Source: an uncultured virus (IMG/VR IMGVR_UViG_3300036985_007154) | Taxonomy: Duplodnaviria > Heunggongvirae > Uroviricota > Caudoviricetes | IMG/VR virus record: IMGVR_UViG_3300036985_007154 | Strand: one strand, 5' to 3' | Length of the DNA stretch: 64,000 bases | Shown here: one piece after another, positions 1-64,000 of the stretch | Layout: each line of letters begins with the position of its first letter | Position numbering within the stretch: position 1 is the first letter of the stretch | Translations under genes and position numbers: made by a program | The notes under the pieces: model-generated | Told to the model about the DNA's origin: nothing | Database searches by the model: none | Seen by the model: only the letters and a program-made list of their open reading frames with translations

Positions 1-2
1 GA

Positions 3-293
3 GCATTTCCAAATGACCCAAAAATTAGTGATGAAGGATGGTTACTTGGTAGGTTTGGTGGTAAATCAATTTCTGATAAGGCTAACAAAGTTAAAGAAAA
101 GAAATACGAAGGAAAGAAATTACCTTCAACATCAAACAAAAGATGTTCAATAGATGGTGTTGAATTTGAATCGGCTAAAGCGGCTGCGGACTTTCTTAAT
201 ATAAATGAATTTTCTATTAGATGGATATTACAGGGTAGAGGTCGGTCAGTGAAACATAAAGAAAAATACAAAAATTGGTATTATATAAATTAA
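3..293 (+). CDS. C-terminal fragment of a probable homing endonuclease (NUMOD1/HTH-like DNA-binding end); 5'-truncated by the window
   Basis: Frame 3 is open from the window start to TAA 291-293; ...CSIDGVEFESAKAAADFLNINEFSIRWIL... resembles NUMOD1-type C-termini. Confidence 0.55.
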   Translation, partial: AFPNDPKISDEGWLLGRFGGKSISDKANKVKEKKYEGKKLPSTSNKRCSIDGVEFESAKAAADFLNINEFSIRWILQGRGRSVKHKEKYKNWYYIN

Positions 294-306
294 AAAAATA
301 AAAACT

Positions 307-543
307 ATGGAAAATTACAAAGCGGATTACTACAATCCAGAAACATTTGAAAAATCAGAAATTGAAACTAAAATACCTGTTGATTTAGTTAAGAAAGTAC
401 ATCAAGACTTAGAGTGTCTAAGAGGTTATTTAGTGACACCTACCTTGATTAACCCAGACGATAAGGACTCTGTTGTGTTTGGTATTATGGATATGAACGA
501 CAAAACATTGAAATATAAGGTAACAATCTCACCTAACAATTAA
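307..543 (+). CDS. hypothetical protein (78 aa)
   Basis: ORF with A-rich upstream region. Confidence 0.7.
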   Translation: MENYKADYYNPETFEKSEIETKIPVDLVKKVHQDLECLRGYLVTPTLINPDDKDSVVFGIMDMNDKTLKYKVTISPNN

Positions 544-552
544 ATTGTAATA

Positions 553-681
553 ATGAAGATATACTCCATCGTAGAGTTGATGGAGAGGGCATATAAAGTT
601 TCTCATTTCAGCAGAACAGATGCAGACAAGATTATGGCGGAAGCCGAAGAAGTTGGCAAAAAAATTGATTTATTGAAGTAA
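553..681 (+). CDS. small hypothetical protein (42 aa)
   Basis: Manually read ORF MKIYSIVELMERAYK...KIDLLK filling the gap before tRNA-Arg. Confidence 0.5.
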   Translation: MKIYSIVELMERAYKVSHFSRTDADKIMAEAEEVGKKIDLLK

Positions 682-689
682 TTCAATTT

Positions 690-763
690 GTCTCCGTAGC
701 TCAGCTGGATAGAGTCACGCACTTCTAATGCGTAGGTCACACGTTCGAATCGTGTCGGGGATA
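690..763 (+). tRNA. tRNA-Arg(UCU)
   Basis: Cloverleaf: acceptor GTCTCCG/CGGGGAT, anticodon arm ACGCA-CTTCTAA-TGCGT, T-loop TTCGAAT. Confidence 0.93.
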
Positions 764-796
764 CAAAAAAATATTTTACAAAATAAAAATATTTCT

Positions 797-815
797 TACC
801 TTTGAAGTAATTATA
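797..815 (+). promoter_or_regulatory. Bacteroidetes-type -7 element (TACCTTTG) plus a late-motif variant (TAATTATA) upstream of the leader ORF
   Basis: Matches the TAnnTTTG consensus at 797-804. Confidence 0.5.
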
Positions 816-821
816 GAAACA

Positions 822-914
822 ATGAGAACTACAGGTCAACATATTAACAGTAATATTCAACAAGAGAATTGTTGGTATGAAAGTATTTGCCCATGTAGTT
901 CGGAAGTCATATAA
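822..914 (+). CDS. putative attenuator leader peptide (30 aa, MRTTGQHINSNIQQENCWYESICPCSSEVI)
   Basis: Short ORF followed by a terminator; its 3' end (AGTTCGG, 897-903) is complementary to the terminator 5' arm. Confidence 0.55.
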   Translation: MRTTGQHINSNIQQENCWYESICPCSSEVI

Positions 915-948
915 GAAAATTTTTTTTACAAGTAAAAACTAATTTTTC

Positions 949-985
949 AAACCCCGAACTCTTAAAAAAAGTTTGGGGTTTTTTT
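949..985 (+). terminator. intrinsic terminator, probably a regulated attenuator
   Basis: Stem AAACCCCGAACT/AGTTTGGGGTTT followed by a T-tract. Confidence 0.8.
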
Positions 986-1016
986 ATGACTTCTTTTGTT
1001 CTTTGAAATATTGTAG

Positions 1017-1024
1017 TATCTTTG
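1017..1024 (+). promoter_or_regulatory. Bacteroidetes-type -7 promoter element upstream of tRNA-Glu
   Basis: TATCTTTG with TTTG about 20 nt upstream. Confidence 0.55.
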
Positions 1025-1036
1025 TAAGACAAACAA

Positions 1037-1113
1037 GCTCCGGTCGTCTAATTGGTTAGGACATCCCCCTTTCACGGGGAAGCTTACGGGTTCGAGTCCC
1101 GTCCGGAGTACCA
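1037..1113 (+). tRNA. tRNA-Glu(UUC), CCA encoded
   Basis: Acceptor GCTCCGG/CCGGAGT, arm TCCCC-CTTTCAC-GGGGA, T-loop TTCGAGT, 3' ACCA. Confidence 0.95.
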
Positions 1114-1123
1114 GTCACTTTAT

Positions 1124-1240
1124 AGTCAGGTGGTGGAATTGGTAGACACGGAGTTTAGCGTTACTGACATAGATAGGTAACTGGTCACGCAGCGAGATAG
1201 CGTACTCTTTCTATTACAGGTTCGAATCCTGTCCTGACCA
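1124..1240 (+). ncRNA. tRNA-like RNA with the anticodon loop replaced by a ~50-nt two-hairpin insert
   Basis: Acceptor GTCAGG/CCTGAC, Leu-like D-arm GGTGGAATTGGTAGACAC, perfect T-arm ACAGG-TTCGAAT-CCTGT; no 7-nt anticodon loop. Confidence 0.75.
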
Positions 1241-1306
1241 CGCAAAAAACAAATAAGATGGAGTTTCTTTACCCCGTTAGGGATGAGTTTTAGAAATCTA
1301 AAAATT

Positions 1307-1374
1307 AGTCAGGTGGTGTAAATGGCAGCACGCGGTGATTAACTGAAGAGCGGGTTAGAAACCCGTCCTGACAC
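1307..1374 (+). ncRNA. tRNA-like RNA with a shrunken anticodon arm
   Basis: Acceptor GTCAGG/CCTGAC, D-arm GTGT..GCAC, short stem CGGT-GATTA-ACTG, T-arm GCGGG-TTAGAAA-CCCGT. Confidence 0.65.
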
Positions 1375-1383
1375 CTTAACAAT

Positions 1384-1457
1384 GGTCAGATACCCAAGTG
1401 GCTTAAGGGGCTTGTCTGCAAAACAAGTATCCATCGGTTCGAATCCGATTCTGACCT
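1384..1457 (+). tRNA. tRNA-Cys(GCA)
   Basis: Acceptor GGTCAGA/TCTGACC, arm CTTGT-CTGCAAA-ACAAG, U73 discriminator. Confidence 0.95.
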
Positions 1458-1483
1458 CATTAACAAATAAATAAAAAAAAATT

Positions 1484-1792
1484 ATGAAACCAAGATTATC
1501 TAAAGATCAGAAAAAACAAAAAATGGTTATCGATTTGATAAACAAGATGTTCGAAATTGCTGGTCATCCTGTGACCTATGACGATATCAAGGACCGTAAG
1601 GATAGTTGGTATACTGATTGGACTATGACCATGGAACAAAACGACGAATGGAAAAAATGGGGTAAAAAATACCTTATGAAAGAACTTCGTATGTATGCTA
1701 AAATGGCTGAAAAAGAAATGTCGATGATTTCTTTGATGTGGGGACTAAAATTTAGTAACTTTGAACTCAATACTGTAGAAGATGACATTTAG
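1484..1792 (+). CDS. hypothetical protein (102 aa)
   Basis: ORF inside the tRNA cluster. Confidence 0.75.
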   Translation: MKPRLSKDQKKQKMVIDLINKMFEIAGHPVTYDDIKDRKDSWYTDWTMTMEQNDEWKKWGKKYLMKELRMYAKMAEKEMSMISLMWGLKFSNFELNTVEDDI

Positions 1793-1828
1793 TGAATTAG
1801 AATTAGAAACTTTAACCTACGAAACGAA

Positions 1829-2245
1829 ATGAAAATAGTAATTGTAAGCGGATATTTTAATCCTGTTCATAAAGGACATATTGAATATTTCAATAAATCC
1901 AAAGAACATGGTGATAAACTCTATGTGATTGTCAACAACGACAAACAGAGAGAGTTGAAAGGTAGTAAAGAGTTCCAAGATGAAGATGAAAGAATGTTTA
2001 TCATCCAAAACCTGAAAATGGTTGATAGAGTATTTCTATCAGTTGACACAGATAGAACTGTGTGTAATACAATCAGTATGATTCATTCTTTGGGGGATAG
2101 AGAGGACGAATTCCTATTCGCCAATGGTGGAGACCAAAACAATAATAGCATCCCTGAGACACCCATATGTGATTGGTTGGGGATTAAGTTGATTGATGGA
2201 CTTGGAGATAAAATCCAATCTTCGTCTTGGTTATTGAAGAAATAA
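1829..2245 (+). CDS. cytidylyltransferase-like protein (TagD/RibL/RfaE-II type, HIGH superfamily)
   Basis: SGYFNPVHKGH HIGH motif, FANGGD, C-terminal KIQSSSWLL. Confidence 0.9.
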   Translation: MKIVIVSGYFNPVHKGHIEYFNKSKEHGDKLYVIVNNDKQRELKGSKEFQDEDERMFIIQNLKMVDRVFLSVDTDRTVCNTISMIHSLGDREDEFLFANGGDQNNNSIPETPICDWLGIKLIDGLGDKIQSSSWLLKK

Positions 2246-2316
2246 GCATCTATGGTGAAATGGCATCATCCCGGTCTCCAAAACCGTTGTTCCAAGTTCG
2301 AGTCTTGGTGGATGTG
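2246..2316 (+). tRNA. tRNA-Trp(CCA)
   Basis: Acceptor GCATCTA/TGGATGT, loop CTCCAAA, T-arm CCAAG-TTCGAGT-CTTGG. Confidence 0.92.
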
Positions 2317-2328
2317 CAAAAGATATAT

Positions 2329-2461
2329 AGGTTGATTGGGGAATGATGATGTGAAGTAGTTGGTAGTTGTATAATAATAACATCGTCGGAGTTTGAACTA
2401 CCATAGTAATGCCAATCGTAAAAGGAGATGTCCACTGAACCATCTTCTCCTTTCCTAACCT
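2329..2461 (+). ncRNA. candidate structured (pseudoknotted) ncRNA between tRNA-Trp and tRNA-Tyr
   Basis: Five complementary helices, including crossing stems GATGATGT/ACATCGTC and TGGTAGTT/AACTACCA. Confidence 0.5.
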
Positions 2462-2462
2462 T

Positions 2463-2544
2463 GGGATCGTCGCATAGCGGCAATTGCTGGAGACTGTAAA
2501 TCTCCTCTCTTCGGAGTTCATAGGTTCGAGTCCTATCGGTCCCA
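2463..2544 (+). tRNA. tRNA-Tyr(GUA)
   Basis: Acceptor GGGATCG/CGGTCCC, arm GGAGA-CTGTAAA-TCTCC, long variable arm with a TTCG loop. Confidence 0.95.
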
Positions 2545-2549
2545 CATTT

Positions 2550-2620
2550 TGTCTTATGGTGTAACGGTAACACAATTGATTTTGGTTCAGTTATTTCAGG
2601 TTCGAATCCTGATGAGACAT
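2550..2620 (+). tRNA. tRNA-Gln(UUG)
   Basis: Acceptor TGTCTTA/TGAGACA (U1-A72), loop TTTTGGT, T-arm TCAGG-TTCGAAT-CCTGA. Confidence 0.92.
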
Positions 2621-2673
2621 CAAGTTATTCATGTTCCAAAACATTAAAAAAAAGTAAGTTTTGGAACATCAAT

Positions 2674-2758
2674 AGAGAGTTGCCTGAGTGGTTAAAGGAG
2701 CAGATTGCTAATCTGTCATCTCGAAAGGGATGCATTGGTTCGAATCCAATACTCTCTG
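2674..2758 (+). tRNA. tRNA-Ser(GCU)
   Basis: Acceptor AGAGAGT/ACTCTCT, arm GCAGA-TTGCTAA-TCTGT, long variable arm, G73. Confidence 0.95.
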
Positions 2759-2834
2759 CAATAACATTCTATGACGAAGGAACTCGATTGGGAACTGGAA
2801 GTGAGGGCACAATGCACATAGAATGTTATTTTAT

Positions 2835-2985
2835 TGTAAGGTGATGAAATTGGCAGACGTGCCCTCCTGTCTCGGGGGTGGGGATAAAGAAATAGATAAG
2901 TAATATGAGGGGGTAGACCACCAGCCGGCCGGCGATATGTTATTTGTTGAATCTCCTCGTGGTGGTTCGAATCCATCTCTTACAG
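2835..2985 (+). tRNA. tRNA-Asp(GUC)-like RNA with an ~80-nt variable region
   Basis: Acceptor TGTAAGG/TCTTACA plus G73, class II-like D-arm, arm CCCTC-CTGTCTC-GGGGG, T-arm GGTGG-TTCGAAT-CCATC; 151 nt in total. Confidence 0.7.
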
Positions 2986-2990
2986 CACAA

Positions 2991-3064
2991 TGGAATATAG
3001 CTCAGTTGGTTAGAGCGCTATCCTGATACGGTAGATGTCGATGGTTCGAGTCCATCTATTCCAA
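2991..3064 (+). tRNA. tRNA-Ile(GAU)
   Basis: Acceptor TGGAATA/TATTCCA, arm CTATC-CTGATAC-GGTAG. Confidence 0.93.
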
Positions 3065-3065
3065 C

Positions 3066-3404
3066 ATGGAAATTGAAATAAAAAGGAAGGTTAGCAACAA
3101 AGCTAAATTCAACAAGATTGTAAAAGAATATAAGGACGCAAGTTCTTACGAGATTTGGGAGGGAGTTCGGGATAATTTTATCTTTGGATTCATTGCGGCA
3201 ACTTTAGTTGTTTTCATCGCAACTAAAACTGATTTGGCGGTTTTAATAGGTTATTTGACTTATTATTTCTTTATGGGTAAAATTGTAAATCGTCCCAAAT
3301 ATGTCACTGATTTGGGAAAATTAATTGTATTTCCGATACCATCTACACTTGGTGCATTTGCGGGATACAAACTATCTTATTACTTGATTCAAGTATTAAG
3401 TTAA
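3066..3404 (+). CDS. membrane protein (about 3 TM segments)
   Basis: Three hydrophobic stretches. Confidence 0.75.
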   Translation: MEIEIKRKVSNKAKFNKIVKEYKDASSYEIWEGVRDNFIFGFIAATLVVFIATKTDLAVLIGYLTYYFFMGKIVNRPKYVTDLGKLIVFPIPSTLGAFAGYKLSYYLIQVLS

Positions 3405-3491
3405 AAAAAAACTAAAAAATTTGACTACTCCGTAGAAATTTCATATATTTATAGTTCGTAAATTAAATAAAAAACAAAAAACAAAAAAAAA

Positions 3492-3689
3492 ATGAAAAAA
3501 ATTTTAGTAGTATTCACAATCCTTTCTACCATGATTCTCGCATCTTGTGGAGGTAAAGCAGTTGAATCAGTTGTAACTGATTCCACAGCAGTAGTTGTCG
3601 ACACAACTGTAGTTGAAGGAACAGAAGTTGTTGGTGGTGGAGCAGAAGTTGTAGAAGTTGAAGCCGCTCAAGGTGAGGCAATAAAGTAA
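3492..3689 (+). CDS. small lipoprotein
   Basis: Signal peptide with lipobox LASC; V/E/T-rich mature part; TATTTATA upstream. Confidence 0.8.
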   Translation: MKKILVVFTILSTMILASCGGKAVESVVTDSTAVVVDTTVVEGTEVVGGGAEVVEVEAAQGEAIK

Positions 3690-3702
3690 TCTCAACTTAA
3701 TC

Positions 3703-3736
3703 AAAAAAAAGAACCCACCTTATGGTGGGTTTTTTT
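3703..3736. terminator. bidirectional intrinsic terminator
   Basis: Stem AACCCACC/GGTGGGTT flanked by A- and T-tracts, between convergent genes. Confidence 0.8.
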
Positions 3737-4964
3737 ATAACATCTTTTTTATTCTTTCTATATTTTCATTTACTTTTTTTCGATTAAACGGGTCTTTCAA
3801 AAAGTTCAACACAAATGGGTCAACCTGTTTTTTGTCGGCAACACCACCGTATCGTTTTTCCGTTCTATTTCCTTCTTTATCGTATTTATCTTGAAAAATT
3901 TTTAATGGAGCCCCTATTAATGCTGCCATAAATGGATCCCAATATTCAGGGTCTGACGACTTTTTCTTTTTTTCTGTGTCTGTGTCTGTCTCTTTTTTTC
4001 CTGCTGGTAAACTTGTATCCGTTATAGGTATTTTAGACCATGTGTGGTCAAACATATTAACTTCAACATCAGTGTCTGTTCTACCCAATAAATCGCCTGG
4101 ACTCACCCTATCACCGTTTGATAATGAAGGACTTGATATTCCACAGTATTGTAAATACGTGGTCCCATTATCATTATTTTCAATTGTTAATTGATTAACA
4201 CAACCTGAGAAAAATTTAGAGTTATTGATTTTACCTGAGATTGGAGATTTGATTTTTGGATTATCATCTTTAGGAAGTATAATTCTACCATATCGGTTTG
4301 AACTGTTTTTCCCTAAGGACCTGCTTTCGTTGATACCTTCAATACTTTTTACTGAACCCGCAATACGTGCATATTGAGGTCTTGGAGATGACTTAATGTC
4401 TTCCTTTCCAGTTGCGTAATTATAAGCATCTTCTGATGAGTTAGTCGAATCTATTGTTTGGTCAACAGTGTAATTACCACCTGAGTATTTTTGAATTACC
4501 CACTTCATGAGTTCAGTGATAGTATCTTGGTTTCCACTGATATCTACACCAGCACCAACAGGAGGTTCACCTTCAAATGTTTTATAATGAAAACTATTGT
4601 TTGTATGAACATTGTCTACCTTTCCATTAGGGTCCTTTTTGGCATAAGGATTCTCAGTTGTTGTAAGTCCCATTTCGTGGGCCTTATCTATGACATCCAT
4701 TGCAACCTCACGGTTTGTAAATCCAATATGAAGATGGTTGTCGTGATTACCCCAAGTTATTCCATCCACCTTTCTACCTCCGTCAAATCCGAAACCTATA
4801 GGTCCCCCTTTTTTTGTTGCGGGATTGTAGACTAATTCGTCAATACCCGAAATATCGGCTTCACTGACAGATGATTTAGTACTATTGGAAGTAAATTCTT
4901 TAATAGAATTTTTCGTTGATTTTATCTCTTCAAATAGTCTTGTAATATTTTTTTCGATACTCAT
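3735..4964 (-). CDS. probable virion protein with a Zn-peptidase (M15-like) region and a degenerate M23-like domain
   Basis: HDNHLHIG and SFHY...AGVDI motifs; IKSPISGKI...GDRVSPGDLLG; start chosen at the ATG 4 nt after TATTTATT. Confidence 0.6.
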   Translation of the reverse strand: MSIEKNITRLFEEIKSTKNSIKEFTSNSTKSSVSEADISGIDELVYNPATKKGGPIGFGFDGGRKVDGITWGNHDNHLHIGFTNREVAMDVIDKAHEMGLTTTENPYAKKDPNGKVDNVHTNNSFHYKTFEGEPPVGAGVDISGNQDTITELMKWVIQKYSGGNYTVDQTIDSTNSSEDAYNYATGKEDIKSSPRPQYARIAGSVKSIEGINESRSLGKNSSNRYGRIILPKDDNPKIKSPISGKINNSKFFSGCVNQLTIENNDNGTTYLQYCGISSPSLSNGDRVSPGDLLGRTDTDVEVNMFDHTWSKIPITDTSLPAGKKETDTDTEKKKKSSDPEYWDPFMAALIGAPLKIFQDKYDKEGNRTEKRYGGVADKKQVDPFVLNFLKDPFNRKKVNENIERIKKML

Positions 4965-5001
4965 ATTCAATAAATATCAAAGACAAAAAAAAAGACTGAA
5001 T

Positions 5002-5325
5002 CTATTCAGTCTTCTTGGTATAAACTAATCTTTTTGGTCCCGTAGTTGTTACAGTTTCCGAAACTCCATTTGACATCGTATCCATAATACGTAAATCAGG
5101 TTTAATTGGATCTTCAACTTTTGTAACACCAAATTTTATAAACTTATACCAAATTCGTTCATGTATGAAATACTGAATAGGTTTCCAAACTAATTCAATA
5201 ATGCCAAATGCCGCACCAACTTTGACTGATCCAGTTACTAACCAAATTGTTAAAAATCCTATACCCGTACTTATGATTCGGTAGGTAATTGTTTTGGCTA
5301 TATGTCTTTTTGAAGAAACTTTCAT
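5002..5325 (-). CDS. DUF2061-type membrane protein
   Basis: RHIAKTITYRII...YFIHERIW signature. Confidence 0.8.
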   Translation of the reverse strand: MKVSSKRHIAKTITYRIISTGIGFLTIWLVTGSVKVGAAFGIIELVWKPIQYFIHERIWYKFIKFGVTKVEDPIKPDLRIMDTMSNGVSETVTTTGPKRLVYTKKTE

Positions 5326-5329
5326 ATTA

Positions 5330-5524
5330 TTAATTATTATCAAAGTTAGTTTTGTTTAATTCTTTTATGGTAATTTCATTGTGTTTCCACCTTTTCCAAG
5401 TTTCAAAATCTTTCAAAGATTCAAGTGTTTTTTCATGAACCAAAATAAAACCTTCGGGAGCGACTCCACCGAATTTACGAACTTCACCTTCTTCTTCCAA
5501 TATTTTTTTAATGTTAACTAGCAT
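5330..5524 (-). CDS. hypothetical protein (64 aa)
   Basis: ORF coupled to its neighbours. Confidence 0.65.
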   Translation of the reverse strand: MLVNIKKILEEEGEVRKFGGVAPEGFILVHEKTLESLKDFETWKRWKHNEITIKELNKTNFDNN

Positions 5525-6123
5525 GATAAATGTTTTATTATTTTTTGTTTAATACCACTTTGTTTTATTCCTTCCCAATCTCTCGGTGTCCATACGAAGT
5601 GTTCTAACCCCCAATCTCTGTCGAATGGACCATAAGAGCTGTTTGCGACATGAATACCCATGTGAAGGTCATCAATGGCAACCCAATGTGTAATTTCGGG
5701 ATGTGATTTTAGATAATCTTTAATTTCGAAGTGTCTTTCTTGTTCTCGACCATCGGTCCTATTCCAATCAAAATCAGACGGAACACGACCTTCATCTAAC
5801 CAATTTGTGTAATGGAATACTTCGGTGAATCCGATTGGTTTTTTGATGATACCTTGAGATGTGTAGTATTCCCCTAATTCTTCCAAATTAGCGTGTAATC
5901 TCCAATCGGAACTAACTACGATTTCAGCGCCTGTGGTTTCTAATATTTGATTTAGAACTTTTACCGCCTTTTTATCAAAATTATCAAAACGACATTCAAC
6001 AGGAATTGATGTTATATCCATAGACAATTTTTTCCCACCCCACTTATCTTGTTTTTTGTGGCGGGAACCCCAATTACTACTGAGGCAAATTACTCCATCA
6101 TTATCCAAAAATAAAATTCGCAT
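5518..6123 (-). CDS. HAD-family phosphatase (Swiss-Army-Knife RNA-repair-like HAD domain)
   Basis: LFLDNDGV, VVSSDWR, WVAIDD motifs. Confidence 0.85.
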   Translation of the reverse strand: MRILFLDNDGVICLSSNWGSRHKKQDKWGGKKLSMDITSIPVECRFDNFDKKAVKVLNQILETTGAEIVVSSDWRLHANLEELGEYYTSQGIIKKPIGFTEVFHYTNWLDEGRVPSDFDWNRTDGREQERHFEIKDYLKSHPEITHWVAIDDLHMGIHVANSSYGPFDRDWGLEHFVWTPRDWEGIKQSGIKQKIIKHLSC

Positions 6124-6160
6124 TTGTATTATTTTAAGTATTCTTTTTTAATATATTGTT

Positions 6161-6508
6161 TTATTTCCAAAATATTTGTATTGCGACAATCGTGAACGCA
6201 AGAATTAAACTTATAACCGTTTTGAGGTTCAGGTGTTCTTGAAAAAGAACTGAAGACAATATTGTGAATATTACAACACCTAATCCAAACCCAATCAATC
6301 TGCTAGGCCAAATCTGACCTCCAAATCCTTGTACGTAAAGATTTACGGATTTGATGTATAGCCAACTAATTGGGATACCTGACAACAAAAGTAACCAAAG
6401 GTATTTTTCTGACCAACCATATTTGATTGAACCTTGAAGTTGCATAAAAGACCCAATTTGACCTAAAATCATTAGTAGGGTGGCAAGAAGTATTTTGGTG
6501 ATATCCAT
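6161..6508 (-). CDS. small multi-TM membrane protein (DMT/SMR-like)
   Basis: Four hydrophobic helices; start chosen at MDITK. Confidence 0.7.
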   Translation of the reverse strand: MDITKILLATLLMILGQIGSFMQLQGSIKYGWSEKYLWLLLLSGIPISWLYIKSVNLYVQGFGGQIWPSRLIGFGLGVVIFTILSSVLFQEHLNLKTVISLILAFTIVAIQIFWK

Positions 6509-6549
6509 TTTGTAAATATAAAAAAAATCCTCCAGATATTCGAGGGATT

Positions 6550-7440
6550 TTAACTTATTATTTTTTTGAAAATTTTTTTGATTTTCATTTTGCATTCTCT
6601 GACACCAGCTTTGAGTGAGAGAACTCTCTTAACATTTGTTTCCTCAGGTTGAATTTTAATTTGAAGAACTTTATCTACTTCGTATTGTAAAAGTTCTTTG
6701 GAATTCGAAGAGGACACTTTATTGTTGAGAGCTCTGCCTACCTCCCTATTACGAGGAGTGTCAAAATTAAGGAATGAGGAGACCCCAAGTTTGAGTGCCT
6801 CTTCCATCGTAACAACTGCCGACAAATTGTCGACAGTTGTTGGGGACGCTTTAGATTCGAGAACTTCTTCTACTGGACGACTTCCTTGCAATCCCACGTT
6901 GCATTGTGTTGAAGACACCTCGCGTTTGAGAACCTCTTCCACCTGATTCTGATAGTCGATTTTGCTTTGTAGAGTTGAAAACACCTCGTGTTTGAGAACC
7001 TCTTCCACCCCTACATCCATTAGGGGAAATCCACTTAATGTTGAAGACACCCCGCGTTTGAGGACCTCTTCCACCGGTAAGTTGCTAAGGTAAGCATTTG
7101 GGTTTGTTGAGGACACCCCGCGTTTGAGGACCTCTTCCACCTTTCTGAACGAAATTGAAAGCCCTGATAAAGTTGAGGACACCCCGCGTTTGAGGACCTC
7201 TTCCACCCATTCCGCTATAACGGGTTCATATTCTAGCCGTTCCATCCCAAACAACGGAAAAAAATCGCGGAAGAATGAGTATCTCCACCATAGAGTCCCT
7301 GAACTTCTTAGTTCCAAATACCAAAACTTATTCGCACGATCGATAAACCAAATGGATTTATTATCATCCACAATGATTTCCGCCTGACCCAAATCTTGGT
7401 CTAATTTTTTGAATATAATTCGTTTTAATCTTTCGTTCAT
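6550..7440 (-). CDS. hypothetical protein: ~78-aa aromatic N-terminal domain followed by 22-aa units (VEEVLKRGVSST plus 10 variable residues)
   Basis: 296-aa ORF that stays open through the repeat array; TATTTTTG promoter element at 7463-7470 (-); terminator-like hairpin near 6524-6551. Confidence 0.8.
   Translation of the reverse strand: MNERLKRIIFKKLDQDLGQAEIIVDDNKSIWFIDRANKFWYLELRSSGTLWWRYSFFRDFFPLFGMERLEYEPVIAEWVEEVLKRGVSSTLSGLSISFRKVEEVLKRGVSSTNPNAYLSNLPVEEVLKRGVSSTLSGFPLMDVGVEEVLKHEVFSTLQSKIDYQNQVEEVLKREVSSTQCNVGLQGSRPVEEVLESKASPTTVDNLSAVVTMEEALKLGVSSFLNFDTPRNREVGRALNNKVSSSNSKELLQYEVDKVLQIKIQPEETNVKRVLSLKAGVRECKMKIKKIFKKIIS
6707..7207 (-). CRISPR. CRISPR-like array (36-nt repeats, 30-nt unique spacers) embedded in frame in a CDS; no cas genes in the window
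   Basis: Near-identical repeats at 7172-7207, 7106-7141, 7040-7075, 6974-7009 and 6908-6943 (+ strand GTTGARRACACCYCGYGTTTGAGRACCTCTTCCACC); degenerate copies at 6839-6874, 6773-6808 and 6707-6742. The repeat structure is certain; CRISPR function is inferred. Confidence 0.55.
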
Positions 7441-7598
7441 ATCGGTTGATGTCTATGTGATACAAAAATACTAATATTTTACGTAATTCAAAAATTATCA
7501 AAAGTTTTTTCACTTAACAACAACATAGCCATTTGATAATGTTGAAATTCAGGTTTGCGAGTGGGTTCCTCCTAATTATTGTTGATAAAATTTAAGAC

Positions 7599-10085
7599 AT
7601 GATTAAAAATCTATTTTTTTTACTCTTATTTCCATTAACGGTGTTTTCACAACAAAAACAAATAACCATCAATGGAACAACAAAATCAAAAACAGAAGAC
7701 ATTTATTTTGCTCACGTAACTTTCCAAGATGTTAGTGGTAATAAATTCACAACAATTTCTGATGAAAACGCAAAGTATAATGTTTCTCTCAATGAAGGAA
7801 CTTACGAAGTTAAAGGAACTTACATTGGATACAAAGATTTCGTAACCACCATTACTGTAACCACCGTTACTATCTTGGATATTATTTTTGAGCCAACCGA
7901 TACGGAGTTAAACGAAGTTTTAGTTCGAGGAACTGCACAAAAAGTCACAGATATATCGGTTATGAAATCTATACGAAATAATATTGTCGTATCCGATGGA
8001 TTATCAATAGAATTCATAAAGAAGACCCCCGATAGAAATTTGGGTGACGCATTGAAACGAGTAAGTGGTGTCACAATCCAAAATGACAAATTTGTTTTGG
8101 TTCGAGGGCTTGCCGATAGATATAATTCGGCATTATTGAATCAAACACCTTTACCCTCCACAGAACCCGATAGACGAGCATTCTCATTTGATATTATCCC
8201 AACTTCTTTGATTGATAATATAATGGTTTCCAAATCATTTTCGGCAAACCAACCAGGTGATTGGAGTGGAGGATTGGTTCAAGTATCGACAAAGGAGGTG
8301 TCCGACAATTTTTTGGACGTAAGCTTGGGGACGGGAATCGGATCTGTCTCGACTTTCCAAGACTTTAAACTGGTGGAATCGATCCCATTTCCGTTAACCT
8401 TTCCTTCCACATACAAATTCCGAATGAGCGGTAATGGTGATAAAAGATTATTCACAAAACAAATAGGAAACCCAACGGAAAATAGATTTCAATCCATACC
8501 AAACTTAAATGGAGGACTTTCATTTGGTTATGTAAAAAACAAATTCAATTCATTATTCAGTTCAACAATTCGAAACACAAATACTCTCAACAATGTTGAG
8601 AGAAAGGATTATCAATCTTCCACAGAACTGGCATACGATTATAATGATAGATTATACACCCAAAGATTTTCCACAAATGGATTATTAAACTTAACTTATT
8701 TGGGTAAAAACAAATATAGTTGGAAAACATTGGCAAACTTCCAAAAGGAAAGTTCATACCTGACAAGAGAAGGTCAAAACTTTGACAATGTTCAAGATGT
8801 GTTGAGTAATGCGTCAAACCATATCAATAACGTGGTAATCAACTCACAGGTTGATGGTAATATTGAAACTTTTGATTTCAATTTCGGATATAACTACATC
8901 TTCAGAGAACAACCTGATTATAGAATTAACCCAATCACCAAATCATTAGGTGTAAATGAACCATTTGCAACCGCATGGAGAGACACCTACAGATTTTGGA
9001 GTGTTATGGATGAGAATTCATTTAACGGAAACTTGAAAAAAGATTTGGGTAAATTCGAAGTGGGTGGAGGTTATTTGAAAAAGATTCGAGGATTTAGTGC
9101 AAGAGTTTTCAGATATCAAACAACGGATTTATTGGATGAAATCACCAACAATACAGATAGATACACCGCTGACTTTGATTTGGGTAATCTTTATACGATG
9201 TATGAGAACGAAATCGGAAAATGGAAAATCAATACAGGCGTAAGAGGTGAATACAACTTGTTTGATGTTGAAACCGCAGATTTCAGTGGTCAAAAGGTAA
9301 ATGTTGATAGAACATATTTGGACATTCTTCCATCATTGAACCTTTCTTATAACTTGGAGAAGACAAAATATAGATTCTCTTTGAGTAAGACCTTGGCAAG
9401 ACCAGAGTTCAGAGAAGTTGCAAACTTTGCATATTATGACTTTGTTAGAAACGCACAAATATTAGGAAACTCCAACTTGAAAAAAACCGACATATACAAT
9501 GTTGATTTGAAATACGAGTTATATCCTTCAAACACAGAAAACATTTCTCTCTCATTTTTTGGTAAAAATTTCGTAAACCCAATTGAACAAATTGTTGCCG
9601 ATGGGTCAGTTCCATCCAATTTACTTTTAACTTATGCAAATCCTGAATCAGCACTTGTATATGGTGTTGAAATGGAAGTGAGAAAAAGAATAAATGGATG
9701 GTTCGATTTTTACACAAACGCTTCAGTTATGAAATCTGAAGTTGATATGAATGGTGTAAAAAGACAATTACAAGGTCAATCCAATTATATGATTAACTCA
9801 GGGATAAACTTTAATAAGAAAAATAATACTTTGAACTTAACCTACAACAGAATCGGTGAAAGAATATCTGCGGTCGGTTTCCAAGGTTATCCCGATATCT
9901 TTGAAAATAGTAGAGACGTGTTGGATATTACATTCTTACGTAAACTTCCAAAAGGAGAATTGAAACTGGCAATAGGAGATATCTTCGCACAGCCATCAAT
10001 AAACTATCAAAAAATTTCAAATCGTAACTTAATAAACACAAATAACGAAACAACAGTTTCATTAACCTTAAATCTAAATTTATGA
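7599..10085 (+). CDS. TonB-dependent outer-membrane receptor (CarboxypepD_reg-like N-domain, plug, beta-barrel)
   Basis: Signal peptide; plug motifs ALKRVSGVTI, VLVRGLADRYN, FSFDIIP; barrel motif TLARPEFRE; Bacteroidetes-style architecture. Confidence 0.92.
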   Translation: MIKNLFFLLLFPLTVFSQQKQITINGTTKSKTEDIYFAHVTFQDVSGNKFTTISDENAKYNVSLNEGTYEVKGTYIGYKDFVTTITVTTVTILDIIFEPTDTELNEVLVRGTAQKVTDISVMKSIRNNIVVSDGLSIEFIKKTPDRNLGDALKRVSGVTIQNDKFVLVRGLADRYNSALLNQTPLPSTEPDRRAFSFDIIPTSLIDNIMVSKSFSANQPGDWSGGLVQVSTKEVSDNFLDVSLGTGIGSVSTFQDFKLVESIPFPLTFPSTYKFRMSGNGDKRLFTKQIGNPTENRFQSIPNLNGGLSFGYVKNKFNSLFSSTIRNTNTLNNVERKDYQSSTELAYDYNDRLYTQRFSTNGLLNLTYLGKNKYSWKTLANFQKESSYLTREGQNFDNVQDVLSNASNHINNVVINSQVDGNIETFDFNFGYNYIFREQPDYRINPITKSLGVNEPFATAWRDTYRFWSVMDENSFNGNLKKDLGKFEVGGGYLKKIRGFSARVFRYQTTDLLDEITNNTDRYTADFDLGNLYTMYENEIGKWKINTGVRGEYNLFDVETADFSGQKVNVDRTYLDILPSLNLSYNLEKTKYRFSLSKTLARPEFREVANFAYYDFVRNAQILGNSNLKKTDIYNVDLKYELYPSNTENISLSFFGKNFVNPIEQIVADGSVPSNLLLTYANPESALVYGVEMEVRKRINGWFDFYTNASVMKSEVDMNGVKRQLQGQSNYMINSGINFNKKNNTLNLTYNRIGERISAVGFQGYPDIFENSRDVLDITFLRKLPKGELKLAIGDIFAQPSINYQKISNRNLINTNNETTVSLTLNLNL

Positions 10086-11278
10086 AAAAACTATTAACAA
10101 TCTTATTAGCATTAGGACTTTTCAGTTGTGAAAAGAATCTTGGGGGTGAAGAAGAACCAATTAACGTTCCAACCACTACCACACTTACGGGTAATATAAA
10201 CACAACAACAACTTTGACATCTGACAAAGTTTGGACATTGAAAGGATATGTTTATGTAACCGATGGAGCAAAACTTATCATCCAACCTGGAACTACCATA
10301 GTTTCTGACGTGGCTGAAAAGGGAGCATTATGTATCGAAAGAGGTTCGCAAATTATTGCGGAAGGAACCCAATCCAAACCTATCGTATTTACGTCTGGAA
10401 GACCCGAGGGACAACGAACTCCTGGTGATTGGGGTGGTATAGTGATTTTAGGTAGAGCGAAGACAAACCGTTCTTCTGAACCTACAATCGAAGGTGGAAT
10501 CGGAAGACCTTATGGAGGAACAAATGATTCCGATAACAGTGGAGTATTAAGATTTGTCAGAATTGAATACGCAGGTATAGCAGCACTTCCAAACTCTGAA
10601 ATAAACGCATTGACTCTCGGAGGTGTAGGAAACGGAACAATTCTTGAAAACATCCAAACAATATACGCTAACGATGACGCATTCGAATTCTTTGGTGGAA
10701 ACGTAAATGGTAAAAATCTTTATTCATTCGCAACCGCAGATGATGATTTCGATTTTGACTTTGGTTATACAGGAACAATCACTAACGGAGTGGCAAAAAG
10801 AGACCCTCAATTCGTAGATAGTGGTGACGCTGGAAATGGCGTGGAATGTGATAATGATGGAACAGGATCCGCAGCACAACCTTACACACACCCAAAACTT
10901 TTCAATATGATTTTAGTTGGACCAAATGTATCTACCGCATTAGCGAACCACAATTTAGGTTTGAGATTCAGAAGATCTACCCAATTCACAATGAAGAATA
11001 GTGTAGTTTGGGGATGGATGAAAGGTGGATTAAGTTTAGAAAGTAATGAAACCACTCAATTTGTTAAAGACGGAGTATCTATATTTGAAAATAACTCAGT
11101 TGGTACATTCAATCCTACTTTGAACTTTATTAGTAAAGCAACAACAATTTTGACAAGTGATCAACTTAAAACTTTGGCCCTTTCAAAAAGTAATAAGGAA
11201 ATTGATGTTGTAATACCTGAATTAGATAAACCTATATGGGTTAATGGATGGACAAGATTTCCATCTAAAGGAAACTAA
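10082..11278 (+). CDS. beta-helix-like surface lipoprotein partnered with the TonB-dependent receptor
   Basis: Lipobox FSC; PGDWGGIVILG, DDAFEFFGG, DDDFDFDFGY; start overlaps the receptor stop. Confidence 0.85.
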   Translation: MKKLLTILLALGLFSCEKNLGGEEEPINVPTTTTLTGNINTTTTLTSDKVWTLKGYVYVTDGAKLIIQPGTTIVSDVAEKGALCIERGSQIIAEGTQSKPIVFTSGRPEGQRTPGDWGGIVILGRAKTNRSSEPTIEGGIGRPYGGTNDSDNSGVLRFVRIEYAGIAALPNSEINALTLGGVGNGTILENIQTIYANDDAFEFFGGNVNGKNLYSFATADDDFDFDFGYTGTITNGVAKRDPQFVDSGDAGNGVECDNDGTGSAAQPYTHPKLFNMILVGPNVSTALANHNLGLRFRRSTQFTMKNSVVWGWMKGGLSLESNETTQFVKDGVSIFENNSVGTFNPTLNFISKATTILTSDQLKTLALSKSNKEIDVVIPELDKPIWVNGWTRFPSKGN

Positions 11279-11309
11279 AAAAAAAGGGAGTCAATGACTC
11301 CCTTTTTTT
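11278..11309. terminator. bidirectional intrinsic terminator
   Basis: AAAAAAAGGGAGTC-AAT-GACTCCCTTTTTTT. Confidence 0.85.
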
Positions 11310-11318
11310 ATTTGATAG

Positions 11319-11729
11319 TGGAGTAGCGCAGATTCGAACTGCGGTCTTGCTCATCTTGACAATAAATGCCTACACGTTTAGGTCAAGGTTTGTTATACCT
11401 TCCGAAATATTTGGTTCCTTTTTAACATCGTTACCAACAACTGTGTCGAGTTCACTTTTACTAAGGTAGTACTCTGAACGAGACCTTTTGATACGCTTTG
11501 GGTGGTATCCACCTTGGAGGGCTTCTGTTCCGAGGTTATATGCCCATTCGACCCGACGTTATATCTACTAATTAAGCAGTTACAACAGACGCTTCTCTAG
11601 TTAAACCTAGAGCAGCCATCTTAGCAAGAGTATTGCCGGTTACTTTCTTCACCATAGATTTAAGTCATAGATGAATTCTGACTACGTGCCACTTATCTCC
11701 AACAATGCCAATCTATACCTTTCTACCCC
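11319..11729 (-). ncRNA. ssrA: tmRNA
   Basis: 5' GGGGTAG pairs with 3' CTACTCC-A giving G3:U70; T-arm CGCAG-TTCGAAT-CTGCG; tag ORF 11637-11572 after TAACC; TACATTTG promoter at 11739-11746. Confidence 0.92.
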
Positions 11730-11792
11730 ATTGTTGTACAAATGTAAGTATAAATATTTCCGAATCCAACTAAATTGATATTTATTTGTGGT

Positions 11793-12836
11793 ATGAATAT
11801 AGAAACGTTCGCAGCATTAAGAAATTACGCTAAAAGAAAAATAGCCAAAGATGAACTTTTAGATTCCGATAAGTTATTCTCGTACATAAGAGAAGACAGA
11901 AGTATGCCAGGTCAGAGTGTTATTGATATTGAATTTAACAATCAACAAGATTTTTTAGAAGCGTTGGGAATGCGGGATGATGATGTTTGGTTTTATCAAA
12001 TGATGACTGGACCTTATTCTGAATATGAATTTTTGGACCACTATTCTGCCATAGAAGATTTCATGGAGGGGTATGGTTTTTACTACATTTTGGATGAAGA
12101 AAATAAGGAGTTATTGTCTGAAATTTCCAAAGCAATACTTCCTATGAAAGTTAACTTCGAAGATGATGAATACAGAAAGGAGTTATCTGGAAAATTAATG
12201 GAAAATTTTGGAAAACAAATAAAATATGTTGTTGAAGATTACGTAGACGAAAAAAATCGTGCATTCAAGATATCTCTTGAAAAAGTTATAAATAAAGAAA
12301 TGGATGAGTATTTTACTGAGTTGGGTATTGACGCATATGGTGAAGGATTCAGAATTTCGGTAGCAGACTTGCTGGCATTATATATTAGTGAAAATGCTAT
12401 TCATTTACCTCTAAAAGAATTATTAGAAAGAGTTTTTGGTAGAAGAGAGTCTCCAGGTGGATGGCAAGAAGATTTTTATTCTTATGAAGACCTTGATGAT
12501 TTTGACTCTGCAAGTTTCAACAGAACTGCAAACAGGTTTTTTAGTGATATTTTGGAAACTATTGAAGAGGAGGGTGAAGAAGAGGGAGTTAATTTCAAAG
12601 ATTTTACTGACATGACTTCTAGAATTTTGAAAAAGTTCAAACAAGAACAATATTACTTTTTACCAAAAGACCCCAAAAAAGAAACAAGGTTCAAAATTGA
12701 AGGATTTAAGTTTCCTGAAATGAAAGTGGTGGTGACATTGTCAAAAGGATTGAAACAAAAGAGTATATTAGTGAGTGAACAAAATTTTTACAATTTATTA
12801 TACCAACCTTCATTATTTAGTTTGGATGAAATCTAA
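11793..12836 (+). CDS. hypothetical acidic protein
   Basis: Long ORF; start chosen after a TATTTATT motif. Confidence 0.8.
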   Translation: MNIETFAALRNYAKRKIAKDELLDSDKLFSYIREDRSMPGQSVIDIEFNNQQDFLEALGMRDDDVWFYQMMTGPYSEYEFLDHYSAIEDFMEGYGFYYILDEENKELLSEISKAILPMKVNFEDDEYRKELSGKLMENFGKQIKYVVEDYVDEKNRAFKISLEKVINKEMDEYFTELGIDAYGEGFRISVADLLALYISENAIHLPLKELLERVFGRRESPGGWQEDFYSYEDLDDFDSASFNRTANRFFSDILETIEEEGEEEGVNFKDFTDMTSRILKKFKQEQYYFLPKDPKKETRFKIEGFKFPEMKVVVTLSKGLKQKSILVSEQNFYNLLYQPSLFSLDEI

Positions 12837-12856
12837 TTTATTTATATCTTTGTAGA

Positions 12857-13690
12857 ATGAAAGATATAACGTTGCTCAAAGAAGTTTTGAGCGTACCCAC
12901 AAAAACTCACCAAGAACATCGTATGGTTGAATTTTTGGTTAATTGGTTAACCGAAAACAATATAGAACATTATGTCGATGACAAAATGAATATCTACGCA
13001 ACCAAAAAAGAAACAACTGATCTTCCTGAAGATTTTTATTTTCCTTGTGTAATATCACATACGGATACAGTTCACCATATCGATACAATCAATGTCAAAG
13101 AAATGATGTTGAAAAATGCTCAAGGTGAATTGAAACCAGCGTTGAAAGCATTCAATGATAACGAGAGACCAACAGGTATTGGAGGAGACGATAAATGTGG
13201 TGTGTTCGCTTGTTTAACTTTACTTAAAGAATTACCATACCTTAAAGCGGCATTCTTCGTTTCAGAAGAAACTGGATGCCACGGGTCAAAAGCCGCCGAT
13301 CCCAAATTTTTTGAAAATGTTGGATATGGTATTCAGTTTGATGCCCCCGAGAATTGGATGATTACTGAAAAATGTTTTGGTCAAATATTATTCGACAGAG
13401 ATACCGAGTTCTTCGAAAAAATAGATAAAGTTTTGACTGAAGGAATGATTAATGAACAAATGCAATATATGGTTCACCCATATACAGACGTTTATGCTTT
13501 GAGAAGTAAATTCGATTTTTCTTGTATTAATTTTTCTATTGGTTATTATGATTATCACAGTCCTGAAGAATATGTAATCATCGAGGACGTATTCAACGGG
13601 ATAGAAATGGGAAGAAAAATGATTGAAGAGTTGGGATATAAATTACACTTCAAGAAGTCTGTACCAAAAGGTCAATTTCATCCGTTTTGA
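12857..13690 (+). CDS. M20/M28-family zinc peptidase
   Basis: SHTDTVH, GGDDKCG, VSEETG, QFD and YH ligand motifs. Confidence 0.9.
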   Translation: MKDITLLKEVLSVPTKTHQEHRMVEFLVNWLTENNIEHYVDDKMNIYATKKETTDLPEDFYFPCVISHTDTVHHIDTINVKEMMLKNAQGELKPALKAFNDNERPTGIGGDDKCGVFACLTLLKELPYLKAAFFVSEETGCHGSKAADPKFFENVGYGIQFDAPENWMITEKCFGQILFDRDTEFFEKIDKVLTEGMINEQMQYMVHPYTDVYALRSKFDFSCINFSIGYYDYHSPEEYVIIEDVFNGIEMGRKMIEELGYKLHFKKSVPKGQFHPF

Positions 13691-14299
13691 TTAAATAAAA
13701 TCTTCTAACTTATCGATGTGCCTTTTTACGACTGGGTGGTCTTGAATATCATCATATTGACCTCCCGATTTTTTTATTTGTTTAATGTCGTTAATAATTT
13801 GTAGTATACCTCCACGAACCATGTTAGACATCGAAGGATATTTTTGAACGTATGGTGACAACGAAAATAATTTTTTTGCAATATCAATTGGAATCTCCAA
13901 TTTGATTACAAGTTTCGCAACCATTTCTTTAGCAAATCTGTCAGCGTCCAACTCCATACTCCAGTATTGTTCGTAGAGTGCCTCGAAATCTTCCAAATCA
14001 AAATCAGTAAGAGGATTAATCATTTTCAGATCTCTTATCTGTTGTTCGTGCCTGATTTCGTGAAATATGGTGTATAAAAAATCCCCTATGGTTTCCATAC
14101 CAAAAGGAGAACAAATAATAATTTGGTCTCTTGTTCTAACTCCTTTGAATCCTGCAGAACATGAATTCAAGAATTTTACATTGAGGTCATTTTCTTGAAT
14201 ATAGTTCACAACAAAATTTTCTATTACATCAACTTTTGATTGTAAATCTTCTGGAAATGAACTTTTGAATTTCTCTAATAGTCGGGAAAAATTACTCAT
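13691..14299 (-). CDS. HExxH zinc metalloprotease-like protein (ImmA/IrrE-like)
   Basis: HEIRH followed by ELDADRFA. Confidence 0.7.
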   Translation of the reverse strand: MSNFSRLLEKFKSSFPEDLQSKVDVIENFVVNYIQENDLNVKFLNSCSAGFKGVRTRDQIIICSPFGMETIGDFLYTIFHEIRHEQQIRDLKMINPLTDFDLEDFEALYEQYWSMELDADRFAKEMVAKLVIKLEIPIDIAKKLFSLSPYVQKYPSMSNMVRGGILQIINDIKQIKKSGGQYDDIQDHPVVKRHIDKLEDFI

Positions 14300-14341
14300 A
14301 CTTATAAATATAAAAAAAAGGGGATTTCTCCCCTTTTTAAT

Positions 14342-16354
14342 TTACCTACCTTTCTTGACTACTTTGACTACTTCATCTTCGACTTTAATCACGTAGGTTT
14401 TTCCTACTATAATTTTGTCGGTCAGAACTTCTTCAGATAATAAGTCTTCAACTTTATCCTGAATCGCTCTCTTGAGTGGTCTTGCACCGTATACCTCATC
14501 ATATCCGATTTTTGAGAGGTAATTCAAAAGTGATTCATCATAAGTAATCTTATACTTCATTTCGTCAAGACGCTTCATCAACTTCTTAAGTTCGATGTCA
14601 GTGATTTTCTTAATATCCTCTTGAGATAGAGAATTAAAAACGATGGTGTCATCAATACGATTGATAAACTCTGGTGAGAAGAAATTTTTCATTTCCTTCA
14701 TCAAGATATCCTTCTTCGCTTCTTCATTACTGTAGGTATTGTTAGAAAATCCAATACCAGTACCGAAGTCTTGTAGTTTTTTAACTCCAAGATTTGATGT
14801 CAAGATAATCAAGGTATTTTTGAAGTTAATCTTTCTACCCAAACTATCTGTAACGTGACCATCGTCCAAGATTTGAAGTAATACTGCGAATACGTCCTTA
14901 TGAGCTTTTTCAACCTCATCAAACAAGATAACAGAGTAAGGTTTGTTCTTAACTTTCTCGGTCAACAATCCACCTTCTTCGTATCCAACATAACCTGGAG
15001 GTGCTCCAACCAATTTGGATACGGTGTGTTTCTCTTGGTACTCGGACATATCCACACGGATTAGTGCGTCCTCACTTCCAAACATTTCTTTTGCAAGTTG
15101 TTTTGCGAGGTGAGTTTTACCGACACCTGTTGAACCCAAGAAAACGAATGAACCAATTGGACGATTTGGGTCTTTGATACCAAGTCGGTTTCTCTTGATA
15201 GATTTTGCAACCTTGATAACCGCGGCATCCTGACCAATAACAGTTCCAACAATGTGTTTATCCAAGTTCAACAATGCTTTGGTGTCATCCACAGACATTT
15301 TATTGACAGGGATTTTGGTCATGTTGGAAACAACATCATAAACATCTTCCAAACTAATCTTCTGTTTGTCTTTGGACATTTGTTCTTCAAACTTTTGTTT
15401 TTCTTGTTCCAATTTGTCCAACAACTTTTTCTCCTTGTCTCGGAGTTGTGCCGCTTGTTCGTAATTCTGTTTTTTCACAACGTCCAACTTCTGTTGTTTC
15501 AGTTCAGCAGCTTTACGCTTCAACTCTTCGATTGCTTCAGGAACCTTAAGTTCGGTCTGCATTCTAGCTCCAACTTCATCCAAGATGTCGAATGCTTTGT
15601 CAGGGAATTCACGGTCGGTGATATATCTATCCGCCAACTTAACACAAGCTTCAATGACTTCATCGGAATAAGTCACTTTGTGATATGTTTCGTATTTGTC
15701 CCGAACATTTTTCAAAATTTCAATTGTTTCAATCACAGTAGATGGTTCAACAATTACTTTTTGAAATCTACGCTCTAACGCTCCATCCTTTTCGATGTTT
15801 TTTCTGAACTCATCCAAAGTGGTCGCTCCGATTACTTGTAGTTCACCACGTGCCAATGCTGGTTTGAAAATGTTGGAACCATCCATCGAACCTGAGGAAT
15901 TTCCTGAACCAACCAACGTATGAATCTCATCAATGAATACGATGATATTAGGATTAACTTGAAGTTCTTCGATGATAACCTTCATTCTTTCTTCAAATTG
16001 TCCACGGTACTTTGTACCAGCAACAACTGAAGTTAGGTCAAGATTAACCAATCTTTTATCCAAGAGATTACGAGGACAATCACCATTAACAATTTTCATC
16101 GCCAAACCTTCAACAATTGCAGTTTTACCACAACCAGGTTCACCAAGAATAATTGGGTTATTTTTCTTTCTTCGGGAAAGAATTTGAGCGATTCGTAGAA
16201 TCTCTCGATCTCTTCCGATGACAGGGTCCAATTTACCCGCCTCTGCAAGTTTATTCAAATCTCTACTGAAATTGTCTAGCACAGGCGTCGAGGTATCTCC
16301 TGACTTCTGTCTTTTACTCATCATTTTGTCTTCGTCGTCCATTAAGTCGTTCAT
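14342..16354 (-). CDS. clpC: ClpC-type AAA+ ATPase lacking the N-terminal Clp repeat domain
   Basis: Two NBDs ([29 protein letters not shown]), UVR-type M-domain (YEQAAQLRD), IGF loop, GARPL. Confidence 0.92.
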
Positions 16355-16532
16355 ACGTTTTTTAGTTTTTACAAAGTAATAACAATTTTTATTCTTATCC
16401 AAATGATTTGACAAATTGTCAGAAAATATTTATTTTTATTAAATCTTTTACTGACATAATGTCATAGAATCACTATCGGCATAAATCTTGGAACAAAGAT
16501 AACAAATAAACTTAAAATAAAAAACTAAAATT

Positions 16533-16904
16533 ATGTTTGGTAACAGAAGATCTTATAATGACATCTTTAGAGCATTCGACGAAATGTTCACACAATTAAC
16601 CCCAACTAACGGTGAGTGGAAAACTCAAACTAAAGTTTCAGAAGATGGAACAATGAAAATAACCACGTATTACTACGACAACGCTAAAACAAACCCAACT
16701 TCAAAAAATCTGAAACAACAACTTGAAATCGCAATCGAAAATGAAGATTTTGAAAAAGCGGTTGAACTAAGGGACCAACTCAAGAAATTGGATACTAACC
16801 AAAAGGAAGTTGACAAACTTGAAGAGGAACTCAAAAAATCAATCGAAGAACAAAACTTTGAGAAATCAATTGAGATTCGAGACCAACTCAAAAAACTAAA
16901 GTAA
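16533..16904 (+). CDS. protein with two UvrB/UvrC (UVR) coiled-coil motifs; candidate ClpC adaptor
   Basis: AIENEDFEKAVELRDQL and SIEEQNFEKSIEIRDQL; divergent from clpC. Confidence 0.85.
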   Translation: MFGNRRSYNDIFRAFDEMFTQLTPTNGEWKTQTKVSEDGTMKITTYYYDNAKTNPTSKNLKQQLEIAIENEDFEKAVELRDQLKKLDTNQKEVDKLEEELKKSIEEQNFEKSIEIRDQLKKLK

Positions 16905-16907
16905 AAT

Positions 16908-16935
16908 AATCCCCACTCAAAAGGTGGGGATTTTT
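16908..16935 (+). terminator. intrinsic terminator
   Basis: AATCCCCAC/GTGGGGATT plus T-tract. Confidence 0.75.
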
Positions 16936-16983
16936 ATTTTATATTGATTATCATATATAAAAAGTTTGATAATATTTATATTT

Positions 16984-17316
16984 ATGAAACCATTCGAGAA
17001 ATATCTAACTCACTTAACTGACTTAAGAGAATTTTTGGACACATATTTGGGAATGAGACAATATTTTCAAGAATTAAATTTTTCTGAAAAGGACATGGAA
17101 AGTCCTCCAAGGTATACTGAAAAAATGTTTTTATATCATGAGAGATTAAATATAATTCATACTAACTTACTAAAACAAGTTAATGATTTTGGGTTTAATG
17201 TTTCTGAAGATGAATTTGATGATTTCATAGTACCACAACTGAAAAAGATAAACGAACTAATACCACTTAGAGATGGCAATACTGAAAGAAGAGATTCAGG
17301 GGACAAAGATTATTAA
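16984..17316 (+). CDS. hypothetical protein
   Basis: ATG 3 nt after TATTTATA. Confidence 0.7.
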   Translation: MKPFEKYLTHLTDLREFLDTYLGMRQYFQELNFSEKDMESPPRYTEKMFLYHERLNIIHTNLLKQVNDFGFNVSEDEFDDFIVPQLKKINELIPLRDGNTERRDSGDKDY

Positions 17317-17515
17317 TGAAATAAAATCTTCCAATATCAAAAAAACAGAATACGATACTGAAACAAAAAAACTTGTAGTAGAATTTAATAATGGATTCAA
17401 ATATGAATACGACGATATCCCTCATCAAACCTATACTAAATTCAGAATGTCGGAATCACAAGGCAAGTTTTTTACCACTGAGATATCCAAAGCCTATAAG
17501 TATAAAAAGTTATAG
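17273..17515 (+). CDS. KTSC-domain protein
   Basis: SSNIKKTEYD...LVVEF.NG..YEY...SESQGKFF. Confidence 0.88.
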   Translation: MAILKEEIQGTKIINEIKSSNIKKTEYDTETKKLVVEFNNGFKYEYDDIPHQTYTKFRMSESQGKFFTTEISKAYKYKKL

Positions 17516-17556
17516 TATTTATAAACCTATAAGTATAAACAGTTATAGTATTTATA
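17493..17556 (+). repeat. tandem 31-nt duplication (33-nt period) including the TATTTATA motif
   Basis: CCTATAAGTATAAA(A/C)AGTTATAGTATTTATA at 17493 and 17526. Confidence 0.9.
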
Positions 17557-17559
17557 TTA

Positions 17560-18303
17560 ATGAATAAATTTCAACAAATTCTTAATAGTTTTTCAGTACA
17601 GGAAACTCTCAACCCGAAAATTTGGCAGAATCCTGATGACCCTCAGAAATCAAAAATGATTCCTAAGGTGAAAAACGCATTGATGAGAATTGCCGAAGAA
17701 TTTATTGAATATCTTGGAGAAGAAGTTTTTGTTGAAGATATAGTTTTGACTGGTTCATTATCAAATTTTAATTGGTCAGAATTTTCAGATTTTGATTTAC
17801 ACATTATTGTTGATTTTCAACAATTCGAAGATGAGTCACCATTATATAAAGAACTATATAATCTAAAGAAACAAGTATTCAACGACAAACACGATATCAA
17901 AATATTTGGATATGATGTTGAACTCTATGCTCAAGATAACGAGGAGCCACATTTTGCAACAGGTGTTTATTCTGTAATGGACGATGAATGGGTTACAAGA
18001 CCTAAGAAGTTAGAAAACGAAATCGACAAATCAGTTTTGGAGAAAAAAATCAAAAACTGGACAGAAAAAATAGACAAAGTCATCGAAACTAATGAGTACG
18101 AAGATGATAAAAAAATAATCGACTCAATTAAAGAAAAATTAAAAGATTATAGAAAATCAGGATTGGAAAAAGAGGGGGAACTCTCATATGAAAACTTGGT
18201 TTTTAAGTTTTTGAGAAGGTCAGGTCACATCGAAAAATTGTTTGATATTTCAAATAAAGCTCTCGATAAAGAACTTTCAATAGAAAGAAAATTAGAAGAC
18301 TGA
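17560..18303 (+). CDS. Pol-beta superfamily nucleotidyltransferase
   Basis: LTGSLSNFNWSEFSDFDLH (GS...DxD) and a downstream VELY strand. Confidence 0.8.
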   Translation: MNKFQQILNSFSVQETLNPKIWQNPDDPQKSKMIPKVKNALMRIAEEFIEYLGEEVFVEDIVLTGSLSNFNWSEFSDFDLHIIVDFQQFEDESPLYKELYNLKKQVFNDKHDIKIFGYDVELYAQDNEEPHFATGVYSVMDDEWVTRPKKLENEIDKSVLEKKIKNWTEKIDKVIETNEYEDDKKIIDSIKEKLKDYRKSGLEKEGELSYENLVFKFLRRSGHIEKLFDISNKALDKELSIERKLED

Positions 18304-18356
18304 TACTTACACCTTAATAAATGTGAATAACCATATATTTATAAAGAAAAAATTAA

Positions 18357-19736
18357 ATGGCATTAGTTACATATCTTATAGGGCCTTGCGTTGGAGGGGC
18401 TTCAATATTAGTTGATTTTGATAGTTCATCGTTGCCTGCGGTTAATGGAAATTATTACCTAACCTTTACTGGCGGAACAACCGAGGGATGTTATGATATT
18501 ATCGATAACGCAGAACCTTCAACTGGAATTGATAAAGTATTAACTTTGTCCATAGATTATACTGATTGTGCTACTTGCCAAGCTGTTGTAACTCCAACAC
18601 CTACAGTAACAACAACTCAAACTAAAACACCAACACCTTCAGTAACAACAACTCAAACTAAAACACCAACCCCAAGTGTAACAACAACAAATACTCCAAC
18701 TAATACTTTAACACCAACTAATACTGCAACTAATACTTTAACACCAACTAATACTGTAACCAAAACTCCTACAACAACACCAACAGGAACTGCAAGTGTA
18801 ACATCTACACCAACACCAACTATTACATCAACGCCAACTAATACTCCAACTATATCTGTTACTCCAAGTAATACACCTAATGTTTGTAAAACATATGAAT
18901 TATATGGAGGAACTGATGGTACAACATTTTCTGTTAAAAACTGCGATGGATTTACATTTACCATACCAGTTCAACCGTACAATACAACAATTGTATGTGC
19001 GACAGAAGTATTTGTAATTCAAGGAAACGGATATTATGTTTCAATAGGTTCGTGCCCATTACCAACACCTACACCATCAATAACTTCGAGTGTTACTCCA
19101 ACAAATACATCAACACCAACTAATACTCCATCAAATACTACTACAAATACTGCAACTCCAACAAAAACTGCAACTAACACTCCAACTCCAACACCAACAG
19201 TAACAACAACTCAAACAGGTACACCGGCAGTAACACCAACTAATACTGCAACTAAGACACCTACGGTTACTCCAACTAATACCGCAACACCTACGGTTAC
19301 TCCAACTAATACCGCAACACCTTCAGTTACACCAACAAAAACCGCAACACCTTCGGTTACGCCAACTAATACGGTAACACCTTCGGTTACGCCAACTAAT
19401 ACGGCAACACCTTCGGTTACGCCAACTAATACCATAACACCAACAAAAACAGCAACTAATACACCTAGTCCAACAAAAACAGCAACTAATACACCTACTC
19501 CAACTCAAACAGGGACAGCATCGGTTACACCAACACCATCACCTACAGAAGATTATGTGATTTCTGCTGACCAACAATACGCTTACACTCTTGAGATTTT
19601 AGGAAGTTTCAGTGGTGGAAGCGCAGATTTTAGTGGAGCATACGCACCTCACCCTGTATTCACAAATGAATTAGGTGAAGCGGTACAACAATTAAACGGA
19701 ATCGCAATAGGCGGATTTGACGGACTAAATAATTAA
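18357..19736 (+). CDS. Thr/Pro-rich (mucin-like) virion or surface protein
   Basis: Long TPT/SVTPTNT tracts separating small Cys-containing domains. Confidence 0.8.
   Translation: MALVTYLIGPCVGGASILVDFDSSSLPAVNGNYYLTFTGGTTEGCYDIIDNAEPSTGIDKVLTLSIDYTDCATCQAVVTPTPTVTTTQTKTPTPSVTTTQTKTPTPSVTTTNTPTNTLTPTNTATNTLTPTNTVTKTPTTTPTGTASVTSTPTPTITSTPTNTPTISVTPSNTPNVCKTYELYGGTDGTTFSVKNCDGFTFTIPVQPYNTTIVCATEVFVIQGNGYYVSIGSCPLPTPTPSITSSVTPTNTSTPTNTPSNTTTNTATPTKTATNTPTPTPTVTTTQTGTPAVTPTNTATKTPTVTPTNTATPTVTPTNTATPSVTPTKTATPSVTPTNTVTPSVTPTNTATPSVTPTNTITPTKTATNTPSPTKTATNTPTPTQTGTASVTPTPSPTEDYVISADQQYAYTLEILGSFSGGSADFSGAYAPHPVFTNELGEAVQQLNGIAIGGFDGLNN
19261..19440 (+). repeat. six 30-nt coding tandem repeats (PSVTPTNTAT-type)
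   Basis: ct(a/t)cggttac.ccaactaatac...aacac units. Confidence 0.9.
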
Positions 19737-19764
19737 AAACAAAAATATATAAATAAATTAAAAT

Positions 19765-20982
19765 ATGGCAGATTTGAAACCACTTGGCAGTGAAAAAATG
19801 ACTGGACAAGATAAATTAAAAAGAATTATGGAAATTGCTCGTTTTAACGAGGTAATACCATCGAATATTAATGAAACCGCGAGATCTGAGTATTCAATTT
19901 CTCTTGCCGATGGGAATAAGTATGAAATAGTTAGAGAAAGACAGGGTTATATCATTAAAAAGACCATTTCGGAATCTGAGACTGATTATATTGAGCCAAT
20001 GAAAAATAGAAAATACTATTCTTCATATTCTCAAGCATTCAAAAGATTAAATTTAGTCGCTGGAGAGTTGAACAGAATCAATGAAAACGAAGAAGGAGTC
20101 TCTTTATACGGAGAACAAAAAAGATTCACGTTAAAAACTCCTAAACCAGCTGCTGAATCAATGCCATTACCAGCTGCAGAAGTACCCGCAACACCACCAG
20201 CAGTTCCAGATCCGGTTTTACCTCCATCACCAAGTCCTGAAATGGATATGGGAATGGGAGATATGGGTATGGCACCTGAGGCAGAAGTTGACGTTGACGC
20301 AACAATTGATGTCGAATCTCCTGAAATGGGAGATGAAGAACAAGTTACGTTCAAAACTATCCAAAAACTTACTGGTAAGTTGACTCAGAAAATCAGAACT
20401 TTAGATACTGACCAAGGAATGACTTCTGAGGACATTAAGTATGTTATCAACATGGTACTATCCTCATTTAATTTGAATGAATTATCTGAAGAGGATAGAG
20501 AAGATATCTTATCCAAATTCGATGACGAAATGGAGGATTTGGGTGGTGATGACATGGACGGAATGGATTTCACTGACGATAGTGAAGTTGAAGATATCCA
20601 AGCTGACATGGATGTTCCTGTTGAGGGATATGAAATGGAAGAAGAAGATATGGACTACGGAAACGGAGCAATTTTCGACAGTATTTTCGGAGAATCTACA
20701 GTTGACAAAGTAATCTCTAAGTATTTCGAAATATCTAAAAAAGAAATTCTTGAGAGTAAGGAAAAACATTCACAAAAGAAAAAAAGTGTAGTTTTCCAAT
20801 CAAAAAAACAGATGGAAGAAGTTATAAGACTTAGTGAAACTGTTGAACAAGAATTATCTGCTAAAAAATTCTTAGAAAATAATTCAAACGCAAAAATTGT
20901 CGGAGTTACAAATAAGAAAAATTTGGTATTTGAATTTAAAGGAAACCAAATTAAAATATCACCTGAAGGATTATTGGTATGA
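19765..20982 (+). CDS. hypothetical acidic protein, probably head-associated
   Basis: Long ORF in the late operon upstream of the terminase. Confidence 0.8.
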   Translation: MADLKPLGSEKMTGQDKLKRIMEIARFNEVIPSNINETARSEYSISLADGNKYEIVRERQGYIIKKTISESETDYIEPMKNRKYYSSYSQAFKRLNLVAGELNRINENEEGVSLYGEQKRFTLKTPKPAAESMPLPAAEVPATPPAVPDPVLPPSPSPEMDMGMGDMGMAPEAEVDVDATIDVESPEMGDEEQVTFKTIQKLTGKLTQKIRTLDTDQGMTSEDIKYVINMVLSSFNLNELSEEDREDILSKFDDEMEDLGGDDMDGMDFTDDSEVEDIQADMDVPVEGYEMEEEDMDYGNGAIFDSIFGESTVDKVISKYFEISKKEILESKEKHSQKKKSVVFQSKKQMEEVIRLSETVEQELSAKKFLENNSNAKIVGVTNKKNLVFEFKGNQIKISPEGLLV

Positions 20983-21377
20983 GTTATTTGACATACGTAA
21001 ATGGTTTAGGTCCCAACTATAAGGGAGACAATCTTTACGAATTCATTTTCTCTGATAGTATTATTGATGTTTGGGGAGATTCTTGGGAAAGTAGACCGGC
21101 TAATGGTTATCCAAGTCCTCCCGAAATACATCATATTAAAAAAGTAGGAGTTCTGAGAAATACTGATGTAAAATTGGAATTGATTCAGAACTCCGATTTT
21201 TTTTCTATGGAAGATGCAATCGACGATGTAGTAGCATTAGCATGGGAAACAGACGAATATGGAAATCATAAAAGAATGGTTTTTAGATTTGGAATGTCCG
21301 AACAACAAATAAAAGACAAACTCTACGAAAGAGATTTGATATTAGAATTCGAAAAAAAAGTAGTTTATGAAAGTTAA
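20979..21377 (+). CDS. hypothetical protein
   Basis: ORF coupled to its neighbours. Confidence 0.8.
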   Translation: MSYLTYVNGLGPNYKGDNLYEFIFSDSIIDVWGDSWESRPANGYPSPPEIHHIKKVGVLRNTDVKLELIQNSDFFSMEDAIDDVVALAWETDEYGNHKRMVFRFGMSEQQIKDKLYERDLILEFEKKVVYES

Positions 21378-22206
21378 TAAAAAAGCACTCGAATTGATTG
21401 AAAAGGGGTTATCTGCTAGAACAGTTGGAAAATTGACAGAATCACAGATTGAAACTCTTCATTCAAAATTAATTATATCAGAACAAGTTACAGAAGTTCC
21501 ACCTACAACTCCGAAAAAAACCTATAAAGTAGGTCCTAAAGGAGGTAAAGTAGGAAATGTAATGGTTTCTACGGACCCAAACACTAAAGAAGTTATAGTT
21601 ACTGCAGAAGAAGGTGAAATGAAAGAGACTGATGATGTTGAAGTAACTACCGACCCAAACAAAGAAATTGAAACTCAAGACCCAAAACAAGTTGGTCCTT
21701 CATCAGATGATGGATTTGGTGATGAAACCGATGGTATGGGTATGTTTGAAAGTGAAGCTGACCTTAAGCCAGGCCAACCAAACCCATGGGCTATATGCCA
21801 TGCACAGGTTGGTCCTAAAAAAACAAGAAAATTTGAAAGATGTGTAAAGTCTGTAAAAAAACAATTGGAAGAAGGAAAAAAACCTGTATCTTTGTTTATT
21901 GAATCTCAAATTATGAAAATCGTAGAAAAACACTTACCCCCAAGAATCACAAAAGGTGATTTATTAAGACACCTATCAGAGACATCTCATAACAAAATGA
22001 AAAAGGATACTGTTGAAGCGGCAGAACCAACTATTGCTCCGTCTAAACCAATTACTAAACCTGACACAAAACCAAGGACGAGACCATCTCATCCAGGTAA
22101 AAATCCATTTCCTGGTGAAAAAGAAGCTCCGAGAGCAGGTAAAGTTTCCCCTGATGACGCTAAGGACAGAGTAATTGATGTGATATTAAATTTACTAAAA
22201 AAATAA
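21367..22206 (+). CDS. hypothetical protein, probably virion-internal
   Basis: ORF; NPWAIC...FERCV motif. Confidence 0.8.
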   Translation: MKVNKKALELIEKGLSARTVGKLTESQIETLHSKLIISEQVTEVPPTTPKKTYKVGPKGGKVGNVMVSTDPNTKEVIVTAEEGEMKETDDVEVTTDPNKEIETQDPKQVGPSSDDGFGDETDGMGMFESEADLKPGQPNPWAICHAQVGPKKTRKFERCVKSVKKQLEEGKKPVSLFIESQIMKIVEKHLPPRITKGDLLRHLSETSHNKMKKDTVEAAEPTIAPSKPITKPDTKPRTRPSHPGKNPFPGEKEAPRAGKVSPDDAKDRVIDVILNLLKK

Positions 22207-22208
22207 TC

Positions 22209-23549
22209 ATGGCTAAGAAATTAAAAGAACAAATAGATTACGGAAATACTCCTGAAAGAATGGACCCTAATCTTGAAAGAAAATTAGGTGATCCTGAAAG
22301 TTTATATGCTCAGAACCCTGCCATGAAAAAAGGTGCTGAAGATGTTCAGAGGTTAGTTATCCAAAGATTTCAGAAAGTTGCGGACAAACTGAGACAAGTT
22401 ACTGGAATTGGAAATCTTAACTCCAAACAAGTTCAAGGAATGATTTATCAGGAAATGATGAGTAAACTTCCAAGAATTATGTCAATCGAATCCCGTCATA
22501 AAGATGAATTAATTCAATTAGCAATTGAGGCTAGTTTGGAAGAGGGTGAGGTTCCTGAAAACACCTATGAGATTGAAGGATTTTTAGGTGAAAGTATTGA
22601 CGCTTCGAATTTTAGATATCAACCTGACGAAGAGGAGGATGAAAAAGATGATGAAGATGAAGATGAAAAAATGATTATCCCTTCTTTTGATGTCGAAGAT
22701 TTAACCGACGAAGAAGAATTAGAATTAGAAAAACATAAAAGAAATATAATTAACGCTATCATTCAAGGAGCTGCAAAAAAAGGACATTACCTTTTTCAGA
22801 AACCCGATGTGAAGGCAAGATTAGATGCTATTGACCCATCACTATATCCAAGTTATTTGGGTATAATGGCAATTAACGACTTTATGTACTTCACCATGGA
22901 ACAGATGATTGAAATGATGAGTCAGACTGGACAAGGTGTCGCTGGTAAAATGTCATTAGAAGATACTGATGATGATGAGGGTGGTGAAGGTGGTGATGAT
23001 GATGCTCCCGAAACAAAAATTGTTGCAGAAGGAATGATTTTCCCAATTTTGTGTCATGAGATTATCAAAGGATTAGAAGCCGCCAAAGGTAGATACGGAC
23101 AATCACAAAATCCAAGTATCAGGCAAAAAGTAAAAGGAGCTGTGGATTTGTTATCGAACGAACCGATGCAACTTAGAATAGGACCTGAAATTGTAGAAAA
23201 AATCAGACTTGCATTACCTGACGAGATGTTCTCTGAGTCAAATAAGGGATTAATCAATTGGTTCCATATTTCATTATATCAGTTAGCGGCTCAAGAATTT
23301 TTACAACTTATGGGAGATGTTATCTCTACGGATGGTTCCAAAGTCAAAAGAGCGACTTCAAGATTTAAAGAAATTATGAAAGAAGCGATGCAACTTAAGG
23401 AGGAATATGACGAGTATGTCGCCAGCAAAGAAGATGAAGAAATGGGAGATTTCTTAGGAAGTTTAGGGCCTAATGAACCTGATGATGATGACGATGACGA
23501 TTTTCTCGATGATTTCTTAGGTAGTATGAACATATCAAGACCTAAATAA
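22209..23549 (+). CDS. hypothetical acidic protein upstream of the terminase
   Basis: 446-aa ORF. Confidence 0.8.
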   Translation: MAKKLKEQIDYGNTPERMDPNLERKLGDPESLYAQNPAMKKGAEDVQRLVIQRFQKVADKLRQVTGIGNLNSKQVQGMIYQEMMSKLPRIMSIESRHKDELIQLAIEASLEEGEVPENTYEIEGFLGESIDASNFRYQPDEEEDEKDDEDEDEKMIIPSFDVEDLTDEEELELEKHKRNIINAIIQGAAKKGHYLFQKPDVKARLDAIDPSLYPSYLGIMAINDFMYFTMEQMIEMMSQTGQGVAGKMSLEDTDDDEGGEGGDDDAPETKIVAEGMIFPILCHEIIKGLEAAKGRYGQSQNPSIRQKVKGAVDLLSNEPMQLRIGPEIVEKIRLALPDEMFSESNKGLINWFHISLYQLAAQEFLQLMGDVISTDGSKVKRATSRFKEIMKEAMQLKEEYDEYVASKEDEEMGDFLGSLGPNEPDDDDDDDFLDDFLGSMNISRPK

Positions 23550-23557
23550 TTCAATGT

Positions 23558-25318
23558 GTGACTAAAGAACAATTAATTATAGAATATACGAAGTGCATGA
23601 GGAATACTCCATATGCACTTCGTACTTATTTACAGACATACGATAATACAGTGTCAAAGTATGTCCCATTAGAACTTTTTCCTGACCAAGTTTCACTACT
23701 TGAAGATTACGAAAGCAGCAACGAAAACATTGCATTAAAATACAGACAAGCGGGGGTTACAACCGTAACCGCTGCTTGGGCATCAAAAAAACTTGCATTT
23801 GCAAGAAAAGAAAAACCTGAAAAAGTTCTAATCATTGCCAACAAGTTGGACACTTCAGTGGAAATGGCGAATAAGATAAGGGCGTTTATTGAACAATGGC
23901 CTGATTGGGTTTCAATCGGGTTTTCGGTAGAAAAAAACTCCCAAAGACATTTCAAGCTTAATAATGGATGTGAGGTCAAAGCGGTGGCGACATCCAAAGA
24001 TGCACTTAGAGGTTATACACCAACAATTCTTATTTTTGACGAAGCAGCCTTTATCGAGGCGGATGGAGACTTTTGGTCTGCTTGTATGGCCTCACTATCC
24101 ACGGGTGGTAAAGTTATTGTAGTTTCCACACCAAACGGTTACGATCCAATATATTATGAAATATATGATCAAGCATTAAGAGGAATGAATGATTTCAAAA
24201 TCTCTGAAATGTTTTGGTATCGAGACCCTCGTTATACCAAAGATTTATACATGGTAAAGACAAATGATTTGGTTCATTATCTTTTGAATCGAGAGGATTA
24301 TCCTGTAGACACCGTTATTCCCTTAACTAATAATAATCCCTATGAAAGAGACCATACTATTGTAACAGATTATATTTCTCAAGGATATAAGCCTTGTTCT
24401 GCATGGTTTGAGGGGATGGTAAAAAAACTTAAGTACGATAGACGTAAAGTCGCTCAAGAACTTGAATGCAACTTCTTGGGGTCGGGTGATAACGTATTCG
24501 ATTCAGAGTTAATGCAAAACATTTCTAAAAATCAATTAAGACCACCACAAGCTAAACTTATGGGTAACGCCCTGTGGATTTTTAAGGAACCTGTAAATAA
24601 TCATAAGTATGTTATGGGAGTTGACGTTTCTCGTGGTGATTCTGAGGATTTTTCATCAATCCAAATCATTGATTTTGATGAGAGGGAACAAGTATTAGAA
24701 TATGTTGGCAAGATTCCTCCCGATGTGCTAGCCGAAATCGCATATAAATGGGGAACCATGTACAATGCATTTTGTGTAATAGATATTACTGGAGGTATGG
24801 GAGTTTCTACTGCCAGAAAAATGCAAGAATTACAATATCAACCCGGATTATATGTTGATGGTGTCGACACTTCAAATAAATGGAAATGGGACCCGAAAAT
24901 AAATGAAAAAATCCCCGGCATCAACTTTAATACAAAAAGGGTTCAAATTATTGCGGCCTTTGAAGAAGGTGTTAGACATGGATTCAAAATATACTCCCAT
25001 AGAACATACAATGAGATGAATACTTTTGTGTTCATACATGGAAGACCTGACCACCAAAAAGGTCAACATGATGATTGTATTATGGGACTATCAATGGCAA
25101 TTTATGTTGCAGAAAAGTCATTTCAATCATTAACAAAAGTTGTTAATCACACAAAAGCCATGTTGAATTCGTGGTCAACTGTGATGAATGAAAATAAAAA
25201 TACTTCAGATTTTTTTAATCCCTTGGTACCTCAGATGGGAAGAGACTCCAACTTGAGGAATAATGGGGCTTCTAAAGCAGATTACCAAAAATATGGATGG
25301 TTATTTGGCTCTAAATAA
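23558..25318 (+). CDS. terL: terminase large subunit (T4 gp17-like)
   Basis: KYRQAGVTT Walker A variant, LIFDEAAF Walker B, VSTPNG, QELECNF, nuclease GVDVSRG...HDDCIM. Confidence 0.95.
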   Translation: MTKEQLIIEYTKCMRNTPYALRTYLQTYDNTVSKYVPLELFPDQVSLLEDYESSNENIALKYRQAGVTTVTAAWASKKLAFARKEKPEKVLIIANKLDTSVEMANKIRAFIEQWPDWVSIGFSVEKNSQRHFKLNNGCEVKAVATSKDALRGYTPTILIFDEAAFIEADGDFWSACMASLSTGGKVIVVSTPNGYDPIYYEIYDQALRGMNDFKISEMFWYRDPRYTKDLYMVKTNDLVHYLLNREDYPVDTVIPLTNNNPYERDHTIVTDYISQGYKPCSAWFEGMVKKLKYDRRKVAQELECNFLGSGDNVFDSELMQNISKNQLRPPQAKLMGNALWIFKEPVNNHKYVMGVDVSRGDSEDFSSIQIIDFDEREQVLEYVGKIPPDVLAEIAYKWGTMYNAFCVIDITGGMGVSTARKMQELQYQPGLYVDGVDTSNKWKWDPKINEKIPGINFNTKRVQIIAAFEEGVRHGFKIYSHRTYNEMNTFVFIHGRPDHQKGQHDDCIMGLSMAIYVAEKSFQSLTKVVNHTKAMLNSWSTVMNENKNTSDFFNPLVPQMGRDSNLRNNGASKADYQKYGWLFGSK

Positions 25319-25355
25319 CTATTTATATTACTGAGGTAAAGAGTAAATTTAGACT

Positions 25356-27209
25356 ATGGCAGAACAAAATATGACGGTTTGGCAAAGACTGTCACAAACA
25401 TTTGGACCTAACTCATTATTAAATCAAGACTATCCGACATTCAAGTTTGATAAAAAGGAACTCCTACGCACAAAAAGTAGAGAGGAATATGAGAAAGAAA
25501 AACTTCAAGCACAACAAACATATTATCTTACCAATCAATGGGCTAAGGTGGAGAATAATCTTTATTCTCAAGCCATATATTATGAGCCTACAAGGTTATC
25601 TTCTCAGTATGACTACGAATCAATGGAATACACTCCTGAGATTTCAGCAGCATTAGACATTTATGCTGAAGAGTCAACTACAACAAATGAGGATGGTTTC
25701 ATACTACAAATTTATTCAGAGTCAAAAAGAATAAAGGGTGTTCTTGCCGATTTATTTAATAATGCATTAGACATCAACACAAACTTGCCAATGTGGACAC
25801 GTAACACATGTAAGTATGGAGACAACTTTGTATATTTGAAGTTAGACCCTGAGAAGGGTATTGTGGGATGTCAACAATTACCAACTATAGAAATCGAAAG
25901 ACATGAGGTTGGTGCAAGTGGTAAAATATCTGTAGATATTACACAAGAGTTGGAAAAGGACAAAAAAGCTCTTCACTTTACTTGGAAGAATAAAAACATG
26001 GAATTCCAATCTTGGGAGATGGCTCACTTCAGACTATTGGGTGATGATCGAAAACTTCCTTATGGAACATCTATGTTAGAAAAGGCAAGACGTATTTGGA
26101 AACAATTACTTCTTTGTGAAGACGCTATGTTGATATATCGAACTTCAAGAGCCCCTGAAAGAAGAATATTCAAAGTTTTTGTTGGTAATATGAACGACGA
26201 TGATGTCGAAGCATATGTACAACGTGTTGCAAACAAATTTAAGAGGGAACAAGTCGTTGATAATAAAACAGGTAATGTAGATATGAGGTTCAATCAAATG
26301 GCGGTTGACCAAGATTATTTTATACCTGTACGTGATCCAGCGGCACCGACACCTATTGATACGTTGCCAGGCGCTACTAACCTATCTGAAATTGCCGACA
26401 TTGAATATATTCAAAAGAAATTACTAACCGCTCTTCGAGTACCAAAAGCATTCTTGGGATTTGAAGAAGTTGTTGGTGACGGTAAAAACTTGGCTCTACA
26501 AGATATTAGATTTGCCCGTACAATTAACAGAATTCAAAAAAGTATGATAGCAGAACTTAACAAGATAGCTATTGTACATTTATTTTTATTAGGGTTTGAG
26601 GATGAATTGTCAAACTTTACTATTGGATTAACAAACCCATCAACTCAAGCTGATTTATTGAAGATTGATGTTTGGAAAGAAAAAGTATTATTATATAAGG
26701 ATTTGGTTTCCGATCCAGGAAATGGTATACAGGCAACTTCATCTACATGGGCTAAGAAGCACATATTTGGATGGTCAGATGATGAAGTTCGTTTAGACCT
26801 ACAACAACAAAGAATTGAAAGAGCCGTTGGTGAAGAACTTAAAGCAACTCCAACTGTGATAACTAAAACAGGTTTGTTTGATAATATTGACAAATTATAT
26901 GGTAGTCAAACAGGTGGAACTCCGACTGCAGGAGCTGCCACTACAATGGATGCGGGAGAGGAATTAGTATCTACACCATCATTCGGTGGAGGTGGTGAAA
27001 TCCCTGGTGGAGAACCTGAAATACCACCAGCTGAAGGTGGAGAAGTATCTCCACCACCGGCAGAAATAACTCCCGAATCAAGACAAAAAGATATGAATAT
27101 TTTAGTGGAAAATAACTTTATTAAAGGGGCTCAAATAATAAATTTAAGCCAAGCACAAGATTCTTTAGGAGAAATTTCAAAAGAATTAGATAAGTTATTA
27201 AATTCATAA
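25356..27209 (+). CDS. portal protein (T4 gp20-like)
   Basis: EDAMLIYRTSRAPERRIF, DYFIP, IDTLPG, ALRVP. Confidence 0.95.
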   Translation: MAEQNMTVWQRLSQTFGPNSLLNQDYPTFKFDKKELLRTKSREEYEKEKLQAQQTYYLTNQWAKVENNLYSQAIYYEPTRLSSQYDYESMEYTPEISAALDIYAEESTTTNEDGFILQIYSESKRIKGVLADLFNNALDINTNLPMWTRNTCKYGDNFVYLKLDPEKGIVGCQQLPTIEIERHEVGASGKISVDITQELEKDKKALHFTWKNKNMEFQSWEMAHFRLLGDDRKLPYGTSMLEKARRIWKQLLLCEDAMLIYRTSRAPERRIFKVFVGNMNDDDVEAYVQRVANKFKREQVVDNKTGNVDMRFNQMAVDQDYFIPVRDPAAPTPIDTLPGATNLSEIADIEYIQKKLLTALRVPKAFLGFEEVVGDGKNLALQDIRFARTINRIQKSMIAELNKIAIVHLFLLGFEDELSNFTIGLTNPSTQADLLKIDVWKEKVLLYKDLVSDPGNGIQATSSTWAKKHIFGWSDDEVRLDLQQQRIERAVGEELKATPTVITKTGLFDNIDKLYGSQTGGTPTAGAATTMDAGEELVSTPSFGGGGEIPGGEPEIPPAEGGEVSPPPAEITPESRQKDMNILVENNFIKGAQIINLSQAQDSLGEISKELDKLLNS

Positions 27210-27230
27210 TATTTATTTGAAAAAGACACA

Positions 27231-27929
27231 ATGACCTTTGGAATAATAAAATCCCTAATAGAAAAAAATCTCTTAGAATCCTACAAAAATGAAATGGAAT
27301 TTAAGAAGACTTTGCGAGAATTCAAACACAACGTTTTGAATAATAAAGATATGTCTAAAGCATATGCAATTTATGACCAACTGAGTTCACCCCAAGGGTT
27401 AACAGAACAGGACGCAAAAGATTTTATTGAAGAGGGGATTTCTTTATTAAACAAAATTTTACCAAGTATTAAACTTCCAATTACTCTATCTGAAAAAACT
27501 GAAAACAAATATTCTGAAATTGATATGTTAGTTTATAGCAAAGGTGTTAATTTAACTGAAAGGTTAAATGCGAAGAAAAGTATTCTAAAGGTAATTTCAT
27601 TAACCAAAGAAGCAATCAAAGAAAATATTAATATTCCGATTAGTTCTATGGTTTCCATAGCAAACCAAACAGTCAATAATTACATACTTAGTTTAGATGA
27701 AAATTCCAAAAAAGAATTTTTTCAAATTGTTTCTGAAGATATCAAAATTTTAGAAACCAAATTTGAGACAATAAAGGAAAGTGCAATATCTAAATTGACT
27801 GAACTTCAAAATAGTGAAGATTCACAGGACATTAAAACAAAAATTTTAGAGACAATTGATAAAGTTAAGTCCGAAAAATTTGACCAATTAAATTTCTTAA
27901 AATTAAAAAATTTGGAAGAATCAATTTGA
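27231..27929 (+). CDS. hypothetical head-module protein
   Basis: ORF downstream of the portal, TATTTATT upstream. Confidence 0.8.
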   Translation: MTFGIIKSLIEKNLLESYKNEMEFKKTLREFKHNVLNNKDMSKAYAIYDQLSSPQGLTEQDAKDFIEEGISLLNKILPSIKLPITLSEKTENKYSEIDMLVYSKGVNLTERLNAKKSILKVISLTKEAIKENINIPISSMVSIANQTVNNYILSLDENSKKEFFQIVSEDIKILETKFETIKESAISKLTELQNSEDSQDIKTKILETIDKVKSEKFDQLNFLKLKNLEESI

Positions 27930-28112
27930 TTTGTCTTTAAGACTTTGAATATATTTCGCGTTCAGAATCTGTGCTCTTCTAAGTACAGATTTTTTTGTAT
28001 ATTCCCGTTTCTCAAATAAAATTTGATTTTGTTTTGTTTTAATTACTTTCGACTTTAGGGTCTTGAGAGCCTTCTCAAGAGGATTACCCTGGGTTATTTT
28101 TATTATTATCAT
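27921..28112 (-). CDS. rpsU: ribosomal protein bS21 (phage-encoded)
   Basis: LEKALKTLKSKV...KREYTKKSVLRR bS21 pattern; TATATTTG element at 28129-28136. Confidence 0.85.
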   Translation of the reverse strand: MIIIKITQGNPLEKALKTLKSKVIKTKQNQILFEKREYTKKSVLRRAQILNAKYIQSLKDKSN

Positions 28113-28205
28113 ATCTTAGAAATATCTACAAATATAAAAAAATTTTGACAATCATACATATTATGTATATAATTTCATTAATAAACATACATAATATCAT
28201 TATTA

Positions 28206-28643
28206 ATGAAAAAAGGAAAAAGTGTCAAACTTAACCTGTTCAATCCCATAAAGTCACAGTATGGGACAGTAGACTCCAAAAACTTAAAATCGGTTTACAT
28301 AAATATTCAGTCGTGGGTTACACCAAAAGAAGAATTAGAAAATTGGAACCGAATTGTCTCAGGTTTAGGAAGAGAAATAAAAAATTCAGTTTTTGAATCA
28401 ATCAATTCAAAAATTTTTCAAGAAAAAAATATTGTTGATTTGGACCTTCGGACAAGTGGGATATCAAAAGGAAAAAAATCATTTTTTAATTTGGAAATCA
28501 ATCTATATACTCACCGAGAAATGGATTTCAAGTGTGATGAAATCAAAGAATCCATAAAAAATATTGTTAAATCAATCTATAAAAATAACGTGATTAAAAA
28601 CAAATACTTTGACTTTTCAATTTCTAAAAAAGACGAAATCTAA
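28206..28643 (+). CDS. hypothetical protein
   Basis: ORF between bS21 and the prohead protease. Confidence 0.8.
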   Translation: MKKGKSVKLNLFNPIKSQYGTVDSKNLKSVYINIQSWVTPKEELENWNRIVSGLGREIKNSVFESINSKIFQEKNIVDLDLRTSGISKGKKSFFNLEINLYTHREMDFKCDEIKESIKNIVKSIYKNNVIKNKYFDFSISKKDEI

Positions 28644-28682
28644 CAAACTATTCAAATCTGTATATTTATCTTAAAAGATTAG

Positions 28683-29399
28683 ATGAAAAAGTTAAGAATT
28701 TTAGAAGCAAGTGAACTTGGACATGGTATTCTCATAGAAATGGATGCGGGTTGGGTCTCACCAAAAGACGTACAGAATATTGACATTCTAAAAGAAGCAT
28801 CCAATTTAGATTATAGAAATCCATTTGAATTTTATGCGGTTCTTCAAAAATATGATACTCCAAATAGAAATGGTAGAACATATCCTGAAAGGATTTTGAA
28901 AAGAGAAGCGGATAGATATAAAGAATCTATTTCTAAGGGTTTGTCAACATCAGAATTAAACCACCCTGAATCATCATTAATAGACTTAGACAGAGTATCT
29001 CACATCATAACAGATATATGGTGGGATAAAAATATACTCATGGGAAAACTCAAATTGTTGACATCTCCAGGGTTCCATGAAAGAGGTATAGTTTCAACTA
29101 AAGGAGACCAAGCAGCTAACTTAATGAGACAAGGAGTAACCTTAGGTATTTCATCAAGAGGTGTTGGGTCATTAAAAAAAGTTGGAGAAAGAAATGAAGT
29201 ACAAGATGACTTTGAATTGATATGTTTTGATTTGGTATCATCACCATCAACTCCAGGAGCATATCTTTTTACGAATCCAGATGAACGAAATAAGTATGAA
29301 GAAAATTTAGAGGAAGAAAGAAAATCTAAACAAAATAATGAATATATAGAAAATTCGGTTGACTTAATGAAAAAATTAGACGACTTTTTAAGAAAATAA
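28683..29399 (+). CDS. prohead core protease (T4 gp21-like)
   Basis: NRNGRTYP, ELNHP, GISSRGVGS, FDLVSSPS. Confidence 0.95.
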   Translation: MKKLRILEASELGHGILIEMDAGWVSPKDVQNIDILKEASNLDYRNPFEFYAVLQKYDTPNRNGRTYPERILKREADRYKESISKGLSTSELNHPESSLIDLDRVSHIITDIWWDKNILMGKLKLLTSPGFHERGIVSTKGDQAANLMRQGVTLGISSRGVGSLKKVGERNEVQDDFELICFDLVSSPSTPGAYLFTNPDERNKYEENLEEERKSKQNNEYIENSVDLMKKLDDFLRK

Positions 29400-29403
29400 A
29401 ATT

Positions 29404-29613
29404 ATGGAAGAAAAATATTTTGTAGCAAAAATTCAGTATGATTTTCCTGATGAAAACACAGGTAAGATTAAAAAAGTCAGAGAAGAGAAACTGGTAAAAG
29501 GTTACTCTGTTACAGACGTGGAGGCAAAAGTAACCAAGAAGTATGAGGGATTTACTAATGATTGGAGAATCACTGCGGTGTCTGAAAGTAAAATCGACGA
29601 GGTGATTGAGTAA
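29404..29613 (+). CDS. small conserved protein (DUF4494-like)
   Basis: GKIKKVREEKLV...SVTDVEAKV...ITAVSESKI. Confidence 0.65.
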   Translation: MEEKYFVAKIQYDFPDENTGKIKKVREEKLVKGYSVTDVEAKVTKKYEGFTNDWRITAVSESKIDEVIE

Positions 29614-29639
29614 TCAAAATTATCAAACTGAAACAAATG

Positions 29640-29664
29640 AAGTGGTCTATTGACCACTTTTTTT
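29640..29664 (+). terminator. intrinsic terminator
   Basis: AAGTGGTC-TATT-GACCACTT plus T-tract. Confidence 0.75.
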
Positions 29665-29738
29665 ATTTTGGGGGTATCGAGAAGTGACTTTTTTTCAATT
29701 TGGCACTATTTATATGGTAAATTAAACAATTTTTTTCT

Positions 29739-31247
29739 ATGAAAGAAAATAAAAACTTAGTACAGGAGGCGTTAATTCAAATGAGAAATGTTGAAGAAGC
29801 AATCGCCCAAAACGCAAAAGGAATACTTGCTTCTACTATGAAGGAAGAAATCAATCAGTTAGTAAAAGAATCTCTATCAGAACAAGACATGGAAGATGAG
29901 ATTGAATTAGATACAGACATCGATATGGATGTACCTGTTGATAATGACGATGATATGGAAATGGACATGGATTTTGACATGGACATGGATATGGATTCAG
30001 AAGAAAGTCCAATAGATTTGACTGACGCGTCTGACGAAGAAATTCTAAAAGTGTTTAAGGCTATGGGTGAAGAAGATGGAATTATCGTTAAAAGAGACGG
30101 TGAGGACATCCACTTAAGCGATACTGACACTGATTCTGAATACTTAGTTAAGCTTGGTGAGTCTGAAGAAGACGAAGAAGAATTAGACGAAACAATGCAC
30201 ATGGATGAAATGGATGACATGGACGACGAAACAACGAATAAAGTAATCGACGCTATTTTCTCAAAAGACGGAGATGTTGAAGATTTTGACACGGACCAAG
30301 AAGAAGTTATGTACGAAATTGAATTCGACGAAGAAGAAGAAGAAGACGAAGAAGAAGAAGAAGACGACGAAGAAGATTTGGACGAATCTTACAACCACAG
30401 AAGATCTGTTAGAGAAGGAAAATCGACAGTAAAACCTAAAGGTGTTGGAATTGGGTCTGGACCAAAATTTACTTACAAAGATAAAGCTAAAGGCGGATTC
30501 GATGATAAGAAGAAAGAAGGGCCAAAATCAGTTGGTACTGGTAAACCAAAATTCGAATACAAGAAAGGTGAAAATATGGAACAAAAATCCAAAGTTGTTA
30601 AGGCAGAAACAAAAGAAGGTCAAGGATACGACGACAAAGAAGATGAAAGATTGGCAATGAAACATGGTAAAATTGCATCAAAAGATCTTAAAACTACTAA
30701 GGCTCGTAGAGATGACGCAGGTTTTGAAAAAAGAGAAACCAAAGAAGCTGCTAGAACTTATGGAATGGGTTCAAAAGAAGGACGAGGACTTAGAAAAAGT
30801 ATTACCAACAACAGAAATTATGTTTACGGTAAAAACGGAGTTAAAACCGAATCCACAGAATCAGAAGTTAATGTGTTGAGAGAAAAGAATGAAGAGTACA
30901 GAAAAGCATTAAATATTTTCAGAGAAAAACTTAATGAAGTTGCTATCTTCAACTCAAACTTGGCATATGCTACAAGATTGTTCACGGAACATTCGACCAC
31001 TAAAAAGGAGAAAATTAATATTCTTAGAAGATTCGATAATGTAGATACTTTGAAAGAATCTAAAAGTCTTTACAGGTCAATTAAAGATGAATTGTCTAAA
31101 ACTGAAAGTACACCAATTAACGAATCAGTAGAAGCTAAATTAAACAAGAGTGTTTCTACAGGTTCATCAACTACCCTAATTGAATCAAAAACTTATGAGA
31201 ATCCTCAGTTCTTAAGAATGAAAGATTTGATGAGTAAACTTGGGTAA
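29739..31247 (+). CDS. prohead core/scaffolding protein (by position)
   Basis: Very acidic, coiled-coil; immediately upstream of the major capsid gene. Confidence 0.7.
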   Translation: MKENKNLVQEALIQMRNVEEAIAQNAKGILASTMKEEINQLVKESLSEQDMEDEIELDTDIDMDVPVDNDDDMEMDMDFDMDMDMDSEESPIDLTDASDEEILKVFKAMGEEDGIIVKRDGEDIHLSDTDTDSEYLVKLGESEEDEEELDETMHMDEMDDMDDETTNKVIDAIFSKDGDVEDFDTDQEEVMYEIEFDEEEEEDEEEEEDDEEDLDESYNHRRSVREGKSTVKPKGVGIGSGPKFTYKDKAKGGFDDKKKEGPKSVGTGKPKFEYKKGENMEQKSKVVKAETKEGQGYDDKEDERLAMKHGKIASKDLKTTKARRDDAGFEKRETKEAARTYGMGSKEGRGLRKSITNNRNYVYGKNGVKTESTESEVNVLREKNEEYRKALNIFREKLNEVAIFNSNLAYATRLFTEHSTTKKEKINILRRFDNVDTLKESKSLYRSIKDELSKTESTPINESVEAKLNKSVSTGSSTTLIESKTYENPQFLRMKDLMSKLG

Positions 31248-31293
31248 TTAAAATTAAATAAACAAATAAAACAAACAAAACAAAATACTAAAA

Positions 31294-33099
31294 ATGGGAG
31301 CATTATTAGAATCAGGTCTTGTAGGTAACATCGGTCTTAAGCACCTTAAAGTTATCAAAGAAGACACAATCAACAAATGGGACAAATTAGGATTCTTAGA
31401 GGGTCTTAAGGGTCACATGAGAGAAAACGTAGCTCAACTTTATGAAAACCAAGCTTCTCACTTAATTAACGAAGCATCATCTACATCTGATACAGGTGCA
31501 TTTGAAACAGTGGTTTTCCCTATCGTTAGAAGAGTTTTCTCTAAATTATTAGCAAACGATATCGTTTCAGTACAAGCAATGAACTTACCAATCGGTAAAT
31601 TATTCTACTTCGTACCTAACATTCAGGCATACACAGACCCTGCAAACTTAGCGACTACTGGTATTCACTACGCACCTTACGGTTCACCAAACCAAGATGC
31701 TGGTCAAACTCCAAACTCTGGATATGATTACAACAACACAAAGGATCTTTATGATAGATTCTATGAAGGTAACGAACCAGCTTTGGACCCACCAGGTTTA
31801 TTTGACTATTCTAAAGGTCAATATTCAGCAATTACTGCTCAAGTTGGTACTGTAGCTTGGTTAGCTGACCAATTAGTTTCTTCCGCTTATACTCTTTCTG
31901 ATTACAGAAAGGTATTAATAGTTTTGTCAGGTTTCGCATCTGACGGAGCAGGTAAATTAATCGGACCTGATGGTCAACCAATGGATAACGAAGCTTTCTT
32001 ATCTGATTTGACTATCTATGGTGTCGCTACAAACACAACAACTGCGGCTAACGTAACTAACCCTTACTTATTCAGAGTTGTAACTCAAAGATATGGTAAA
32101 GGTATTGTACAATATGGTAACAACAATTCAACTTTAGTATTCCCTAACAGTAAAACTGACGGTGGTCAATATGACAACTTATGTGATGCGGAAGGTAAAA
32201 TCTACTTAGAAGTTGATTTACAAGTACCAGTATGTATTACTTGTAATGGTTCAATGGACGGTTACACAGGTTCTACATTCTCTTCAACAACTGCTGCTGA
32301 CAATGCGTTCACAGGTACTTATAGAATCTATAAGAACTTGGAATTCGAAGATAGAATTGGTGAAGTTTCTTTTGACCTTTTATCAGTAACAGTTTCTGTA
32401 ACTGAAAGAAAGTTAAGAGCACAGTGGTCTCCAGAAATGGCACAAGACGTTGCGGCATTCCACAACATCGACGCTGAAGCTGAATTAACAGCTTTATTAT
32501 CTGAGCAAGTTGCGGCAGAAATCGATAGAGAAATCTTGAGAGATTTGAGAAAAGGAGCAGCTTGGAACTTAAGATGGGATTACAACGGTTGGAAGAGATT
32601 AGGATCTTCTGCAGTACCTTATACTCAGAAAGACTGGAACCAAACTCTTATCACTGCAATCAACCAAATTTCAGCACAAATCCACAAATCAACTTTGAGA
32701 GGTGGAGCTAACTGGATCGTTGTATCTTCTGAAATCAGTGCTATCTTTGATGACTTGGAATACTTCCACGTATCAAACGCAGCTCCTGAGCAGGATCAGT
32801 ACAACATGGGTATTGAAAGAGTTGGTACATTAGCAGGTCGTTATCAAGTGTATAGAGACCCTTACTTCCCACCTAACCAAGTGTTAATGGGTCACAAAGG
32901 AACTTCTCTATTGGATACAGGTTACATCTACGCACCGTATGTACCTCTACAATTAACTCCTACGATGTACAATCCGTTCAACTTTACACCAATCAAAGGT
33001 ATCATGACTAGATACGCTAAGAAAATGGTGAACAACAGATTCTACGGTAGAATCACAGTTGATGGAGTAAGAACATTCGACTTGAGAGAATTGAGATAA
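31294..33099 (+). CDS. major capsid protein (T4 gp23-like)
   Basis: DIVSVQAM.LPIGKLF, RKLRAQWSPEMAQD, EIDREIL, YAPYVPL, GIMTRYA. Confidence 0.97.
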   Translation: MGALLESGLVGNIGLKHLKVIKEDTINKWDKLGFLEGLKGHMRENVAQLYENQASHLINEASSTSDTGAFETVVFPIVRRVFSKLLANDIVSVQAMNLPIGKLFYFVPNIQAYTDPANLATTGIHYAPYGSPNQDAGQTPNSGYDYNNTKDLYDRFYEGNEPALDPPGLFDYSKGQYSAITAQVGTVAWLADQLVSSAYTLSDYRKVLIVLSGFASDGAGKLIGPDGQPMDNEAFLSDLTIYGVATNTTTAANVTNPYLFRVVTQRYGKGIVQYGNNNSTLVFPNSKTDGGQYDNLCDAEGKIYLEVDLQVPVCITCNGSMDGYTGSTFSSTTAADNAFTGTYRIYKNLEFEDRIGEVSFDLLSVTVSVTERKLRAQWSPEMAQDVAAFHNIDAEAELTALLSEQVAAEIDREILRDLRKGAAWNLRWDYNGWKRLGSSAVPYTQKDWNQTLITAINQISAQIHKSTLRGGANWIVVSSEISAIFDDLEYFHVSNAAPEQDQYNMGIERVGTLAGRYQVYRDPYFPPNQVLMGHKGTSLLDTGYIYAPYVPLQLTPTMYNPFNFTPIKGIMTRYAKKMVNNRFYGRITVDGVRTFDLRELR

Positions 33100-33117
33100 T
33101 CGAAATTTCAATATGGT

Positions 33118-33148
33118 AAAAAGGGACAAGAAATTGTCCCTTTTTTTT
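33118..33148. terminator. bidirectional intrinsic terminator
   Basis: AAAAAGGGACAA-GAAA-TTGTCCCTTTTTTTT. Confidence 0.85.
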
Positions 33149-33374
33149 ATCTATCAGATTCAGTAAAATGTGAATTCATAATTCTTAATGACTTAGAAAC
33201 AAGTTCAGATTCTTGTAATGTAAATATTCTTGAACTGTGAGAGTATTCTAATGCTTTGATAATCATGTAATATGCCTGTTCCAAGTTCATGTCATCACAC
33301 AGGGTGTTTACATCATTTGGTGTGTAATATGCGATACTATCGAATAGTAGACCTATCGGTTGTTTTTGTTCCAT
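33147..33374 (-). CDS. hypothetical protein (75 aa)
   Basis: ORF. Confidence 0.7.
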   Translation of the reverse strand: MEQKQPIGLLFDSIAYYTPNDVNTLCDDMNLEQAYYMIIKALEYSHSSRIFTLQESELVSKSLRIMNSHFTESDR

Positions 33375-33403
33375 TATTTTGAGTTGACGGTATATTTATT
33401 ATA

Positions 33404-34099
33404 GTGAGAAATATTATAAGAAAAATAATTAAGGAGGTAAGCGGGGCAGGTTTGGCGGGTGCTTATTCAGGACCACTTGTACTCGGGCCACAAACATGGA
33501 AAGATGACCAACTTGGCCCTTTCACAGAGCCAGTCTACAAATATACGAATGCCCAACTTGCCTATCAAGAGGCGGATGAAGATTTTACTGAATCACCTGA
33601 AGAAAGGGAAAAAATTGAAAAACGAACCAAATTAATGAGTAAAATTAATATGCAAAAGAAAAAAACTTACAAAGGTCAAAACGACGAGGAAGGGTCAGCG
33701 ATTAATCCAACTATGAGTGGTGAACCGTTGAAAGAAAAATTAGTAAAAGAAGACTTAGCAGTTTGGTTCGGTACTAAGAAAAAACCTAAAGGTTCAAAAC
33801 AACCTTCAGGACCATGGGTTAATATTTGTAGAAAAAAAGAAGGAGGAGGGCACCCACCATGTGGCAGACCTGAGGCTGATAGTAAGGGATATCCTAAATG
33901 TCGTGCTAAAGGAGTTGCTGCAAACATGACCGACGCTCAAAAGAAATCAGCCTGTTCTCAGAAAAGAAGCGCAGAAAAATCAGACCCTAAAGTTGGCACT
34001 GGTAATAAACCAACTATGACATCTTATAAACCAAAAAAATCCCAAAATGAATCATTAAGGGATTTAATTACTAAAATTTTGAAAGAAAGTATTAGATAA
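33404..34099 (+). CDS. hypothetical protein with a basic Cys-containing C-terminal domain
   Basis: GTG start 3 nt after TATTTATT; WVNIC..PCGR..YPKC. Confidence 0.75.
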   Translation: MRNIIRKIIKEVSGAGLAGAYSGPLVLGPQTWKDDQLGPFTEPVYKYTNAQLAYQEADEDFTESPEEREKIEKRTKLMSKINMQKKKTYKGQNDEEGSAINPTMSGEPLKEKLVKEDLAVWFGTKKKPKGSKQPSGPWVNICRKKEGGGHPPCGRPEADSKGYPKCRAKGVAANMTDAQKKSACSQKRSAEKSDPKVGTGNKPTMTSYKPKKSQNESLRDLITKILKESIR

Positions 34100-34487
34100 G
34101 TTTCTCTAAAATTTTTTTCAGTGAGTGTTGTACTTGGCTATGCATTTCTTTTTCAAATTTCATTCTCGATTCTTCCACTTTGTTATCGAACAACCTTCCA
34201 AGTTTTTGTCCCATTTGTAATGAAATTGTGATATCATAATTGTAAATGTGGTTAGTAATGTTTATTCTATCTTCTTGAATTATCACAAACATTTCTAAAG
34301 TTTCATTCTTGATGTATCTTTTTTGAGATAGAGGAGCAATCAAAAATTTGGAACCCTCATGATTTATCAATTGACGACAAATTGAACCACCAGTTTTCTC
34401 ATTATCATCAAAATTAACTTTTGGTTGAATTTTTCGATTTATCCTTATAAAAAATTTTAACCATAACTTCCTGAAGAATTTTTTCAT
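34092..34487 (-). CDS. hypothetical protein
   Basis: ORF with TATCTTTG element upstream (34515-34522). Confidence 0.7.
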   Translation of the reverse strand: MKKFFRKLWLKFFIRINRKIQPKVNFDDNEKTGGSICRQLINHEGSKFLIAPLSQKRYIKNETLEMFVIIQEDRINITNHIYNYDITISLQMGQKLGRLFDNKVEESRMKFEKEMHSQVQHSLKKILEKLI

Positions 34488-34573
34488 GTCTTTTTGTGAG
34501 ATATAATAACTAGTCAAAGATATGAAAATTTTTGGGGAAAAAAAAGAAGAACCTCAGATTCTCCTTTTTATTT

Positions 34574-35041
34574 TTAACAATATGCCCCTGAGCAATGTTT
34601 TTTACCGTCTAAACCCGGCATACTACCTTTACAAACTTGGACTGCGTATCCATTGGCGTATGCTGAAGGATAAACCTTAAACTTTGATTTTGCGGCGGTT
34701 TTACCTCTAGCACAAAGTTTAGTTCCTGTTTTCTTTCTACCTTCATCCATTTGTTCATAATCAACATATTGGTCCATTTTGTTTTTTTCATTCATTATGA
34801 AATCAAAAACTTGGTCCATGTTTGTTTTTGCCTCTGAAACGTGGTCATCAGCCCAATCATGTCCATCTTGTAGAATTTGGTCAATCATTTCTTCATCCAT
34901 TTCTAATAACATCTGACATTGTCTTGCAATTTGTTTCAGATTACCGAAGAACATATAATTCTCTGTTTTTTCTTGCTCACTCAAAACTCGTTTGACTAAG
35001 TGTGTTAAATCTTTTTCTGTTATTTTTACTACTTTGTTCAT
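34574..35041 (-). CDS. hypothetical protein, probably virion-internal
   Basis: ORF; KLCARGK..YPSAYANG motif. Confidence 0.75.
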   Translation of the reverse strand: MNKVVKITEKDLTHLVKRVLSEQEKTENYMFFGNLKQIARQCQMLLEMDEEMIDQILQDGHDWADDHVSEAKTNMDQVFDFIMNEKNKMDQYVDYEQMDEGRKKTGTKLCARGKTAAKSKFKVYPSAYANGYAVQVCKGSMPGLDGKKHCSGAYC

Positions 35042-36540
35042 TTTGTATTTACGATTGAAAATGTTAATTGTCTCTTATAAGTATCTTTTTCTCCTGAAGT
35101 GTTCACTTGAATATCAACAAAATATTGATTTGGTATTTTATCTCTCATATCGAATATGAAGTAATACTCATTTGGTGTTCTGTTCAATGGTGTCCAATCT
35201 TGTACTAGGACTTCTGTTGTACCTTCTGTAACATAAACTCTGTAGAACCCTGAAACATCCAATAGAAGTACTTGTCCTGTGTAAGCCTTTTTGATTGTAA
35301 CACCAACCTTACGAATGTCTGTATTAAGAATTTGTTCATTTTGTAAGATACCGTAGAAATTAAATCCGAATATTTGAGGGTCCTTGGATACCGAACCAAT
35401 TTGAATACCTGAGGTATATGGTTGTAATGTAAATTGATTTGTTACGTTAGGTACTGATTGTCCATTGATTGTAAGACCAGACCATACATCGTAAAATACG
35501 CATGGTGTTGGATAGTTAGCAAATCCATTAGGTACTGTAACCTCGTATATTCCCTTAGTTTTAAGACAAGTACTTAATGAAGTCATTCCAGTTACTGCAA
35601 CACCATTTCTATCTTCAATTCTGACAAAAGGGTCTGAATCGAGATTAACAAAATCACCATTTTGATAAACATATAAGAATAACTTATTTTCCTGATTTTT
35701 TAAGAATAAATTTCTATCGTCTTCTACTAAATCGTTGTAATTTGTTAAAAGATAGGGTTGATAAAATGTTTGAGTGTGTCTTGAGAAAAATGCAACACTA
35801 TAACTTTCTGTTAGACCAGTAATATTTTCTATTTGTGGTAAATACGATATTCCATAACCTGTGACGCCAGTGATAGACCCATTTAATATACCGTTGATTT
35901 CATTGGTCATATTCATATTCAAGTCTTCGTTTCCGAGTTCGAAATGTTGTCTTGCGACGATGGTCAAACCTGAATAGTTTACAGACCCTTCATTCTTATT
36001 GTTGTAGATACCATTTTGAGACCATCCAGAGAGAGTTGTCGTTTGATACCAGTTAGATGGTCGTGTAGAATATGCTCGACTGTCAACGTACGTTAAAGGG
36101 GAAATTCCACCATTCGCGCTATTTTGTGCAATGTTAAAATCATTGTAGTCATATCCAACACCTTCATCCCAATATTGTGGGTTACCAGTGGTTCCTGAAA
36201 ACTTAGGGATTCTCCATAATATTAAGTCGAACGAGGTCGCTCTTCTTCTTTCGTTTGACATGAATGAATTTAATAATTCATTATCAAATGATGACGTATT
36301 TGTCATTTGGAGAGTGTGTGTCATTGCTGAAGTACACCCTGTTGATATAACACCTGATGCAATGTTTTCTTCTAATAAAGATAAATCTAAATCAAAGATA
36401 AATCTTGTGAAACCAAAGTTTGGGACAATTAAATCCGAAGCACCAAAATTCAACTCAATTACAGGGTTTCTACCCGTATTGACATATGAGTTTGAAATGA
36501 TGGTATTGTTTTTATTTATATAAGACCTTAAGATTGACAT
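35038..36540 (-). CDS. putative structural protein (beta-rich)
   Basis: 500-aa N/T/S/G-rich ORF next to the baseplate-like gene. Confidence 0.7.
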   Translation of the reverse strand: MSILRSYINKNNTIISNSYVNTGRNPVIELNFGASDLIVPNFGFTRFIFDLDLSLLEENIASGVISTGCTSAMTHTLQMTNTSSFDNELLNSFMSNERRRATSFDLILWRIPKFSGTTGNPQYWDEGVGYDYNDFNIAQNSANGGISPLTYVDSRAYSTRPSNWYQTTTLSGWSQNGIYNNKNEGSVNYSGLTIVARQHFELGNEDLNMNMTNEINGILNGSITGVTGYGISYLPQIENITGLTESYSVAFFSRHTQTFYQPYLLTNYNDLVEDDRNLFLKNQENKLFLYVYQNGDFVNLDSDPFVRIEDRNGVAVTGMTSLSTCLKTKGIYEVTVPNGFANYPTPCVFYDVWSGLTINGQSVPNVTNQFTLQPYTSGIQIGSVSKDPQIFGFNFYGILQNEQILNTDIRKVGVTIKKAYTGQVLLLDVSGFYRVYVTEGTTEVLVQDWTPLNRTPNEYYFIFDMRDKIPNQYFVDIQVNTSGEKDTYKRQLTFSIVNTK

Positions 36541-36561
36541 TTATCTTTTAACTAATAAATA

Positions 36562-38097
36562 TCAATTAAGTCTAATATTTTTACTTAGAATTTTGTTGAC
36601 CGCATTATTGAGCTCGGTTAGAATTGTTTGTGTGTTTGTTCCTTCTTGAGTTACGGGTACTGGCGGGAGGCCTGGATATGCGTGAGTGTGAGTTACCAAG
36701 AATTTCACAATTAAATTAATTAATTCTAAAAGTTCCTCCCCTCTAACCATACTTGAAGTTTTTGGCAATAATTCCTTTGTAAATTTCTCAGGGCTTATAC
36801 CATACAAAGTATCATCAAAGTTTATTTTACCCTTACCTGGAATCTGTGAGTTATGTGATACCAAGAATAAGACATCACTTCCCAAAGCTCCATATGAAGA
36901 TTCTTGATTAATATACTTTTGTTGTGGAACTACAAATTTTTTCGGAGTTCTTGGAGTCCCAACTTTTCCTTTTGCATAAATTAAACCATAACCACCTCTT
37001 AAGGCCGGATCTAATTTAATTCCCTTATAAACGTCACTGATGTTACTAATTTCTATTGCTGTTGCTGATGAACCTAATGGTGTTGATGGATTCAATTTTG
37101 AATACATCAGTGAGCTAGGTCGATAATAAATTGGAAATTTATTATCTGCGTTGTTATCGTTAAATAACCTCACACCACTTTTGGTAACATCACTATCATT
37201 ACAAGTTTTTATAAAGTTATTTATAAATTTGATTGTTTCTGTTTTGGACAACATTGCGAATGATTCGATTGCAACCAATTTTTTAAGGTTTTCTGAAATT
37301 TCACTGTCGACTGAAATAAATTGGGAATTTACGGTAACATTTGGTTTTAACTGATACAAATAAACCGATCCAAAGAATTTATCTTGAGTATTTTCAGGAT
37401 TTGTAAGAACCCATTCAATTAAATATTTTGTAAGTAAAACATCTTCTTGTAGTTCGTAAACAACTTTTGGTTCTAATTTTTGTAGTGTACTTTGAAACTT
37501 GGATAGTTGTAAAAATCCTCTTTGTTGGTTAGCAACAGGTATTACATTTGGTTGTAATTGTTCTCCTTTGAATTTACCTGCTCTAATTAATACTTCGTCT
37601 TGTTTTACAATAACATCAGCACTACCTCTACCCATTAAAGCATTATCTCCTGGCTGTGGAAACACACCTTTATGAACTGATTGGTCAGTAAATGTTCCAT
37701 CTTGATTTTTTAATGGTTTAGGGTTTTTGATTTGCATACCTGTACCCGTGAATTTATTTCCACCGTAATAATATTCTTTAAAGGTTGCGGTCGGACTTGA
37801 AAAAGTATTTTGAACGTAGTATTGGTTTTGGTATTGAAAATCTTTGTTGACATAAATTACTTGAACTAACTCATCAACCTTTGGTACTGAATACACAAAG
37901 TATGGTAGTAATGCATTAAAAATAAATGGGTCTCTTGAAGTCCAAATGTCTTTTTCTTCATTCCATGGGGGGTCACTAACACTTTTTAAAATATCATCAT
38001 AGTTGTCTATAAGACGAATACCCCTAATACGACCTAACATCATTGGGTCTTCGGTATTTAACACTTTGCATTGAAAAAATATTGAGTTATTTTTCAT
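36562..38097 (-). CDS. baseplate spike/hub-like protein (gp5-type OB-fold N-terminus)
   Basis: N-terminal VLNTEDPMMLGRIR...PKVDELV; C-terminal RGEEL...HTH. Confidence 0.6.
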   Translation of the reverse strand: MKNNSIFFQCKVLNTEDPMMLGRIRGIRLIDNYDDILKSVSDPPWNEEKDIWTSRDPFIFNALLPYFVYSVPKVDELVQVIYVNKDFQYQNQYYVQNTFSSPTATFKEYYYGGNKFTGTGMQIKNPKPLKNQDGTFTDQSVHKGVFPQPGDNALMGRGSADVIVKQDEVLIRAGKFKGEQLQPNVIPVANQQRGFLQLSKFQSTLQKLEPKVVYELQEDVLLTKYLIEWVLTNPENTQDKFFGSVYLYQLKPNVTVNSQFISVDSEISENLKKLVAIESFAMLSKTETIKFINNFIKTCNDSDVTKSGVRLFNDNNADNKFPIYYRPSSLMYSKLNPSTPLGSSATAIEISNISDVYKGIKLDPALRGGYGLIYAKGKVGTPRTPKKFVVPQQKYINQESSYGALGSDVLFLVSHNSQIPGKGKINFDDTLYGISPEKFTKELLPKTSSMVRGEELLELINLIVKFLVTHTHAYPGLPPVPVTQEGTNTQTILTELNNAVNKILSKNIRLN

Positions 38098-38296
38098 TTC
38101 TATCTTGATAAACTTTTAATACCCTATTATACAATTCTTCAATACTATCTAAATAAAGAGTACTTTTAATTATAGATTCTTTTGTAAAATCAAAGTCTGA
38201 CGATAATAAATCCAAATATTCTACCAATTTTGTGTTAGGTAAATCTTTTAGACTTAATTGACAATCCAATATTTCCTTAAATTTTTCGTCTTTCAT
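38087..38296 (-). CDS. small hypothetical protein
   Basis: Coupled ORF. Confidence 0.7.
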   Translation of the reverse strand: MKDEKFKEILDCQLSLKDLPNTKLVEYLDLLSSDFDFTKESIIKSTLYLDSIEELYNRVLKVYQDRNEK

Positions 38297-38298
38297 TA

Positions 38299-40389
38299 TC
38301 ACATTTTTTTACCTACTATCAATAATCCTCCAGACCTCGGATCAGGCGTGGCAACAGTAAATCCATTTTCTGCCTCTTCTTTATCATTTGCTCTATTAAC
38401 TATTAAACTATATAGCCCCATTAAGTTTGGAGAGCCATCTGGTAATGTACCTGTTGGAATTCCTACCGCTTGTAATCCCTCAATCGCATTTATTGTTGCC
38501 CTTTCAGGTGAAGTCCCTGGCAATAAATTCGACAAAACCAATAAAGGTAATGGAATTGAAACAGGGAATGCTTGTCCAATTAAATTCAATAAAAGTAATA
38601 TGTTGTCCAATAAACTTTTACATTTTCGATAATCATTTACTAACTGAGATAAGACTATTGCAATTTGTACTAATCTAAGTATCATTGCATATTTTTTTAA
38701 TTTTGCAGATCGGTTAACATCAAGAATTATACTAGAAACCAAATTCACAATGTCTTTCTTCAATATCTCATATAAAACTTGAAGGAACTCAGCATTTATT
38801 TGAGAAATTACTTGGATTGCAAAGGTTTTATATTTTTTTAAAAAGTCCTCACCGCTATTTACAATATTACTACCTTGAGCTCCAAGGTCGGCGGCTTGGT
38901 TTCCAAATGATGTTATTGGCTCTGTAGTTGCGTTGATTTCTGTTACCGCTTGGTTATAAGTGTATGTTGCTCCAGATTGCACCACGGACAGAAGTGTATA
39001 AAGTGGTAATAAATTCTTAGGTGTTAATACTGACGCTGCGACCGCTAAAGGTATTTTTTTTATTACACTTTTATCTATTGAAACTTTTACATTAAGGTTT
39101 GCGGGTGATGTTATAGCCCAATCAGGATTGTTAGATATAGAATCAATAATTTGTCCAAGAATTTCAACTTGTTGTTCTACGGTATTACCACTTTCAGTAT
39201 TTCTAAAATCAATTAATTCGTCAATTAAAACTTCAGAATTTACAGGAAGTTTTATGTTATCACAATCCTCAAATTCCATAATACCATTTTGAACATTTGA
39301 AATTTCAATATCGATATTTCTTAAATCAATTTCATTAAGTTCAAAAAATGAATCATCAACACCATCTAATTCGGCAACTTTAGCAACTCCACTTACGTCT
39401 ATTTCTCTCCTGTCGTCAAAACATAAACCGAGAATTCTTTGGGCTATTAGGGCAAATCTAGATTGGTTATTTATTTCTCCAAATCCAACTTGAGCACTGT
39501 AATTAATTGCCCCTGAAATAATGTTAACAATTTGAGCCCCAATATTAACCGAATCTACTATTTTAATTGTACTATAATAGTCGGAAATAAACTCCCCAAC
39601 GTTGTTTGTTATGTTACCGGTTCCGTCTTCTCTATCAATAAGAAAAACTCTATAATAATCACCGGTAACACCAAAACTATTGTTATTAGTGTATTGTAAA
39701 TCAAAAAGGTCTTGCCCTGATTTCCCTAAATAATTTTTTCCAATTATTTGATTATATGACCTCCCAGCATTGTCGGAAGTCATCATATTAAATAATTGTT
39801 TATTCATCGGAAATGGTTCAGGTCCCCCATAAGGTCGGAATATCGAATCTGCAGATGGGTCTGGTCTTTCGTAATAGATTTTACCAAAATCGGTTTCTGG
39901 TGATTGTTTCAGATTTGAAAAAAAATCTAACGAATTGACTGGTATATATATTCCTTCTTGTTGAGGTCTTAGTGGAATTGGTTGAAGAGACAAACTTTCT
40001 GCAGATACACCATTATAGGTTTGTTCAATAGAACACCCAAGAGCGTTTATTGTTTCTTTTTTTAAAATACCCACCATTTTGGGTTCGATTTGCACCGCGG
40101 CCTCTAATATTTTTGTTCTAAGATATTTTAGAGTCGAACTTCCATTACCTTGAGTTTGTCCCAAAAACCCCAATAGTTGGTCCATTGAATTTGGAGGGTC
40201 CCTTTGAAATCTTTTTTGAAACCCACTTATTTTATCAAGTTGGCTGGAAATTTGAGAAGTTGCTTCAGATGCGGAATTACCCAATTTACCTAATAAACCT
40301 TTTTCAGAAGTAGATACTTCTCTATAGGTTTTATAGGCGTCAATTTTACTTTGAATCGATTGCTGAGTTGAATTTATATCTAATGGCAT
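38299..40389 (-). CDS. large hypothetical structural protein
   Basis: 696-aa ORF. Confidence 0.8.
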   Translation of the reverse strand: MPLDINSTQQSIQSKIDAYKTYREVSTSEKGLLGKLGNSASEATSQISSQLDKISGFQKRFQRDPPNSMDQLLGFLGQTQGNGSSTLKYLRTKILEAAVQIEPKMVGILKKETINALGCSIEQTYNGVSAESLSLQPIPLRPQQEGIYIPVNSLDFFSNLKQSPETDFGKIYYERPDPSADSIFRPYGGPEPFPMNKQLFNMMTSDNAGRSYNQIIGKNYLGKSGQDLFDLQYTNNNSFGVTGDYYRVFLIDREDGTGNITNNVGEFISDYYSTIKIVDSVNIGAQIVNIISGAINYSAQVGFGEINNQSRFALIAQRILGLCFDDRREIDVSGVAKVAELDGVDDSFFELNEIDLRNIDIEISNVQNGIMEFEDCDNIKLPVNSEVLIDELIDFRNTESGNTVEQQVEILGQIIDSISNNPDWAITSPANLNVKVSIDKSVIKKIPLAVAASVLTPKNLLPLYTLLSVVQSGATYTYNQAVTEINATTEPITSFGNQAADLGAQGSNIVNSGEDFLKKYKTFAIQVISQINAEFLQVLYEILKKDIVNLVSSIILDVNRSAKLKKYAMILRLVQIAIVLSQLVNDYRKCKSLLDNILLLLNLIGQAFPVSIPLPLLVLSNLLPGTSPERATINAIEGLQAVGIPTGTLPDGSPNLMGLYSLIVNRANDKEEAENGFTVATPDPRSGGLLIVGKKM

Positions 40390-40392
40390 AGT

Positions 40393-40761
40393 TTATCTCA
40401 TTTTATATGATTCCTCATCTTTGGAAACATCTTTTTCAATGAGATTCTGTATCAAATCATCGTCTAAATCTGCAAGAGAGAATGATTCCTCTTTGTTGTT
40501 GTTTGATTTCTCCCAAATACCTGACTGTAGTTTTGATAAACTAATTTTTTTCTCCACACAATCGTTTACAATTTTTTGTTGTTTTTCGATTACAGGACCA
40601 ATAGTAGTCATGTCGGATGGGTCTTTTAATAACGCCAACATTTTATTTTGAATTCTAATTGCAGTCTGTCTTTGCTCAACAAGTTCATTATAAATTTCTT
40701 GCATGAGTGATAATATAGAATCTTTAGTGAAATTAATTTCTTTTCTTTGAGGTCTCGGCAT
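40393..40761 (-). CDS. hypothetical coiled-coil protein
   Basis: ATG 3 nt after TATTTATA. Confidence 0.8.
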   Translation of the reverse strand: MPRPQRKEINFTKDSILSLMQEIYNELVEQRQTAIRIQNKMLALLKDPSDMTTIGPVIEKQQKIVNDCVEKKISLSKLQSGIWEKSNNNKEESFSLADLDDDLIQNLIEKDVSKDEESYKMR

Positions 40762-40780
40762 ATCTATAAATACTTTTTTA

Positions 40781-41527
40781 TCAGTTTTTGATTTTCGATT
40801 GAATTACGAGGTACAATTTTTTGAACCTTTTTATAGAACTACGTATTTCTTTTGTACTCAAATTAGTCATTTCTCTTAAAGATAAGAGAATTACGTTTTT
40901 GTTGAATTTATTATTATCCGTACCTGAGAATATTGATTCGTAATTATCAAACAAATCAATTAGTGCGTAACCTAATTTCTTTTCATTATCGTTTAGTTGT
41001 TCTGATTCGATATAATCTTTTAACTCCTCCAAATATTTATTGATAACATAATCAGTTTCAATAATATCGTCATCTATTCGATAAGACATATCAGGTCTTT
41101 CTTCAAGACTTGATGAAATATCTTCATATGATATTTTTCTATTAGTTTCTTTTTGGTCTTTTATAATCTGTCCCATAAGATAATTTTTACAGATAGTACC
41201 AAAATAAGAATAAGCCTTTTTATTTTTATCTGGCTTAAACTTATCAACCTTAGTCATGAGAAAGGAATGAGTATCTGTATGAATTTCCTCAAAATTCATA
41301 TCTTTACGATATAACTTGTATCGTCGTATAATTGAGGAAATCATTTTATCTAAAGGTAATTTCAAAAATTGATTATAAATTTTATTTTTTTCGTATGAAG
41401 TTTCGGCAATTAGAAATTTTCTAACCGCCTCCTCTTCTCTTACATCAAAATAATTTTCTTTAACCGCTTTTCTACCTCGTTTTTTTGATAAAACATCCTC
41501 TGTTACAGCAGAGAGTGATTCTTGCAT
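40781..41527 (-). CDS. phage sigma factor (T4 gp55-like, late transcription)
   Basis: KFKPDK..KAYSYFGTICKNYL resembles the gp55 region-2 motif. Confidence 0.7.
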   Translation of the reverse strand: MQESLSAVTEDVLSKKRGRKAVKENYFDVREEEAVRKFLIAETSYEKNKIYNQFLKLPLDKMISSIIRRYKLYRKDMNFEEIHTDTHSFLMTKVDKFKPDKNKKAYSYFGTICKNYLMGQIIKDQKETNRKISYEDISSSLEERPDMSYRIDDDIIETDYVINKYLEELKDYIESEQLNDNEKKLGYALIDLFDNYESIFSGTDNNKFNKNVILLSLREMTNLSTKEIRSSIKRFKKLYLVIQSKIKN

Positions 41528-42333
41528 TAAGCATTATCTAATTGATATTTTATGGACCTATCGTCCGTGAAAAAATATTCTCTTTTTGCGGTTTGAATCC
41601 AAAATTTTACTTCATCTTCAATCATTTTGTCTTCACCAAATTTGTAGTTCCAAAAGATGGAACCTTCTCTAAGGTTGACATGCTTGTATCCAAGTCTTGG
41701 TATTGTCATTATTGAGATTGAGTTGTATGTCAGTCTAAGTAAAAATTCATAAATAAATGTCAATTTAACTGATGGTTTGAAGCCTCCAAAATCTTCGATA
41801 ATTGATTTTTTTAATACAGAACCTGCAGTTTGAAAATTTTGATATTCTTGTAGGGTTTCATTAGTTAAAATACCCATTTCTTGTGAAAAGTTTGCCGCGA
41901 AAGTTGCCTCATTTGTAAACCCTGCAAATAATCCCTTCTCATCCGTTTCAACAACCACAGGTAAAAACATTTGAACATCAGGAAATGATTCAACATATTT
42001 TTGAACATTTTTGAACCAAATTGAAGAATATTCGTCATCAAACTCAAAAAGAGAAACCCAAGTTCCCTTTGCGTTTTCGATTCCATAATTTACTTGACTC
42101 GCATAACTTGGGTCTTTGTCCCACAATAATTTTGTGACATTCAAATCCCCAAAATCATAAGAATTTAGATGGTCAATTAAAGATTCTTCTTGTGTATGTA
42201 CGATAACTAATTCTTCGAAACCAACTGTTTGATTTTTTAGAGATGAAATTGCCTTTTCGAAATATTCGTCAAAATCTTTTGCTTTGGAAGATTTTATGGG
42301 AAGTATTACTGATAGTGATAATGTATTATTCAT
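41527..42333 (-). CDS. GT2-family glycosyltransferase
   Basis: LSVILP, NYGIENAKG.W, FEFDD. Confidence 0.8.
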   Translation of the reverse strand: MNNTLSLSVILPIKSSKAKDFDEYFEKAISSLKNQTVGFEELVIVHTQEESLIDHLNSYDFGDLNVTKLLWDKDPSYASQVNYGIENAKGTWVSLFEFDDEYSSIWFKNVQKYVESFPDVQMFLPVVVETDEKGLFAGFTNEATFAANFSQEMGILTNETLQEYQNFQTAGSVLKKSIIEDFGGFKPSVKLTFIYEFLLRLTYNSISIMTIPRLGYKHVNLREGSIFWNYKFGEDKMIEDEVKFWIQTAKREYFFTDDRSIKYQLDNA

Positions 42334-42334
42334 A

Positions 42335-43387
42335 TTATTCTTCTGTTTTGGAAATTTGATTTTCGAATGCATCCGCTCTAGCGGTTAAATAACCATCGAA
42401 TAATGAAACGATAGATGATTCAAACTTTTGTTTATCCGTATATCTTTCAACGGTTTCCTTCATTTTTTCATAGATTTGTGGGTCAATATTATCTTCCAAC
42501 CAATTTTGGGCATAATCCGCAATTAAATCAGGTAATAAAGTTTGATCTGTTACCCAAATACCATTGTCTTCACTCATCCAATCAGGAGATAGGTTTGGAA
42601 CTTTTCCAATGACTGGTACATTTGACTTCATAGATTCCAAAGGAAACGTTCCAAATCCACTGTGGTCATCAATCCAAACACTTAAGAAACAGTCTCTTAA
42701 AGAATTTGCAAATTCTTTTTCTGACAAACCTCTCAAATCTCTAAAAGTAAACCATCTGTATTGTGGAAACTTTAAATAAAATGTTTTAATTATATTAATT
42801 GCATCACTTTGTTCTTTTGTGTGAACACCAATGATTGGCATTGCAGGTGTTGACTTAGGTGTGAATTCCTTACCGATTAAAGGGTCAATAGTATCAAATG
42901 ATACTTGTCTCATAACCCTTTCAATATATTCTTTTTGTTTGCTCGAAGTCGTAATACATTTTAAGAATCCGAATTGATTCCATGTTTGACCTGGTTGTAA
43001 AGTTTCCAACATGTGAGCATATTGTTGAGTTAATACAATTTTAGCACAAGGAAGTTGTTTTACTTGGTCCATAACAAACCCGAATACTTCAGGGATAACT
43101 AAAAAATCTTCAGGTGAAATTTCTAAATTTTGACCTTCGATTGCTCTGTGAGGTAATGACATATATTCTTCATCCAACCATGCGACAACACCTGCATAGT
43201 CAGGTTTTTCGTGAAGTATAATTGGATTAAATCCATTGTCTTTTAATGTTTTCGCCATTTGATATATGAGTCTTACAGATGCCTTTGCGTTACCTTTAGT
43301 ATCTTGAACTAAAAAATATATTCTGGCTTGTTTTTCTCTTAGTATCGTAATGGATTGTTTTACTTTGTCTTGAAGTTGGTTTTCCAT
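42335..43387 (-). CDS. GT-B (GT4-like) glycosyltransferase
   Basis: GFGTFPLESM...PVIG motif. Confidence 0.75.
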   Translation of the reverse strand: MENQLQDKVKQSITILREKQARIYFLVQDTKGNAKASVRLIYQMAKTLKDNGFNPIILHEKPDYAGVVAWLDEEYMSLPHRAIEGQNLEISPEDFLVIPEVFGFVMDQVKQLPCAKIVLTQQYAHMLETLQPGQTWNQFGFLKCITTSSKQKEYIERVMRQVSFDTIDPLIGKEFTPKSTPAMPIIGVHTKEQSDAINIIKTFYLKFPQYRWFTFRDLRGLSEKEFANSLRDCFLSVWIDDHSGFGTFPLESMKSNVPVIGKVPNLSPDWMSEDNGIWVTDQTLLPDLIADYAQNWLEDNIDPQIYEKMKETVERYTDKQKFESSIVSLFDGYLTARADAFENQISKTEE

Positions 43388-43388
43388 A

Positions 43389-43673
43389 TTAATAATGATT
43401 GATAAGTTTTTTATTTAATAAACTATTAAACGCGATTTTGAATGGGATACTTACATTAGAGTTTGACTTCATACCAAGCTTTTCGTCTACGACTTCTTGC
43501 TCGTTAAGGACCGTGTCTAACAACAACTTAACCATTTCAAATTTAATAATGTTAATTTTTGTTTCTGTTACTCCTGATTCTGAATCAGATGAATCTTCAT
43601 CATGGATCATATCAAGGTAGCTTTCAATTTCATCTAAGTCGATAAAATAATTTTCTCCTAATACTTGTATCAT
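43389..43673 (-). CDS. hypothetical protein
   Basis: Coupled ORF. Confidence 0.75.
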   Translation of the reverse strand: MIQVLGENYFIDLDEIESYLDMIHDEDSSDSESGVTETKINIIKFEMVKLLLDTVLNEQEVVDEKLGMKSNSNVSIPFKIAFNSLLNKKLINHY

Positions 43674-44269
43674 GTTATTTCTTGTATTTTTGTTTTTAAC
43701 TCCTTAAGACTTGAAATATTAAAATCGGATTCAATGTCTTCGTTATATATTGTATTGAATTTAATCACCATTTTGTTTTTTGGATAATTCAATAATAGTT
43801 TAGGATTAGCGGTAAGTAAAATGTCTACAGAATCCCACAATGAATTAACTGTACTTTCACTATAAAATTTTACAGTTTCAACTAAACAACCAAACTTAGA
43901 AATGAAAAATAATGACGCAGGTTTTGATTTACCTATTTCATCCGAAACAACAATAATGTCATGAGATTCTCTCATGTCTAAGTAAAATTCATTTAATTCT
44001 ACAAGACCTGAAGGTTCCACAGAACCAGCATGTCCGAAAATTTCCATAGTATGTTCCTTATATAGAAAATCATATAATTCATTTTCACTCCTAAATTTCA
44101 AATGATTCGAAATGTTTAATGTGGTTAGTTCAGATAAAACCTCATATTTAAAATCATCTTCTTCATTTTCATCACGAAATGGATTATTAAGATACCATTT
44201 CTCATACTCTTGTTGTATTTTTTTTAGAGTATCTCTTAAAACTCCATTTAGCTCAATTCCAATTCTCAT
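43670..44269 (-). CDS. HAD-fold 5'(3')-deoxyribonucleotidase-like protein with an altered motif I
   Basis: MRIGIELNGVLRD (ExN in place of DxD). Confidence 0.6.
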   Translation of the reverse strand: MRIGIELNGVLRDTLKKIQQEYEKWYLNNPFRDENEEDDFKYEVLSELTTLNISNHLKFRSENELYDFLYKEHTMEIFGHAGSVEPSGLVELNEFYLDMRESHDIIVVSDEIGKSKPASLFFISKFGCLVETVKFYSESTVNSLWDSVDILLTANPKLLLNYPKNKMVIKFNTIYNEDIESDFNISSLKELKTKIQEIT

Positions 44270-45000
44270 TCTTCGTACTTTTCTAATATTTTAGATATTA
44301 ATTGATTTCTAACAATATCTGTAGACTTGAATTCAAAAACACCAATATCATTCATATTTTGAAATTTCTTAAGAGCGTCCCAAAGGCCTGTTTGTGTTTT
44401 GTCTTTGTGCCTATCAAATTGTTCCAAATCTCCTGATATAAAAAATTTTGAGTTAAATCCTATTCTAGTTAATAACAATTTCATTTGACTTGGAGTTGAA
44501 TTTTGAGCTTCCTCAAAAATCAAAATTGAATTGTCAATATTCATACCTCTCATGTACGCTAATGCAAATACTTCTATTGCCTCAATTTCCTTTAATTTTT
44601 CTCTAATGTCTTTACCAATTATTTTATTTAATAAATAATATGATGGAAAAATATATGGATCGAGTTTTTCTTCAACACCTCCAGGTAAACTACCCAATTT
44701 TTCTTCAGCCTCAACAGCAGGTCTTACAATTATAATTTTTTCGTAAGGAGTATTTGGGTCTGATAACAAATCAACCGCGCATTTCATTGCGATATAACTC
44801 TTTCCAACACCAGCCGGACCTGAACAAATAGTAATTTGGTTATTGACTAATTTTTCATAATATTCTTTTTGACTTTCAGATAAGAATTTTTCTTTTGTTT
44901 TTCGTTTAATTATTGAACAGATTTGTTGTTTTTTATTTTTGATGGGAACTTCTTCATTAGTGAAAGTTGCCGTTGGTTTTGGTTTTGTTGGTCTACCCAT
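44266..45000 (-). CDS. phoH: PhoH-family ATPase
   Basis: GPAGVGKS, LGSLPG, YMRG, EEAQN, TRIG, GD..Q. Confidence 0.95.
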   Translation of the reverse strand: MGRPTKPKPTATFTNEEVPIKNKKQQICSIIKRKTKEKFLSESQKEYYEKLVNNQITICSGPAGVGKSYIAMKCAVDLLSDPNTPYEKIIIVRPAVEAEEKLGSLPGGVEEKLDPYIFPSYYLLNKIIGKDIREKLKEIEAIEVFALAYMRGMNIDNSILIFEEAQNSTPSQMKLLLTRIGFNSKFFISGDLEQFDRHKDKTQTGLWDALKKFQNMNDIGVFEFKSTDIVRNQLISKILEKYEE

Positions 45001-45028
45001 TTTTTGTAATTTAATCTTAGTTTGAGAC

Positions 45029-45409
45029 TTAGTAAGGTTTATAATCTTTCACTTCTCTAATTTTGGACAATGTAATTAAGTTAATTTCATTTTTTAATCT
45101 AAATCTTTCGTCATTTGTGTAATAAACTTTTCTTGCCAATTCGATAAATTCTTGGTCAAATTTTTTCTCCGACTCAAAAACTCTCAATTTATCTTCTACA
45201 TCCCATAGTTTTTCATTTATATTACACAATTGATGATATAATAATTCAATTTCAGAAGAATTTAGATAAACTGATGATAAATTGTAAAGTAATTCAAATT
45301 CTTTATTAACTATTACTAATTTTTCTTCATTAGTTATTTTGATGCTTTTTACATGCAAGATTGACAATTTATCAATTAATTCTCCGATACTTACTGGAAT
45401 TGTAACCAT
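45029..45409 (-). CDS. DUF6165-like protein
   Basis: PVSIGELIDKLSIL...LARKVYYTNDER. Confidence 0.8.
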   Translation of the reverse strand: MVTIPVSIGELIDKLSILHVKSIKITNEEKLVIVNKEFELLYNLSSVYLNSSEIELLYHQLCNINEKLWDVEDKLRVFESEKKFDQEFIELARKVYYTNDERFRLKNEINLITLSKIREVKDYKPY

Positions 45410-45410
45410 A

Positions 45411-46505
45411 TTATTTTACTTTAATTTTCTTGACACTTTGTAATTCTCTTTTATAGACTGTTTTACCTCCATCAGGACTTTCATAAATCCATTTGGTTTC
45501 TAAGTTTTTTTTATCAACTTGAGTTTTAATCCATTGATAAGTTTTTTGTAAACCGATTGACAATGGTTGACTTACCTCCCATCCAATTTTTTCTTTATAT
45601 AATTTATTGTCTGAATTTCTACCTTTTACTCCAAGTGGGCATTTAAAACCATATTTTTGAACAAATTCTTCACCTTCAATATTTTTTATCTTGATGTCTT
45701 TTCCAGCAATATCAATAGCCATTGCCGCTAATTGGTTGATTGTAACCATTTCTTCACTTCCAATATTCACAGGCCCTTTAAATTCGGATTCCATAAGCCT
45801 AATGACGGCTTCAATACATTCATCAACATACAAGAATGAACGAGTCTGTAATCCATTACCCCAAACTTCGATTTCTCCACCATTTTCAGTCTCAGTTGCT
45901 TTTCTACACATAGCGGCTGGTGATTTTTCTCTACCTCCTGTCCATGTACCTTGTGGTCCAAAAATATTATGGAATCTTCCTATTCTTACATTTAGTCCAT
46001 AGTTTCTACTGAAGGCCAAATATAACCTTTCAGAAAATAATTTTTCCCATCCATATTCGGAATCGGGATTTGCAGGATACGCTGAGGACTCTTCACAGTT
46101 TGGATTTTCAGGGTCTAACTGATTGTGTTCGGGATACATACATGCAGAGGATGAGTAAAATAGTTTTCCAACTTTTTTCTTTACCGCTTCACGAGCAACG
46201 TTAAGGTTAATTTTTGCAGAATTATACATTACATCAGCATCATGTTCACCTGTAAAGATGTATAACGCTCCACCCATATCTGCAGCAAGTTGATAAACCT
46301 CATCAACACCTTCTTCAATTACAAGTTCTACAACTTTAGGGTCTGTTAAATCCCCTAAAATAAACTCATGACAGAACTCATCTTGAAAGAAATATTCATG
46401 TTTCTTGATATCACATACTCGTACATGATTTCCCTCTTCTTTTAATCTTTTGGCAAGGTGTCCACCTATGAACCCTCCTCCTCCTAATACTACTATCTTT
46501 TTCAT
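45411..46505 (-). CDS. GDP-mannose 3,5-epimerase-like extended SDR
   Basis: GGGGFIG, LAADMGG, SSACMYP, YGWEK, GGREKSPAAMCRK, GVKGRNSDN. Confidence 0.9.
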   Translation of the reverse strand: MKKIVVLGGGGFIGGHLAKRLKEEGNHVRVCDIKKHEYFFQDEFCHEFILGDLTDPKVVELVIEEGVDEVYQLAADMGGALYIFTGEHDADVMYNSAKINLNVAREAVKKKVGKLFYSSSACMYPEHNQLDPENPNCEESSAYPANPDSEYGWEKLFSERLYLAFSRNYGLNVRIGRFHNIFGPQGTWTGGREKSPAAMCRKATETENGGEIEVWGNGLQTRSFLYVDECIEAVIRLMESEFKGPVNIGSEEMVTINQLAAMAIDIAGKDIKIKNIEGEEFVQKYGFKCPLGVKGRNSDNKLYKEKIGWEVSQPLSIGLQKTYQWIKTQVDKKNLETKWIYESPDGGKTVYKRELQSVKKIKVK

Positions 46506-47311
46506 ATTTCTTTTATAATTTTTTCAATACCTTCTTTTATTGATATTTTGGGTTTCCAAAAATTAAGAATGTATGGGTCAGGTTCATTTCTCTTATTCAT
46601 CTGAACCGAATCAATTTCTTCAGATGGTTGAATGTCACAAGGAATTAATTCTTTAATCATTTCAGCAATTCCCAATACAGTATTCCATTCAAAATTAGTG
46701 ATGTGCAGGTTTGAGTCTCTATCAATTTCATTGTATTTTTCTGAGAGAATCATTAAACATCTTGAACAGTCTTCTGCGTGTAAGAATTGTCTTTCTTCTT
46801 TACCATCTGTCATCATTTCAATTTTTCCTTGTCTTGCCTTTAGAATAAAATCAGTGATTACGTGAGACTTTTCTAAATTATGTTCAGGTCCATACACGTT
46901 CCAAAACTTAACAATAATACCACCCAATGCCTTTGTATAAGATTCCCCTAAAGCTTTAGCAACTCCGTAAGGGGAGTAAGACATATTAGACATTTGAGAT
47001 GATGCGAAGATGAATGGTTTTTTATATGATTTTAATACCTGAAATGTGTGTACCATAAGTCTCGTATTATTATCAATAAAATCATAAGTGTGTTGATACT
47101 TTTTCAAATATCTTGAACCACCGACATCAAATGCTAAAAACATTACAAAGTCTGATTCACTAATACGAGAGTCAACCATTCCTTTTATTCTTAAGTCTTG
47201 TATTTGGTCATCTTCAATATCAAATGTTAAAACTTCATGTCCTTCTTTTTCTAAGAATTTACAAAGTTCCAATCCGATTTGTCCGGCCGATCCTAAAATC
47301 AAATATTTCAT
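46502..47311 (-). CDS. NAD-dependent nucleotide-sugar epimerase/dehydratase
   Basis: GSAGQIG, YGVAK, NVYGP. Confidence 0.88.
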   Translation of the reverse strand: MKYLILGSAGQIGLELCKFLEKEGHEVLTFDIEDDQIQDLRIKGMVDSRISESDFVMFLAFDVGGSRYLKKYQHTYDFIDNNTRLMVHTFQVLKSYKKPFIFASSQMSNMSYSPYGVAKALGESYTKALGGIIVKFWNVYGPEHNLEKSHVITDFILKARQGKIEMMTDGKEERQFLHAEDCSRCLMILSEKYNEIDRDSNLHITNFEWNTVLGIAEMIKELIPCDIQPSEEIDSVQMNKRNEPDPYILNFWKPKISIKEGIEKIIKEI

Positions 47312-47373
47312 ATTTTATCTTTTTACGTAAACACCACCGATATACCGTTGGGACTTGTATTAATATTCATAAT

Positions 47374-48198
47374 TTATTTTAAATATTTTTCGAAAAAATA
47401 GTCTTCCGCAATTGGAAGTTCTTGCGCCAATTTGAAATTTCTTTCAATTGCCGGCATCATTGATTGATACTTTTCAACGGATAATGTTGATAATGTTGGG
47501 TCATCTTCCAAAAAGATTACCCCTGTTGGGTCAAAGTATTTTGACACTATTTCTCTTGAACCCCAATACACCGGTACAGTTCCCATAACAAAATTATCTG
47601 TTAATTTTTCTGTAAAATATCCTGGTGAATTGTCGTTTTCAATTGAAACAGAAAACATATAATCTCTCAATCCATCTTCCTTATCGTTTAATTGATTTGG
47701 TCTACCTGAACCAAATAAATCAACTTTATCTGTTAATTTTTCAACCCAATCTAATCTATTTTGATGACCACGTAACCATCCTTTATTAGAAGCAATCATA
47801 CTAACTAATTTAGTTTTTGGATGAATCATTCTATTTTTTTCCCAAATCCAAGGGACTGCATTAGAAATAGTATACTTAAAAGGTTCTCCAAGTTCTAATA
47901 AACTATCCATACATGTGAAAATCATCTTATAATGTTCTCTGAACAATGGGAGGTTTTCTTTGATGTAATTAATAGTACCTTCATTCATTTGTGGAGATTC
48001 TAATAACCAACCAATTTTTTCTCTTGATGGGTCATTAAATCCCCAGTCTTTGATGTAGTTATCGACATAAACACTCATGGTGTGAGGGTCTTGTGTGTCT
48101 CTTGATAGCCATTTAAGATACTTTGGCATGTTTCTGTTAGATGAACAATCGTAATCGCCCCACCCGTCTGATACTTTTCTAATTAAAATTTTTTCCAT
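47374..48198 (-). CDS. GT10 alpha-1,3-fucosyltransferase-like
   Basis: YMFSVSIEN...YFTEKL...VPVYWG. Confidence 0.88.
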   Translation of the reverse strand: MEKILIRKVSDGWGDYDCSSNRNMPKYLKWLSRDTQDPHTMSVYVDNYIKDWGFNDPSREKIGWLLESPQMNEGTINYIKENLPLFREHYKMIFTCMDSLLELGEPFKYTISNAVPWIWEKNRMIHPKTKLVSMIASNKGWLRGHQNRLDWVEKLTDKVDLFGSGRPNQLNDKEDGLRDYMFSVSIENDNSPGYFTEKLTDNFVMGTVPVYWGSREIVSKYFDPTGVIFLEDDPTLSTLSVEKYQSMMPAIERNFKLAQELPIAEDYFFEKYLK

Positions 48199-48224
48199 TT
48201 TTTTATTTTTTTATTTTTTTATTT

Positions 48225-48827
48225 TTAATTATTTAATTCCCAATTTTCCCATGTGAATTCATAATGATATGTTAGATGGTGTGTTTTTTGTAAATTATCG
48301 ATAATAAAGTTATATACTTCTTCCCATCCATCAAAAGGGTCTTTATGAAATTGAACCTGTATGTTTTTAAATTTAGTAGTCATATTATTTTTAATAATAT
48401 ATTCAAGTAACTTGTATTCACTACCTTCAATATTCATTTTTAACAAATCAACAAATTCAATATTTTCACTTAACATAAATTCATCAATTTTAATTGAAGG
48501 TATGTTCAAAGGTTGTAATTCACCCCTTCCGAAATATAATGATGATGCGTCACCCGCAAGATAAAATCCGGTAAGTTTATTTTCATGAGATAAACAACTT
48601 TGATAAACCTTAATGTTATCAAACATGATAAATTTGTCTTTACAAATATTATAATGGTTTTCTATCGGTTCAAAACAATAAATTTTACTTTTATACCTGT
48701 CATGAATTACCGAAGTAAACCAACCTTCATAACCCCCCAAATCCATTACAATAGAATCTTCATTGAGGTTATAATTTACTCTTAAATCATTGTCTTTCCA
48801 GTCTTCTCTATTTCCTTTTAGATACAT
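48225..48827 (-). CDS. FkbM-family methyltransferase
   Basis: DLGGYEG, FEP, LKMNIEGSE. Confidence 0.9.
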   Translation of the reverse strand: MYLKGNREDWKDNDLRVNYNLNEDSIVMDLGGYEGWFTSVIHDRYKSKIYCFEPIENHYNICKDKFIMFDNIKVYQSCLSHENKLTGFYLAGDASSLYFGRGELQPLNIPSIKIDEFMLSENIEFVDLLKMNIEGSEYKLLEYIIKNNMTTKFKNIQVQFHKDPFDGWEEVYNFIIDNLQKTHHLTYHYEFTWENWELNN

Positions 48828-48858
48828 ATTTTTTTTAATAATTTAATTGTATGTGTTC

Positions 48859-49494
48859 TTACCTGTTGATTGATTCTTGTGCGACTTTATATTCTATTTT
48901 AAGTTTATTAAAAATTTCATCACAACTTATGTTATTTGATGACCATTGTTCTAATTCAGATGGTTCAAAATATTTTGGATTAACCCACCAATCTTCAAAA
49001 GGATTATTTTTAAATAACTCGTGAGATACATCTGCACAAATTAAATGATACCCTTTTGAATTTAATAATTCACGTTGAGGTATTCGTTCTTTGTTTATAA
49101 ATTCATCTCCAATATATGCATCATGTTCTATTGTAATTATTTTGAAGGCGTAATTACTTTCAATGATTTTTTGAAGTAATTTGACCCTATCTCCACAACC
49201 TTCCATATCTAATGTTAGGTAATCAATTACACTGTTATCATAATAATCTTTAAGTAGTTCATTATAATTTTGGTTAAGACAGTCTGCTTGTATGAACTTA
49301 GATTTTCTATCTTTCCATTGTTCACTAAAGTTTTGGATATCTAATGATATTCCATCCCATCCGTTTAATTCTAAAAGATAGGTATTGTTAATTTTTTTAG
49401 GTAAAGAACATCCTAAGTCTAAAAATGTTCCTTGTTTACCTTTCATTAAGTTGTAGACAAATAAATCTTGTCCTGATTGTGAATACGATTCCAT
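48859..49494 (-). CDS. FkbM-like methyltransferase
   Basis: YSQSGQD, FLDLG, NNTYLLE..GW.G, IDYLTLD, EDWW. Confidence 0.8.
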   Translation of the reverse strand: MESYSQSGQDLFVYNLMKGKQGTFLDLGCSLPKKINNTYLLELNGWDGISLDIQNFSEQWKDRKSKFIQADCLNQNYNELLKDYYDNSVIDYLTLDMEGCGDRVKLLQKIIESNYAFKIITIEHDAYIGDEFINKERIPQRELLNSKGYHLICADVSHELFKNNPFEDWWVNPKYFEPSELEQWSSNNISCDEIFNKLKIEYKVAQESINR

Positions 49495-49505
49495 AGTTTT
49501 TTTTA

Positions 49506-50363
49506 TTAAAATAGTTGATTTTCGTTTTTAAATAAATAACAATCGTCAAAAGACCCTTTTATCATTGGCACGTACGTTGTTGGATTTCCTGGGTATAAGA
49601 TTGATTTATATGAATTTTTTGCGATTAAAGATAAACAATACATTTGTAGTAGGTATTCATCTTTAGTTATTTTGTACTTTGATTTGAAGGAGTCATTACC
49701 AATTTCATTCATTTCAATATGAAATCCGTTTAATGTTCCTGAGATTGGAATTTCTTTAATGGTTTTAAGATTAAGATTACATCCGTTAAAACCACTTAAA
49801 ACTCTATAATCATCAGTTTGTAATAGTATTTCTTTGTTAGATAAATTAATTGAATTTATAACTTTTAAATAATCCTCAACATTTGGTAATCTTGTTTCCC
49901 CTGATTTATCGGTGCTTCTTGCCCAAACAAATATTGTGTTATTTAAATCAATATTATTTGATTTAATAAGGTTATCATAACATTCTAAAACTAACTTACT
50001 TGGATTGAAAAATTTATTAATAATTTTATTTGTTATTTTAAAATTCAATAACTTTACATCATCACCTAATCCCCAACCTGTAGTATCTAATTTCTCTTTA
50101 AAAAATATTTTTTCTTCATCTGATATATCTGAAAAATTTAATTCACATTCTTTTTTTTCAAAAAGCAAATCATAAATTTCTTGACTATGATAATCTATTT
50201 TCAAAGTCTCAACTGGGAATCCGTTCATTTCCAACAAAGCAATTTTACGTATAATCCAATTAAATATTGAATATATCCCTGAATCTCTTATTGATGAATA
50301 CGTTTTTGTTTCTTGAGAATATGTTTCGTACTGGTATAATGATAATATGTCGGATAAGTTCAT
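49506..50363 (-). CDS. GT-B fucosyltransferase-like protein (NodZ/GT23-like)
   Basis: VWARSTDK and LQTDD motifs. Confidence 0.6.
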   Translation of the reverse strand: MNLSDILSLYQYETYSQETKTYSSIRDSGIYSIFNWIIRKIALLEMNGFPVETLKIDYHSQEIYDLLFEKKECELNFSDISDEEKIFFKEKLDTTGWGLGDDVKLLNFKITNKIINKFFNPSKLVLECYDNLIKSNNIDLNNTIFVWARSTDKSGETRLPNVEDYLKVINSINLSNKEILLQTDDYRVLSGFNGCNLNLKTIKEIPISGTLNGFHIEMNEIGNDSFKSKYKITKDEYLLQMYCLSLIAKNSYKSILYPGNPTTYVPMIKGSFDDCYLFKNENQLF

Positions 50364-50374
50364 CTTTTTTTATA

Positions 50375-51193
50375 TTAATTTTTTGGTTTTAATTCACCGT
50401 CAGAATAGACCACATCCATTTTAGTCCAGTCAGGTTCATACATATCGTAGTATTTTTGAGGGCCGCTTGGGCCAAACCAAATTGAAGGGGCTATTACTTT
50501 TTTATTTATATTTTTATTAAGAAACGCACTCCACCAAGAAAATGTAGAGTTTGAAATTATGTTATTTTTACAAAGAGACATCATCCACATATCCACATAA
50601 TCATCTTCATTTACCAAAGTGATGTTGTCGCCTGGAAAGTTGTTTGATAACCATTCTTTGTCGTCTCCAAACAAAAACAAATGACTGTATGAACCAATCA
50701 TTTCTAATGCCTTGTCTAAGTATTCTTTTGATACACTTGGATGTATGTGTGGGTTTTGTTTATAATCACCAAATCTAATGTGAATTGATGAGGTATTCTC
50801 TTGATTAAGTTGTGGATATTTCTGAGTAATTTCAGATATGAATTGTTCTGTCGGGCCAAAAATTTCTCTAATCTTATCGTTGAATCCCAATAAGTTTTTA
50901 CCACTTTGAAAGTATCCTTCAAATACGGTATTATCTTCAACAGGATTTATTTCTGAGAATTCCCAAGGTCCTTCATGAACCTTGGTGAATCCGTCGATAT
51001 TGTCAACAAATTTTAAATTTCTAAAAATATTTTCTCTGTAGTGTGAAGTATCTTTACCTTGCATTGGAGTCCAAGACCTTGGAATAAAAACAATTTCTCT
51101 ATTATGTTTCCACCCTTGAGATAAAGCATGTCCAGCTTGAAACATTTGATTTCCCAAACCACCCATTAAATTGCAAGATATTAAATTTTCCAT
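50375..51193 (-). CDS. GT11 alpha-1,2-fucosyltransferase
   Basis: GGLGNQMFQ, GYFQS, HIRFGDY, NSTFSWW. Confidence 0.93.
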   Translation of the reverse strand: MENLISCNLMGGLGNQMFQAGHALSQGWKHNREIVFIPRSWTPMQGKDTSHYRENIFRNLKFVDNIDGFTKVHEGPWEFSEINPVEDNTVFEGYFQSGKNLLGFNDKIREIFGPTEQFISEITQKYPQLNQENTSSIHIRFGDYKQNPHIHPSVSKEYLDKALEMIGSYSHLFLFGDDKEWLSNNFPGDNITLVNEDDYVDMWMMSLCKNNIISNSTFSWWSAFLNKNINKKVIAPSIWFGPSGPQKYYDMYEPDWTKMDVVYSDGELKPKN

Positions 51194-51227
51194 TTACTAA
51201 GAATAAATAATAGTGTTTAAATGTAAA

Positions 51228-51923
51228 TTACAAGTTAGGTGTGTTTGAGGGCGGAACTACATTATAATTTACACTATGTTTTAAAAAATATGAAAGTTTT
51301 ATATTATTTTTTAAAACTAAATTAGTTAAAACGCTTTGGTCGTATAGATGGTTTTTAAATTCAGGTAGGTTATTTCCATGTTCATTTGGTTTATCAGTTA
51401 ATATGTTTTCGTTTTTACAATAATTTAACCATTGATTGATAAAGTTTATATTATCTTGATTTTTTTTAAAAATTACAAATCCCGCTTCTACTTGAGGAAA
51501 GTTATAAAAAAACTCACTGTCACAATCCATAAGAACAAAACAATCTTTTTTAGTAAATTCTTTTTGTTTAGGTCTTGCTCCACTCCAATTACTAATATAA
51601 TAATCTCGTGTATCCATGGCAGTTTTAATATGATGTAAACTATCACTCCCTAAATCATCTGCAGCATCCAAATAGACTAAAACATCACCATCGCCCATTT
51701 TACTTAAATCTTCTAATATAATATATGGTTTCCATAAACAATATCCCGCCCCTTTCGGTTGGTCTAAGATATGTTTAAATTCTTTGTAAAAATCAGTATC
51801 TCTTATTTCTTCTGATGTGTGTACAAATACGTTATCAAAATTCATATTTTGATATCTTTCCAATAATAGATTTTCTCTGAATCTAAAATTTTCGTCTGTA
51901 AAAAAAGATATATTAAATTTCAT
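51228..51923 (-). CDS. GT-A-fold glycosyltransferase-like protein
   Basis: GYCLWKPYII, YLDAAD, H.YDQS. Confidence 0.75.
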   Translation of the reverse strand: MKFNISFFTDENFRFRENLLLERYQNMNFDNVFVHTSEEIRDTDFYKEFKHILDQPKGAGYCLWKPYIILEDLSKMGDGDVLVYLDAADDLGSDSLHHIKTAMDTRDYYISNWSGARPKQKEFTKKDCFVLMDCDSEFFYNFPQVEAGFVIFKKNQDNINFINQWLNYCKNENILTDKPNEHGNNLPEFKNHLYDQSVLTNLVLKNNIKLSYFLKHSVNYNVVPPSNTPNL

Positions 51924-52509
51924 TTTTTAATTCCCAATTTTCCCACACAAATGGAAATCTCCAAGTTAGTTTATGTGTTTTAGATAATTCTTTAGAAATT
52001 AATTCATAATCAGAATTTTCTTCATCATTAAATAAATGAAATTGAACTTGTATATTTTTTATTTTAATTATTGAATTAGTTTCAATTAAATTTTTTAAAA
52101 TTGGATACTCGGCACCTTCAACATTTATTTTCATTAAATCAATGTGTTCTTCATTAATAATTTCAAATATTTCATTTGCGGGAATTGATTCACTTTCAAA
52201 TGTAGATTCTTTAAAAAATAATGATGCCTCTGATTGAACAATTCCTAATTTAACTTTTTCTTTTTTATCAGAAACCGCAACACAAAATGTGTTATAATTT
52301 AACTTTTTTAATTGATTACAAAATTCACTAACAACTTCAAAACAATATATTTTTGGTGAATATTTCCTTCTAATTAATCCTGACCAATCTCCATGTCTGG
52401 CTCCCAAATCAACAACAATTGAATTATTTGTTAATGGATAATTAATTCTGTAGGTATAATCACCATTTTGTTCTCTCCATTCAGTATCGTTTGATGGTCT
52501 TATTTTCAT
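51913..52509 (-). CDS. FkbM-family methyltransferase (paralogue of 48225-48827)
   Basis: DLGARHG, MKINVEGAE, IQVQFH, WENWEL. Confidence 0.9.
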   Translation of the reverse strand: MKIRPSNDTEWREQNGDYTYRINYPLTNNSIVVDLGARHGDWSGLIRRKYSPKIYCFEVVSEFCNQLKKLNYNTFCVAVSDKKEKVKLGIVQSEASLFFKESTFESESIPANEIFEIINEEHIDLMKINVEGAEYPILKNLIETNSIIKIKNIQVQFHLFNDEENSDYELISKELSKTHKLTWRFPFVWENWELKNEI

Positions 52510-53288
52510 TTTAATTCTCTATTTTCAATAAATTTATCACCATAAAGTAAATCTTTGTGTCTTTCTAAAATTTTTTGAGAATTTACGATAACTAAATTAT
52601 GATGGAAGGCTTGGTTTTTTTGACGAGTAGATCCCCATCTTGGGTCTGAGGTATAATCTATCCAATATAATCCTGATACTTTTTTTAACTCTTTAAATGC
52701 TCTCATCGATATGTCCATATCATCATAATTTTGTGGAGAGAACCATTCGTCCAAATAATTAAGTTTTACTACATCTTGATAATCGTACATTAAAGGGCCT
52801 CTATTTCCATATTCTCGGGCATAAAAAATATCTCTAGACGAATCATTTTTATTCGCCATATCAATATAATTAATTTCTTTAATTTGTTCATTGTATATAT
52901 TGTTGTGCGCGATAAATGAGGTTACCGCAAAAACATCATTAAATGTTTGATATGGTTTTAACATTCTAATGTCAAAATCTTTTTCATTAACAACCATATC
53001 ATCTTGAATTAATAACACATAATCATTATCAACAATTTTTAAACCTGCATTATTTGCTTTAGTCTCAAAAACGTTATCAGTGTAAACATAATCAATTTTT
53101 AATTTTGTTATATTTTTTAATATGTTTTTAACTATTGGAATAGAATTATCGGTACATCCATCAAAAACAATAATAAGTTGATTAGTTTTGTTAGATAAAT
53201 TATTTAATAAAGATTGACATACGCGTTCAATTAAAAAATCTTTATTATGTATTGTTAATATGCAAGATACGTTTGAATGAAAGCTCAT
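52506..53288 (-). CDS. GT2-family glycosyltransferase
   Basis: DGCTD, NAGL, IQDD, YDD. Confidence 0.88.
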   Translation of the reverse strand: MSFHSNVSCILTIHNKDFLIERVCQSLLNNLSNKTNQLIIVFDGCTDNSIPIVKNILKNITKLKIDYVYTDNVFETKANNAGLKIVDNDYVLLIQDDMVVNEKDFDIRMLKPYQTFNDVFAVTSFIAHNNIYNEQIKEINYIDMANKNDSSRDIFYAREYGNRGPLMYDYQDVVKLNYLDEWFSPQNYDDMDISMRAFKELKKVSGLYWIDYTSDPRWGSTRQKNQAFHHNLVIVNSQKILERHKDLLYGDKFIENRELK

Positions 53289-53995
53289 AATTTTGTGTAT
53301 GGTTTTTTATTTCTTATTTTATTTACTGTGTTAATAACATTACTCATGTTAACTTTGTGGTCGTTGATTGGGTTAGATTCATTGTATATGTAATTTATGT
53401 TAGGTAAAAATCTATAATGTTCTTCTCCTGACATTTCAAACATCGGAAACATAAATGCTAAATCACCGGCAACATTCCAATAATTACCATTCTCATCTCT
53501 TAAATCTACTTCTTTAATTTTTTTCCATAACCAAGATTTCCAAGTTCTGAGATGAGATAATGTGAATGTTTGTTTTCTAATATCGGTAAATTGTGTTGGT
53601 GGATTTGCAAAACCATCTCTTCCGTCATGGTATTTGAATGACCCACTTGTCATCCAAACATTCGGGTCTTTATAAACTTCATTAATTCTTGTGAAAACAT
53701 TAGAATCGGATAACCAATCATCCCCATCAACTTCAACGCATATTTCATCATCATCAATATTATTTGAATTAATTATTTGGTCGTAGTTACCTGGCTGATA
53801 AAGTTTAGATTGATTCTCAATTAAAATAAAACGTGAATCATTTTTGATTGTTTCATGAACAATACTTACGGTGTTGTCTGTTGACATATCATCAGTAATG
53901 TAACATGTGAAATCTTTGTATCTTTGACTCATTATACTGAATAAAGATTTTTCAACGTATTTTTCGCAGTTATATGCAGTTGTTAAAATTATCAT
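53285..53995 (-). CDS. GT2-family glycosyltransferase
   Basis: TAYN, DDMSTD, VDGDDW. Confidence 0.9.
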   Translation of the reverse strand: MIILTTAYNCEKYVEKSLFSIMSQRYKDFTCYITDDMSTDNTVSIVHETIKNDSRFILIENQSKLYQPGNYDQIINSNNIDDDEICVEVDGDDWLSDSNVFTRINEVYKDPNVWMTSGSFKYHDGRDGFANPPTQFTDIRKQTFTLSHLRTWKSWLWKKIKEVDLRDENGNYWNVAGDLAFMFPMFEMSGEEHYRFLPNINYIYNESNPINDHKVNMSNVINTVNKIRNKKPYTKL

Positions 53996-55149
53996 TATAG
54001 GTCTATTAAAACTCCATCGGGGATTGTTCCTACTTTAAAAAACTTCAGTCTACCATCGTAGGATTCACTTAGCGAATGTAATTTTGAAGATACCGATGAA
54101 TCCTCAATTACGTGTAATGTATATCCTTCACCAAGTAAATCAACACACAATTGAAATTGTTGTGAACTTTCCAAGATATTTGTGTCTTTCCTATATGAAA
54201 GACGATTTAGAACGAATGGAATAGATTTATTTGGGTTTTGATTAACATATTGATTCTTAATAAAGTTTAAATGAGATTTATTATAATCATCAACATTTTT
54301 AGGTAAATTTATGACAGTATTCGAATTTTCTATTATGAGTTGTAAGGATTTGTTATCTCTTGGTAAAATTGGGCCTCCGAATCCGAGACTATATTTTAAT
54401 TCTTTACCCCCGATTCTTGAATCACTACCAACCGCTTTCAAAACTAAATCAATATCTTTTTTCATCCCAATGGTTGTCATCAAGTCTCCAATCATATTTG
54501 CGTATGTATTTTTCAATGAAACAAACGAACTAACCGCTAACTTAGTAAGTTCTGCGGATTTAATACTCATAACATATATATCTCTCGTACGGCATTGGAT
54601 TTTCTGATATATACTAATTATATCCTCAGAGATTTGTTGATGGTCGGTACCAATAAGAATAAAATCACTGTTTTTTAAGTTAGAAACTATTTCACCGTTT
54701 TCGGAAAAATTAGGGTGATACGCAACTTGTATATTAAACATATCTAATTTTTTTTGTATCTGTTCCACATCTCCTGGATTAGTTGTAGTACAAATTACAA
54801 ACTTTTTTTCGTATATGGCAATATCTAATTGAGATGCTGTAAAAAAATGATTTACCGTTTCGAATACGACTGAGGTATCAATATTTCCATCTAATGATGG
54901 TTCTGTGTTTTCGAAAGTAAAAATAATATCAGATTCGTCAATAACTTGAATTGGCTCTTTGATAGTAATCCCCTCTTGTTCAAACAACATTTTTTGAACT
55001 TCTGGTTCTTTTGTCACACAAATAGTTTGATTCAAGTTGAAAACCAAGTCTTCATTATTATCTGAAACTAAAACTGATAATCCTGCCTCTTTACATAATA
55101 ATGCAAAAGCAAGACCGACGTTACCTAAACCAATTATACCAACTTTCAT
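53995..55149 (-). CDS. UDP-glucose/GDP-mannose dehydrogenase homologue with the catalytic Cys replaced
   Basis: GLGNVG, AELTKL, DSRIG, GFGGPILPRD. Confidence 0.85.
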   Translation of the reverse strand: MKVGIIGLGNVGLAFALLCKEAGLSVLVSDNNEDLVFNLNQTICVTKEPEVQKMLFEQEGITIKEPIQVIDESDIIFTFENTEPSLDGNIDTSVVFETVNHFFTASQLDIAIYEKKFVICTTTNPGDVEQIQKKLDMFNIQVAYHPNFSENGEIVSNLKNSDFILIGTDHQQISEDIISIYQKIQCRTRDIYVMSIKSAELTKLAVSSFVSLKNTYANMIGDLMTTIGMKKDIDLVLKAVGSDSRIGGKELKYSLGFGGPILPRDNKSLQLIIENSNTVINLPKNVDDYNKSHLNFIKNQYVNQNPNKSIPFVLNRLSYRKDTNILESSQQFQLCVDLLGEGYTLHVIEDSSVSSKLHSLSESYDGRLKFFKVGTIPDGVLIDL

Positions 55150-56774
55150 TATAATATTTTTTTATATTCTTCTTTTATTTGAGATACGACATTAGATGCG
55201 TAATATTTTTCGATATCTGAAGGTGGATTGAATTTTTCTTTAGATAAAATAAATCCACCAGAGTCAACTTTATAAATCCAACTTGGTTTTCCACACATCC
55301 ATCCTTCTATAGTTGTTCTACCTAATTGAATACCCGCAGTCTCAGAACATTTTTGGACGTAAGGTTCTACGTTCCATGTTGGAGGAAAGTGTTTTACATG
55401 TGAGTTCATCAATATTGCGGGAAGATAATTGGATTTATCTTCACCAACTATCCAAAGTTCTTTATTGTTATCTGCAGTATAATCAATTAAGTCCATAATT
55501 GTTTCTCTCCTTAGATAATCGATAGTTCCCACAAATAAAATATAGTTTTCTTCTTTTACTGATTTGGGTTTGAATTTTTCATTATCTATTGGATTATAAA
55601 TAACTTCAATCAAATTTTCATCAATTTCAAATTTATCTATGATATGTTCTTTTATTTCAGGTCTTATTGCAATATACTTTTTGATTGACTCGTGTTTGAT
55701 TGGGTCTTCTAATTCAATCACCTCAGAATGTATAGAATAAATTTTATCTATTTCAGGGTAAAATTGAATCATTCTTTCCGCAACTGGTTTATGTTGCATA
55801 TGTATCAAATCAAAATTCACTTCACTAATTCGGTACATGACATTTTCTTGAGATACCTGAAATCCGTTTTCAGTTGTAAGACCCCACTTACCATCACCCA
55901 ACTTAAATCCTGGAGATTGTTCAAACGAAAAACATTTAATTCCTTGTTTTTTTGCCAACTCCGTCAAAGGCCCTCCTATTTGAGATACGACCGTAACATC
56001 ACAATTTTGTTTAATTAAGTTTTTTGCCAACTCATATACATAAAGTTCGGAACCTGTAAATGTTCTGAAAAAAAGACAACTAATTAATACTTTGAGTTTT
56101 TTATTCGGATCGATAGGTAATTTTATTGGGAGATGAGATTTGTATTTTTCTACAAACAATTTTCGATTTTCTTCCCATTGTTGATTGGTCTCCCCGATTG
56201 ATTTATGAGTCATTCGGATATTGGTAATTACTCCGACTTTGACACCTTCAAGATGATTTTCAAGACAAAAAGGGATGTCATAAAAATGGAATCCCTTAAA
56301 ATCTTCACTAAATTGTTTTTTAATTCTTTTCTTATGAATTGCAATAAATAACCCGTCTACTACTACCGTTTCATAAACAGTATTGCCAACTGCATCCGCA
56401 TACTTAGATTCCCATTTTTTCCCATCTTTTTCATGGTTCACAATCCCAACCATTTTTTTTCTATTTTCCCACCACATTCCACCGGCAGGCATCGATGTGG
56501 TTCCTGCCATTCCTATAATCCCAAAATCAGTTTTTTCAAAATGTTTGAGGAGTTTGCTATACCAAGCTGGAGTATCAAAATATATGTCATCATGACAAAG
56601 GAGAACTATATCAGTTTTTGCTTCTGATAATATTTCATTATAAACTTGAGGTAATGATTTTTCCCCATTATTAACCTTTTCAATAACTTCAAGTTTTTTG
56701 AACCCCGAACTTTTTTTAAGATACTCGATAAACTCAGGTTTACTTTCTCTTGTTGAATATCCTACTGTTATCAT
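55149..56774 (-). CDS. two-domain glycosyltransferase (GT2-like plus GT-B)
   Basis: HDDI, VDG, FHFYD in the N-half; GSELY, GRTTIEG in the C-half. Confidence 0.85.
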   Translation of the reverse strand: MITVGYSTRESKPEFIEYLKKSSGFKKLEVIEKVNNGEKSLPQVYNEILSEAKTDIVLLCHDDIYFDTPAWYSKLLKHFEKTDFGIIGMAGTTSMPAGGMWWENRKKMVGIVNHEKDGKKWESKYADAVGNTVYETVVVDGLFIAIHKKRIKKQFSEDFKGFHFYDIPFCLENHLEGVKVGVITNIRMTHKSIGETNQQWEENRKLFVEKYKSHLPIKLPIDPNKKLKVLISCLFFRTFTGSELYVYELAKNLIKQNCDVTVVSQIGGPLTELAKKQGIKCFSFEQSPGFKLGDGKWGLTTENGFQVSQENVMYRISEVNFDLIHMQHKPVAERMIQFYPEIDKIYSIHSEVIELEDPIKHESIKKYIAIRPEIKEHIIDKFEIDENLIEVIYNPIDNEKFKPKSVKEENYILFVGTIDYLRRETIMDLIDYTADNNKELWIVGEDKSNYLPAILMNSHVKHFPPTWNVEPYVQKCSETAGIQLGRTTIEGWMCGKPSWIYKVDSGGFILSKEKFNPPSDIEKYYASNVVSQIKEEYKKIL

Positions 56775-57388
56775 AATCCTGTACTTCCGAAACCATTATC
56801 CATTCTATCTTTATCATCAACTTTATTAGTCAATTCTAATGAAACATATTTTCCACATACTACAGGGCATAAAACCGCTTGAGCAATTTTCATTCCTTTA
56901 GATACAGTGACAGTTTCGTTGTTGGTGTTGAATACAATAACTTTGATTTCTCCAACATATCCTGAATCAACTGTACCTGGGGTATTTAATACTGTAAGTC
57001 CTTGATTCAGGGCCAGTCCACTTTTAGGTCTGACTTGAATTTCATATTCTTCAGGAATTGATAACTTAATACCTGTTGGAATTAAGGCCCTACCGAATGG
57101 GGGGATGTTTATTTCTATAGTTGAACGTAAATCAAAACCTGAATCGGATGGATAAGCGTATGATGGGACTTTTGCGTCTTCATGAACCAACTCAACTCCC
57201 AAAGTTCTGGTTTTCATCATGGTTATGTGACCTTCGTTCATATCGTCAACTGACATTCCCAACATATCTTCTAATTCCTTAATATAATCTTCTTCAGGTT
57301 CAATTCCTGTGTCTTGTTTAATTTGATTGAATGTTTGTTGAATTTGTTTCCAAATTTCATCGTCAATGTTTTCGTTTAATTTCTCCAT
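56771..57388 (-). CDS. dut: trimeric dUTPase with an acidic N-terminal extension
   Basis: SGFDL, RPKSG, GTVDSGYVGE, IAQ, GFGSTG. Confidence 0.95.
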   Translation of the reverse strand: MEKLNENIDDEIWKQIQQTFNQIKQDTGIEPEEDYIKELEDMLGMSVDDMNEGHITMMKTRTLGVELVHEDAKVPSYAYPSDSGFDLRSTIEINIPPFGRALIPTGIKLSIPEEYEIQVRPKSGLALNQGLTVLNTPGTVDSGYVGEIKVIVFNTNNETVTVSKGMKIAQAVLCPVVCGKYVSLELTNKVDDKDRMDNGFGSTGL

Positions 57389-58089
57389 TATGTTAAAGTT
57401 GTAATTTTTTTTATGACATCAATTAATACTAATACATCTTTTTCACAGTATTCCACAATACCCTTGATGTCTTTATTTGTCCAATATGCTTCATGAACTT
57501 TGTTTCCGGTGACTTCCATATTTTTTGAGGATTCAACTCCCATAGATACACACATTAATTCTAAAGATGCAATTGTTCCATAACCACCATATTGCCATAA
57601 TTCTTTTGTGTCTAACGCCTTAATCTCCCATGGTTTTGTATCATGTCCGGGTAATATTTTTGGAGGTAACAAACCGTTAATAATCATTCGTTTTGCTAAC
57701 ATCGGAATATCAAATCCCTTGACGTTATGTCCACACAAGAAAAATCCTAATTCACCAACTCTACGTAATAGTTTTTGAACATCTTGTAACAAATCTTTCT
57801 CATTTTTGTTACTGAATGATTGCATCTTTGTTTCACCTTTTTCTGTGACAAAGGCAACACTCACACAAGCAATTCTTGCAAACTCAGGCACTAATGCCGC
57901 TCTATTAACAAACATTTGTCCAACTGGTTTATCAGCATCCTCAGGGAATCTTTTTTGAAACCAATCGATATAATTTTCGAATACAAAAGAAAGTTCAAGA
58001 TTGGATTTTTTCAAAGACTCCCAATCAGATTGTACTCCTACGGTTTCAATATCAATAAAAAGTAATTTTTCTAATGGAATATTAATCAT
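57388..58089 (-). CDS. DnaQ-like 3'-5' exonuclease (PolB-exo2 type)
   Basis: DIET, HNVKGFD, YCEKDV. Confidence 0.9.
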   Translation of the reverse strand: MINIPLEKLLFIDIETVGVQSDWESLKKSNLELSFVFENYIDWFQKRFPEDADKPVGQMFVNRAALVPEFARIACVSVAFVTEKGETKMQSFSNKNEKDLLQDVQKLLRRVGELGFFLCGHNVKGFDIPMLAKRMIINGLLPPKILPGHDTKPWEIKALDTKELWQYGGYGTIASLELMCVSMGVESSKNMEVTGNKVHEAYWTNKDIKGIVEYCEKDVLVLIDVIKKITTLT

Positions 58090-59306
58090 GATTTATTTGC
58101 GATATCTATATAAAATTGTTTTCTATCATTTGTAACATTATTCAAGTCATACTTGTCTTTAACGGTTTCGTATAACCTTTCACCCATATCTTTAATAAGA
58201 TTTGGATTTTTAACTAATTTCTCGATGAACTTAGACCAGTCTGCGTGGTTTCTTGCTTCGTTAACTAAAATAGCATTTCCATCTACAAAATTTCCATTGT
58301 CTAAACAATGTTTCAAATCGATAGTATAAGGACCAATGTTAGATGCAATTATTGCCTTTTTATAGAAACCAGCCTCAATTACCTTCAACTGAGATTTCAT
58401 TCTATTAAACATTGTGTTTTTGATTGGAGATAAAGAAATATCAAACTTGGAATAATTTTTAGCATAACCTGTCACAGGTTTTGTCCATACTCTTAGATAT
58501 GATTCATCTTTACCCTCAGTATATTCTTCTTGAACGTATTTTAATAAATGATTTTTGTAACCTTCAGAAATTATTTTATAGTTCTGAGTAAATATCTTTT
58601 CATATTGTGCCCATACGGTTTCAGCAGGTAAAATATTTCTTTTGGTTTGTTCTTTTGTTTGTGCGTTTATTTCAGTTACAGATCCTCTTGTATCAAATCC
58701 GCACAATACATATTGTACTTTATCTTTTAGATGTAGTAGTTTTGAAAATCCTGAATCTAATAATTGAATATCGTGTAAGTGAGATGATCCGCCTAACCAT
58801 CCAACTCTGACTTTATCAGATTCTTCAGTTTTTTCTTTGAACTGTGATTCGTTAGGATTGATTGCGTTCGGGAATACAATAACATTTTTGTTGTATTTGC
58901 GGATTTCATCTGCAAATATTTCGGTTGTGGTTGTGACAAATCTGGCAACTTTAAGATTTTCAACAATCTTTTCATTGATTTTGTTAACCCGAATAATATC
59001 GTGAATCGGATGTTCTTTACCTGGCATCCAATAATCATCAATGTCGCAAACGGTGGCAACACCTAACGAATTTAACATTTGGATTAATCTATGTGCCCTG
59101 TCGAAATCAGGACCGATACTTCTGTGAAACGCAACTATTTGGTATTGAGTCCAAAAGTTAATATCATCATATGGAGTATCGTATATAATATCAACGTGAA
59201 ATTCATCAGGATATTGATTTTGTAAAAAAATGTGAGGATCTACTGATCTAAATTTACCGACTCCGCTTCTGTCCGAGGGTACGACTAAAACTTTAATTTT
59301 TGACAT
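58086..59306 (-). CDS. GT-B (GT4-like) glycosyltransferase
   Basis: DIDD, GWLGG, FNRMKSQLKVIEAG. Confidence 0.88.
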   Translation of the reverse strand: MSKIKVLVVPSDRSGVGKFRSVDPHIFLQNQYPDEFHVDIIYDTPYDDINFWTQYQIVAFHRSIGPDFDRAHRLIQMLNSLGVATVCDIDDYWMPGKEHPIHDIIRVNKINEKIVENLKVARFVTTTTEIFADEIRKYNKNVIVFPNAINPNESQFKEKTEESDKVRVGWLGGSSHLHDIQLLDSGFSKLLHLKDKVQYVLCGFDTRGSVTEINAQTKEQTKRNILPAETVWAQYEKIFTQNYKIISEGYKNHLLKYVQEEYTEGKDESYLRVWTKPVTGYAKNYSKFDISLSPIKNTMFNRMKSQLKVIEAGFYKKAIIASNIGPYTIDLKHCLDNGNFVDGNAILVNEARNHADWSKFIEKLVKNPNLIKDMGERLYETVKDKYDLNNVTNDRKQFYIDIANKS

Positions 59307-59359
59307 AAGTTATGAATATACCCTGAAGTATAAGATTTTATATCAAATAAGAAAAGTGG

Positions 59360-59986
59360 TTAAGATAACTTTTTAATCTTCGTTACTTTACCCTCAAATA
59401 TGTGTTTGCCAACTTTGAAACTGAATAACTCATTTGTTTTGTCGGTCGATTCTACTAACAATCCATTTTCTCTGAGAGCTTCGTTAACGGCTTCATTAAT
59501 CATTTTCTGTAACAATTTATAGTCAATATTTGTTACGGGAGATGGTTGAGTAGATTGTATTTGTTGTTTAGGTTTTGCCGACTCAGGAGTGTAACTTCCA
59601 GGATTTTCTTTCATTAATCTTGAAGCTCTTTCTATTAAATCATTAGAAAGTGTAGCGGTTTGTTGTTGTGGTTGTGAAATTGGATGTTCCATCATGAGTT
59701 TCTTAATCTCATCAGGAAGTCTTGAATTTTTGATAGCATCTATTGTAGGGACTCCAACCGGTTTTGTGTTTTCAACGGGTAAAGATGATAAATAAGGTTG
59801 ACTCATTTGTTGCGATGGTTGTTCCTGAAGATACTCTTGAGGTATATTGTATTTTGCTGGTGGCATATTGAATGATTCCACCATATTGGATGGGGAGTTC
59901 ATTTCTCTATTATCGATTCTTTTTATACCATCAGTCTTATCCATGATGGCTTTAGAAATCATAAGTTTTTGCATTAATTGGTCCAT
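59360..59986 (-). CDS. hypothetical protein
   Basis: ORF. Confidence 0.8.
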   Translation of the reverse strand: MDQLMQKLMISKAIMDKTDGIKRIDNREMNSPSNMVESFNMPPAKYNIPQEYLQEQPSQQMSQPYLSSLPVENTKPVGVPTIDAIKNSRLPDEIKKLMMEHPISQPQQQTATLSNDLIERASRLMKENPGSYTPESAKPKQQIQSTQPSPVTNIDYKLLQKMINEAVNEALRENGLLVESTDKTNELFSFKVGKHIFEGKVTKIKKLS

Positions 59987-59988
59987 AA

Positions 59989-60369
59989 TTAGAATTTTGC
60001 TATAATAATAATCGAAGTCATACTTTTGTCACCATTTGGATTGAAATTTGGTTTCATTTCTATGAAATTTTCTCCAGATGGTTTTAGTGATAGTAATTTA
60101 TCCAATCTAAAAAGTCTCCACCCTGGCAAAGGCTGTTCTCCTTTGTAGGCTGTGTGAGATGAACCTTCTTCATCCCACGCTCGTAATACTTTGTTTCCTG
60201 CCTTACTTATACCTAAACACACAGGTTCAATTTCTCTGAGTCCTCTACCACCTGGCTCATCGCCATCATAATAGATAATCACTTTCTGTTTATTTTTAAT
60301 AGCATTAACAACACTATCGACAGAAGCGATTTCACAAATTAAACCTTTAAGTGCTTCTTGTAATTTCAT
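59989..60369 (-). CDS. stand-alone WYL-domain protein
   Basis: IYY...REIEPVCLG...LRAW...WRLFRLDKL. Confidence 0.8.
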   Translation of the reverse strand: MKLQEALKGLICEIASVDSVVNAIKNKQKVIIYYDGDEPGGRGLREIEPVCLGISKAGNKVLRAWDEEGSSHTAYKGEQPLPGWRLFRLDKLLSLKPSGENFIEMKPNFNPNGDKSMTSIIIIAKF

Positions 60370-60662
60370 TAAAAGTTAGGGTAAGTCTTTGATGAATTGA
60401 ATTTATTTATCTTAATTTCATTTTTTCTTTCAACTACATCTGTAATTGTCCCAGCGTTCACATTATAAACATCCAAAAATGTTCCAGTACCTCTACCCAT
60501 AGAATCACCATCCGCAACTGCGTCTCGGTTAACTACAGAGTATTCGTTACCAACTGCGTTAAAATCATTTTTAGGTATTAGTTTTGCTCTTTCTACATCA
60601 CCAATTGCGGTCAATGCATTTGGGATATCTTGAGATAAATCGATTGCGAGTTCGTTTCCCAT
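60369..60662 (-). CDS. hypothetical protein
   Basis: Coupled ORF. Confidence 0.75.
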   Translation of the reverse strand: MGNELAIDLSQDIPNALTAIGDVERAKLIPKNDFNAVGNEYSVVNRDAVADGDSMGRGTGTFLDVYNVNAGTITDVVERKNEIKINKFNSSKTYPNF

Positions 60663-60664
60663 AA

Positions 60665-61141
60665 TTATAATTGTTTCATTATTTCGTTTATTCTTTTAAG
60701 ACTTTCAGTTACCGCTGAGTCATGTTTGTTGAATGTGTTATCGTGTTTTTGTGAGGGTCTCACATTGGTAAAATCTTTTTTCTCGTGAGGTTTGATAAAT
60801 TGATTCATCATTCCAGCATCCATTTTATTTGTTTTGGTCATTTTGGTGTAGTCCCTCATTTTCCTTAACTCATTGTTAACCCAATTTTTCATTTCAACAC
60901 CACCATTCAAAATGAATGAGGATTCTTTATGATTTCCGATAAAATTGTCAAAAAAGTTTTTTATTCTTTTTAATTGTTTGTACTCTATATAATTTTTACC
61001 TTGTAATTCTTGATTTCGGTTATACCCTTCAGTATTTTCATCGGCATTTTTTACCATGTGGAAACATTTTTTCATATGGTTCCGCATAGTTGATGGAAAT
61101 TCAATTTCACCTTTGGCCGAATTATATAAATCGTTATTCAC
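60665..61141 (-). CDS. hypothetical protein
   Basis: Coupled ORF. Confidence 0.75.
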   Translation of the reverse strand: MNNDLYNSAKGEIEFPSTMRNHMKKCFHMVKNADENTEGYNRNQELQGKNYIEYKQLKRIKNFFDNFIGNHKESSFILNGGVEMKNWVNNELRKMRDYTKMTKTNKMDAGMMNQFIKPHEKKDFTNVRPSQKHDNTFNKHDSAVTESLKRINEIMKQL

Positions 61142-61943
61142 CTTGAATTATTTTTATTAAATCTTTTTTGGAAAACCCGTGTTTTTCTGCTTGTTTAATT
61201 AATGACTGAAGATTTTTTTTCAAAACTGGAGACAAACTTTCAGTTTCTTTTTTTCCAACATCAGCCGACCCTGAATCTTTTTTCTTTGCCAACATATCCT
61301 CCACAACTTTAATTGCCTTTTGTTTCTGAATTTCAGATAAAGTTGCCCTTGTTATAAAATTTGGATCGTCAGAATATTCTGACTTTTCATCTTTTTTACA
61401 CGTCCAATCTTTACCTTGTTGTGATACTCGGTCTTTAGCTTCATCTTTTTCCATCCCTAATTCTTTCACAAAATATTTGTAAGTTTCACACCCATCCATA
61501 TCTTTGGTTTCCTCATAACCGAATGCTCCTGACATATCAATTTCCTTAACTTCACTTTCTCCGTAGTATGTTCTATAACCACGAGAAATTGGGTCGTTTG
61601 TGATACGTGCGGCTGAAACAGTCTGGTCCATAGTTTTTCTTGGGTGTAATCTCGGATCCAAAATTGGAATTTTGGAGTTTGACATACTTCCATCAGAATT
61701 CACTAATTCCTCTAAATCAGTCTTCAAAGTTTTTGTATCTTTGATTTTCTTTTCTTTTGTAACTTTTTTCAAATGTTTTTTCACCTTTTCACCTTTTTCT
61801 TTAGAGAAGTGAACAACCTCATCTTTTTTACGTGATTCGGTCAAAGTATTCTCAACAGAGAAATATAAGGAATACTTATCTCCCTTGTCTCTCATAAGGA
61901 AATAGTATGGTGATGAAAAAAATTCAGTATCTACAGGAATCAT
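61134..61943 (-). CDS. hypothetical protein
   Basis: ORF with TATTTATA upstream. Confidence 0.8.
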   Translation of the reverse strand: MIPVDTEFFSSPYYFLMRDKGDKYSLYFSVENTLTESRKKDEVVHFSKEKGEKVKKHLKKVTKEKKIKDTKTLKTDLEELVNSDGSMSNSKIPILDPRLHPRKTMDQTVSAARITNDPISRGYRTYYGESEVKEIDMSGAFGYEETKDMDGCETYKYFVKELGMEKDEAKDRVSQQGKDWTCKKDEKSEYSDDPNFITRATLSEIQKQKAIKVVEDMLAKKKDSGSADVGKKETESLSPVLKKNLQSLIKQAEKHGFSKKDLIKIIQGE

Positions 61944-61995
61944 AGCGCATTTTTTATCTATAAATACTATGACATAAGGTATTTATCATTAGTTT

Positions 61996-64000
61996 ATGGC
62001 ATATCAAAATATTAATCAGTATAATTTTAGACGTTGGGGGATTAAACCCGTCAACGAAATTACCGATATCTGTTTGGCTTCAGACGAGAAGGACTATGAC
62101 CAGGAGGTAATTTTTTCACCATTATTAATTGGTGAAGTTGATGGAAATAGAATGCCATTCAGATTTGATTTCAATAGTACTGCAACAACGATATGCCAAT
62201 CTGGAGTATGTACTTTTGATGATAATGTTATCGTTTCTGAAAATTATTGGAATCCTGATGACATTGACCCTAACTTTTGTCCCATAATTACAAATATTTG
62301 TGACGTTGGTTTGACTGGTATTGATAATGGTTTGGTTAAAAACATGTCGGGTGAGACAATCCAAATAACCACAGGACTTTACACAAACAATTCAGACAAA
62401 TATAGTAGATACAAGTACGATAGGAGAATGAAACTTCACCCTATCACAGGATTTACTACCACACAAAATCGACTTTGGAATGATGATTCTTACAGTTACG
62501 ATTTGAACTATGCAACTGATGGCGGCACAGTTGGATATTTCGCAAGATTAGATGGTGGATTTTTCCAAGGGTTCTACAAAATACCTGGATATGATTATCA
62601 AATTTTTCCACAGAGAGTATCATTAGGGTGGACATCTGAATTCATGTTAAGATACAGATGGACAGGAGATACTTCTGTCGGACTTAACGCAAGATATCCT
62701 GATAATAAAGGTACGTTCTTTTATATGGGTTCAAGAGCGGAGAACAAATTCTATCACTACGCTGACGGAGAACCAAAACAAGATACTGGTTATACAAGAG
62801 TAACTTCAGGTTTAACTTGTATGCATACTTGTGGTTGTGCTAGTTCGGCAAATACATCATCACAATGTTTACAAGTGTATCAACCATCGGGAGGTACGAT
62901 AACTCACTGTACTTGTGGATGTCCTTGTGATTGTCAAACAAACGCCAAATACCCTGAAAAAGACCCGTTATATGATGGAGTATCTAACGGATTATCATTA
63001 AGACTTAGTGGTGACACAGGAAGTCCAAGATTATGTGTTAAGACATATAGAATCACTGGAGGTTGTGAATTTAGCGGAGCTTGTCTTACAGGTTTGACTT
63101 ATCACACTGGAACATCTGTAACTGAATGGTGTTCAACAAGAGGAATCTTTGACGACTGTAGTGGAACTACATATCAAAATGTAGAACATTGGGTTCAGAT
63201 TGATGCGGTGTTCCAAAGATACGAATGGTTAGATAAGTGTGACTTATATGATAAAGGTGGGTTAGGGTTACTTGTTAAAGACACTTATTTTGCAACAATA
63301 GAAGATAGAAGTGTCACTTTAATTGAACCTCCATTAACTCATGAACAGCCTTATGACCCACCAAGTACCGAAGTTGTTACGTTTAACGACATGTGGACTG
63401 AAGAACAAAAGTACAGATTAGGTACCCTTAAGTTTTATGTTAATGGAAAATTATTCTTGGTTACAGAAAACTTTGAGGAGATTATTCCAAGACTTCTTAA
63501 TGTTGAAAAAGAAAAACAAATTGGGGTTGGTTATAACATTTCTGTCGGGGGAGGTACTCAAGGTTTACATGACAACTTAACTTTTTCAGGTGGATGTCCT
63601 GCGGAATTAAGTGGAATAACTTACCAACAAGATCCAGAATGTTTAACTGATTATGACTTAGAACACACAGAGTATTCTGGCCTTACAACTCAAATAAGAT
63701 TAGAAGAAATTTTTGGTGGTAGTATGATTGGTGATGTTAGTGCATTTAGAATGTATACTGAACCATTAAACGCTTCTCAAATCAAACATAATTTTAGAAT
63801 ATTAAAAAACAGATATAATCTATTAGACCCTGACTGTTTAAATTGTAGAATTACAATACCAAATAATGATTTAGTTTATCTACCATTACCTTGTAATGAT
63901 TTAGGATATTTGATGGTACCATGTAATGATTTGTTTTCTTCTTTCTATCCATGTCCAACAACAACTCCTACGGTAACTCCAACACCTACAGTAACTCCAA
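61996..64000 (+). CDS. large virion/surface protein (LamG-like C-terminal features, Cys-rich, start of a TPT tract); 3'-truncated by the window
   Basis: Starts MAYQNINQY...; the stretches read appear open to the window end (absent from the ORF track, consistent with no stop in the window); KFYVNGK, IGDVSAFRMY.EPL. Confidence 0.75.
   Translation, partial: MAYQNINQYNFRRWGIKPVNEITDICLASDEKDYDQEVIFSPLLIGEVDGNRMPFRFDFNSTATTICQSGVCTFDDNVIVSENYWNPDDIDPNFCPIITNICDVGLTGIDNGLVKNMSGETIQITTGLYTNNSDKYSRYKYDRRMKLHPITGFTTTQNRLWNDDSYSYDLNYATDGGTVGYFARLDGGFFQGFYKIPGYDYQIFPQRVSLGWTSEFMLRYRWTGDTSVGLNARYPDNKGTFFYMGSRAENKFYHYADGEPKQDTGYTRVTSGLTCMHTCGCASSANTSSQCLQVYQPSGGTITHCTCGCPCDCQTNAKYPEKDPLYDGVSNGLSLRLSGDTGSPRLCVKTYRITGGCEFSGACLTGLTYHTGTSVTEWCSTRGIFDDCSGTTYQNVEHWVQIDAVFQRYEWLDKCDLYDKGGLGLLVKDTYFATIEDRSVTLIEPPLTHEQPYDPPSTEVVTFNDMWTEEQKYRLGTLKFYVNGKLFLVTENFEEIIPRLLNVEKEKQIGVGYNISVGGGTQGLHDNLTFSGGCPAELSGITYQQDPECLTDYDLEHTEYSGLTTQIRLEEIFGGSMIGDVSAFRMYTEPLNASQIKHNFRILKNRYNLLDPDCLNCRITIPNNDLVYLPLPCNDLGYLMVPCNDLFSSFYPCPTTTPTVTPTPTVTP

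Follow-up and report, generated by a model that had tools for sequence, protein, structure and literature searches.

A candidate leader-peptide attenuator within the tRNA cluster of an uncultured T4-like phage, with leader codons matching the tRNA genes downstream

The trp and his leaders are the single-amino-acid prototypes of leader-peptide attenuation, while the thr, ilvGMEDA, and ilvBN leaders of Escherichia coli are multivalent; the premise of the original prediction for the present locus, that classical attenuators use codons of one amino acid, is therefore too narrow. In such systems the regulated genes usually follow the attenuator without a promoter of their own in between. Aminoacyl-tRNA synthetase genes are controlled according to tRNA charging by pheST-type attenuation and T-box riboswitches, neither of which, to our knowledge, controls tRNA genes. 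The control of phage tRNA genes and the reason why phages carry them are open questions; the current proposals are compensation of codon usage and escape from host tRNA-cleaving defences. Leader-peptide attenuation is a subject of several papers (PMC1183508, PMC3082878, PMC11857589). Among the titles and abstracts listed in literature searches, none dealt with an attenuator in front of phage tRNA genes.

The element described here lies at positions 774-985 of a 64,000-nucleotide stretch of DNA (the window) from an uncultured virus (IMGVR_UViG_3300036985_007154) and is probably, as judged from its sequence, a ribosome-mediated (leader-peptide) transcription attenuator inside a phage tRNA cluster, exerting codon-resolved feedback on tRNA genes. 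With the attenuators of amino-acid operons it would share a short translated leader, the 1:2, 2:3, and 3:4 pairings, an intrinsic terminator, and regulatory codons that are of several kinds and cognate to what is provided by the genes behind them. Unlike them, it would regulate tRNA genes instead of biosynthetic enzymes; it has no runs of a single codon, naming instead up to 13 tRNA species with about one to three codons each; and it is phage-borne, present twice per cluster in some relatives, and accompanied by a putative promoter before the first regulated gene. As in the pheST and T-box systems, the state of the tRNA pool would feed back on genes of the decoding machinery through the choice between terminator and antiterminator. 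T-boxes, in contrast, work without a ribosome by direct binding of one uncharged tRNA (an Rfam search of positions 1-5000, with E up to 1, gave no T-box match), and pheST senses one amino acid. The window phage is a T4-like myovirus (gp23 and gp20 families) with a tRNA cluster interspersed with small genes, as in T4-like and other large phages. Its nearest cultured relative, with 42% identity in the major capsid protein, is Flavobacterium phage vB_FspM_immuto. This phage differs in having four tRNAs, and no comparable leader was found in it either with the leader HMM or by reading its tRNA region.

A 30-codon ORF followed by a strong terminator had been predicted at this locus, and both are present. 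The leader ORF (822-914, plus strand, ATG start, 30 codons and a stop, MRTTGQHINSNIQQENCWYESICPCSSEVI) can be read directly and is listed among the ORFs of the window. Segment 1 (GAACTACA, 826-833, plus strand), the anti-antiterminator strand, is paired with 894-901 in the minimum free energy (MFE) fold. These positions belong to segment 2 (TGTAGTTCGG, 894-903, plus strand), whose alternative partners are segment 1 and the 5' arm of the terminator. The apex of the 1:2 hairpin is formed by the conserved core (858-875, plus strand; codons CAA CAA GAG AAT TGT TGG, Q Q E N C W), in which CAACA (858-862) pairs with TGTTG (870-874). An A/U-rich spacer with a small hairpin (915-948, plus strand), differing in sequence from clade to clade, separates segments 2 and 3. 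The intrinsic terminator (949-985, plus strand) consists of a 12-bp stem between segment 3 (949-960) and segment 4 (970-981), a 9-nt loop (961-969), and a run of seven T (979-985); it is evident in the MFE fold and missed by a simple terminator scan with a loop limit of 8. The region folds unusually well (z -5.3; none of 200 shuffles is as stable). Beginning 52 nt past the terminator, tRNA-Glu(ttc) (1037-1113, plus strand, ARAGORN) is the first gene of a downstream set that continues with tRNA-Cys (1384-1458), tRNA-Trp (2246-2317), tRNA-Tyr (2463-2545), tRNA-Gln (2550-2621), tRNA-Ser(gct) (2674-2759), and tRNA-Ile(gat) (2991-3065).

According to the proposed mechanism, RNA polymerase would start at a putative promoter P1 or read in from tRNA-Arg, and a ribosome would initiate on the 30-codon ORF. 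With fast decoding, the ribosome at the stop codon would cover or pass segment 2 (894-903), and the terminator would form, ending the transcript at about position 985. Without translation, segment 1 would pair with segment 2, and the terminator would form as well. Stalling at approximately codons 5-20 would leave segment 2 free to pair with 954-960 once that arm has been made; the placement of the stalled ribosome is here a geometric argument. Antitermination would then allow RNA polymerase to continue into the genes for tRNA-Glu, Cys, Trp, Tyr, Gln, Ser, and Ile, so that shortage of any downstream tRNA might increase transcription of the whole sub-cluster. Since the leader codons are read by the downstream tRNAs, the outcome would be a negative feedback on the phage tRNA supply. 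The scheme presumes that the ORF is translated and that transcription and translation are coupled; the direction and size of the response are likewise presumed, and the natural shortage signal could be demand, charging, or host tRNA cleavage.

The codon content of the leader agrees with the original count: 18 of the 30 codons (18 of 29 without the start codon) are read by the eight tRNAs found by ARAGORN, and all eight are represented. The background share of such codons is 0.269 in 44 long ORFs of the window, giving a probability of at least 18 matches in 29 codons of 5.5e-5 by simulation and 7.5e-5 by the binomial distribution; representation of all eight kinds has a probability of 0.0024. 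Among the 163 ATG ORFs of 24-40 codons in the window, the leader ORF ranks first (0.62, against a mean of 0.26 and a standard deviation of 0.10), ahead of a runner-up with 17 of 29, and it alone has all eight codon kinds. Within codons 5-22, a range chosen after inspection of the data, the downstream tRNAs read 13 of 18, the background being 24% (binomial 2.4e-5); the shuffle mean is 4.8, the count is reached in 9 of 15157 18-codon windows of real genes, and the other two frames of the same stretch yield 1 and 5 matches. The overlap, on which the prediction had been staked beforehand, is larger than in random phage ORFs, in shuffles of matched composition, or in the remaining two frames. Cognate codons are present for all seven of the seven downstream tRNA species (P 0.005). 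As a point against the match, the leader also keeps His and Asn codons, for which ARAGORN finds no tRNA in the window.

Relatives of the element are found in uncultured T4-like phages of Bacteroidota type (IMG/VR contigs of up to 333 kb), with at least 26 distinct complete copies in addition to L377. Copies were located via neighbouring proteins, the core motif, and the terminator motif, and only those confirmed by nhmmer were used, as the matches listed for the core-motif and leader-1 motif scans are mostly unrelated DNA. Three of the 20 distinct terminator-motif matches (L278, L284, and L288) were dropped as unrelated coding DNA; L281 lacks its 5' end, and L237/L290, which ends at the contig end, is outside the 26. 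Elsewhere, blastn of positions 600-3100 against INPHARED gave tRNA-sized matches only, and the leader itself is covered by no record. Among 185,579 bacterial species genomes, a pattern scan gave five chance matches with no tRNA nearby, divergent copies being outside the pattern. The 20 Rfam matches consist of the tRNAs and weak terminator-like matches and include no amino-acid leader family (His, Trp, Thr, Leu, and similar), and the sole match on the element is a weak, terminator-like one to NsiR1 over the terminator (21.8 bits, E 0.56). In six public metatranscriptomes, 8-14% of the sampled words matched; the contigs of four of them map mostly onto tRNAs and carry no starts, ends, or levels.

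Conservation of the ORF, likewise named in advance as a possible point of failure, is complete: none of 21 homologs and none of 8 additional complete copies has lost the open frame. In all of them the ATG precedes the core by exactly 36 nt, and the ORFs of complete copies span 24-36 codons. The QQE.CW core is conserved at the residue level and nearly invariant at the nucleotide level. At codons 13-15 and 17-18, synonymous changes are read by the same tRNA (CAA>CAG, GAG/GAA), and the non-synonymous ones are E>V (L303), E>S (L377), and W>C (L193 and L002); position 16 is variable (N, I, T, or K). The C-terminal part of the peptide shows no conservation among the homologs, and no family match to the leader peptide was found in Pfam. 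The scheme would have a terminating ribosome mask segment 2. Counted from the beginning of that segment, the stop codon follows after 1-20 nt in 18 of 21 copies and after 26-35 nt in the other 3, which speak against the scheme.

In all 20 groups of relatives the element is inside a tRNA cluster; tRNA-Glu is the first gene downstream in 18 of them, followed by Cys, Trp, and Gln wherever the locus reaches far enough. Turnover of tRNAs is accompanied by fitting codon changes in L303 (E>V, with a Val-tRNA in place of Glu) and in L193 (W>C, with no Trp-tRNA), and by misfits in L002 (W>C, Trp-tRNA present), L015 (W kept, no Trp-tRNA), and L298 and L286 (E kept, no Glu-tRNA). Of the covariation that the original prediction proposed to look for, the compensatory pairing was found; the codon changes follow gain or loss of tRNAs in two cases and do not in four.

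The predicted antiterminator relies on AGTTCGG (897-903) being the reverse complement of CCGAACT (954-960), which is correct. In the window, a 7-bp complementarity arises in 379 of 5000 shuffles (7.6%) and is not significant; the antiterminator, comprising these 7 bp only, is far weaker than the terminator, which wins at equilibrium. In the window alone the ORF, the terminator, and the complementarities are weak evidence, and the relatives decide. Across 26 sequences the 2:3 pairing is 82.3% paired, against 26-42% when slid, and four compensatory pairs are changed on both sides (16 cells), a covariation score reached by none of 500 shuffles; both the conservation and the compensatory changes looked for are thus present. 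The terminator is 96.4% paired in the same 26 sequences, the outer 1:2 helix 84%, and the outer helix together with the apical hairpin 90.2% (23-45% when slid), the apical hairpin being 100% paired across homologs; the position of segment 1 is shifted in some clades. Segment 2 starts 67-73 nt after the ATG in the homologs and therefore falls in all three reading frames; as AGTTCGG is read in each of the frames among the homologs, it is conserved as RNA. Among the folds listed for the 26 sequences, every full-length RNA forms the 1:2 hairpin and the terminator; in the same folds, masking of the RNA as far as a ribosome stalled at the core, with truncation ahead of segment 4, leaves the 2:3 helix (from -9.3 kcal/mol in the window to -20).

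A second complementarity, between GAAGTCATA (903-911) and its reverse complement TATGACTTC (985-993), is also located where it had been predicted. It had been regarded as exclusive of the terminator; instead, the two are present together in the MFE fold, the helix lying on either side of the terminator. Its 3' strand (985-993, plus strand) makes it a terminator-enclosing helix that could form only in read-through RNA. The 9-bp complementarity is rarer than the 7-bp one (31 of 5000 shuffles). The helix is confined to the clade of the window (9 of 27 sequences), where compensating variants occur (ATGTCATA:TATGACAT and ATGTCAA:TTGACAT).

A stronger test than any that the original prediction could foresee is provided by the relatives with two leaders. 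At least five distinct relatives carry a paralogous leader-attenuator (leader 1) before tRNA-Pro, in addition to the window-type leader (leader 2). Leader 1 precedes an upstream tRNA set (Pro, Asn, Asp, Gly, Thr, Ala, Leu, and Arg), and its peptide (e.g., RPTTPNGDAGTL) uses the codons of this set; the fold is the same as in leader 2 and the peptide is unrelated. It has a compensatory pair of its own (AGATTCAG:CTGAATCT versus AGGTTCAG:CTGAACCT). For c1-c4, the four contigs that cover the full context, leader 1 codons comprise 77 for the own set, 12 for the other set, and 32 for neither, and leader 2 codons comprise 11 for the leader 1 set, 61 for the own set, and 32 for neither. The pooled Fisher p for this reciprocal match is 8.5e-21, a value that overstates independence because the homologs share ancestry; within single genomes the p values are 2e-4, 1.5e-4, 3.6e-7, and 5.3e-7. 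In two contigs, a leader 2 of 27 codons names all 13 of the 13 tRNA species encoded downstream (P 1e-5; the simulated mean is 6.8); the count for leader 2 is 9 of 9 in a third contig and 9 of 11 in a fourth. The coverage by leader 1 is 8/8, 8/8, 7/7, and 7/9. In the clade of the window, blastn found no leader 1 in five records, and none is seen upstream of the tRNA cluster in the complete 326-kb relative G002. The window itself begins only 821 nt before the leader ORF.

Two promoter-like sites frame the leader ORF and its terminator. P1 (774-804, plus strand) is of Bacteroidota type, with TTTT at 774-777, 19 nt, and TACCTTTG at 797-804; the alignment gives TTTG-N19-TAnnTTTG for most relatives, the window having TTTT for TTTG. 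P1 presumably acts as a promoter, and the leader transcript would start approximately 10 nt before the ATG. The original prediction had noted, as a caveat, a promoter-like TATCTTTG at 1017, which is present at 1017-1024 and belongs to a full TTTG-N18-TAnnTTTG match (P2, 995-1024, plus strand: TTTG-N18-TATCTTTG) between the terminator and tRNA-Glu. The TAnnTTTG box at P2 is kept in 10 of 12 distinct aligned sequences, and such a box follows the leader 1 terminator in 4 of 5 distinct sequences; in the window the pattern TTTG-N18-21-TAnnTTTG occurs 11 times, with 3.4 matches expected. The caveat holds with more force than was thought. The putative P2 occupies the interval between attenuator and tRNA-Glu that would be promoter-free in a classical arrangement. 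Given its position, read-through could only add to P2-driven transcription, which lowers the expected effect size and leaves the mechanism as it is. A similar terminator before tRNA-Leu in L194 was set aside as a candidate, as it ends an ordinary gene, with the same terminator-promoter-tRNA module.

This module in L194 would suit another interpretation of the locus, namely an independent tiny gene consisting of P1, a 30-residue micro-protein, and an ordinary terminator, with a separate tRNA promoter and incidental complementarity. Both P1 and P2 match the host promoter consensus, the QQE.CW core is conserved as residues, and the window by itself lends the 7-bp pairing no significance. On the other hand, segment 2 is conserved in all three frames and the C-terminal peptide is not, compensatory changes link the end of the ORF with the arm and loop of the terminator, the paralog combines the same RNA layout with an unrelated peptide, and there is no protein family match; this interpretation is accordingly rather improbable. 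A structured non-coding RNA or tRNA-precursor processing element, i.e., a stable RNA of about 170 nt with an incidental or secondary ORF, could be compared with the small stable RNAs encoded in the T4 tRNA region. It would be in keeping with the unusually stable fold, the nearly invariant core nucleotides, and the clade-specific helix around the terminator in read-through RNA, and is nevertheless the least probable of the explanations considered: all complete copies share the spacing between ATG and core and have an open frame, the codon content is unlike that of the other two frames and the shuffles, the synonymous changes at the core and immediately behind it yield codons that one and the same tRNA can read, the match between leaders and tRNA sets is reciprocal, and Rfam offers no family beyond the weak NsiR1 match.

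An unlikely alternative, to which we give slightly more weight than to these two, accepts the attenuator as real and lets it sense whether ribosomes translate at all (e.g., upon host shut-off or according to ribosome availability), with the codon match as a by-product. The same anatomy would work with any codons, and the inconsistent tracking of tRNA gain and loss by the leader codons agrees with this. Such a switch would leave unexplained why the two leaders of one genome have near-disjoint, self-matching codon sets (p 2e-4 to 4e-7) and why 27 codons name 13 of 13 tRNA species (P 1e-5). The reciprocal match, added to the two points on which the original prediction had exposed itself to computation (conservation of ORF and antiterminator, and a codon overlap above that of random ORFs), favours the tRNA-sensing attenuator, as far as comparison of sequences can indicate. 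A further possibility, which we consider rather doubtful, is that each leader constitutes a codon-resolved alarm line naming every tRNA behind it. Loss of one tRNA (e.g., to a host anticodon nuclease) would then cause stalling and synthesis of the replacement, and the element would be a counter-defence sensor and not only a regulator of supply and demand; host anticodon nucleases as the trigger are pure conjecture.

If the tRNA-sensing attenuator is real, it would be the first cis-acting device known to us that lets a tRNA operon measure its own decoding capacity, and it would raise the number of inputs to over ten, against the one to three amino acids of classical attenuation. With a single reporter construct, the tRNA shortages that the phage meets in its host could be resolved down to individual codons. 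The arrangement also supplies a rule by which more such elements might be searched for, namely tRNA genes preceded by a terminator and a small ORF whose codons match the anticodons. Because the codons of the leader are those read by the tRNAs encoded just downstream, the phage may be able to adjust its own tRNA supply.

The first 3.1 kb of the window contain a + strand tRNA cluster, in which ARAGORN calls tRNA-Arg(tct) (690-764, +), tRNA-Glu(ttc) (1037-1113, +) and tRNAs Cys, Trp, Tyr, Gln, Ser(gct) and Ile(gat), all on the + strand; Rfam adds a single odd tRNA-like stretch to these genes. The interval separating tRNA-Arg from tRNA-Glu holds, in order, a Bacteroidota-type promoter-like site (P1, TTTT-N19-TACCTTTG, 774-804), a leader ORF of 30 codons (822-914), a spacer rich in A and U, a strong intrinsic terminator (stem 949-960:970-981, loop 961-969, T run 979-985) and a second promoter-like site (P2, TTTG-N18-TATCTTTG, 995-1024). 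Three tRNA-like stretches are not called by ARAGORN: Rfam scores 1124-1240 as a tRNA at 34 bits, yet the stretch measures 117 nt and contains a long insert; 1308-1375, directly 5' of tRNA-Cys, has an acceptor stem and a T arm and seemingly lacks a full anticodon arm; 2830-2990 carries a T-arm-like end (GGTTCGAATCC) directly 5' of tRNA-Ile, a position taken by Leu(tag) and Gly(tcc) in relatives. The cluster also contains a gene for a 138-residue cytidylyltransferase-like protein (1829-2245, PF01467, E 1.7e-12), which is 60-96% identical across 250 viral stretches.

The fold predicted for 806-1000 is much more stable than those of shuffled sequences (z -5.3): the ORF forms a long hairpin with an outer helix (826-833:894-901), followed by the terminator. 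The original prediction described two complementarities, 897-903 with 954-960 and 903-911 with 985-993, and took both to exclude the terminator. Both are exact on the window sequence. The second is nevertheless no alternative to the terminator, as its helix encloses the terminator in the predicted fold and does not compete with it. Such an enclosing helix is possible in read-through RNA only. It is restricted to the clade of the window (9/27 sequences, with compensating variants), where its role may be to mark a site of processing or to keep the leader folded apart from the tRNA precursor. In other clades, the spacer (CCTGAAG) is complementary over a shorter length to bases 3' of the T run.

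Taken alone, the window sequence beats chance only partly. The codon match is as predicted: the eight tRNAs of the cluster read 18 of 29 leader codons (background share 0.269, P about 6e-5), each of the eight kinds is represented (P 0.0024), and the ORF ranks first by codon match among 163 small ORFs of the window, with the runner-up at 17/29. The 7-bp antiterminator pairing by itself is reached in 379 of 5000 shuffles and the 9-bp flanking pairing (903-911:985-993) in 31 of 5000. The case therefore depends on relatives, which were gathered from IMG/VR through two neighbouring proteins, the core motif (QQE.CW codons, 858-875 in the window) and the terminator motif, with nhmmer confirmation. 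This yielded 26 distinct complete copies (identity about 75-97%) besides that of the related contig L377. The element lies within a tRNA cluster in all 20 groups of relatives, preceded by Leu(taa), Arg(tct) or Leu(tag); the first downstream tRNA is tRNA-Glu in 18 groups, and Cys (L025) or Phe (L218) otherwise. The portal and major capsid proteins encoded in the window are of T4 type. The closest cultured phage is Flavobacterium phage vB_FspM_immuto (capsid protein identity 42%), and the leader is absent from the cultured phages searched. Other genes of the window encode an 828-residue protein that combines a TonB-dependent-receptor plug domain with an outer-membrane beta-barrel domain (7599-10085) and a 690-residue ClpB-like double AAA protein (14342-16414).

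The leader ORF stays open over 24-36 codons in 21/21 copies and in 8/8 further complete ones, and the distance from ATG to core is exactly 36 nt in every complete copy. The core is nearly invariant (CAA CAA GAR AnT TGT TGG); changes in it and just after it are mostly synonymous and within reach of one tRNA (CAA>CAG, GAG/GAA, ATT>ATC, TAT>TAC). Past the core, the reading frame differs among copies through small indels, the conserved segment 2 (GTAGTTCGG, 894-903 in the window) begins 67-73 nt past the ATG and occurs in all three frames, and the C-terminal peptide shows no conservation. It is the open frame that is maintained in the leader, and the RNA sequence in segment 2. The stop codon falls 1-20 nt past the start of segment 2 in 18/21 copies and 26-35 nt past it in the other three.

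In an alignment of 26 sequences, the antiterminator, in which segment 2 pairs with the terminator 5' arm (segment 3, 949-960) and part of the loop, is 82.3% paired, compared with 26-42% when the partner is slid. Its predicted compensatory changes are present: four pairs are altered on both sides (16 cells), and the covariation score is reached in 0/500 shuffles. One clade extends the antiterminator into the loop (TGCGTAGTTCGG with TCGGACTACGCA), an extension not needed by the terminator. The terminator is 96.4% paired; the helix of segments 1 (826-833) and 2, with its apical hairpin, is 90.2% paired (23-45% slid). Among the folds listed from the 26 copies, free RNA is in every case predicted to form the 1:2 helix and the terminator. 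Masking the RNA up to a ribosome stalled at the core and cutting before segment 4 (970-981) gives the 2:3 helix among these folds (-9.3 kcal/mol in the window, lowest -20); with a ribosome placed at the stop codon, the terminator is predicted to form. The predicted homolog folds, among those listed, thus follow the textbook attenuator pattern. At equilibrium the terminator is favoured over the antiterminator in most copies among the folds listed; in the E. coli trp leader, the terminator likewise beats the antiterminator at equilibrium.

Codon matches were scored by strict wobble rules against the downstream tRNAs of each locus. Because codons 5-22 were picked post hoc and the copies are related, the following figures describe one conserved property, not 26 independent tests: downstream tRNAs serve 13/18 of these codons in the window (background 24%, binomial 2.4e-5) and 10-16/18 in relatives with full context, fewer at incomplete loci, compared with about 5 in composition-matched shuffles and 0-7 in the other two frames. 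The window count is reached in just 9 of 15157 18-codon windows of the phage's own long ORFs. Coverage of the downstream tRNA species by cognate leader codons is nearly full: 13/13 in each of two contigs (P 1e-5, simulated mean 6.8), 9/9 in a third, 9/11 in a fourth and 7/7 in the window (P 0.005). The expectation that leader codons covary with the tRNA set holds only in part, as tRNA turnover is tracked only sometimes. Among related contigs, E>V accompanies replacement of tRNA-Glu by tRNA-Val in L303, and W>C accompanies the lack of tRNA-Trp in L193; L377 fits partially, with E>S(TCG) and Ser(tga) downstream, yet tRNA-Glu retained. Counter-cases are L002 (W>C despite tRNA-Trp), L015 (W retained without tRNA-Trp), and L298 and L286 (E retained without tRNA-Glu). 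The window leader retains His and Asn codons, and no His or Asn tRNA is detected in the window; relatives have a His or an Asn tRNA directly 5' of tRNA-Cys, at the position of a degenerate tRNA-like stretch in the window.

In one contig, the leader HMM also matched a second, weaker copy lying about 3 kb further upstream. This paralogous leader 1 occurs in five distinct relatives (e.g., L291:398-548, L204:602-876, L301:156-426, L377:4423-4691), directly 5' of tRNA-Pro, with which the cluster begins; the four relatives with full context contain no tRNA in the 4.5 kb 5' of it. It is not found in the window or in the members of its clade searched, a complete 326-kb genome among them. Leader 1 comes with a separate promoter-like site and an ORF of 30-33 codons, repeats the 1:2, 2:3 and 3:4 layout, shows a compensatory pair of its own (AGATTCAG:CTGAATCT vs AGGTTCAG:CTGAACCT), and cross-matches leader 2, the homologs of the window element, only weakly (E about 6e-4). 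Its peptide (e.g., MRHLNLNTGNRPTTPNGDAGTLCLDSDTDVG) is made up of residues supplied by the tRNAs encoded from leader 1 to leader 2 (Pro, Asn, Asp, Gly, Gly, Thr, Ala, Leu, Arg, Leu); leader 2 (e.g., MNTTMRHIVFSKQQEICWYEIMPCSSDV) uses residues of the tRNAs behind it (Glu, Val, Phe, Lys, Cys, Ile, Trp, Tyr, Met, Gln, Arg(acg), His, Ser(gct)). Across the four full-context contigs taken together, 77 leader 1 codons match its own set, 12 the other and 32 neither; the counts for leader 2 are 61, 11 and 32 (pooled Fisher p 8.5e-21). The reciprocal match also appears within single genomes, where contig kinship is irrelevant (p 2e-4, 1.5e-4, 3.6e-7 and 5.3e-7), and a looser wobble rule leaves the picture unchanged. 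Leader 1 covers 8/8, 8/8, 7/7 and 7/9 of its own tRNA species.

The caveat of a separate promoter, raised in the original prediction, holds: P2 is a good promoter match, and its TAnnTTTG box is kept in 10/12 distinct aligned sequences; a TAnnTTTG box also follows the leader 1 terminator in 4/5 distinct sequences. In the related contig L194 (2080-2180), an ordinary protein gene ends in a closely similar terminator, followed by TATCTTTG and tRNA-Leu(taa), so that a terminator-promoter-tRNA module is reused within the cluster. Given this reuse and the conservation of P2, attenuation could modulate only transcription from P1 or further upstream.

The element matches no Rfam leader or T-box family, and titles and abstracts from a full-text literature search, whose coverage stops short of subscription journals, mention no attenuator before phage tRNA genes. 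In structure it resembles classical leader-peptide attenuators in its short ORF, terminator, antiterminator and 1:2 helix, and stop-codon placement fits in 18/21 copies. It differs from them in that its downstream genes are tRNA genes, it has a promoter behind it, and it occurs in phage, at times as two tuned copies; its leader devotes one to three codons to each tRNA of a large set, whereas the classical leader holds a run for one amino acid. Conservation, covariation and the within-genome control support the central proposal of a leader attenuator tuned to the tRNAs downstream, and the element probably operates as a leader-peptide attenuator of the classical type.

Follow-up and report, generated by a model that had tools for sequence, protein, structure and literature searches.

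Can a CRISPR-type array be part of a protein, and, if so, what writes it there? The common view is that CRISPR arrays are memory banks that do not code for protein, and hypervariability of microbial proteins is ascribed to point mutation, recombination cassettes and retroelement mutagenesis. The question was raised by an open reading frame (ORF) in a 64,000-nucleotide stretch of DNA (hereafter the window), in which the first-pass annotation had seen a repeat-spacer array of CRISPR proportions translated in frame. The window belongs to a T4-like jumbo phage from a lake and not to a bacterium, in line with that annotation's guess of a phage, and its core idea, an array of CRISPR type that is defined at the DNA level and also translated, holds. 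The features of the locus are as follows.

6538..7514, no strand assigned: indel cassette, whole gene plus flanks, absent from the syntenic site in the complete relative G002
7463..7492, minus strand: candidate Bacteroidota-type promoter (TTTG, 18 nt, TATTTTTG), picked by eye
6550..7440, minus strand: array ORF of 296 aa, comprising the N-terminal domain, the in-frame repeat-spacer array and a basic C-terminal tail
7207..7440, minus strand: head domain, codons 1-78, folded (helix, four strands, two helices)
7207, minus strand: head/repeat 1 junction; repeat 1 begins on the final G of the Trp78 codon (TGG)
7172..7207, minus strand: repeat 1, 36 nt, the junction or 'leader-proximal' copy, sense GGTGGAAGAGGTCCTCAAACGCGGGGTGTCCTCAAC
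7142..7171, minus strand: spacer 1, 30 nt, peptide LSGLSISFRK
7106..7141, minus strand: repeat 2, same as repeat 1 (100%)
7076..7105, minus strand: spacer 2, 30 nt, peptide NPNAYLSNLP
7040..7075, minus strand: repeat 3, 1 mismatch (97%)
7010..7039, minus strand: spacer 3, 30 nt, peptide LSGFPLMDVG, common to the window and loci L013 and L014
6974..7009, minus strand: repeat 4, 5 mismatches (29 nt aligned at 90%)
6944..6973, minus strand: spacer 4, 30 nt, peptide LQSKIDYQNQ, present in many arrays
6908..6943, minus strand: repeat 5, 3 mismatches (92%)
6875..6907, minus strand: spacer 5, 33 nt, peptide QCNVGLQGSRP, trailer unit
6599..6874, minus strand: decayed part of the array with old spacers (6809-6838, 6743-6772 and others)
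6839-6874, 6773-6808 and 6707-6742, minus strand: decayed repeats
About 6644-6679 and about 6599-6634, minus strand: weaker relic repeats
6550..6598, minus strand: basic C-terminal tail ECKMKIKKIFKKIIS plus stop codon, conserved in the main clade

The five 36-nt repeats and the four spacers of exactly 30 nt that had been annotated were reproduced, as were the 33-nt spacer and the three decayed repeats beyond it, to which weaker relics down to about position 6599 can be added. The repeat is indeed GC-rich in an AT-rich genome (22 of 36 bases, 61%, vs 33% for the window). The array units of 119 parsed homologues include the peptide unit of spacer 5 105 times. In a set of 55 distinct spacers, drawn from 28 loci in addition to the window, the DNA of spacer 1 was seen in the window array only; its peptide occurs in 3 parsed homologue proteins. 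At the syntenic site, G002 (326 kb) has 27 bp instead of the window's 976 bp. The candidate promoter was picked against the Bacteroidota consensus, and a promoter scan returned a sigma-70-like site at 7501-7473. A terminator scan found no terminator after the array ORF; by eye, an imperfect hairpin and then a T run were noted 3' of it.

The head domain was predicted by AlphaFold2 from 45 sequences with a pLDDT of 95.6, and in the model the VEEVLK motif of the repeat continues helix 3 of the head. No match to the fold was obtained (best Foldseek E 0.21; VIA-align Z<5), the domain had no family or match in Pfam, PHROGs or the ESM Atlas, and tblastn against 50,697 phage records gave no match. On the best explanation of the data, the protein consists of a folded head and a disordered tail showing unrelated peptides between short helical VEEVLK motifs; our guess at its role would be a multivalent binder or a decoy in phage-host conflict.

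The borders of the repeat were examined at the level of single bases. As the first-pass annotation had pointed out, they are sharp in the DNA: the first base of the repeat is the wobble G of five different codons (TGG, AAG, CCG, GGG and CAG), and the base just past the repeat is a variable Thr wobble. The borders do not fall between codons, and the final codon of a spacer invariably has the form NNG. When unit 1 was compared with unit 2 in 34 arrays, identity was 74-100% over the repeat (positions 1-36) and 12-44% over the remainder (positions 37-66), the mean between unrelated spacer pairs being 26%. Across the family, both ends of the repeat are conserved down to the wobble bases, at 91-100% over the first 12 nt and 91-98% over the last 5 nt, and synonymous sites vary freely in the 45 nt upstream of repeat 1. 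Wobble bases in the middle of the repeat are conserved to only 58-77%; there the amino acids are kept with free synonymous change, which indicates that selection acts at the protein level too. Junction-proximal repeats are exact copies, synonymous sites included, for example in loci L003, L008 and L026. The partial palindrome that had been suggested within the repeat does not translate into an unusual fold, the repeat RNA folding no better than its shuffles (z = -0.54 sense, +0.36 antisense). Rfam assigned neither CRISPR-DR nor any other family to the array, whether at gathering thresholds or at E<=10.

The gene is one of a large family in uncultured T4-like lake jumbo phages. Of 7,999 candidates scored, 381 were homologues at E<=1e-3, with lengths that step by 22 aa, and the head domain family comprised 394 cluster representatives at the same threshold, 22 being the best period in most of the representatives listed. 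Arrays of period 66 occur in most lineages, often with several paralogues per genome. The hosts are probably Bacteroidota, and the nearest cultured relatives (portal) include Flavobacterium phages. When GTDB genomes were scanned for the head domain, only two stretches came back, both from Leptospira; each is antisense to a membrane-protein ORF, and we regard them as chance.

The homologues display CRISPR-like population dynamics. In array maps of the 119 parsed homologues the order of the trailer units is conserved, novel units lie at the head end and internal deletions occur; new units adjoin the head between identical repeat copies and old units are shared and decayed, as seen in these proteins and in the DNA of 29 loci. 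The differences between strains at the N-terminal-domain end and the stop-free units for which the first-pass annotation had proposed to look were thus both found in relatives. Whole-unit duplication and block shuffling occur occasionally (P0003, P0098, P0112 and P0020).

Spacer length is tightly set (156 units of 30 nt, 12 of 33 nt and few others), and neighbouring spacers are no relatives of each other: they are 28% identical, vs 26% for random pairs and 89% for the flanking repeats. One spacer pair has 17 nt in common. Tandem Repeats Finder did not call the array, as expected if spacers are unrelated. These observations bear on whether this could be an ordinary tandem-repeat protein, grown by slippage or unequal crossover, with diversifying selection on the decapeptide and gene conversion of the constant part. 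Such a protein had been expected to keep its repeat as amino acids with free synonymous change and to have spacers that are diverged copies of one another; the former is what the middle of the repeat does, and the latter was not seen. A constant motif kept as protein across lineages, the occasional duplication and shuffling of units and the spacer pair just mentioned would all suit this explanation, and false CRISPRs inside genes are common (PMC5294841). Nevertheless, a border that is a step function out of codon phase, the lack of likeness between adjacent spacers, the silence of Tandem Repeats Finder and a spacer composition foreign to the phage (see below) all argue against it, and we consider it very improbable.

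The reading frame is kept open through the array. In 76 arrays, 316 of 317 strict repeats precede the first in-frame stop; no in-frame stop was present in 55 spacers, vs 17-21 of the 55 in the other frames, and none in a second set of 82, vs 26-50 of the 82. With the array kept open and read as protein, each 30-base insert adds ten amino acids. Shared old spacers have a pN/pS of 0.27 and the head one of 0.25, ratios pooled over non-independent pairs (92 synonymous vs 89 non-synonymous differences). Rare frameshifted alleles were found (P0123, P0375 and P0377), which would be expected with occasional insertions of 28-32 bp, and some sublineages stop inside a former spacer (RMIFEC-stop, VRRSF-stop), so that translation does not invariably run through the whole array. 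Variants of the gene were also present in metatranscriptome contigs from three runs of three studies, in which DNA carry-over is possible and no RNA ends are shown; one of these contigs, 846 nt long, covers most of the ORF. One further metatranscriptome run held no variant.

As to where the spacers come from, their GC content is 0.42, vs 0.35 for stop-free phage 30-mers (55% of random phage 30-mers are stop-free), and their codon-position composition is foreign to the phage. The amino-acid composition of the decapeptides correlates with that of base-composition random peptides at r=0.82 and with that of phage proteins at 0.75. Non-templated random synthesis of spacers was set aside because their dinucleotide odds ratios are those of natural DNA (TA 0.68, CG 0.82, CC 1.20). 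The phage itself was likewise rejected as source: none of 39 spacers matched its own phage record, none of 137 matched G002 outside G002's own array, and no second copy of a spacer was found in the phage. A protospacer search had been proposed by the first-pass annotation, and for the spacers tried it yielded nothing in INPHARED, PLSDB or IMG/VR: five array queries against 50,697 phage records (INPHARED) and one against 72,556 plasmids (PLSDB) gave nothing below E=1, and an IMG/VR scan with three spacers returned 0, 0 and only the source array. For reference, the protospacer flanking motif of Flavobacterium columnare is NNNNNTAAA.

One possible explanation for these data is a functional orphan CRISPR array, whose transcript is processed and used with host Cas9 or Cas13b and whose translation is incidental or shields the RNA, the peptides having no role. 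The DNA-level conservation of the repeat ends would follow naturally from this, the lack of own-phage matches would be expected if self-targeting guides are lethal, and the metatranscriptome variants give it weak evidence; huge phages, too, often carry compact arrays without Cas1, Cas2 and Cas4, for which use of host Cas has been proposed (PMC7162821). It does not account for an open frame in nearly all repeats, for the low pN/pS of shared spacers, for a repeat middle that keeps its amino acids under free synonymous change or for the constant fusion to a conserved folded domain. Nor was there any protospacer match for the spacers tried, any special fold of the repeat RNA or any tracrRNA-like anti-repeat in the window, G001 and G002. 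We regard this explanation as improbable.

The search for cas1, cas2 and reverse transcriptase (RT) genes, also proposed earlier, came back empty in the phage records examined: family searches returned no Cas1 in six records, one of them 100% complete, and no Cas2 or RT in five. Likewise, no RT, integrase, transposase or Cas1-like gene was found by the six-record family searches together with Pfam scans of most window ORFs of at least 100 aa, 68 G001 ORFs and 145 of 309 listed G002 ORFs (the first 100 kb of G002 being covered by the Cas1, Cas2, Cas9 and RT family searches), and the scanned ORFs of these three held no CRISPR-associated Pfam family. No neighbour gene was conserved beside the arrays in 25 loci; many phage ORFs and array neighbours belong to no known family.

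The explanation that we prefer, with a probability of roughly 45%, is that integration of the Cas1-Cas2 type, performed by the host machinery, adds peptide modules to a phage gene that is translated. New 66-bp units would arise at the head/array junction, where the 36-bp junction repeat would be duplicated and 30 bp of natural non-phage DNA, presumably from the host, inserted; such a combination of duplication and insertion would be the footprint of Cas1-Cas2 integration. As the phages lack cas1 and cas2, the machinery would be that of the host, acting in trans on a phage sequence that looks like a leader and repeat. Each insertion would add 22 residues, 12 constant and 10 new, since 36+30=66 is a multiple of three. 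Insertions that bear a stop or shift the frame would be purged, and the retained decapeptides would evolve under purifying selection, which in turn suggests that the array works as protein. In F. columnare, adaptation in trans is known to depend on cas1, the II-C module serving a second array, and GTTGT is common to both loci at the leader-distal repeat end (PMC8092290). The family repeat has the sense end ACAAC, which is this GTTGT motif, and the window clade ends in TCAAC (GTTGA), with 4 of its 5 bases; it is from this 5-nt motif and from the geometry that we infer the link to a host adaptation module. An additional scenario, which we hold as tentative, is that a Cas1-Cas2-type integrase grows a heritable, polar library of random decapeptides in the phage protein, to be retained or lost by selection, and that the same DNA may double as guide RNA with host Cas, making the array dual-coded.

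Several points count against host integration: the protospacer searches were negative for the spacers tried, the window's own repeat departs from GTTGT by one base, and some sublineages stop inside a former spacer. A broad and old family would need compatible machinery in many hosts, and if integration takes place in infected cells, phage DNA would be expected as a major spacer source, as it is in F. columnare (PMC8092290); with no phage-derived spacers seen, purging or a source bias must be assumed. Alternatively, a phage-intrinsic mechanism other than Cas1-Cas2 would recognise the repeat ends and add the 66-bp units, the likeness to CRISPR being convergent. The architecture is universal in a family of phages that is both deep and wide and in which genomes carry several paralogues, as would suit a mechanism that moves with the phage itself; many phage ORFs, moreover, belong to no known family. 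On the other hand, the six-record searches and the Pfam scans brought up no candidate enzyme and the 25 loci no conserved neighbour, and duplication of a 36-bp target combined with a 30-bp ruler is known from CRISPR adaptation only. We consider an intrinsic mechanism unlikely.

That the repeat ends are conserved down to their wobble bases throughout the family also implies that the phage benefits from keeping a DNA or RNA motif, as it would if the gene were an anti-CRISPR decoy: a leader-repeat mimic that soaks up the adaptation complex, or whose RNA soaks up Cas effectors in the manner of Racrs, the added units being scars. Phage-encoded repeat mimics do exist in the form of Racrs (PMC10651486), but a pure decoy need not stay translated, its old spacers would escape purifying selection, and lytically infected cells would rarely survive to use new spacers; such a decoy is thus highly unlikely.

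A reading at the level of the peptide was considered as well. Cyanobactins carry hypervariable cassettes between nucleotide-identical recognition sequences, and the layout described here resembles theirs: in a RiPP-like multi-core precursor, the head would be the leader and the constant 12-mers would serve for recognition, while the decapeptides would be hypervariable cores, to be excised or cross-linked. In agreement with this, constant and variable modules alternate behind a long conserved leader, and the constant motif has invariant Glu and Thr/Ser residues. Yet the 25 loci show no modifying enzyme, protease or transporter conserved beside the genes, Pfam recognised none of these around the window gene and the cores share no conserved residue, which makes a precursor of this type extremely improbable.

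To return to host integration as the preferred explanation, its consequences would be considerable. If host adaptation enzymes do the inserting, phages would be using an immune integrase of the host to generate new protein sequence, or would be acting as a sink for it, and random DNA would enter proteomes as ready-made modules. Whichever enzyme is responsible, an array with full CRISPR-like anatomy and dynamics is kept open across a broad gene family of jumbo phages, and those inserts that are retained behave like peptides under selection. Such loci will be mis-annotated by CRISPR finders and by gene callers alike. No description of translated CRISPR arrays was found in the open-access literature searched, and a 2024 review of CRISPR in mobile elements contains 'open reading frame', 'translated' and 'in-frame' 0 times.

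Compared with known systems, the locus shares with a generic CRISPR array its near-identical direct repeats, unique spacers of constant length and polar variation, but no cas1 or cas2 was found in the phage records searched. Rickettsia palindromic elements are selfish repeats inserted in frame into genes, and they and RiPP cassettes are, like the present repeats, DNA-level elements with sharp borders that are tolerated in reading frames; they are not, however, known to show a 36-bp duplication with 30-bp unique inserts or polar growth. A diversity-generating retroelement differs by its RT, of which five records held none, and by its template repeat; no second copy of any spacer was found in the phage. 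False CRISPRs such as SdrC share the repeat-spacer look inside an ORF without cas genes nearby, but have low spacer diversity and are positive in Tandem Repeats Finder (PMC5294841), whereas the present array has unrelated spacers and polar polymorphism and is not called by the Finder. Racrs are likewise phage-borne mimics of host CRISPR repeats, but are small, untranslated non-coding RNAs, usually with single repeats, and form no polar arrays (PMC10651486). The orphan arrays of huge phages are similarly compact, sit in jumbo phage genomes and have no Cas1, Cas2 or Cas4; they are described as non-coding guide arrays with spacers that match other phages or host genes (PMC7162821), whereas the present arrays are in frame within a protein family, with spacers lacking a known target.

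The type VI-B label put forward by the first-pass annotation does not hold as membership. Type VI-B repeats are 36 nt long, as here, with complementary 5'-GUUG/CAAC-3' ends, poly-U in an open loop and a defined hairpin, in loci with cas13b and csx27 or csx28 nearby (10.1101/092577). The phage repeat reads GGUG...CAAC in sense and GUUG...CACC in antisense, with one proper end per strand; its sense strand has GGUG and not GUUG at the 5' end, no U run or poly-U loop and no fold better than that of its shuffles, and the scanned ORFs of the window, G001 and G002 matched no CRISPR-associated Pfam family.

In F. columnare, II-C and VI-B loci both have 36-bp repeats, and new spacers are mostly 30 bp long (range 28-32) (PMC8092290). 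The phage array resembles these arrays in repeat length, predominant spacer length and the GTTGT motif, and also in growing from the leader end, where the first repeat is duplicated; like the array there that is served by the Cas1 of another locus, it has no cas1 and cas2 of its own (PMC8092290). It differs in being phage-borne, inside a conserved stop-free ORF in which the 'leader' is coding sequence, and in the GGTG 5' end and missing poly-U loop of its repeat. Finally, neo-CRISPR arrays arise by off-target spacer integration (Nivala et al. 2018, as described in 10.1101/148544), a Cas1-Cas2 site at a non-CRISPR sequence growing into an array much as is proposed here; there, it was the own genome of E. 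coli with induced machinery, and here it is a conserved, selected and translated family of phage genes.

The array-bearing gene and its intact repeats lie as follows.

6550-7440, minus strand: array-bearing ORF, 296 aa (ORF reading)
7172-7207, 7106-7141, 7040-7075, 6974-7009 and 6908-6943, minus strand: 36-nt repeats, sense GGTGGAAGAGGTCCTCAAACGCGGGGTGTCCTCAAC (sequence comparison)

Strict 66-nt periodicity sets in at the end of codon 78, where the N-terminal head ends. The repeats are set apart by unique 30-nt spacers; the next spacer is 33 nt long, and beyond it the repeats become ever more decayed, to about 6599. The repeat has a G+C content of 61%, compared to 33% for the window; its first base is the wobble G of the codon before it (TGG, AAG, CCG, GGG, CAG), and the first base past it is the variable wobble position of a Thr codon. 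The first-pass annotation had described most of these features: its 30-nt spacer coordinates were matched exactly, and the G+C-rich repeat in an AT-rich genome, the wobble-G start with a variable base after the repeat, and the polar decay away from the head were all observed again. The presence of an in-frame repeat-spacer array within this ORF is confirmed. Tandem Repeats Finder did not report the array in the window, and RNA folding of the repeat yielded nothing unusual. One old spacer (TVDNLSAVV, 6811-6841) contains a near-perfect 15+15-nt palindrome, 93% complementary, with 1 nt between its arms.

A word-indexed search returned 381 homologues, whose lengths differ in steps of 22 residues, and a full HMMER scan that used the head domain as query gave 394 cluster representatives at E<=1e-3, most of those listed displaying period-22 arrays; a lineage-specific 12-residue motif, [VL]E[EDGS][VT][LI][NKQ]x[GK]Vx[ST]T, is followed by ten variable residues. 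Array maps were parsed for 119 of the 120 homologous proteins listed. These differ hardly at all in the head or the C-terminal tail and share the old units QRNHMNDCDE, QCNVGLQGSRP and TVDNLSAVVT in conserved order, and the head-adjoining units vary by strain, as had been predicted; there are 50 spacer families, with internal deletions and some block shuffling. Repeats near the head/array junction are identical even at synonymous sites (e.g. in homologous loci L003, L008 and L026), the expected product of first-repeat duplication. Broken alleles exist and are rare: P0123, P0375 and P0377 read one repeat in a shifted frame, and a few sublineages stop inside a former spacer, RMIFEC* or VRRSF* (P0316, P0323, P0343, P0346, P0349, P0365, P0369). 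As the head-end units differ between the RMIFEC* alleles P0316 and P0323, and among the VRRSF* alleles, unit gain seems to continue after truncation.

Between the first and second units of 34 arrays, positions 1-36 were 74-100% identical and positions 37-66 were 12-44% identical. Neighbouring spacers shared 28% identity, compared to 26% for random pairs; that spacers are diverged copies of one another, named beforehand as a refuting outcome, was thus not borne out. Spacer length was 30 nt in 156 units, 33 nt in 12 and different in a few. As earlier claimed, no spacer contained a stop in the coding frame (0/55 and 0/82), compared to 17-21/55 and 26-50/82 for the other five; among random phage 30-mers, a stop-free share of only 55% is expected. 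Across 76 distinct arrays, 316 of 317 strict repeats precede the first in-frame stop, the lone exception lying at the stop itself, and 29 of 29 full-head DNA loci, fetched by the head domain alone to counter gene-calling bias, were open from head to stop or, in two cases, to the contig end.

Spacer G+C was 0.42 (n=121), compared to 0.35 for stop-free phage 30-mers, and the codon-position values (0.53/0.39/0.44) are not adapted to phage. Dinucleotide odds ratios resemble those of natural DNA (TA 0.68, CG 0.82, CC 1.20) and so speak against untemplated synthesis. None of 39 spacers matched its own record outside the arrays (four phage records, 46-100% complete), and 0/137 matched the related phage G002 outside its own array. 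For the spacers tried, the protospacer search that the first-pass annotation had proposed gave no match among phages, among plasmids or in IMG/VR. The lack of self-derived spacers calls for an account: either guides that match the phage itself would be purged, a sign of guide activity, or spacers would be drawn from host DNA alone.

The first 12 nt of the repeat (GGTGGAAGAGGT) are 91-100% conserved across lineages and the last five (ACAAC) 91-98%, wobble included, whereas mid-repeat wobble conservation is only 58-77%, with the encoded amino acids kept; synonymous sites are free to vary in the 45 nt preceding repeat 1. This contrast indicates nucleic-acid-level constraint on the repeat ends and protein-level constraint on the middle. 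The middle shows the kept amino acids and free synonymous change that had been named as the mark of an ordinary repeat protein, a reading we hold to be quite improbable. Wobble-level conservation at the ends suggests an advantage to the phage in retaining the repeat site. In pooled, non-independent pairs, pN/pS was 0.27 for shared old spacers, 0.25 for the head and 0.65 for repeats beside old spacers; such purifying selection on old peptides, together with the strictly open frame, suggests that the array product matters as protein. An array acting as guides only would suit a purge of self-matching spacers and would leave this apparent protein role aside; we consider it unlikely.

AlphaFold2 predicted the head confidently (pLDDT 95.6) as one helix, four strands and two helices, the VEEVLK motif completing the last helix; no solved structure resembling this fold was found. 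In the full-length model the array scored a pLDDT of 26-50 (low confidence), with short helices on the constant motif, and is probably disordered. A RiPP-like precursor would be in keeping with variable peptides behind a constant head and appears far-fetched. The strand antisense to the head coding sequence (L001:247-291, a homologous locus; window 7124-7387, plus strand) is similar to a portion of a membrane protein of Leptospira (KEYLHHSVPELL), a likeness taken as a chance product of pattern scanning.

The window is phage DNA. Its Pfam matches include a T4-type large terminase, gp20 portal, prohead protease, gp23 capsid protein and PhoH, besides a ClpB-like ATPase and a long glycosyltransferase cluster; Rfam matched nine tRNAs and one tmRNA.

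690-3064 and 11316-11729: nine-tRNA cluster, and tmRNA on the minus strand (Rfam)
5518-6123: HAD domain of 'Swiss Army Knife' RNA-repair type (Pfam)
7599-11278: TonB-dependent receptor (CarboxypepD_reg, Plug and beta-barrel domains), then a 398-aa ORF without known family (Pfam)
14342-16414: ClpB-like double AAA ATPase (Pfam)
41527-56774: glycosyltransferases, sugar epimerases/dehydratases, FkbM methyltransferases and UDP-glucose dehydrogenase (Pfam)

One tRNA match is unusually long (117 nt, weak, 1124-1240). The sugar-gene run, adjoined by a dUTPase/dCTP-deaminase-like gene, may serve DNA or surface modification. Related phages encode ClpP, DnaJ, RNA ligase and a cyclic-phosphate receiver domain. 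The closest cultured portal relatives are a Microcystis phage, Flavobacterium phages (38% identity) and Rhodothermus phage RM378; these, and the Bacteroidota-type receptor domains adjoining the array gene, make a Bacteroidota host likely.

Homologues were found on contigs up to 343 kb and on IMG/VR records, and a viral-contig scan gave 43 loci on large phage contigs, with two to four arrays side by side in some genomes. Two related records (G003:C1:500-10150 and G005:C1:105670-106900) show tandem runs of up to four paralogues, all bearing arrays and all on the same strand; at 10 of the related loci compared, array paralogues lie amid numerous small paralogous ORFs whose N-termini resemble MKxIITE. 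G002 (326,291 bp, rated 100% complete) is syntenic with the window in blocks of 78-100% identity, mostly 84-93%. There, 27 bp (163682-163709) occupy the place of window 6538-7514, a stretch covering the complete array gene and, on its flanks, promoter-like and T-run sequence; this is an insertion/deletion between close relatives, and a G002 paralogue lies 49 kb from the empty site. Judged by this syntenic gap, the array gene is an accessory cassette.

By Pfam, no cas gene, integrase or transposase was found among most window ORFs of at least 100 aa (for cas genes, as first annotated), in 68 ORFs of the related record G001 or in 145 ORFs of G002. The proposed wider search, run on related records, was equally negative: Cas1 was absent from six phage records, the complete one included, and Cas2 and reverse transcriptase from five. 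A Cas9 model matched only small HNH endonucleases, below cut-off. No anti-repeat was found, and no conserved gene lay beside the arrays among the loci compared. A phage-borne mechanism of unknown kind would have no conserved neighbour to point to and is rather unlikely. A decoy would draw on the conserved repeat ends, would leave the open frame to one side, and is improbable.

The reading we favor, tentatively and with a probability of roughly 0.45, is that Cas1-Cas2-type integration by host enzymes in trans builds the translated phage array. The footprint is that of such an integrase: the duplicated target is one repeat long, inserts are measured off at 30 bp, growth is polar, and the inserted pieces of natural DNA are unrelated. 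With a unit length (66) divisible by three, insertions would preserve the frame, and selection would weed out any that bring in a stop or have an odd length. That host enzymes would act in trans we infer from the fit to the Flavobacterium module and from phages without cas genes. In the literature, arrays without adaptation genes are frequent in huge phages and may use host Cas (PMC7162821), and new arrays can be seeded by off-target integration (Nivala et al. 2018, via 10.1101/148544).

Type VI-B repeats, to which the phage repeat had been likened, are described in 10.1101/092577 as 36 nt long with GUUG/CAAC ends and a poly-U loop; only the length and one end of the phage repeat agree, the other end and the loop do not. 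For F. columnare, PMC8092290 gives a length of 36 bp for the II-C and VI-B repeats alike and of mostly 30 bp for new spacers (range 28-32); the VI-B array gains spacers via the II-C Cas1 in trans, and they derive about evenly from phage and host DNA. Both F. columnare repeats share GTTGT at the leader-distal end, and the phage family repeat, read from leader to array, ends in ACAAC, the same motif at the same end.
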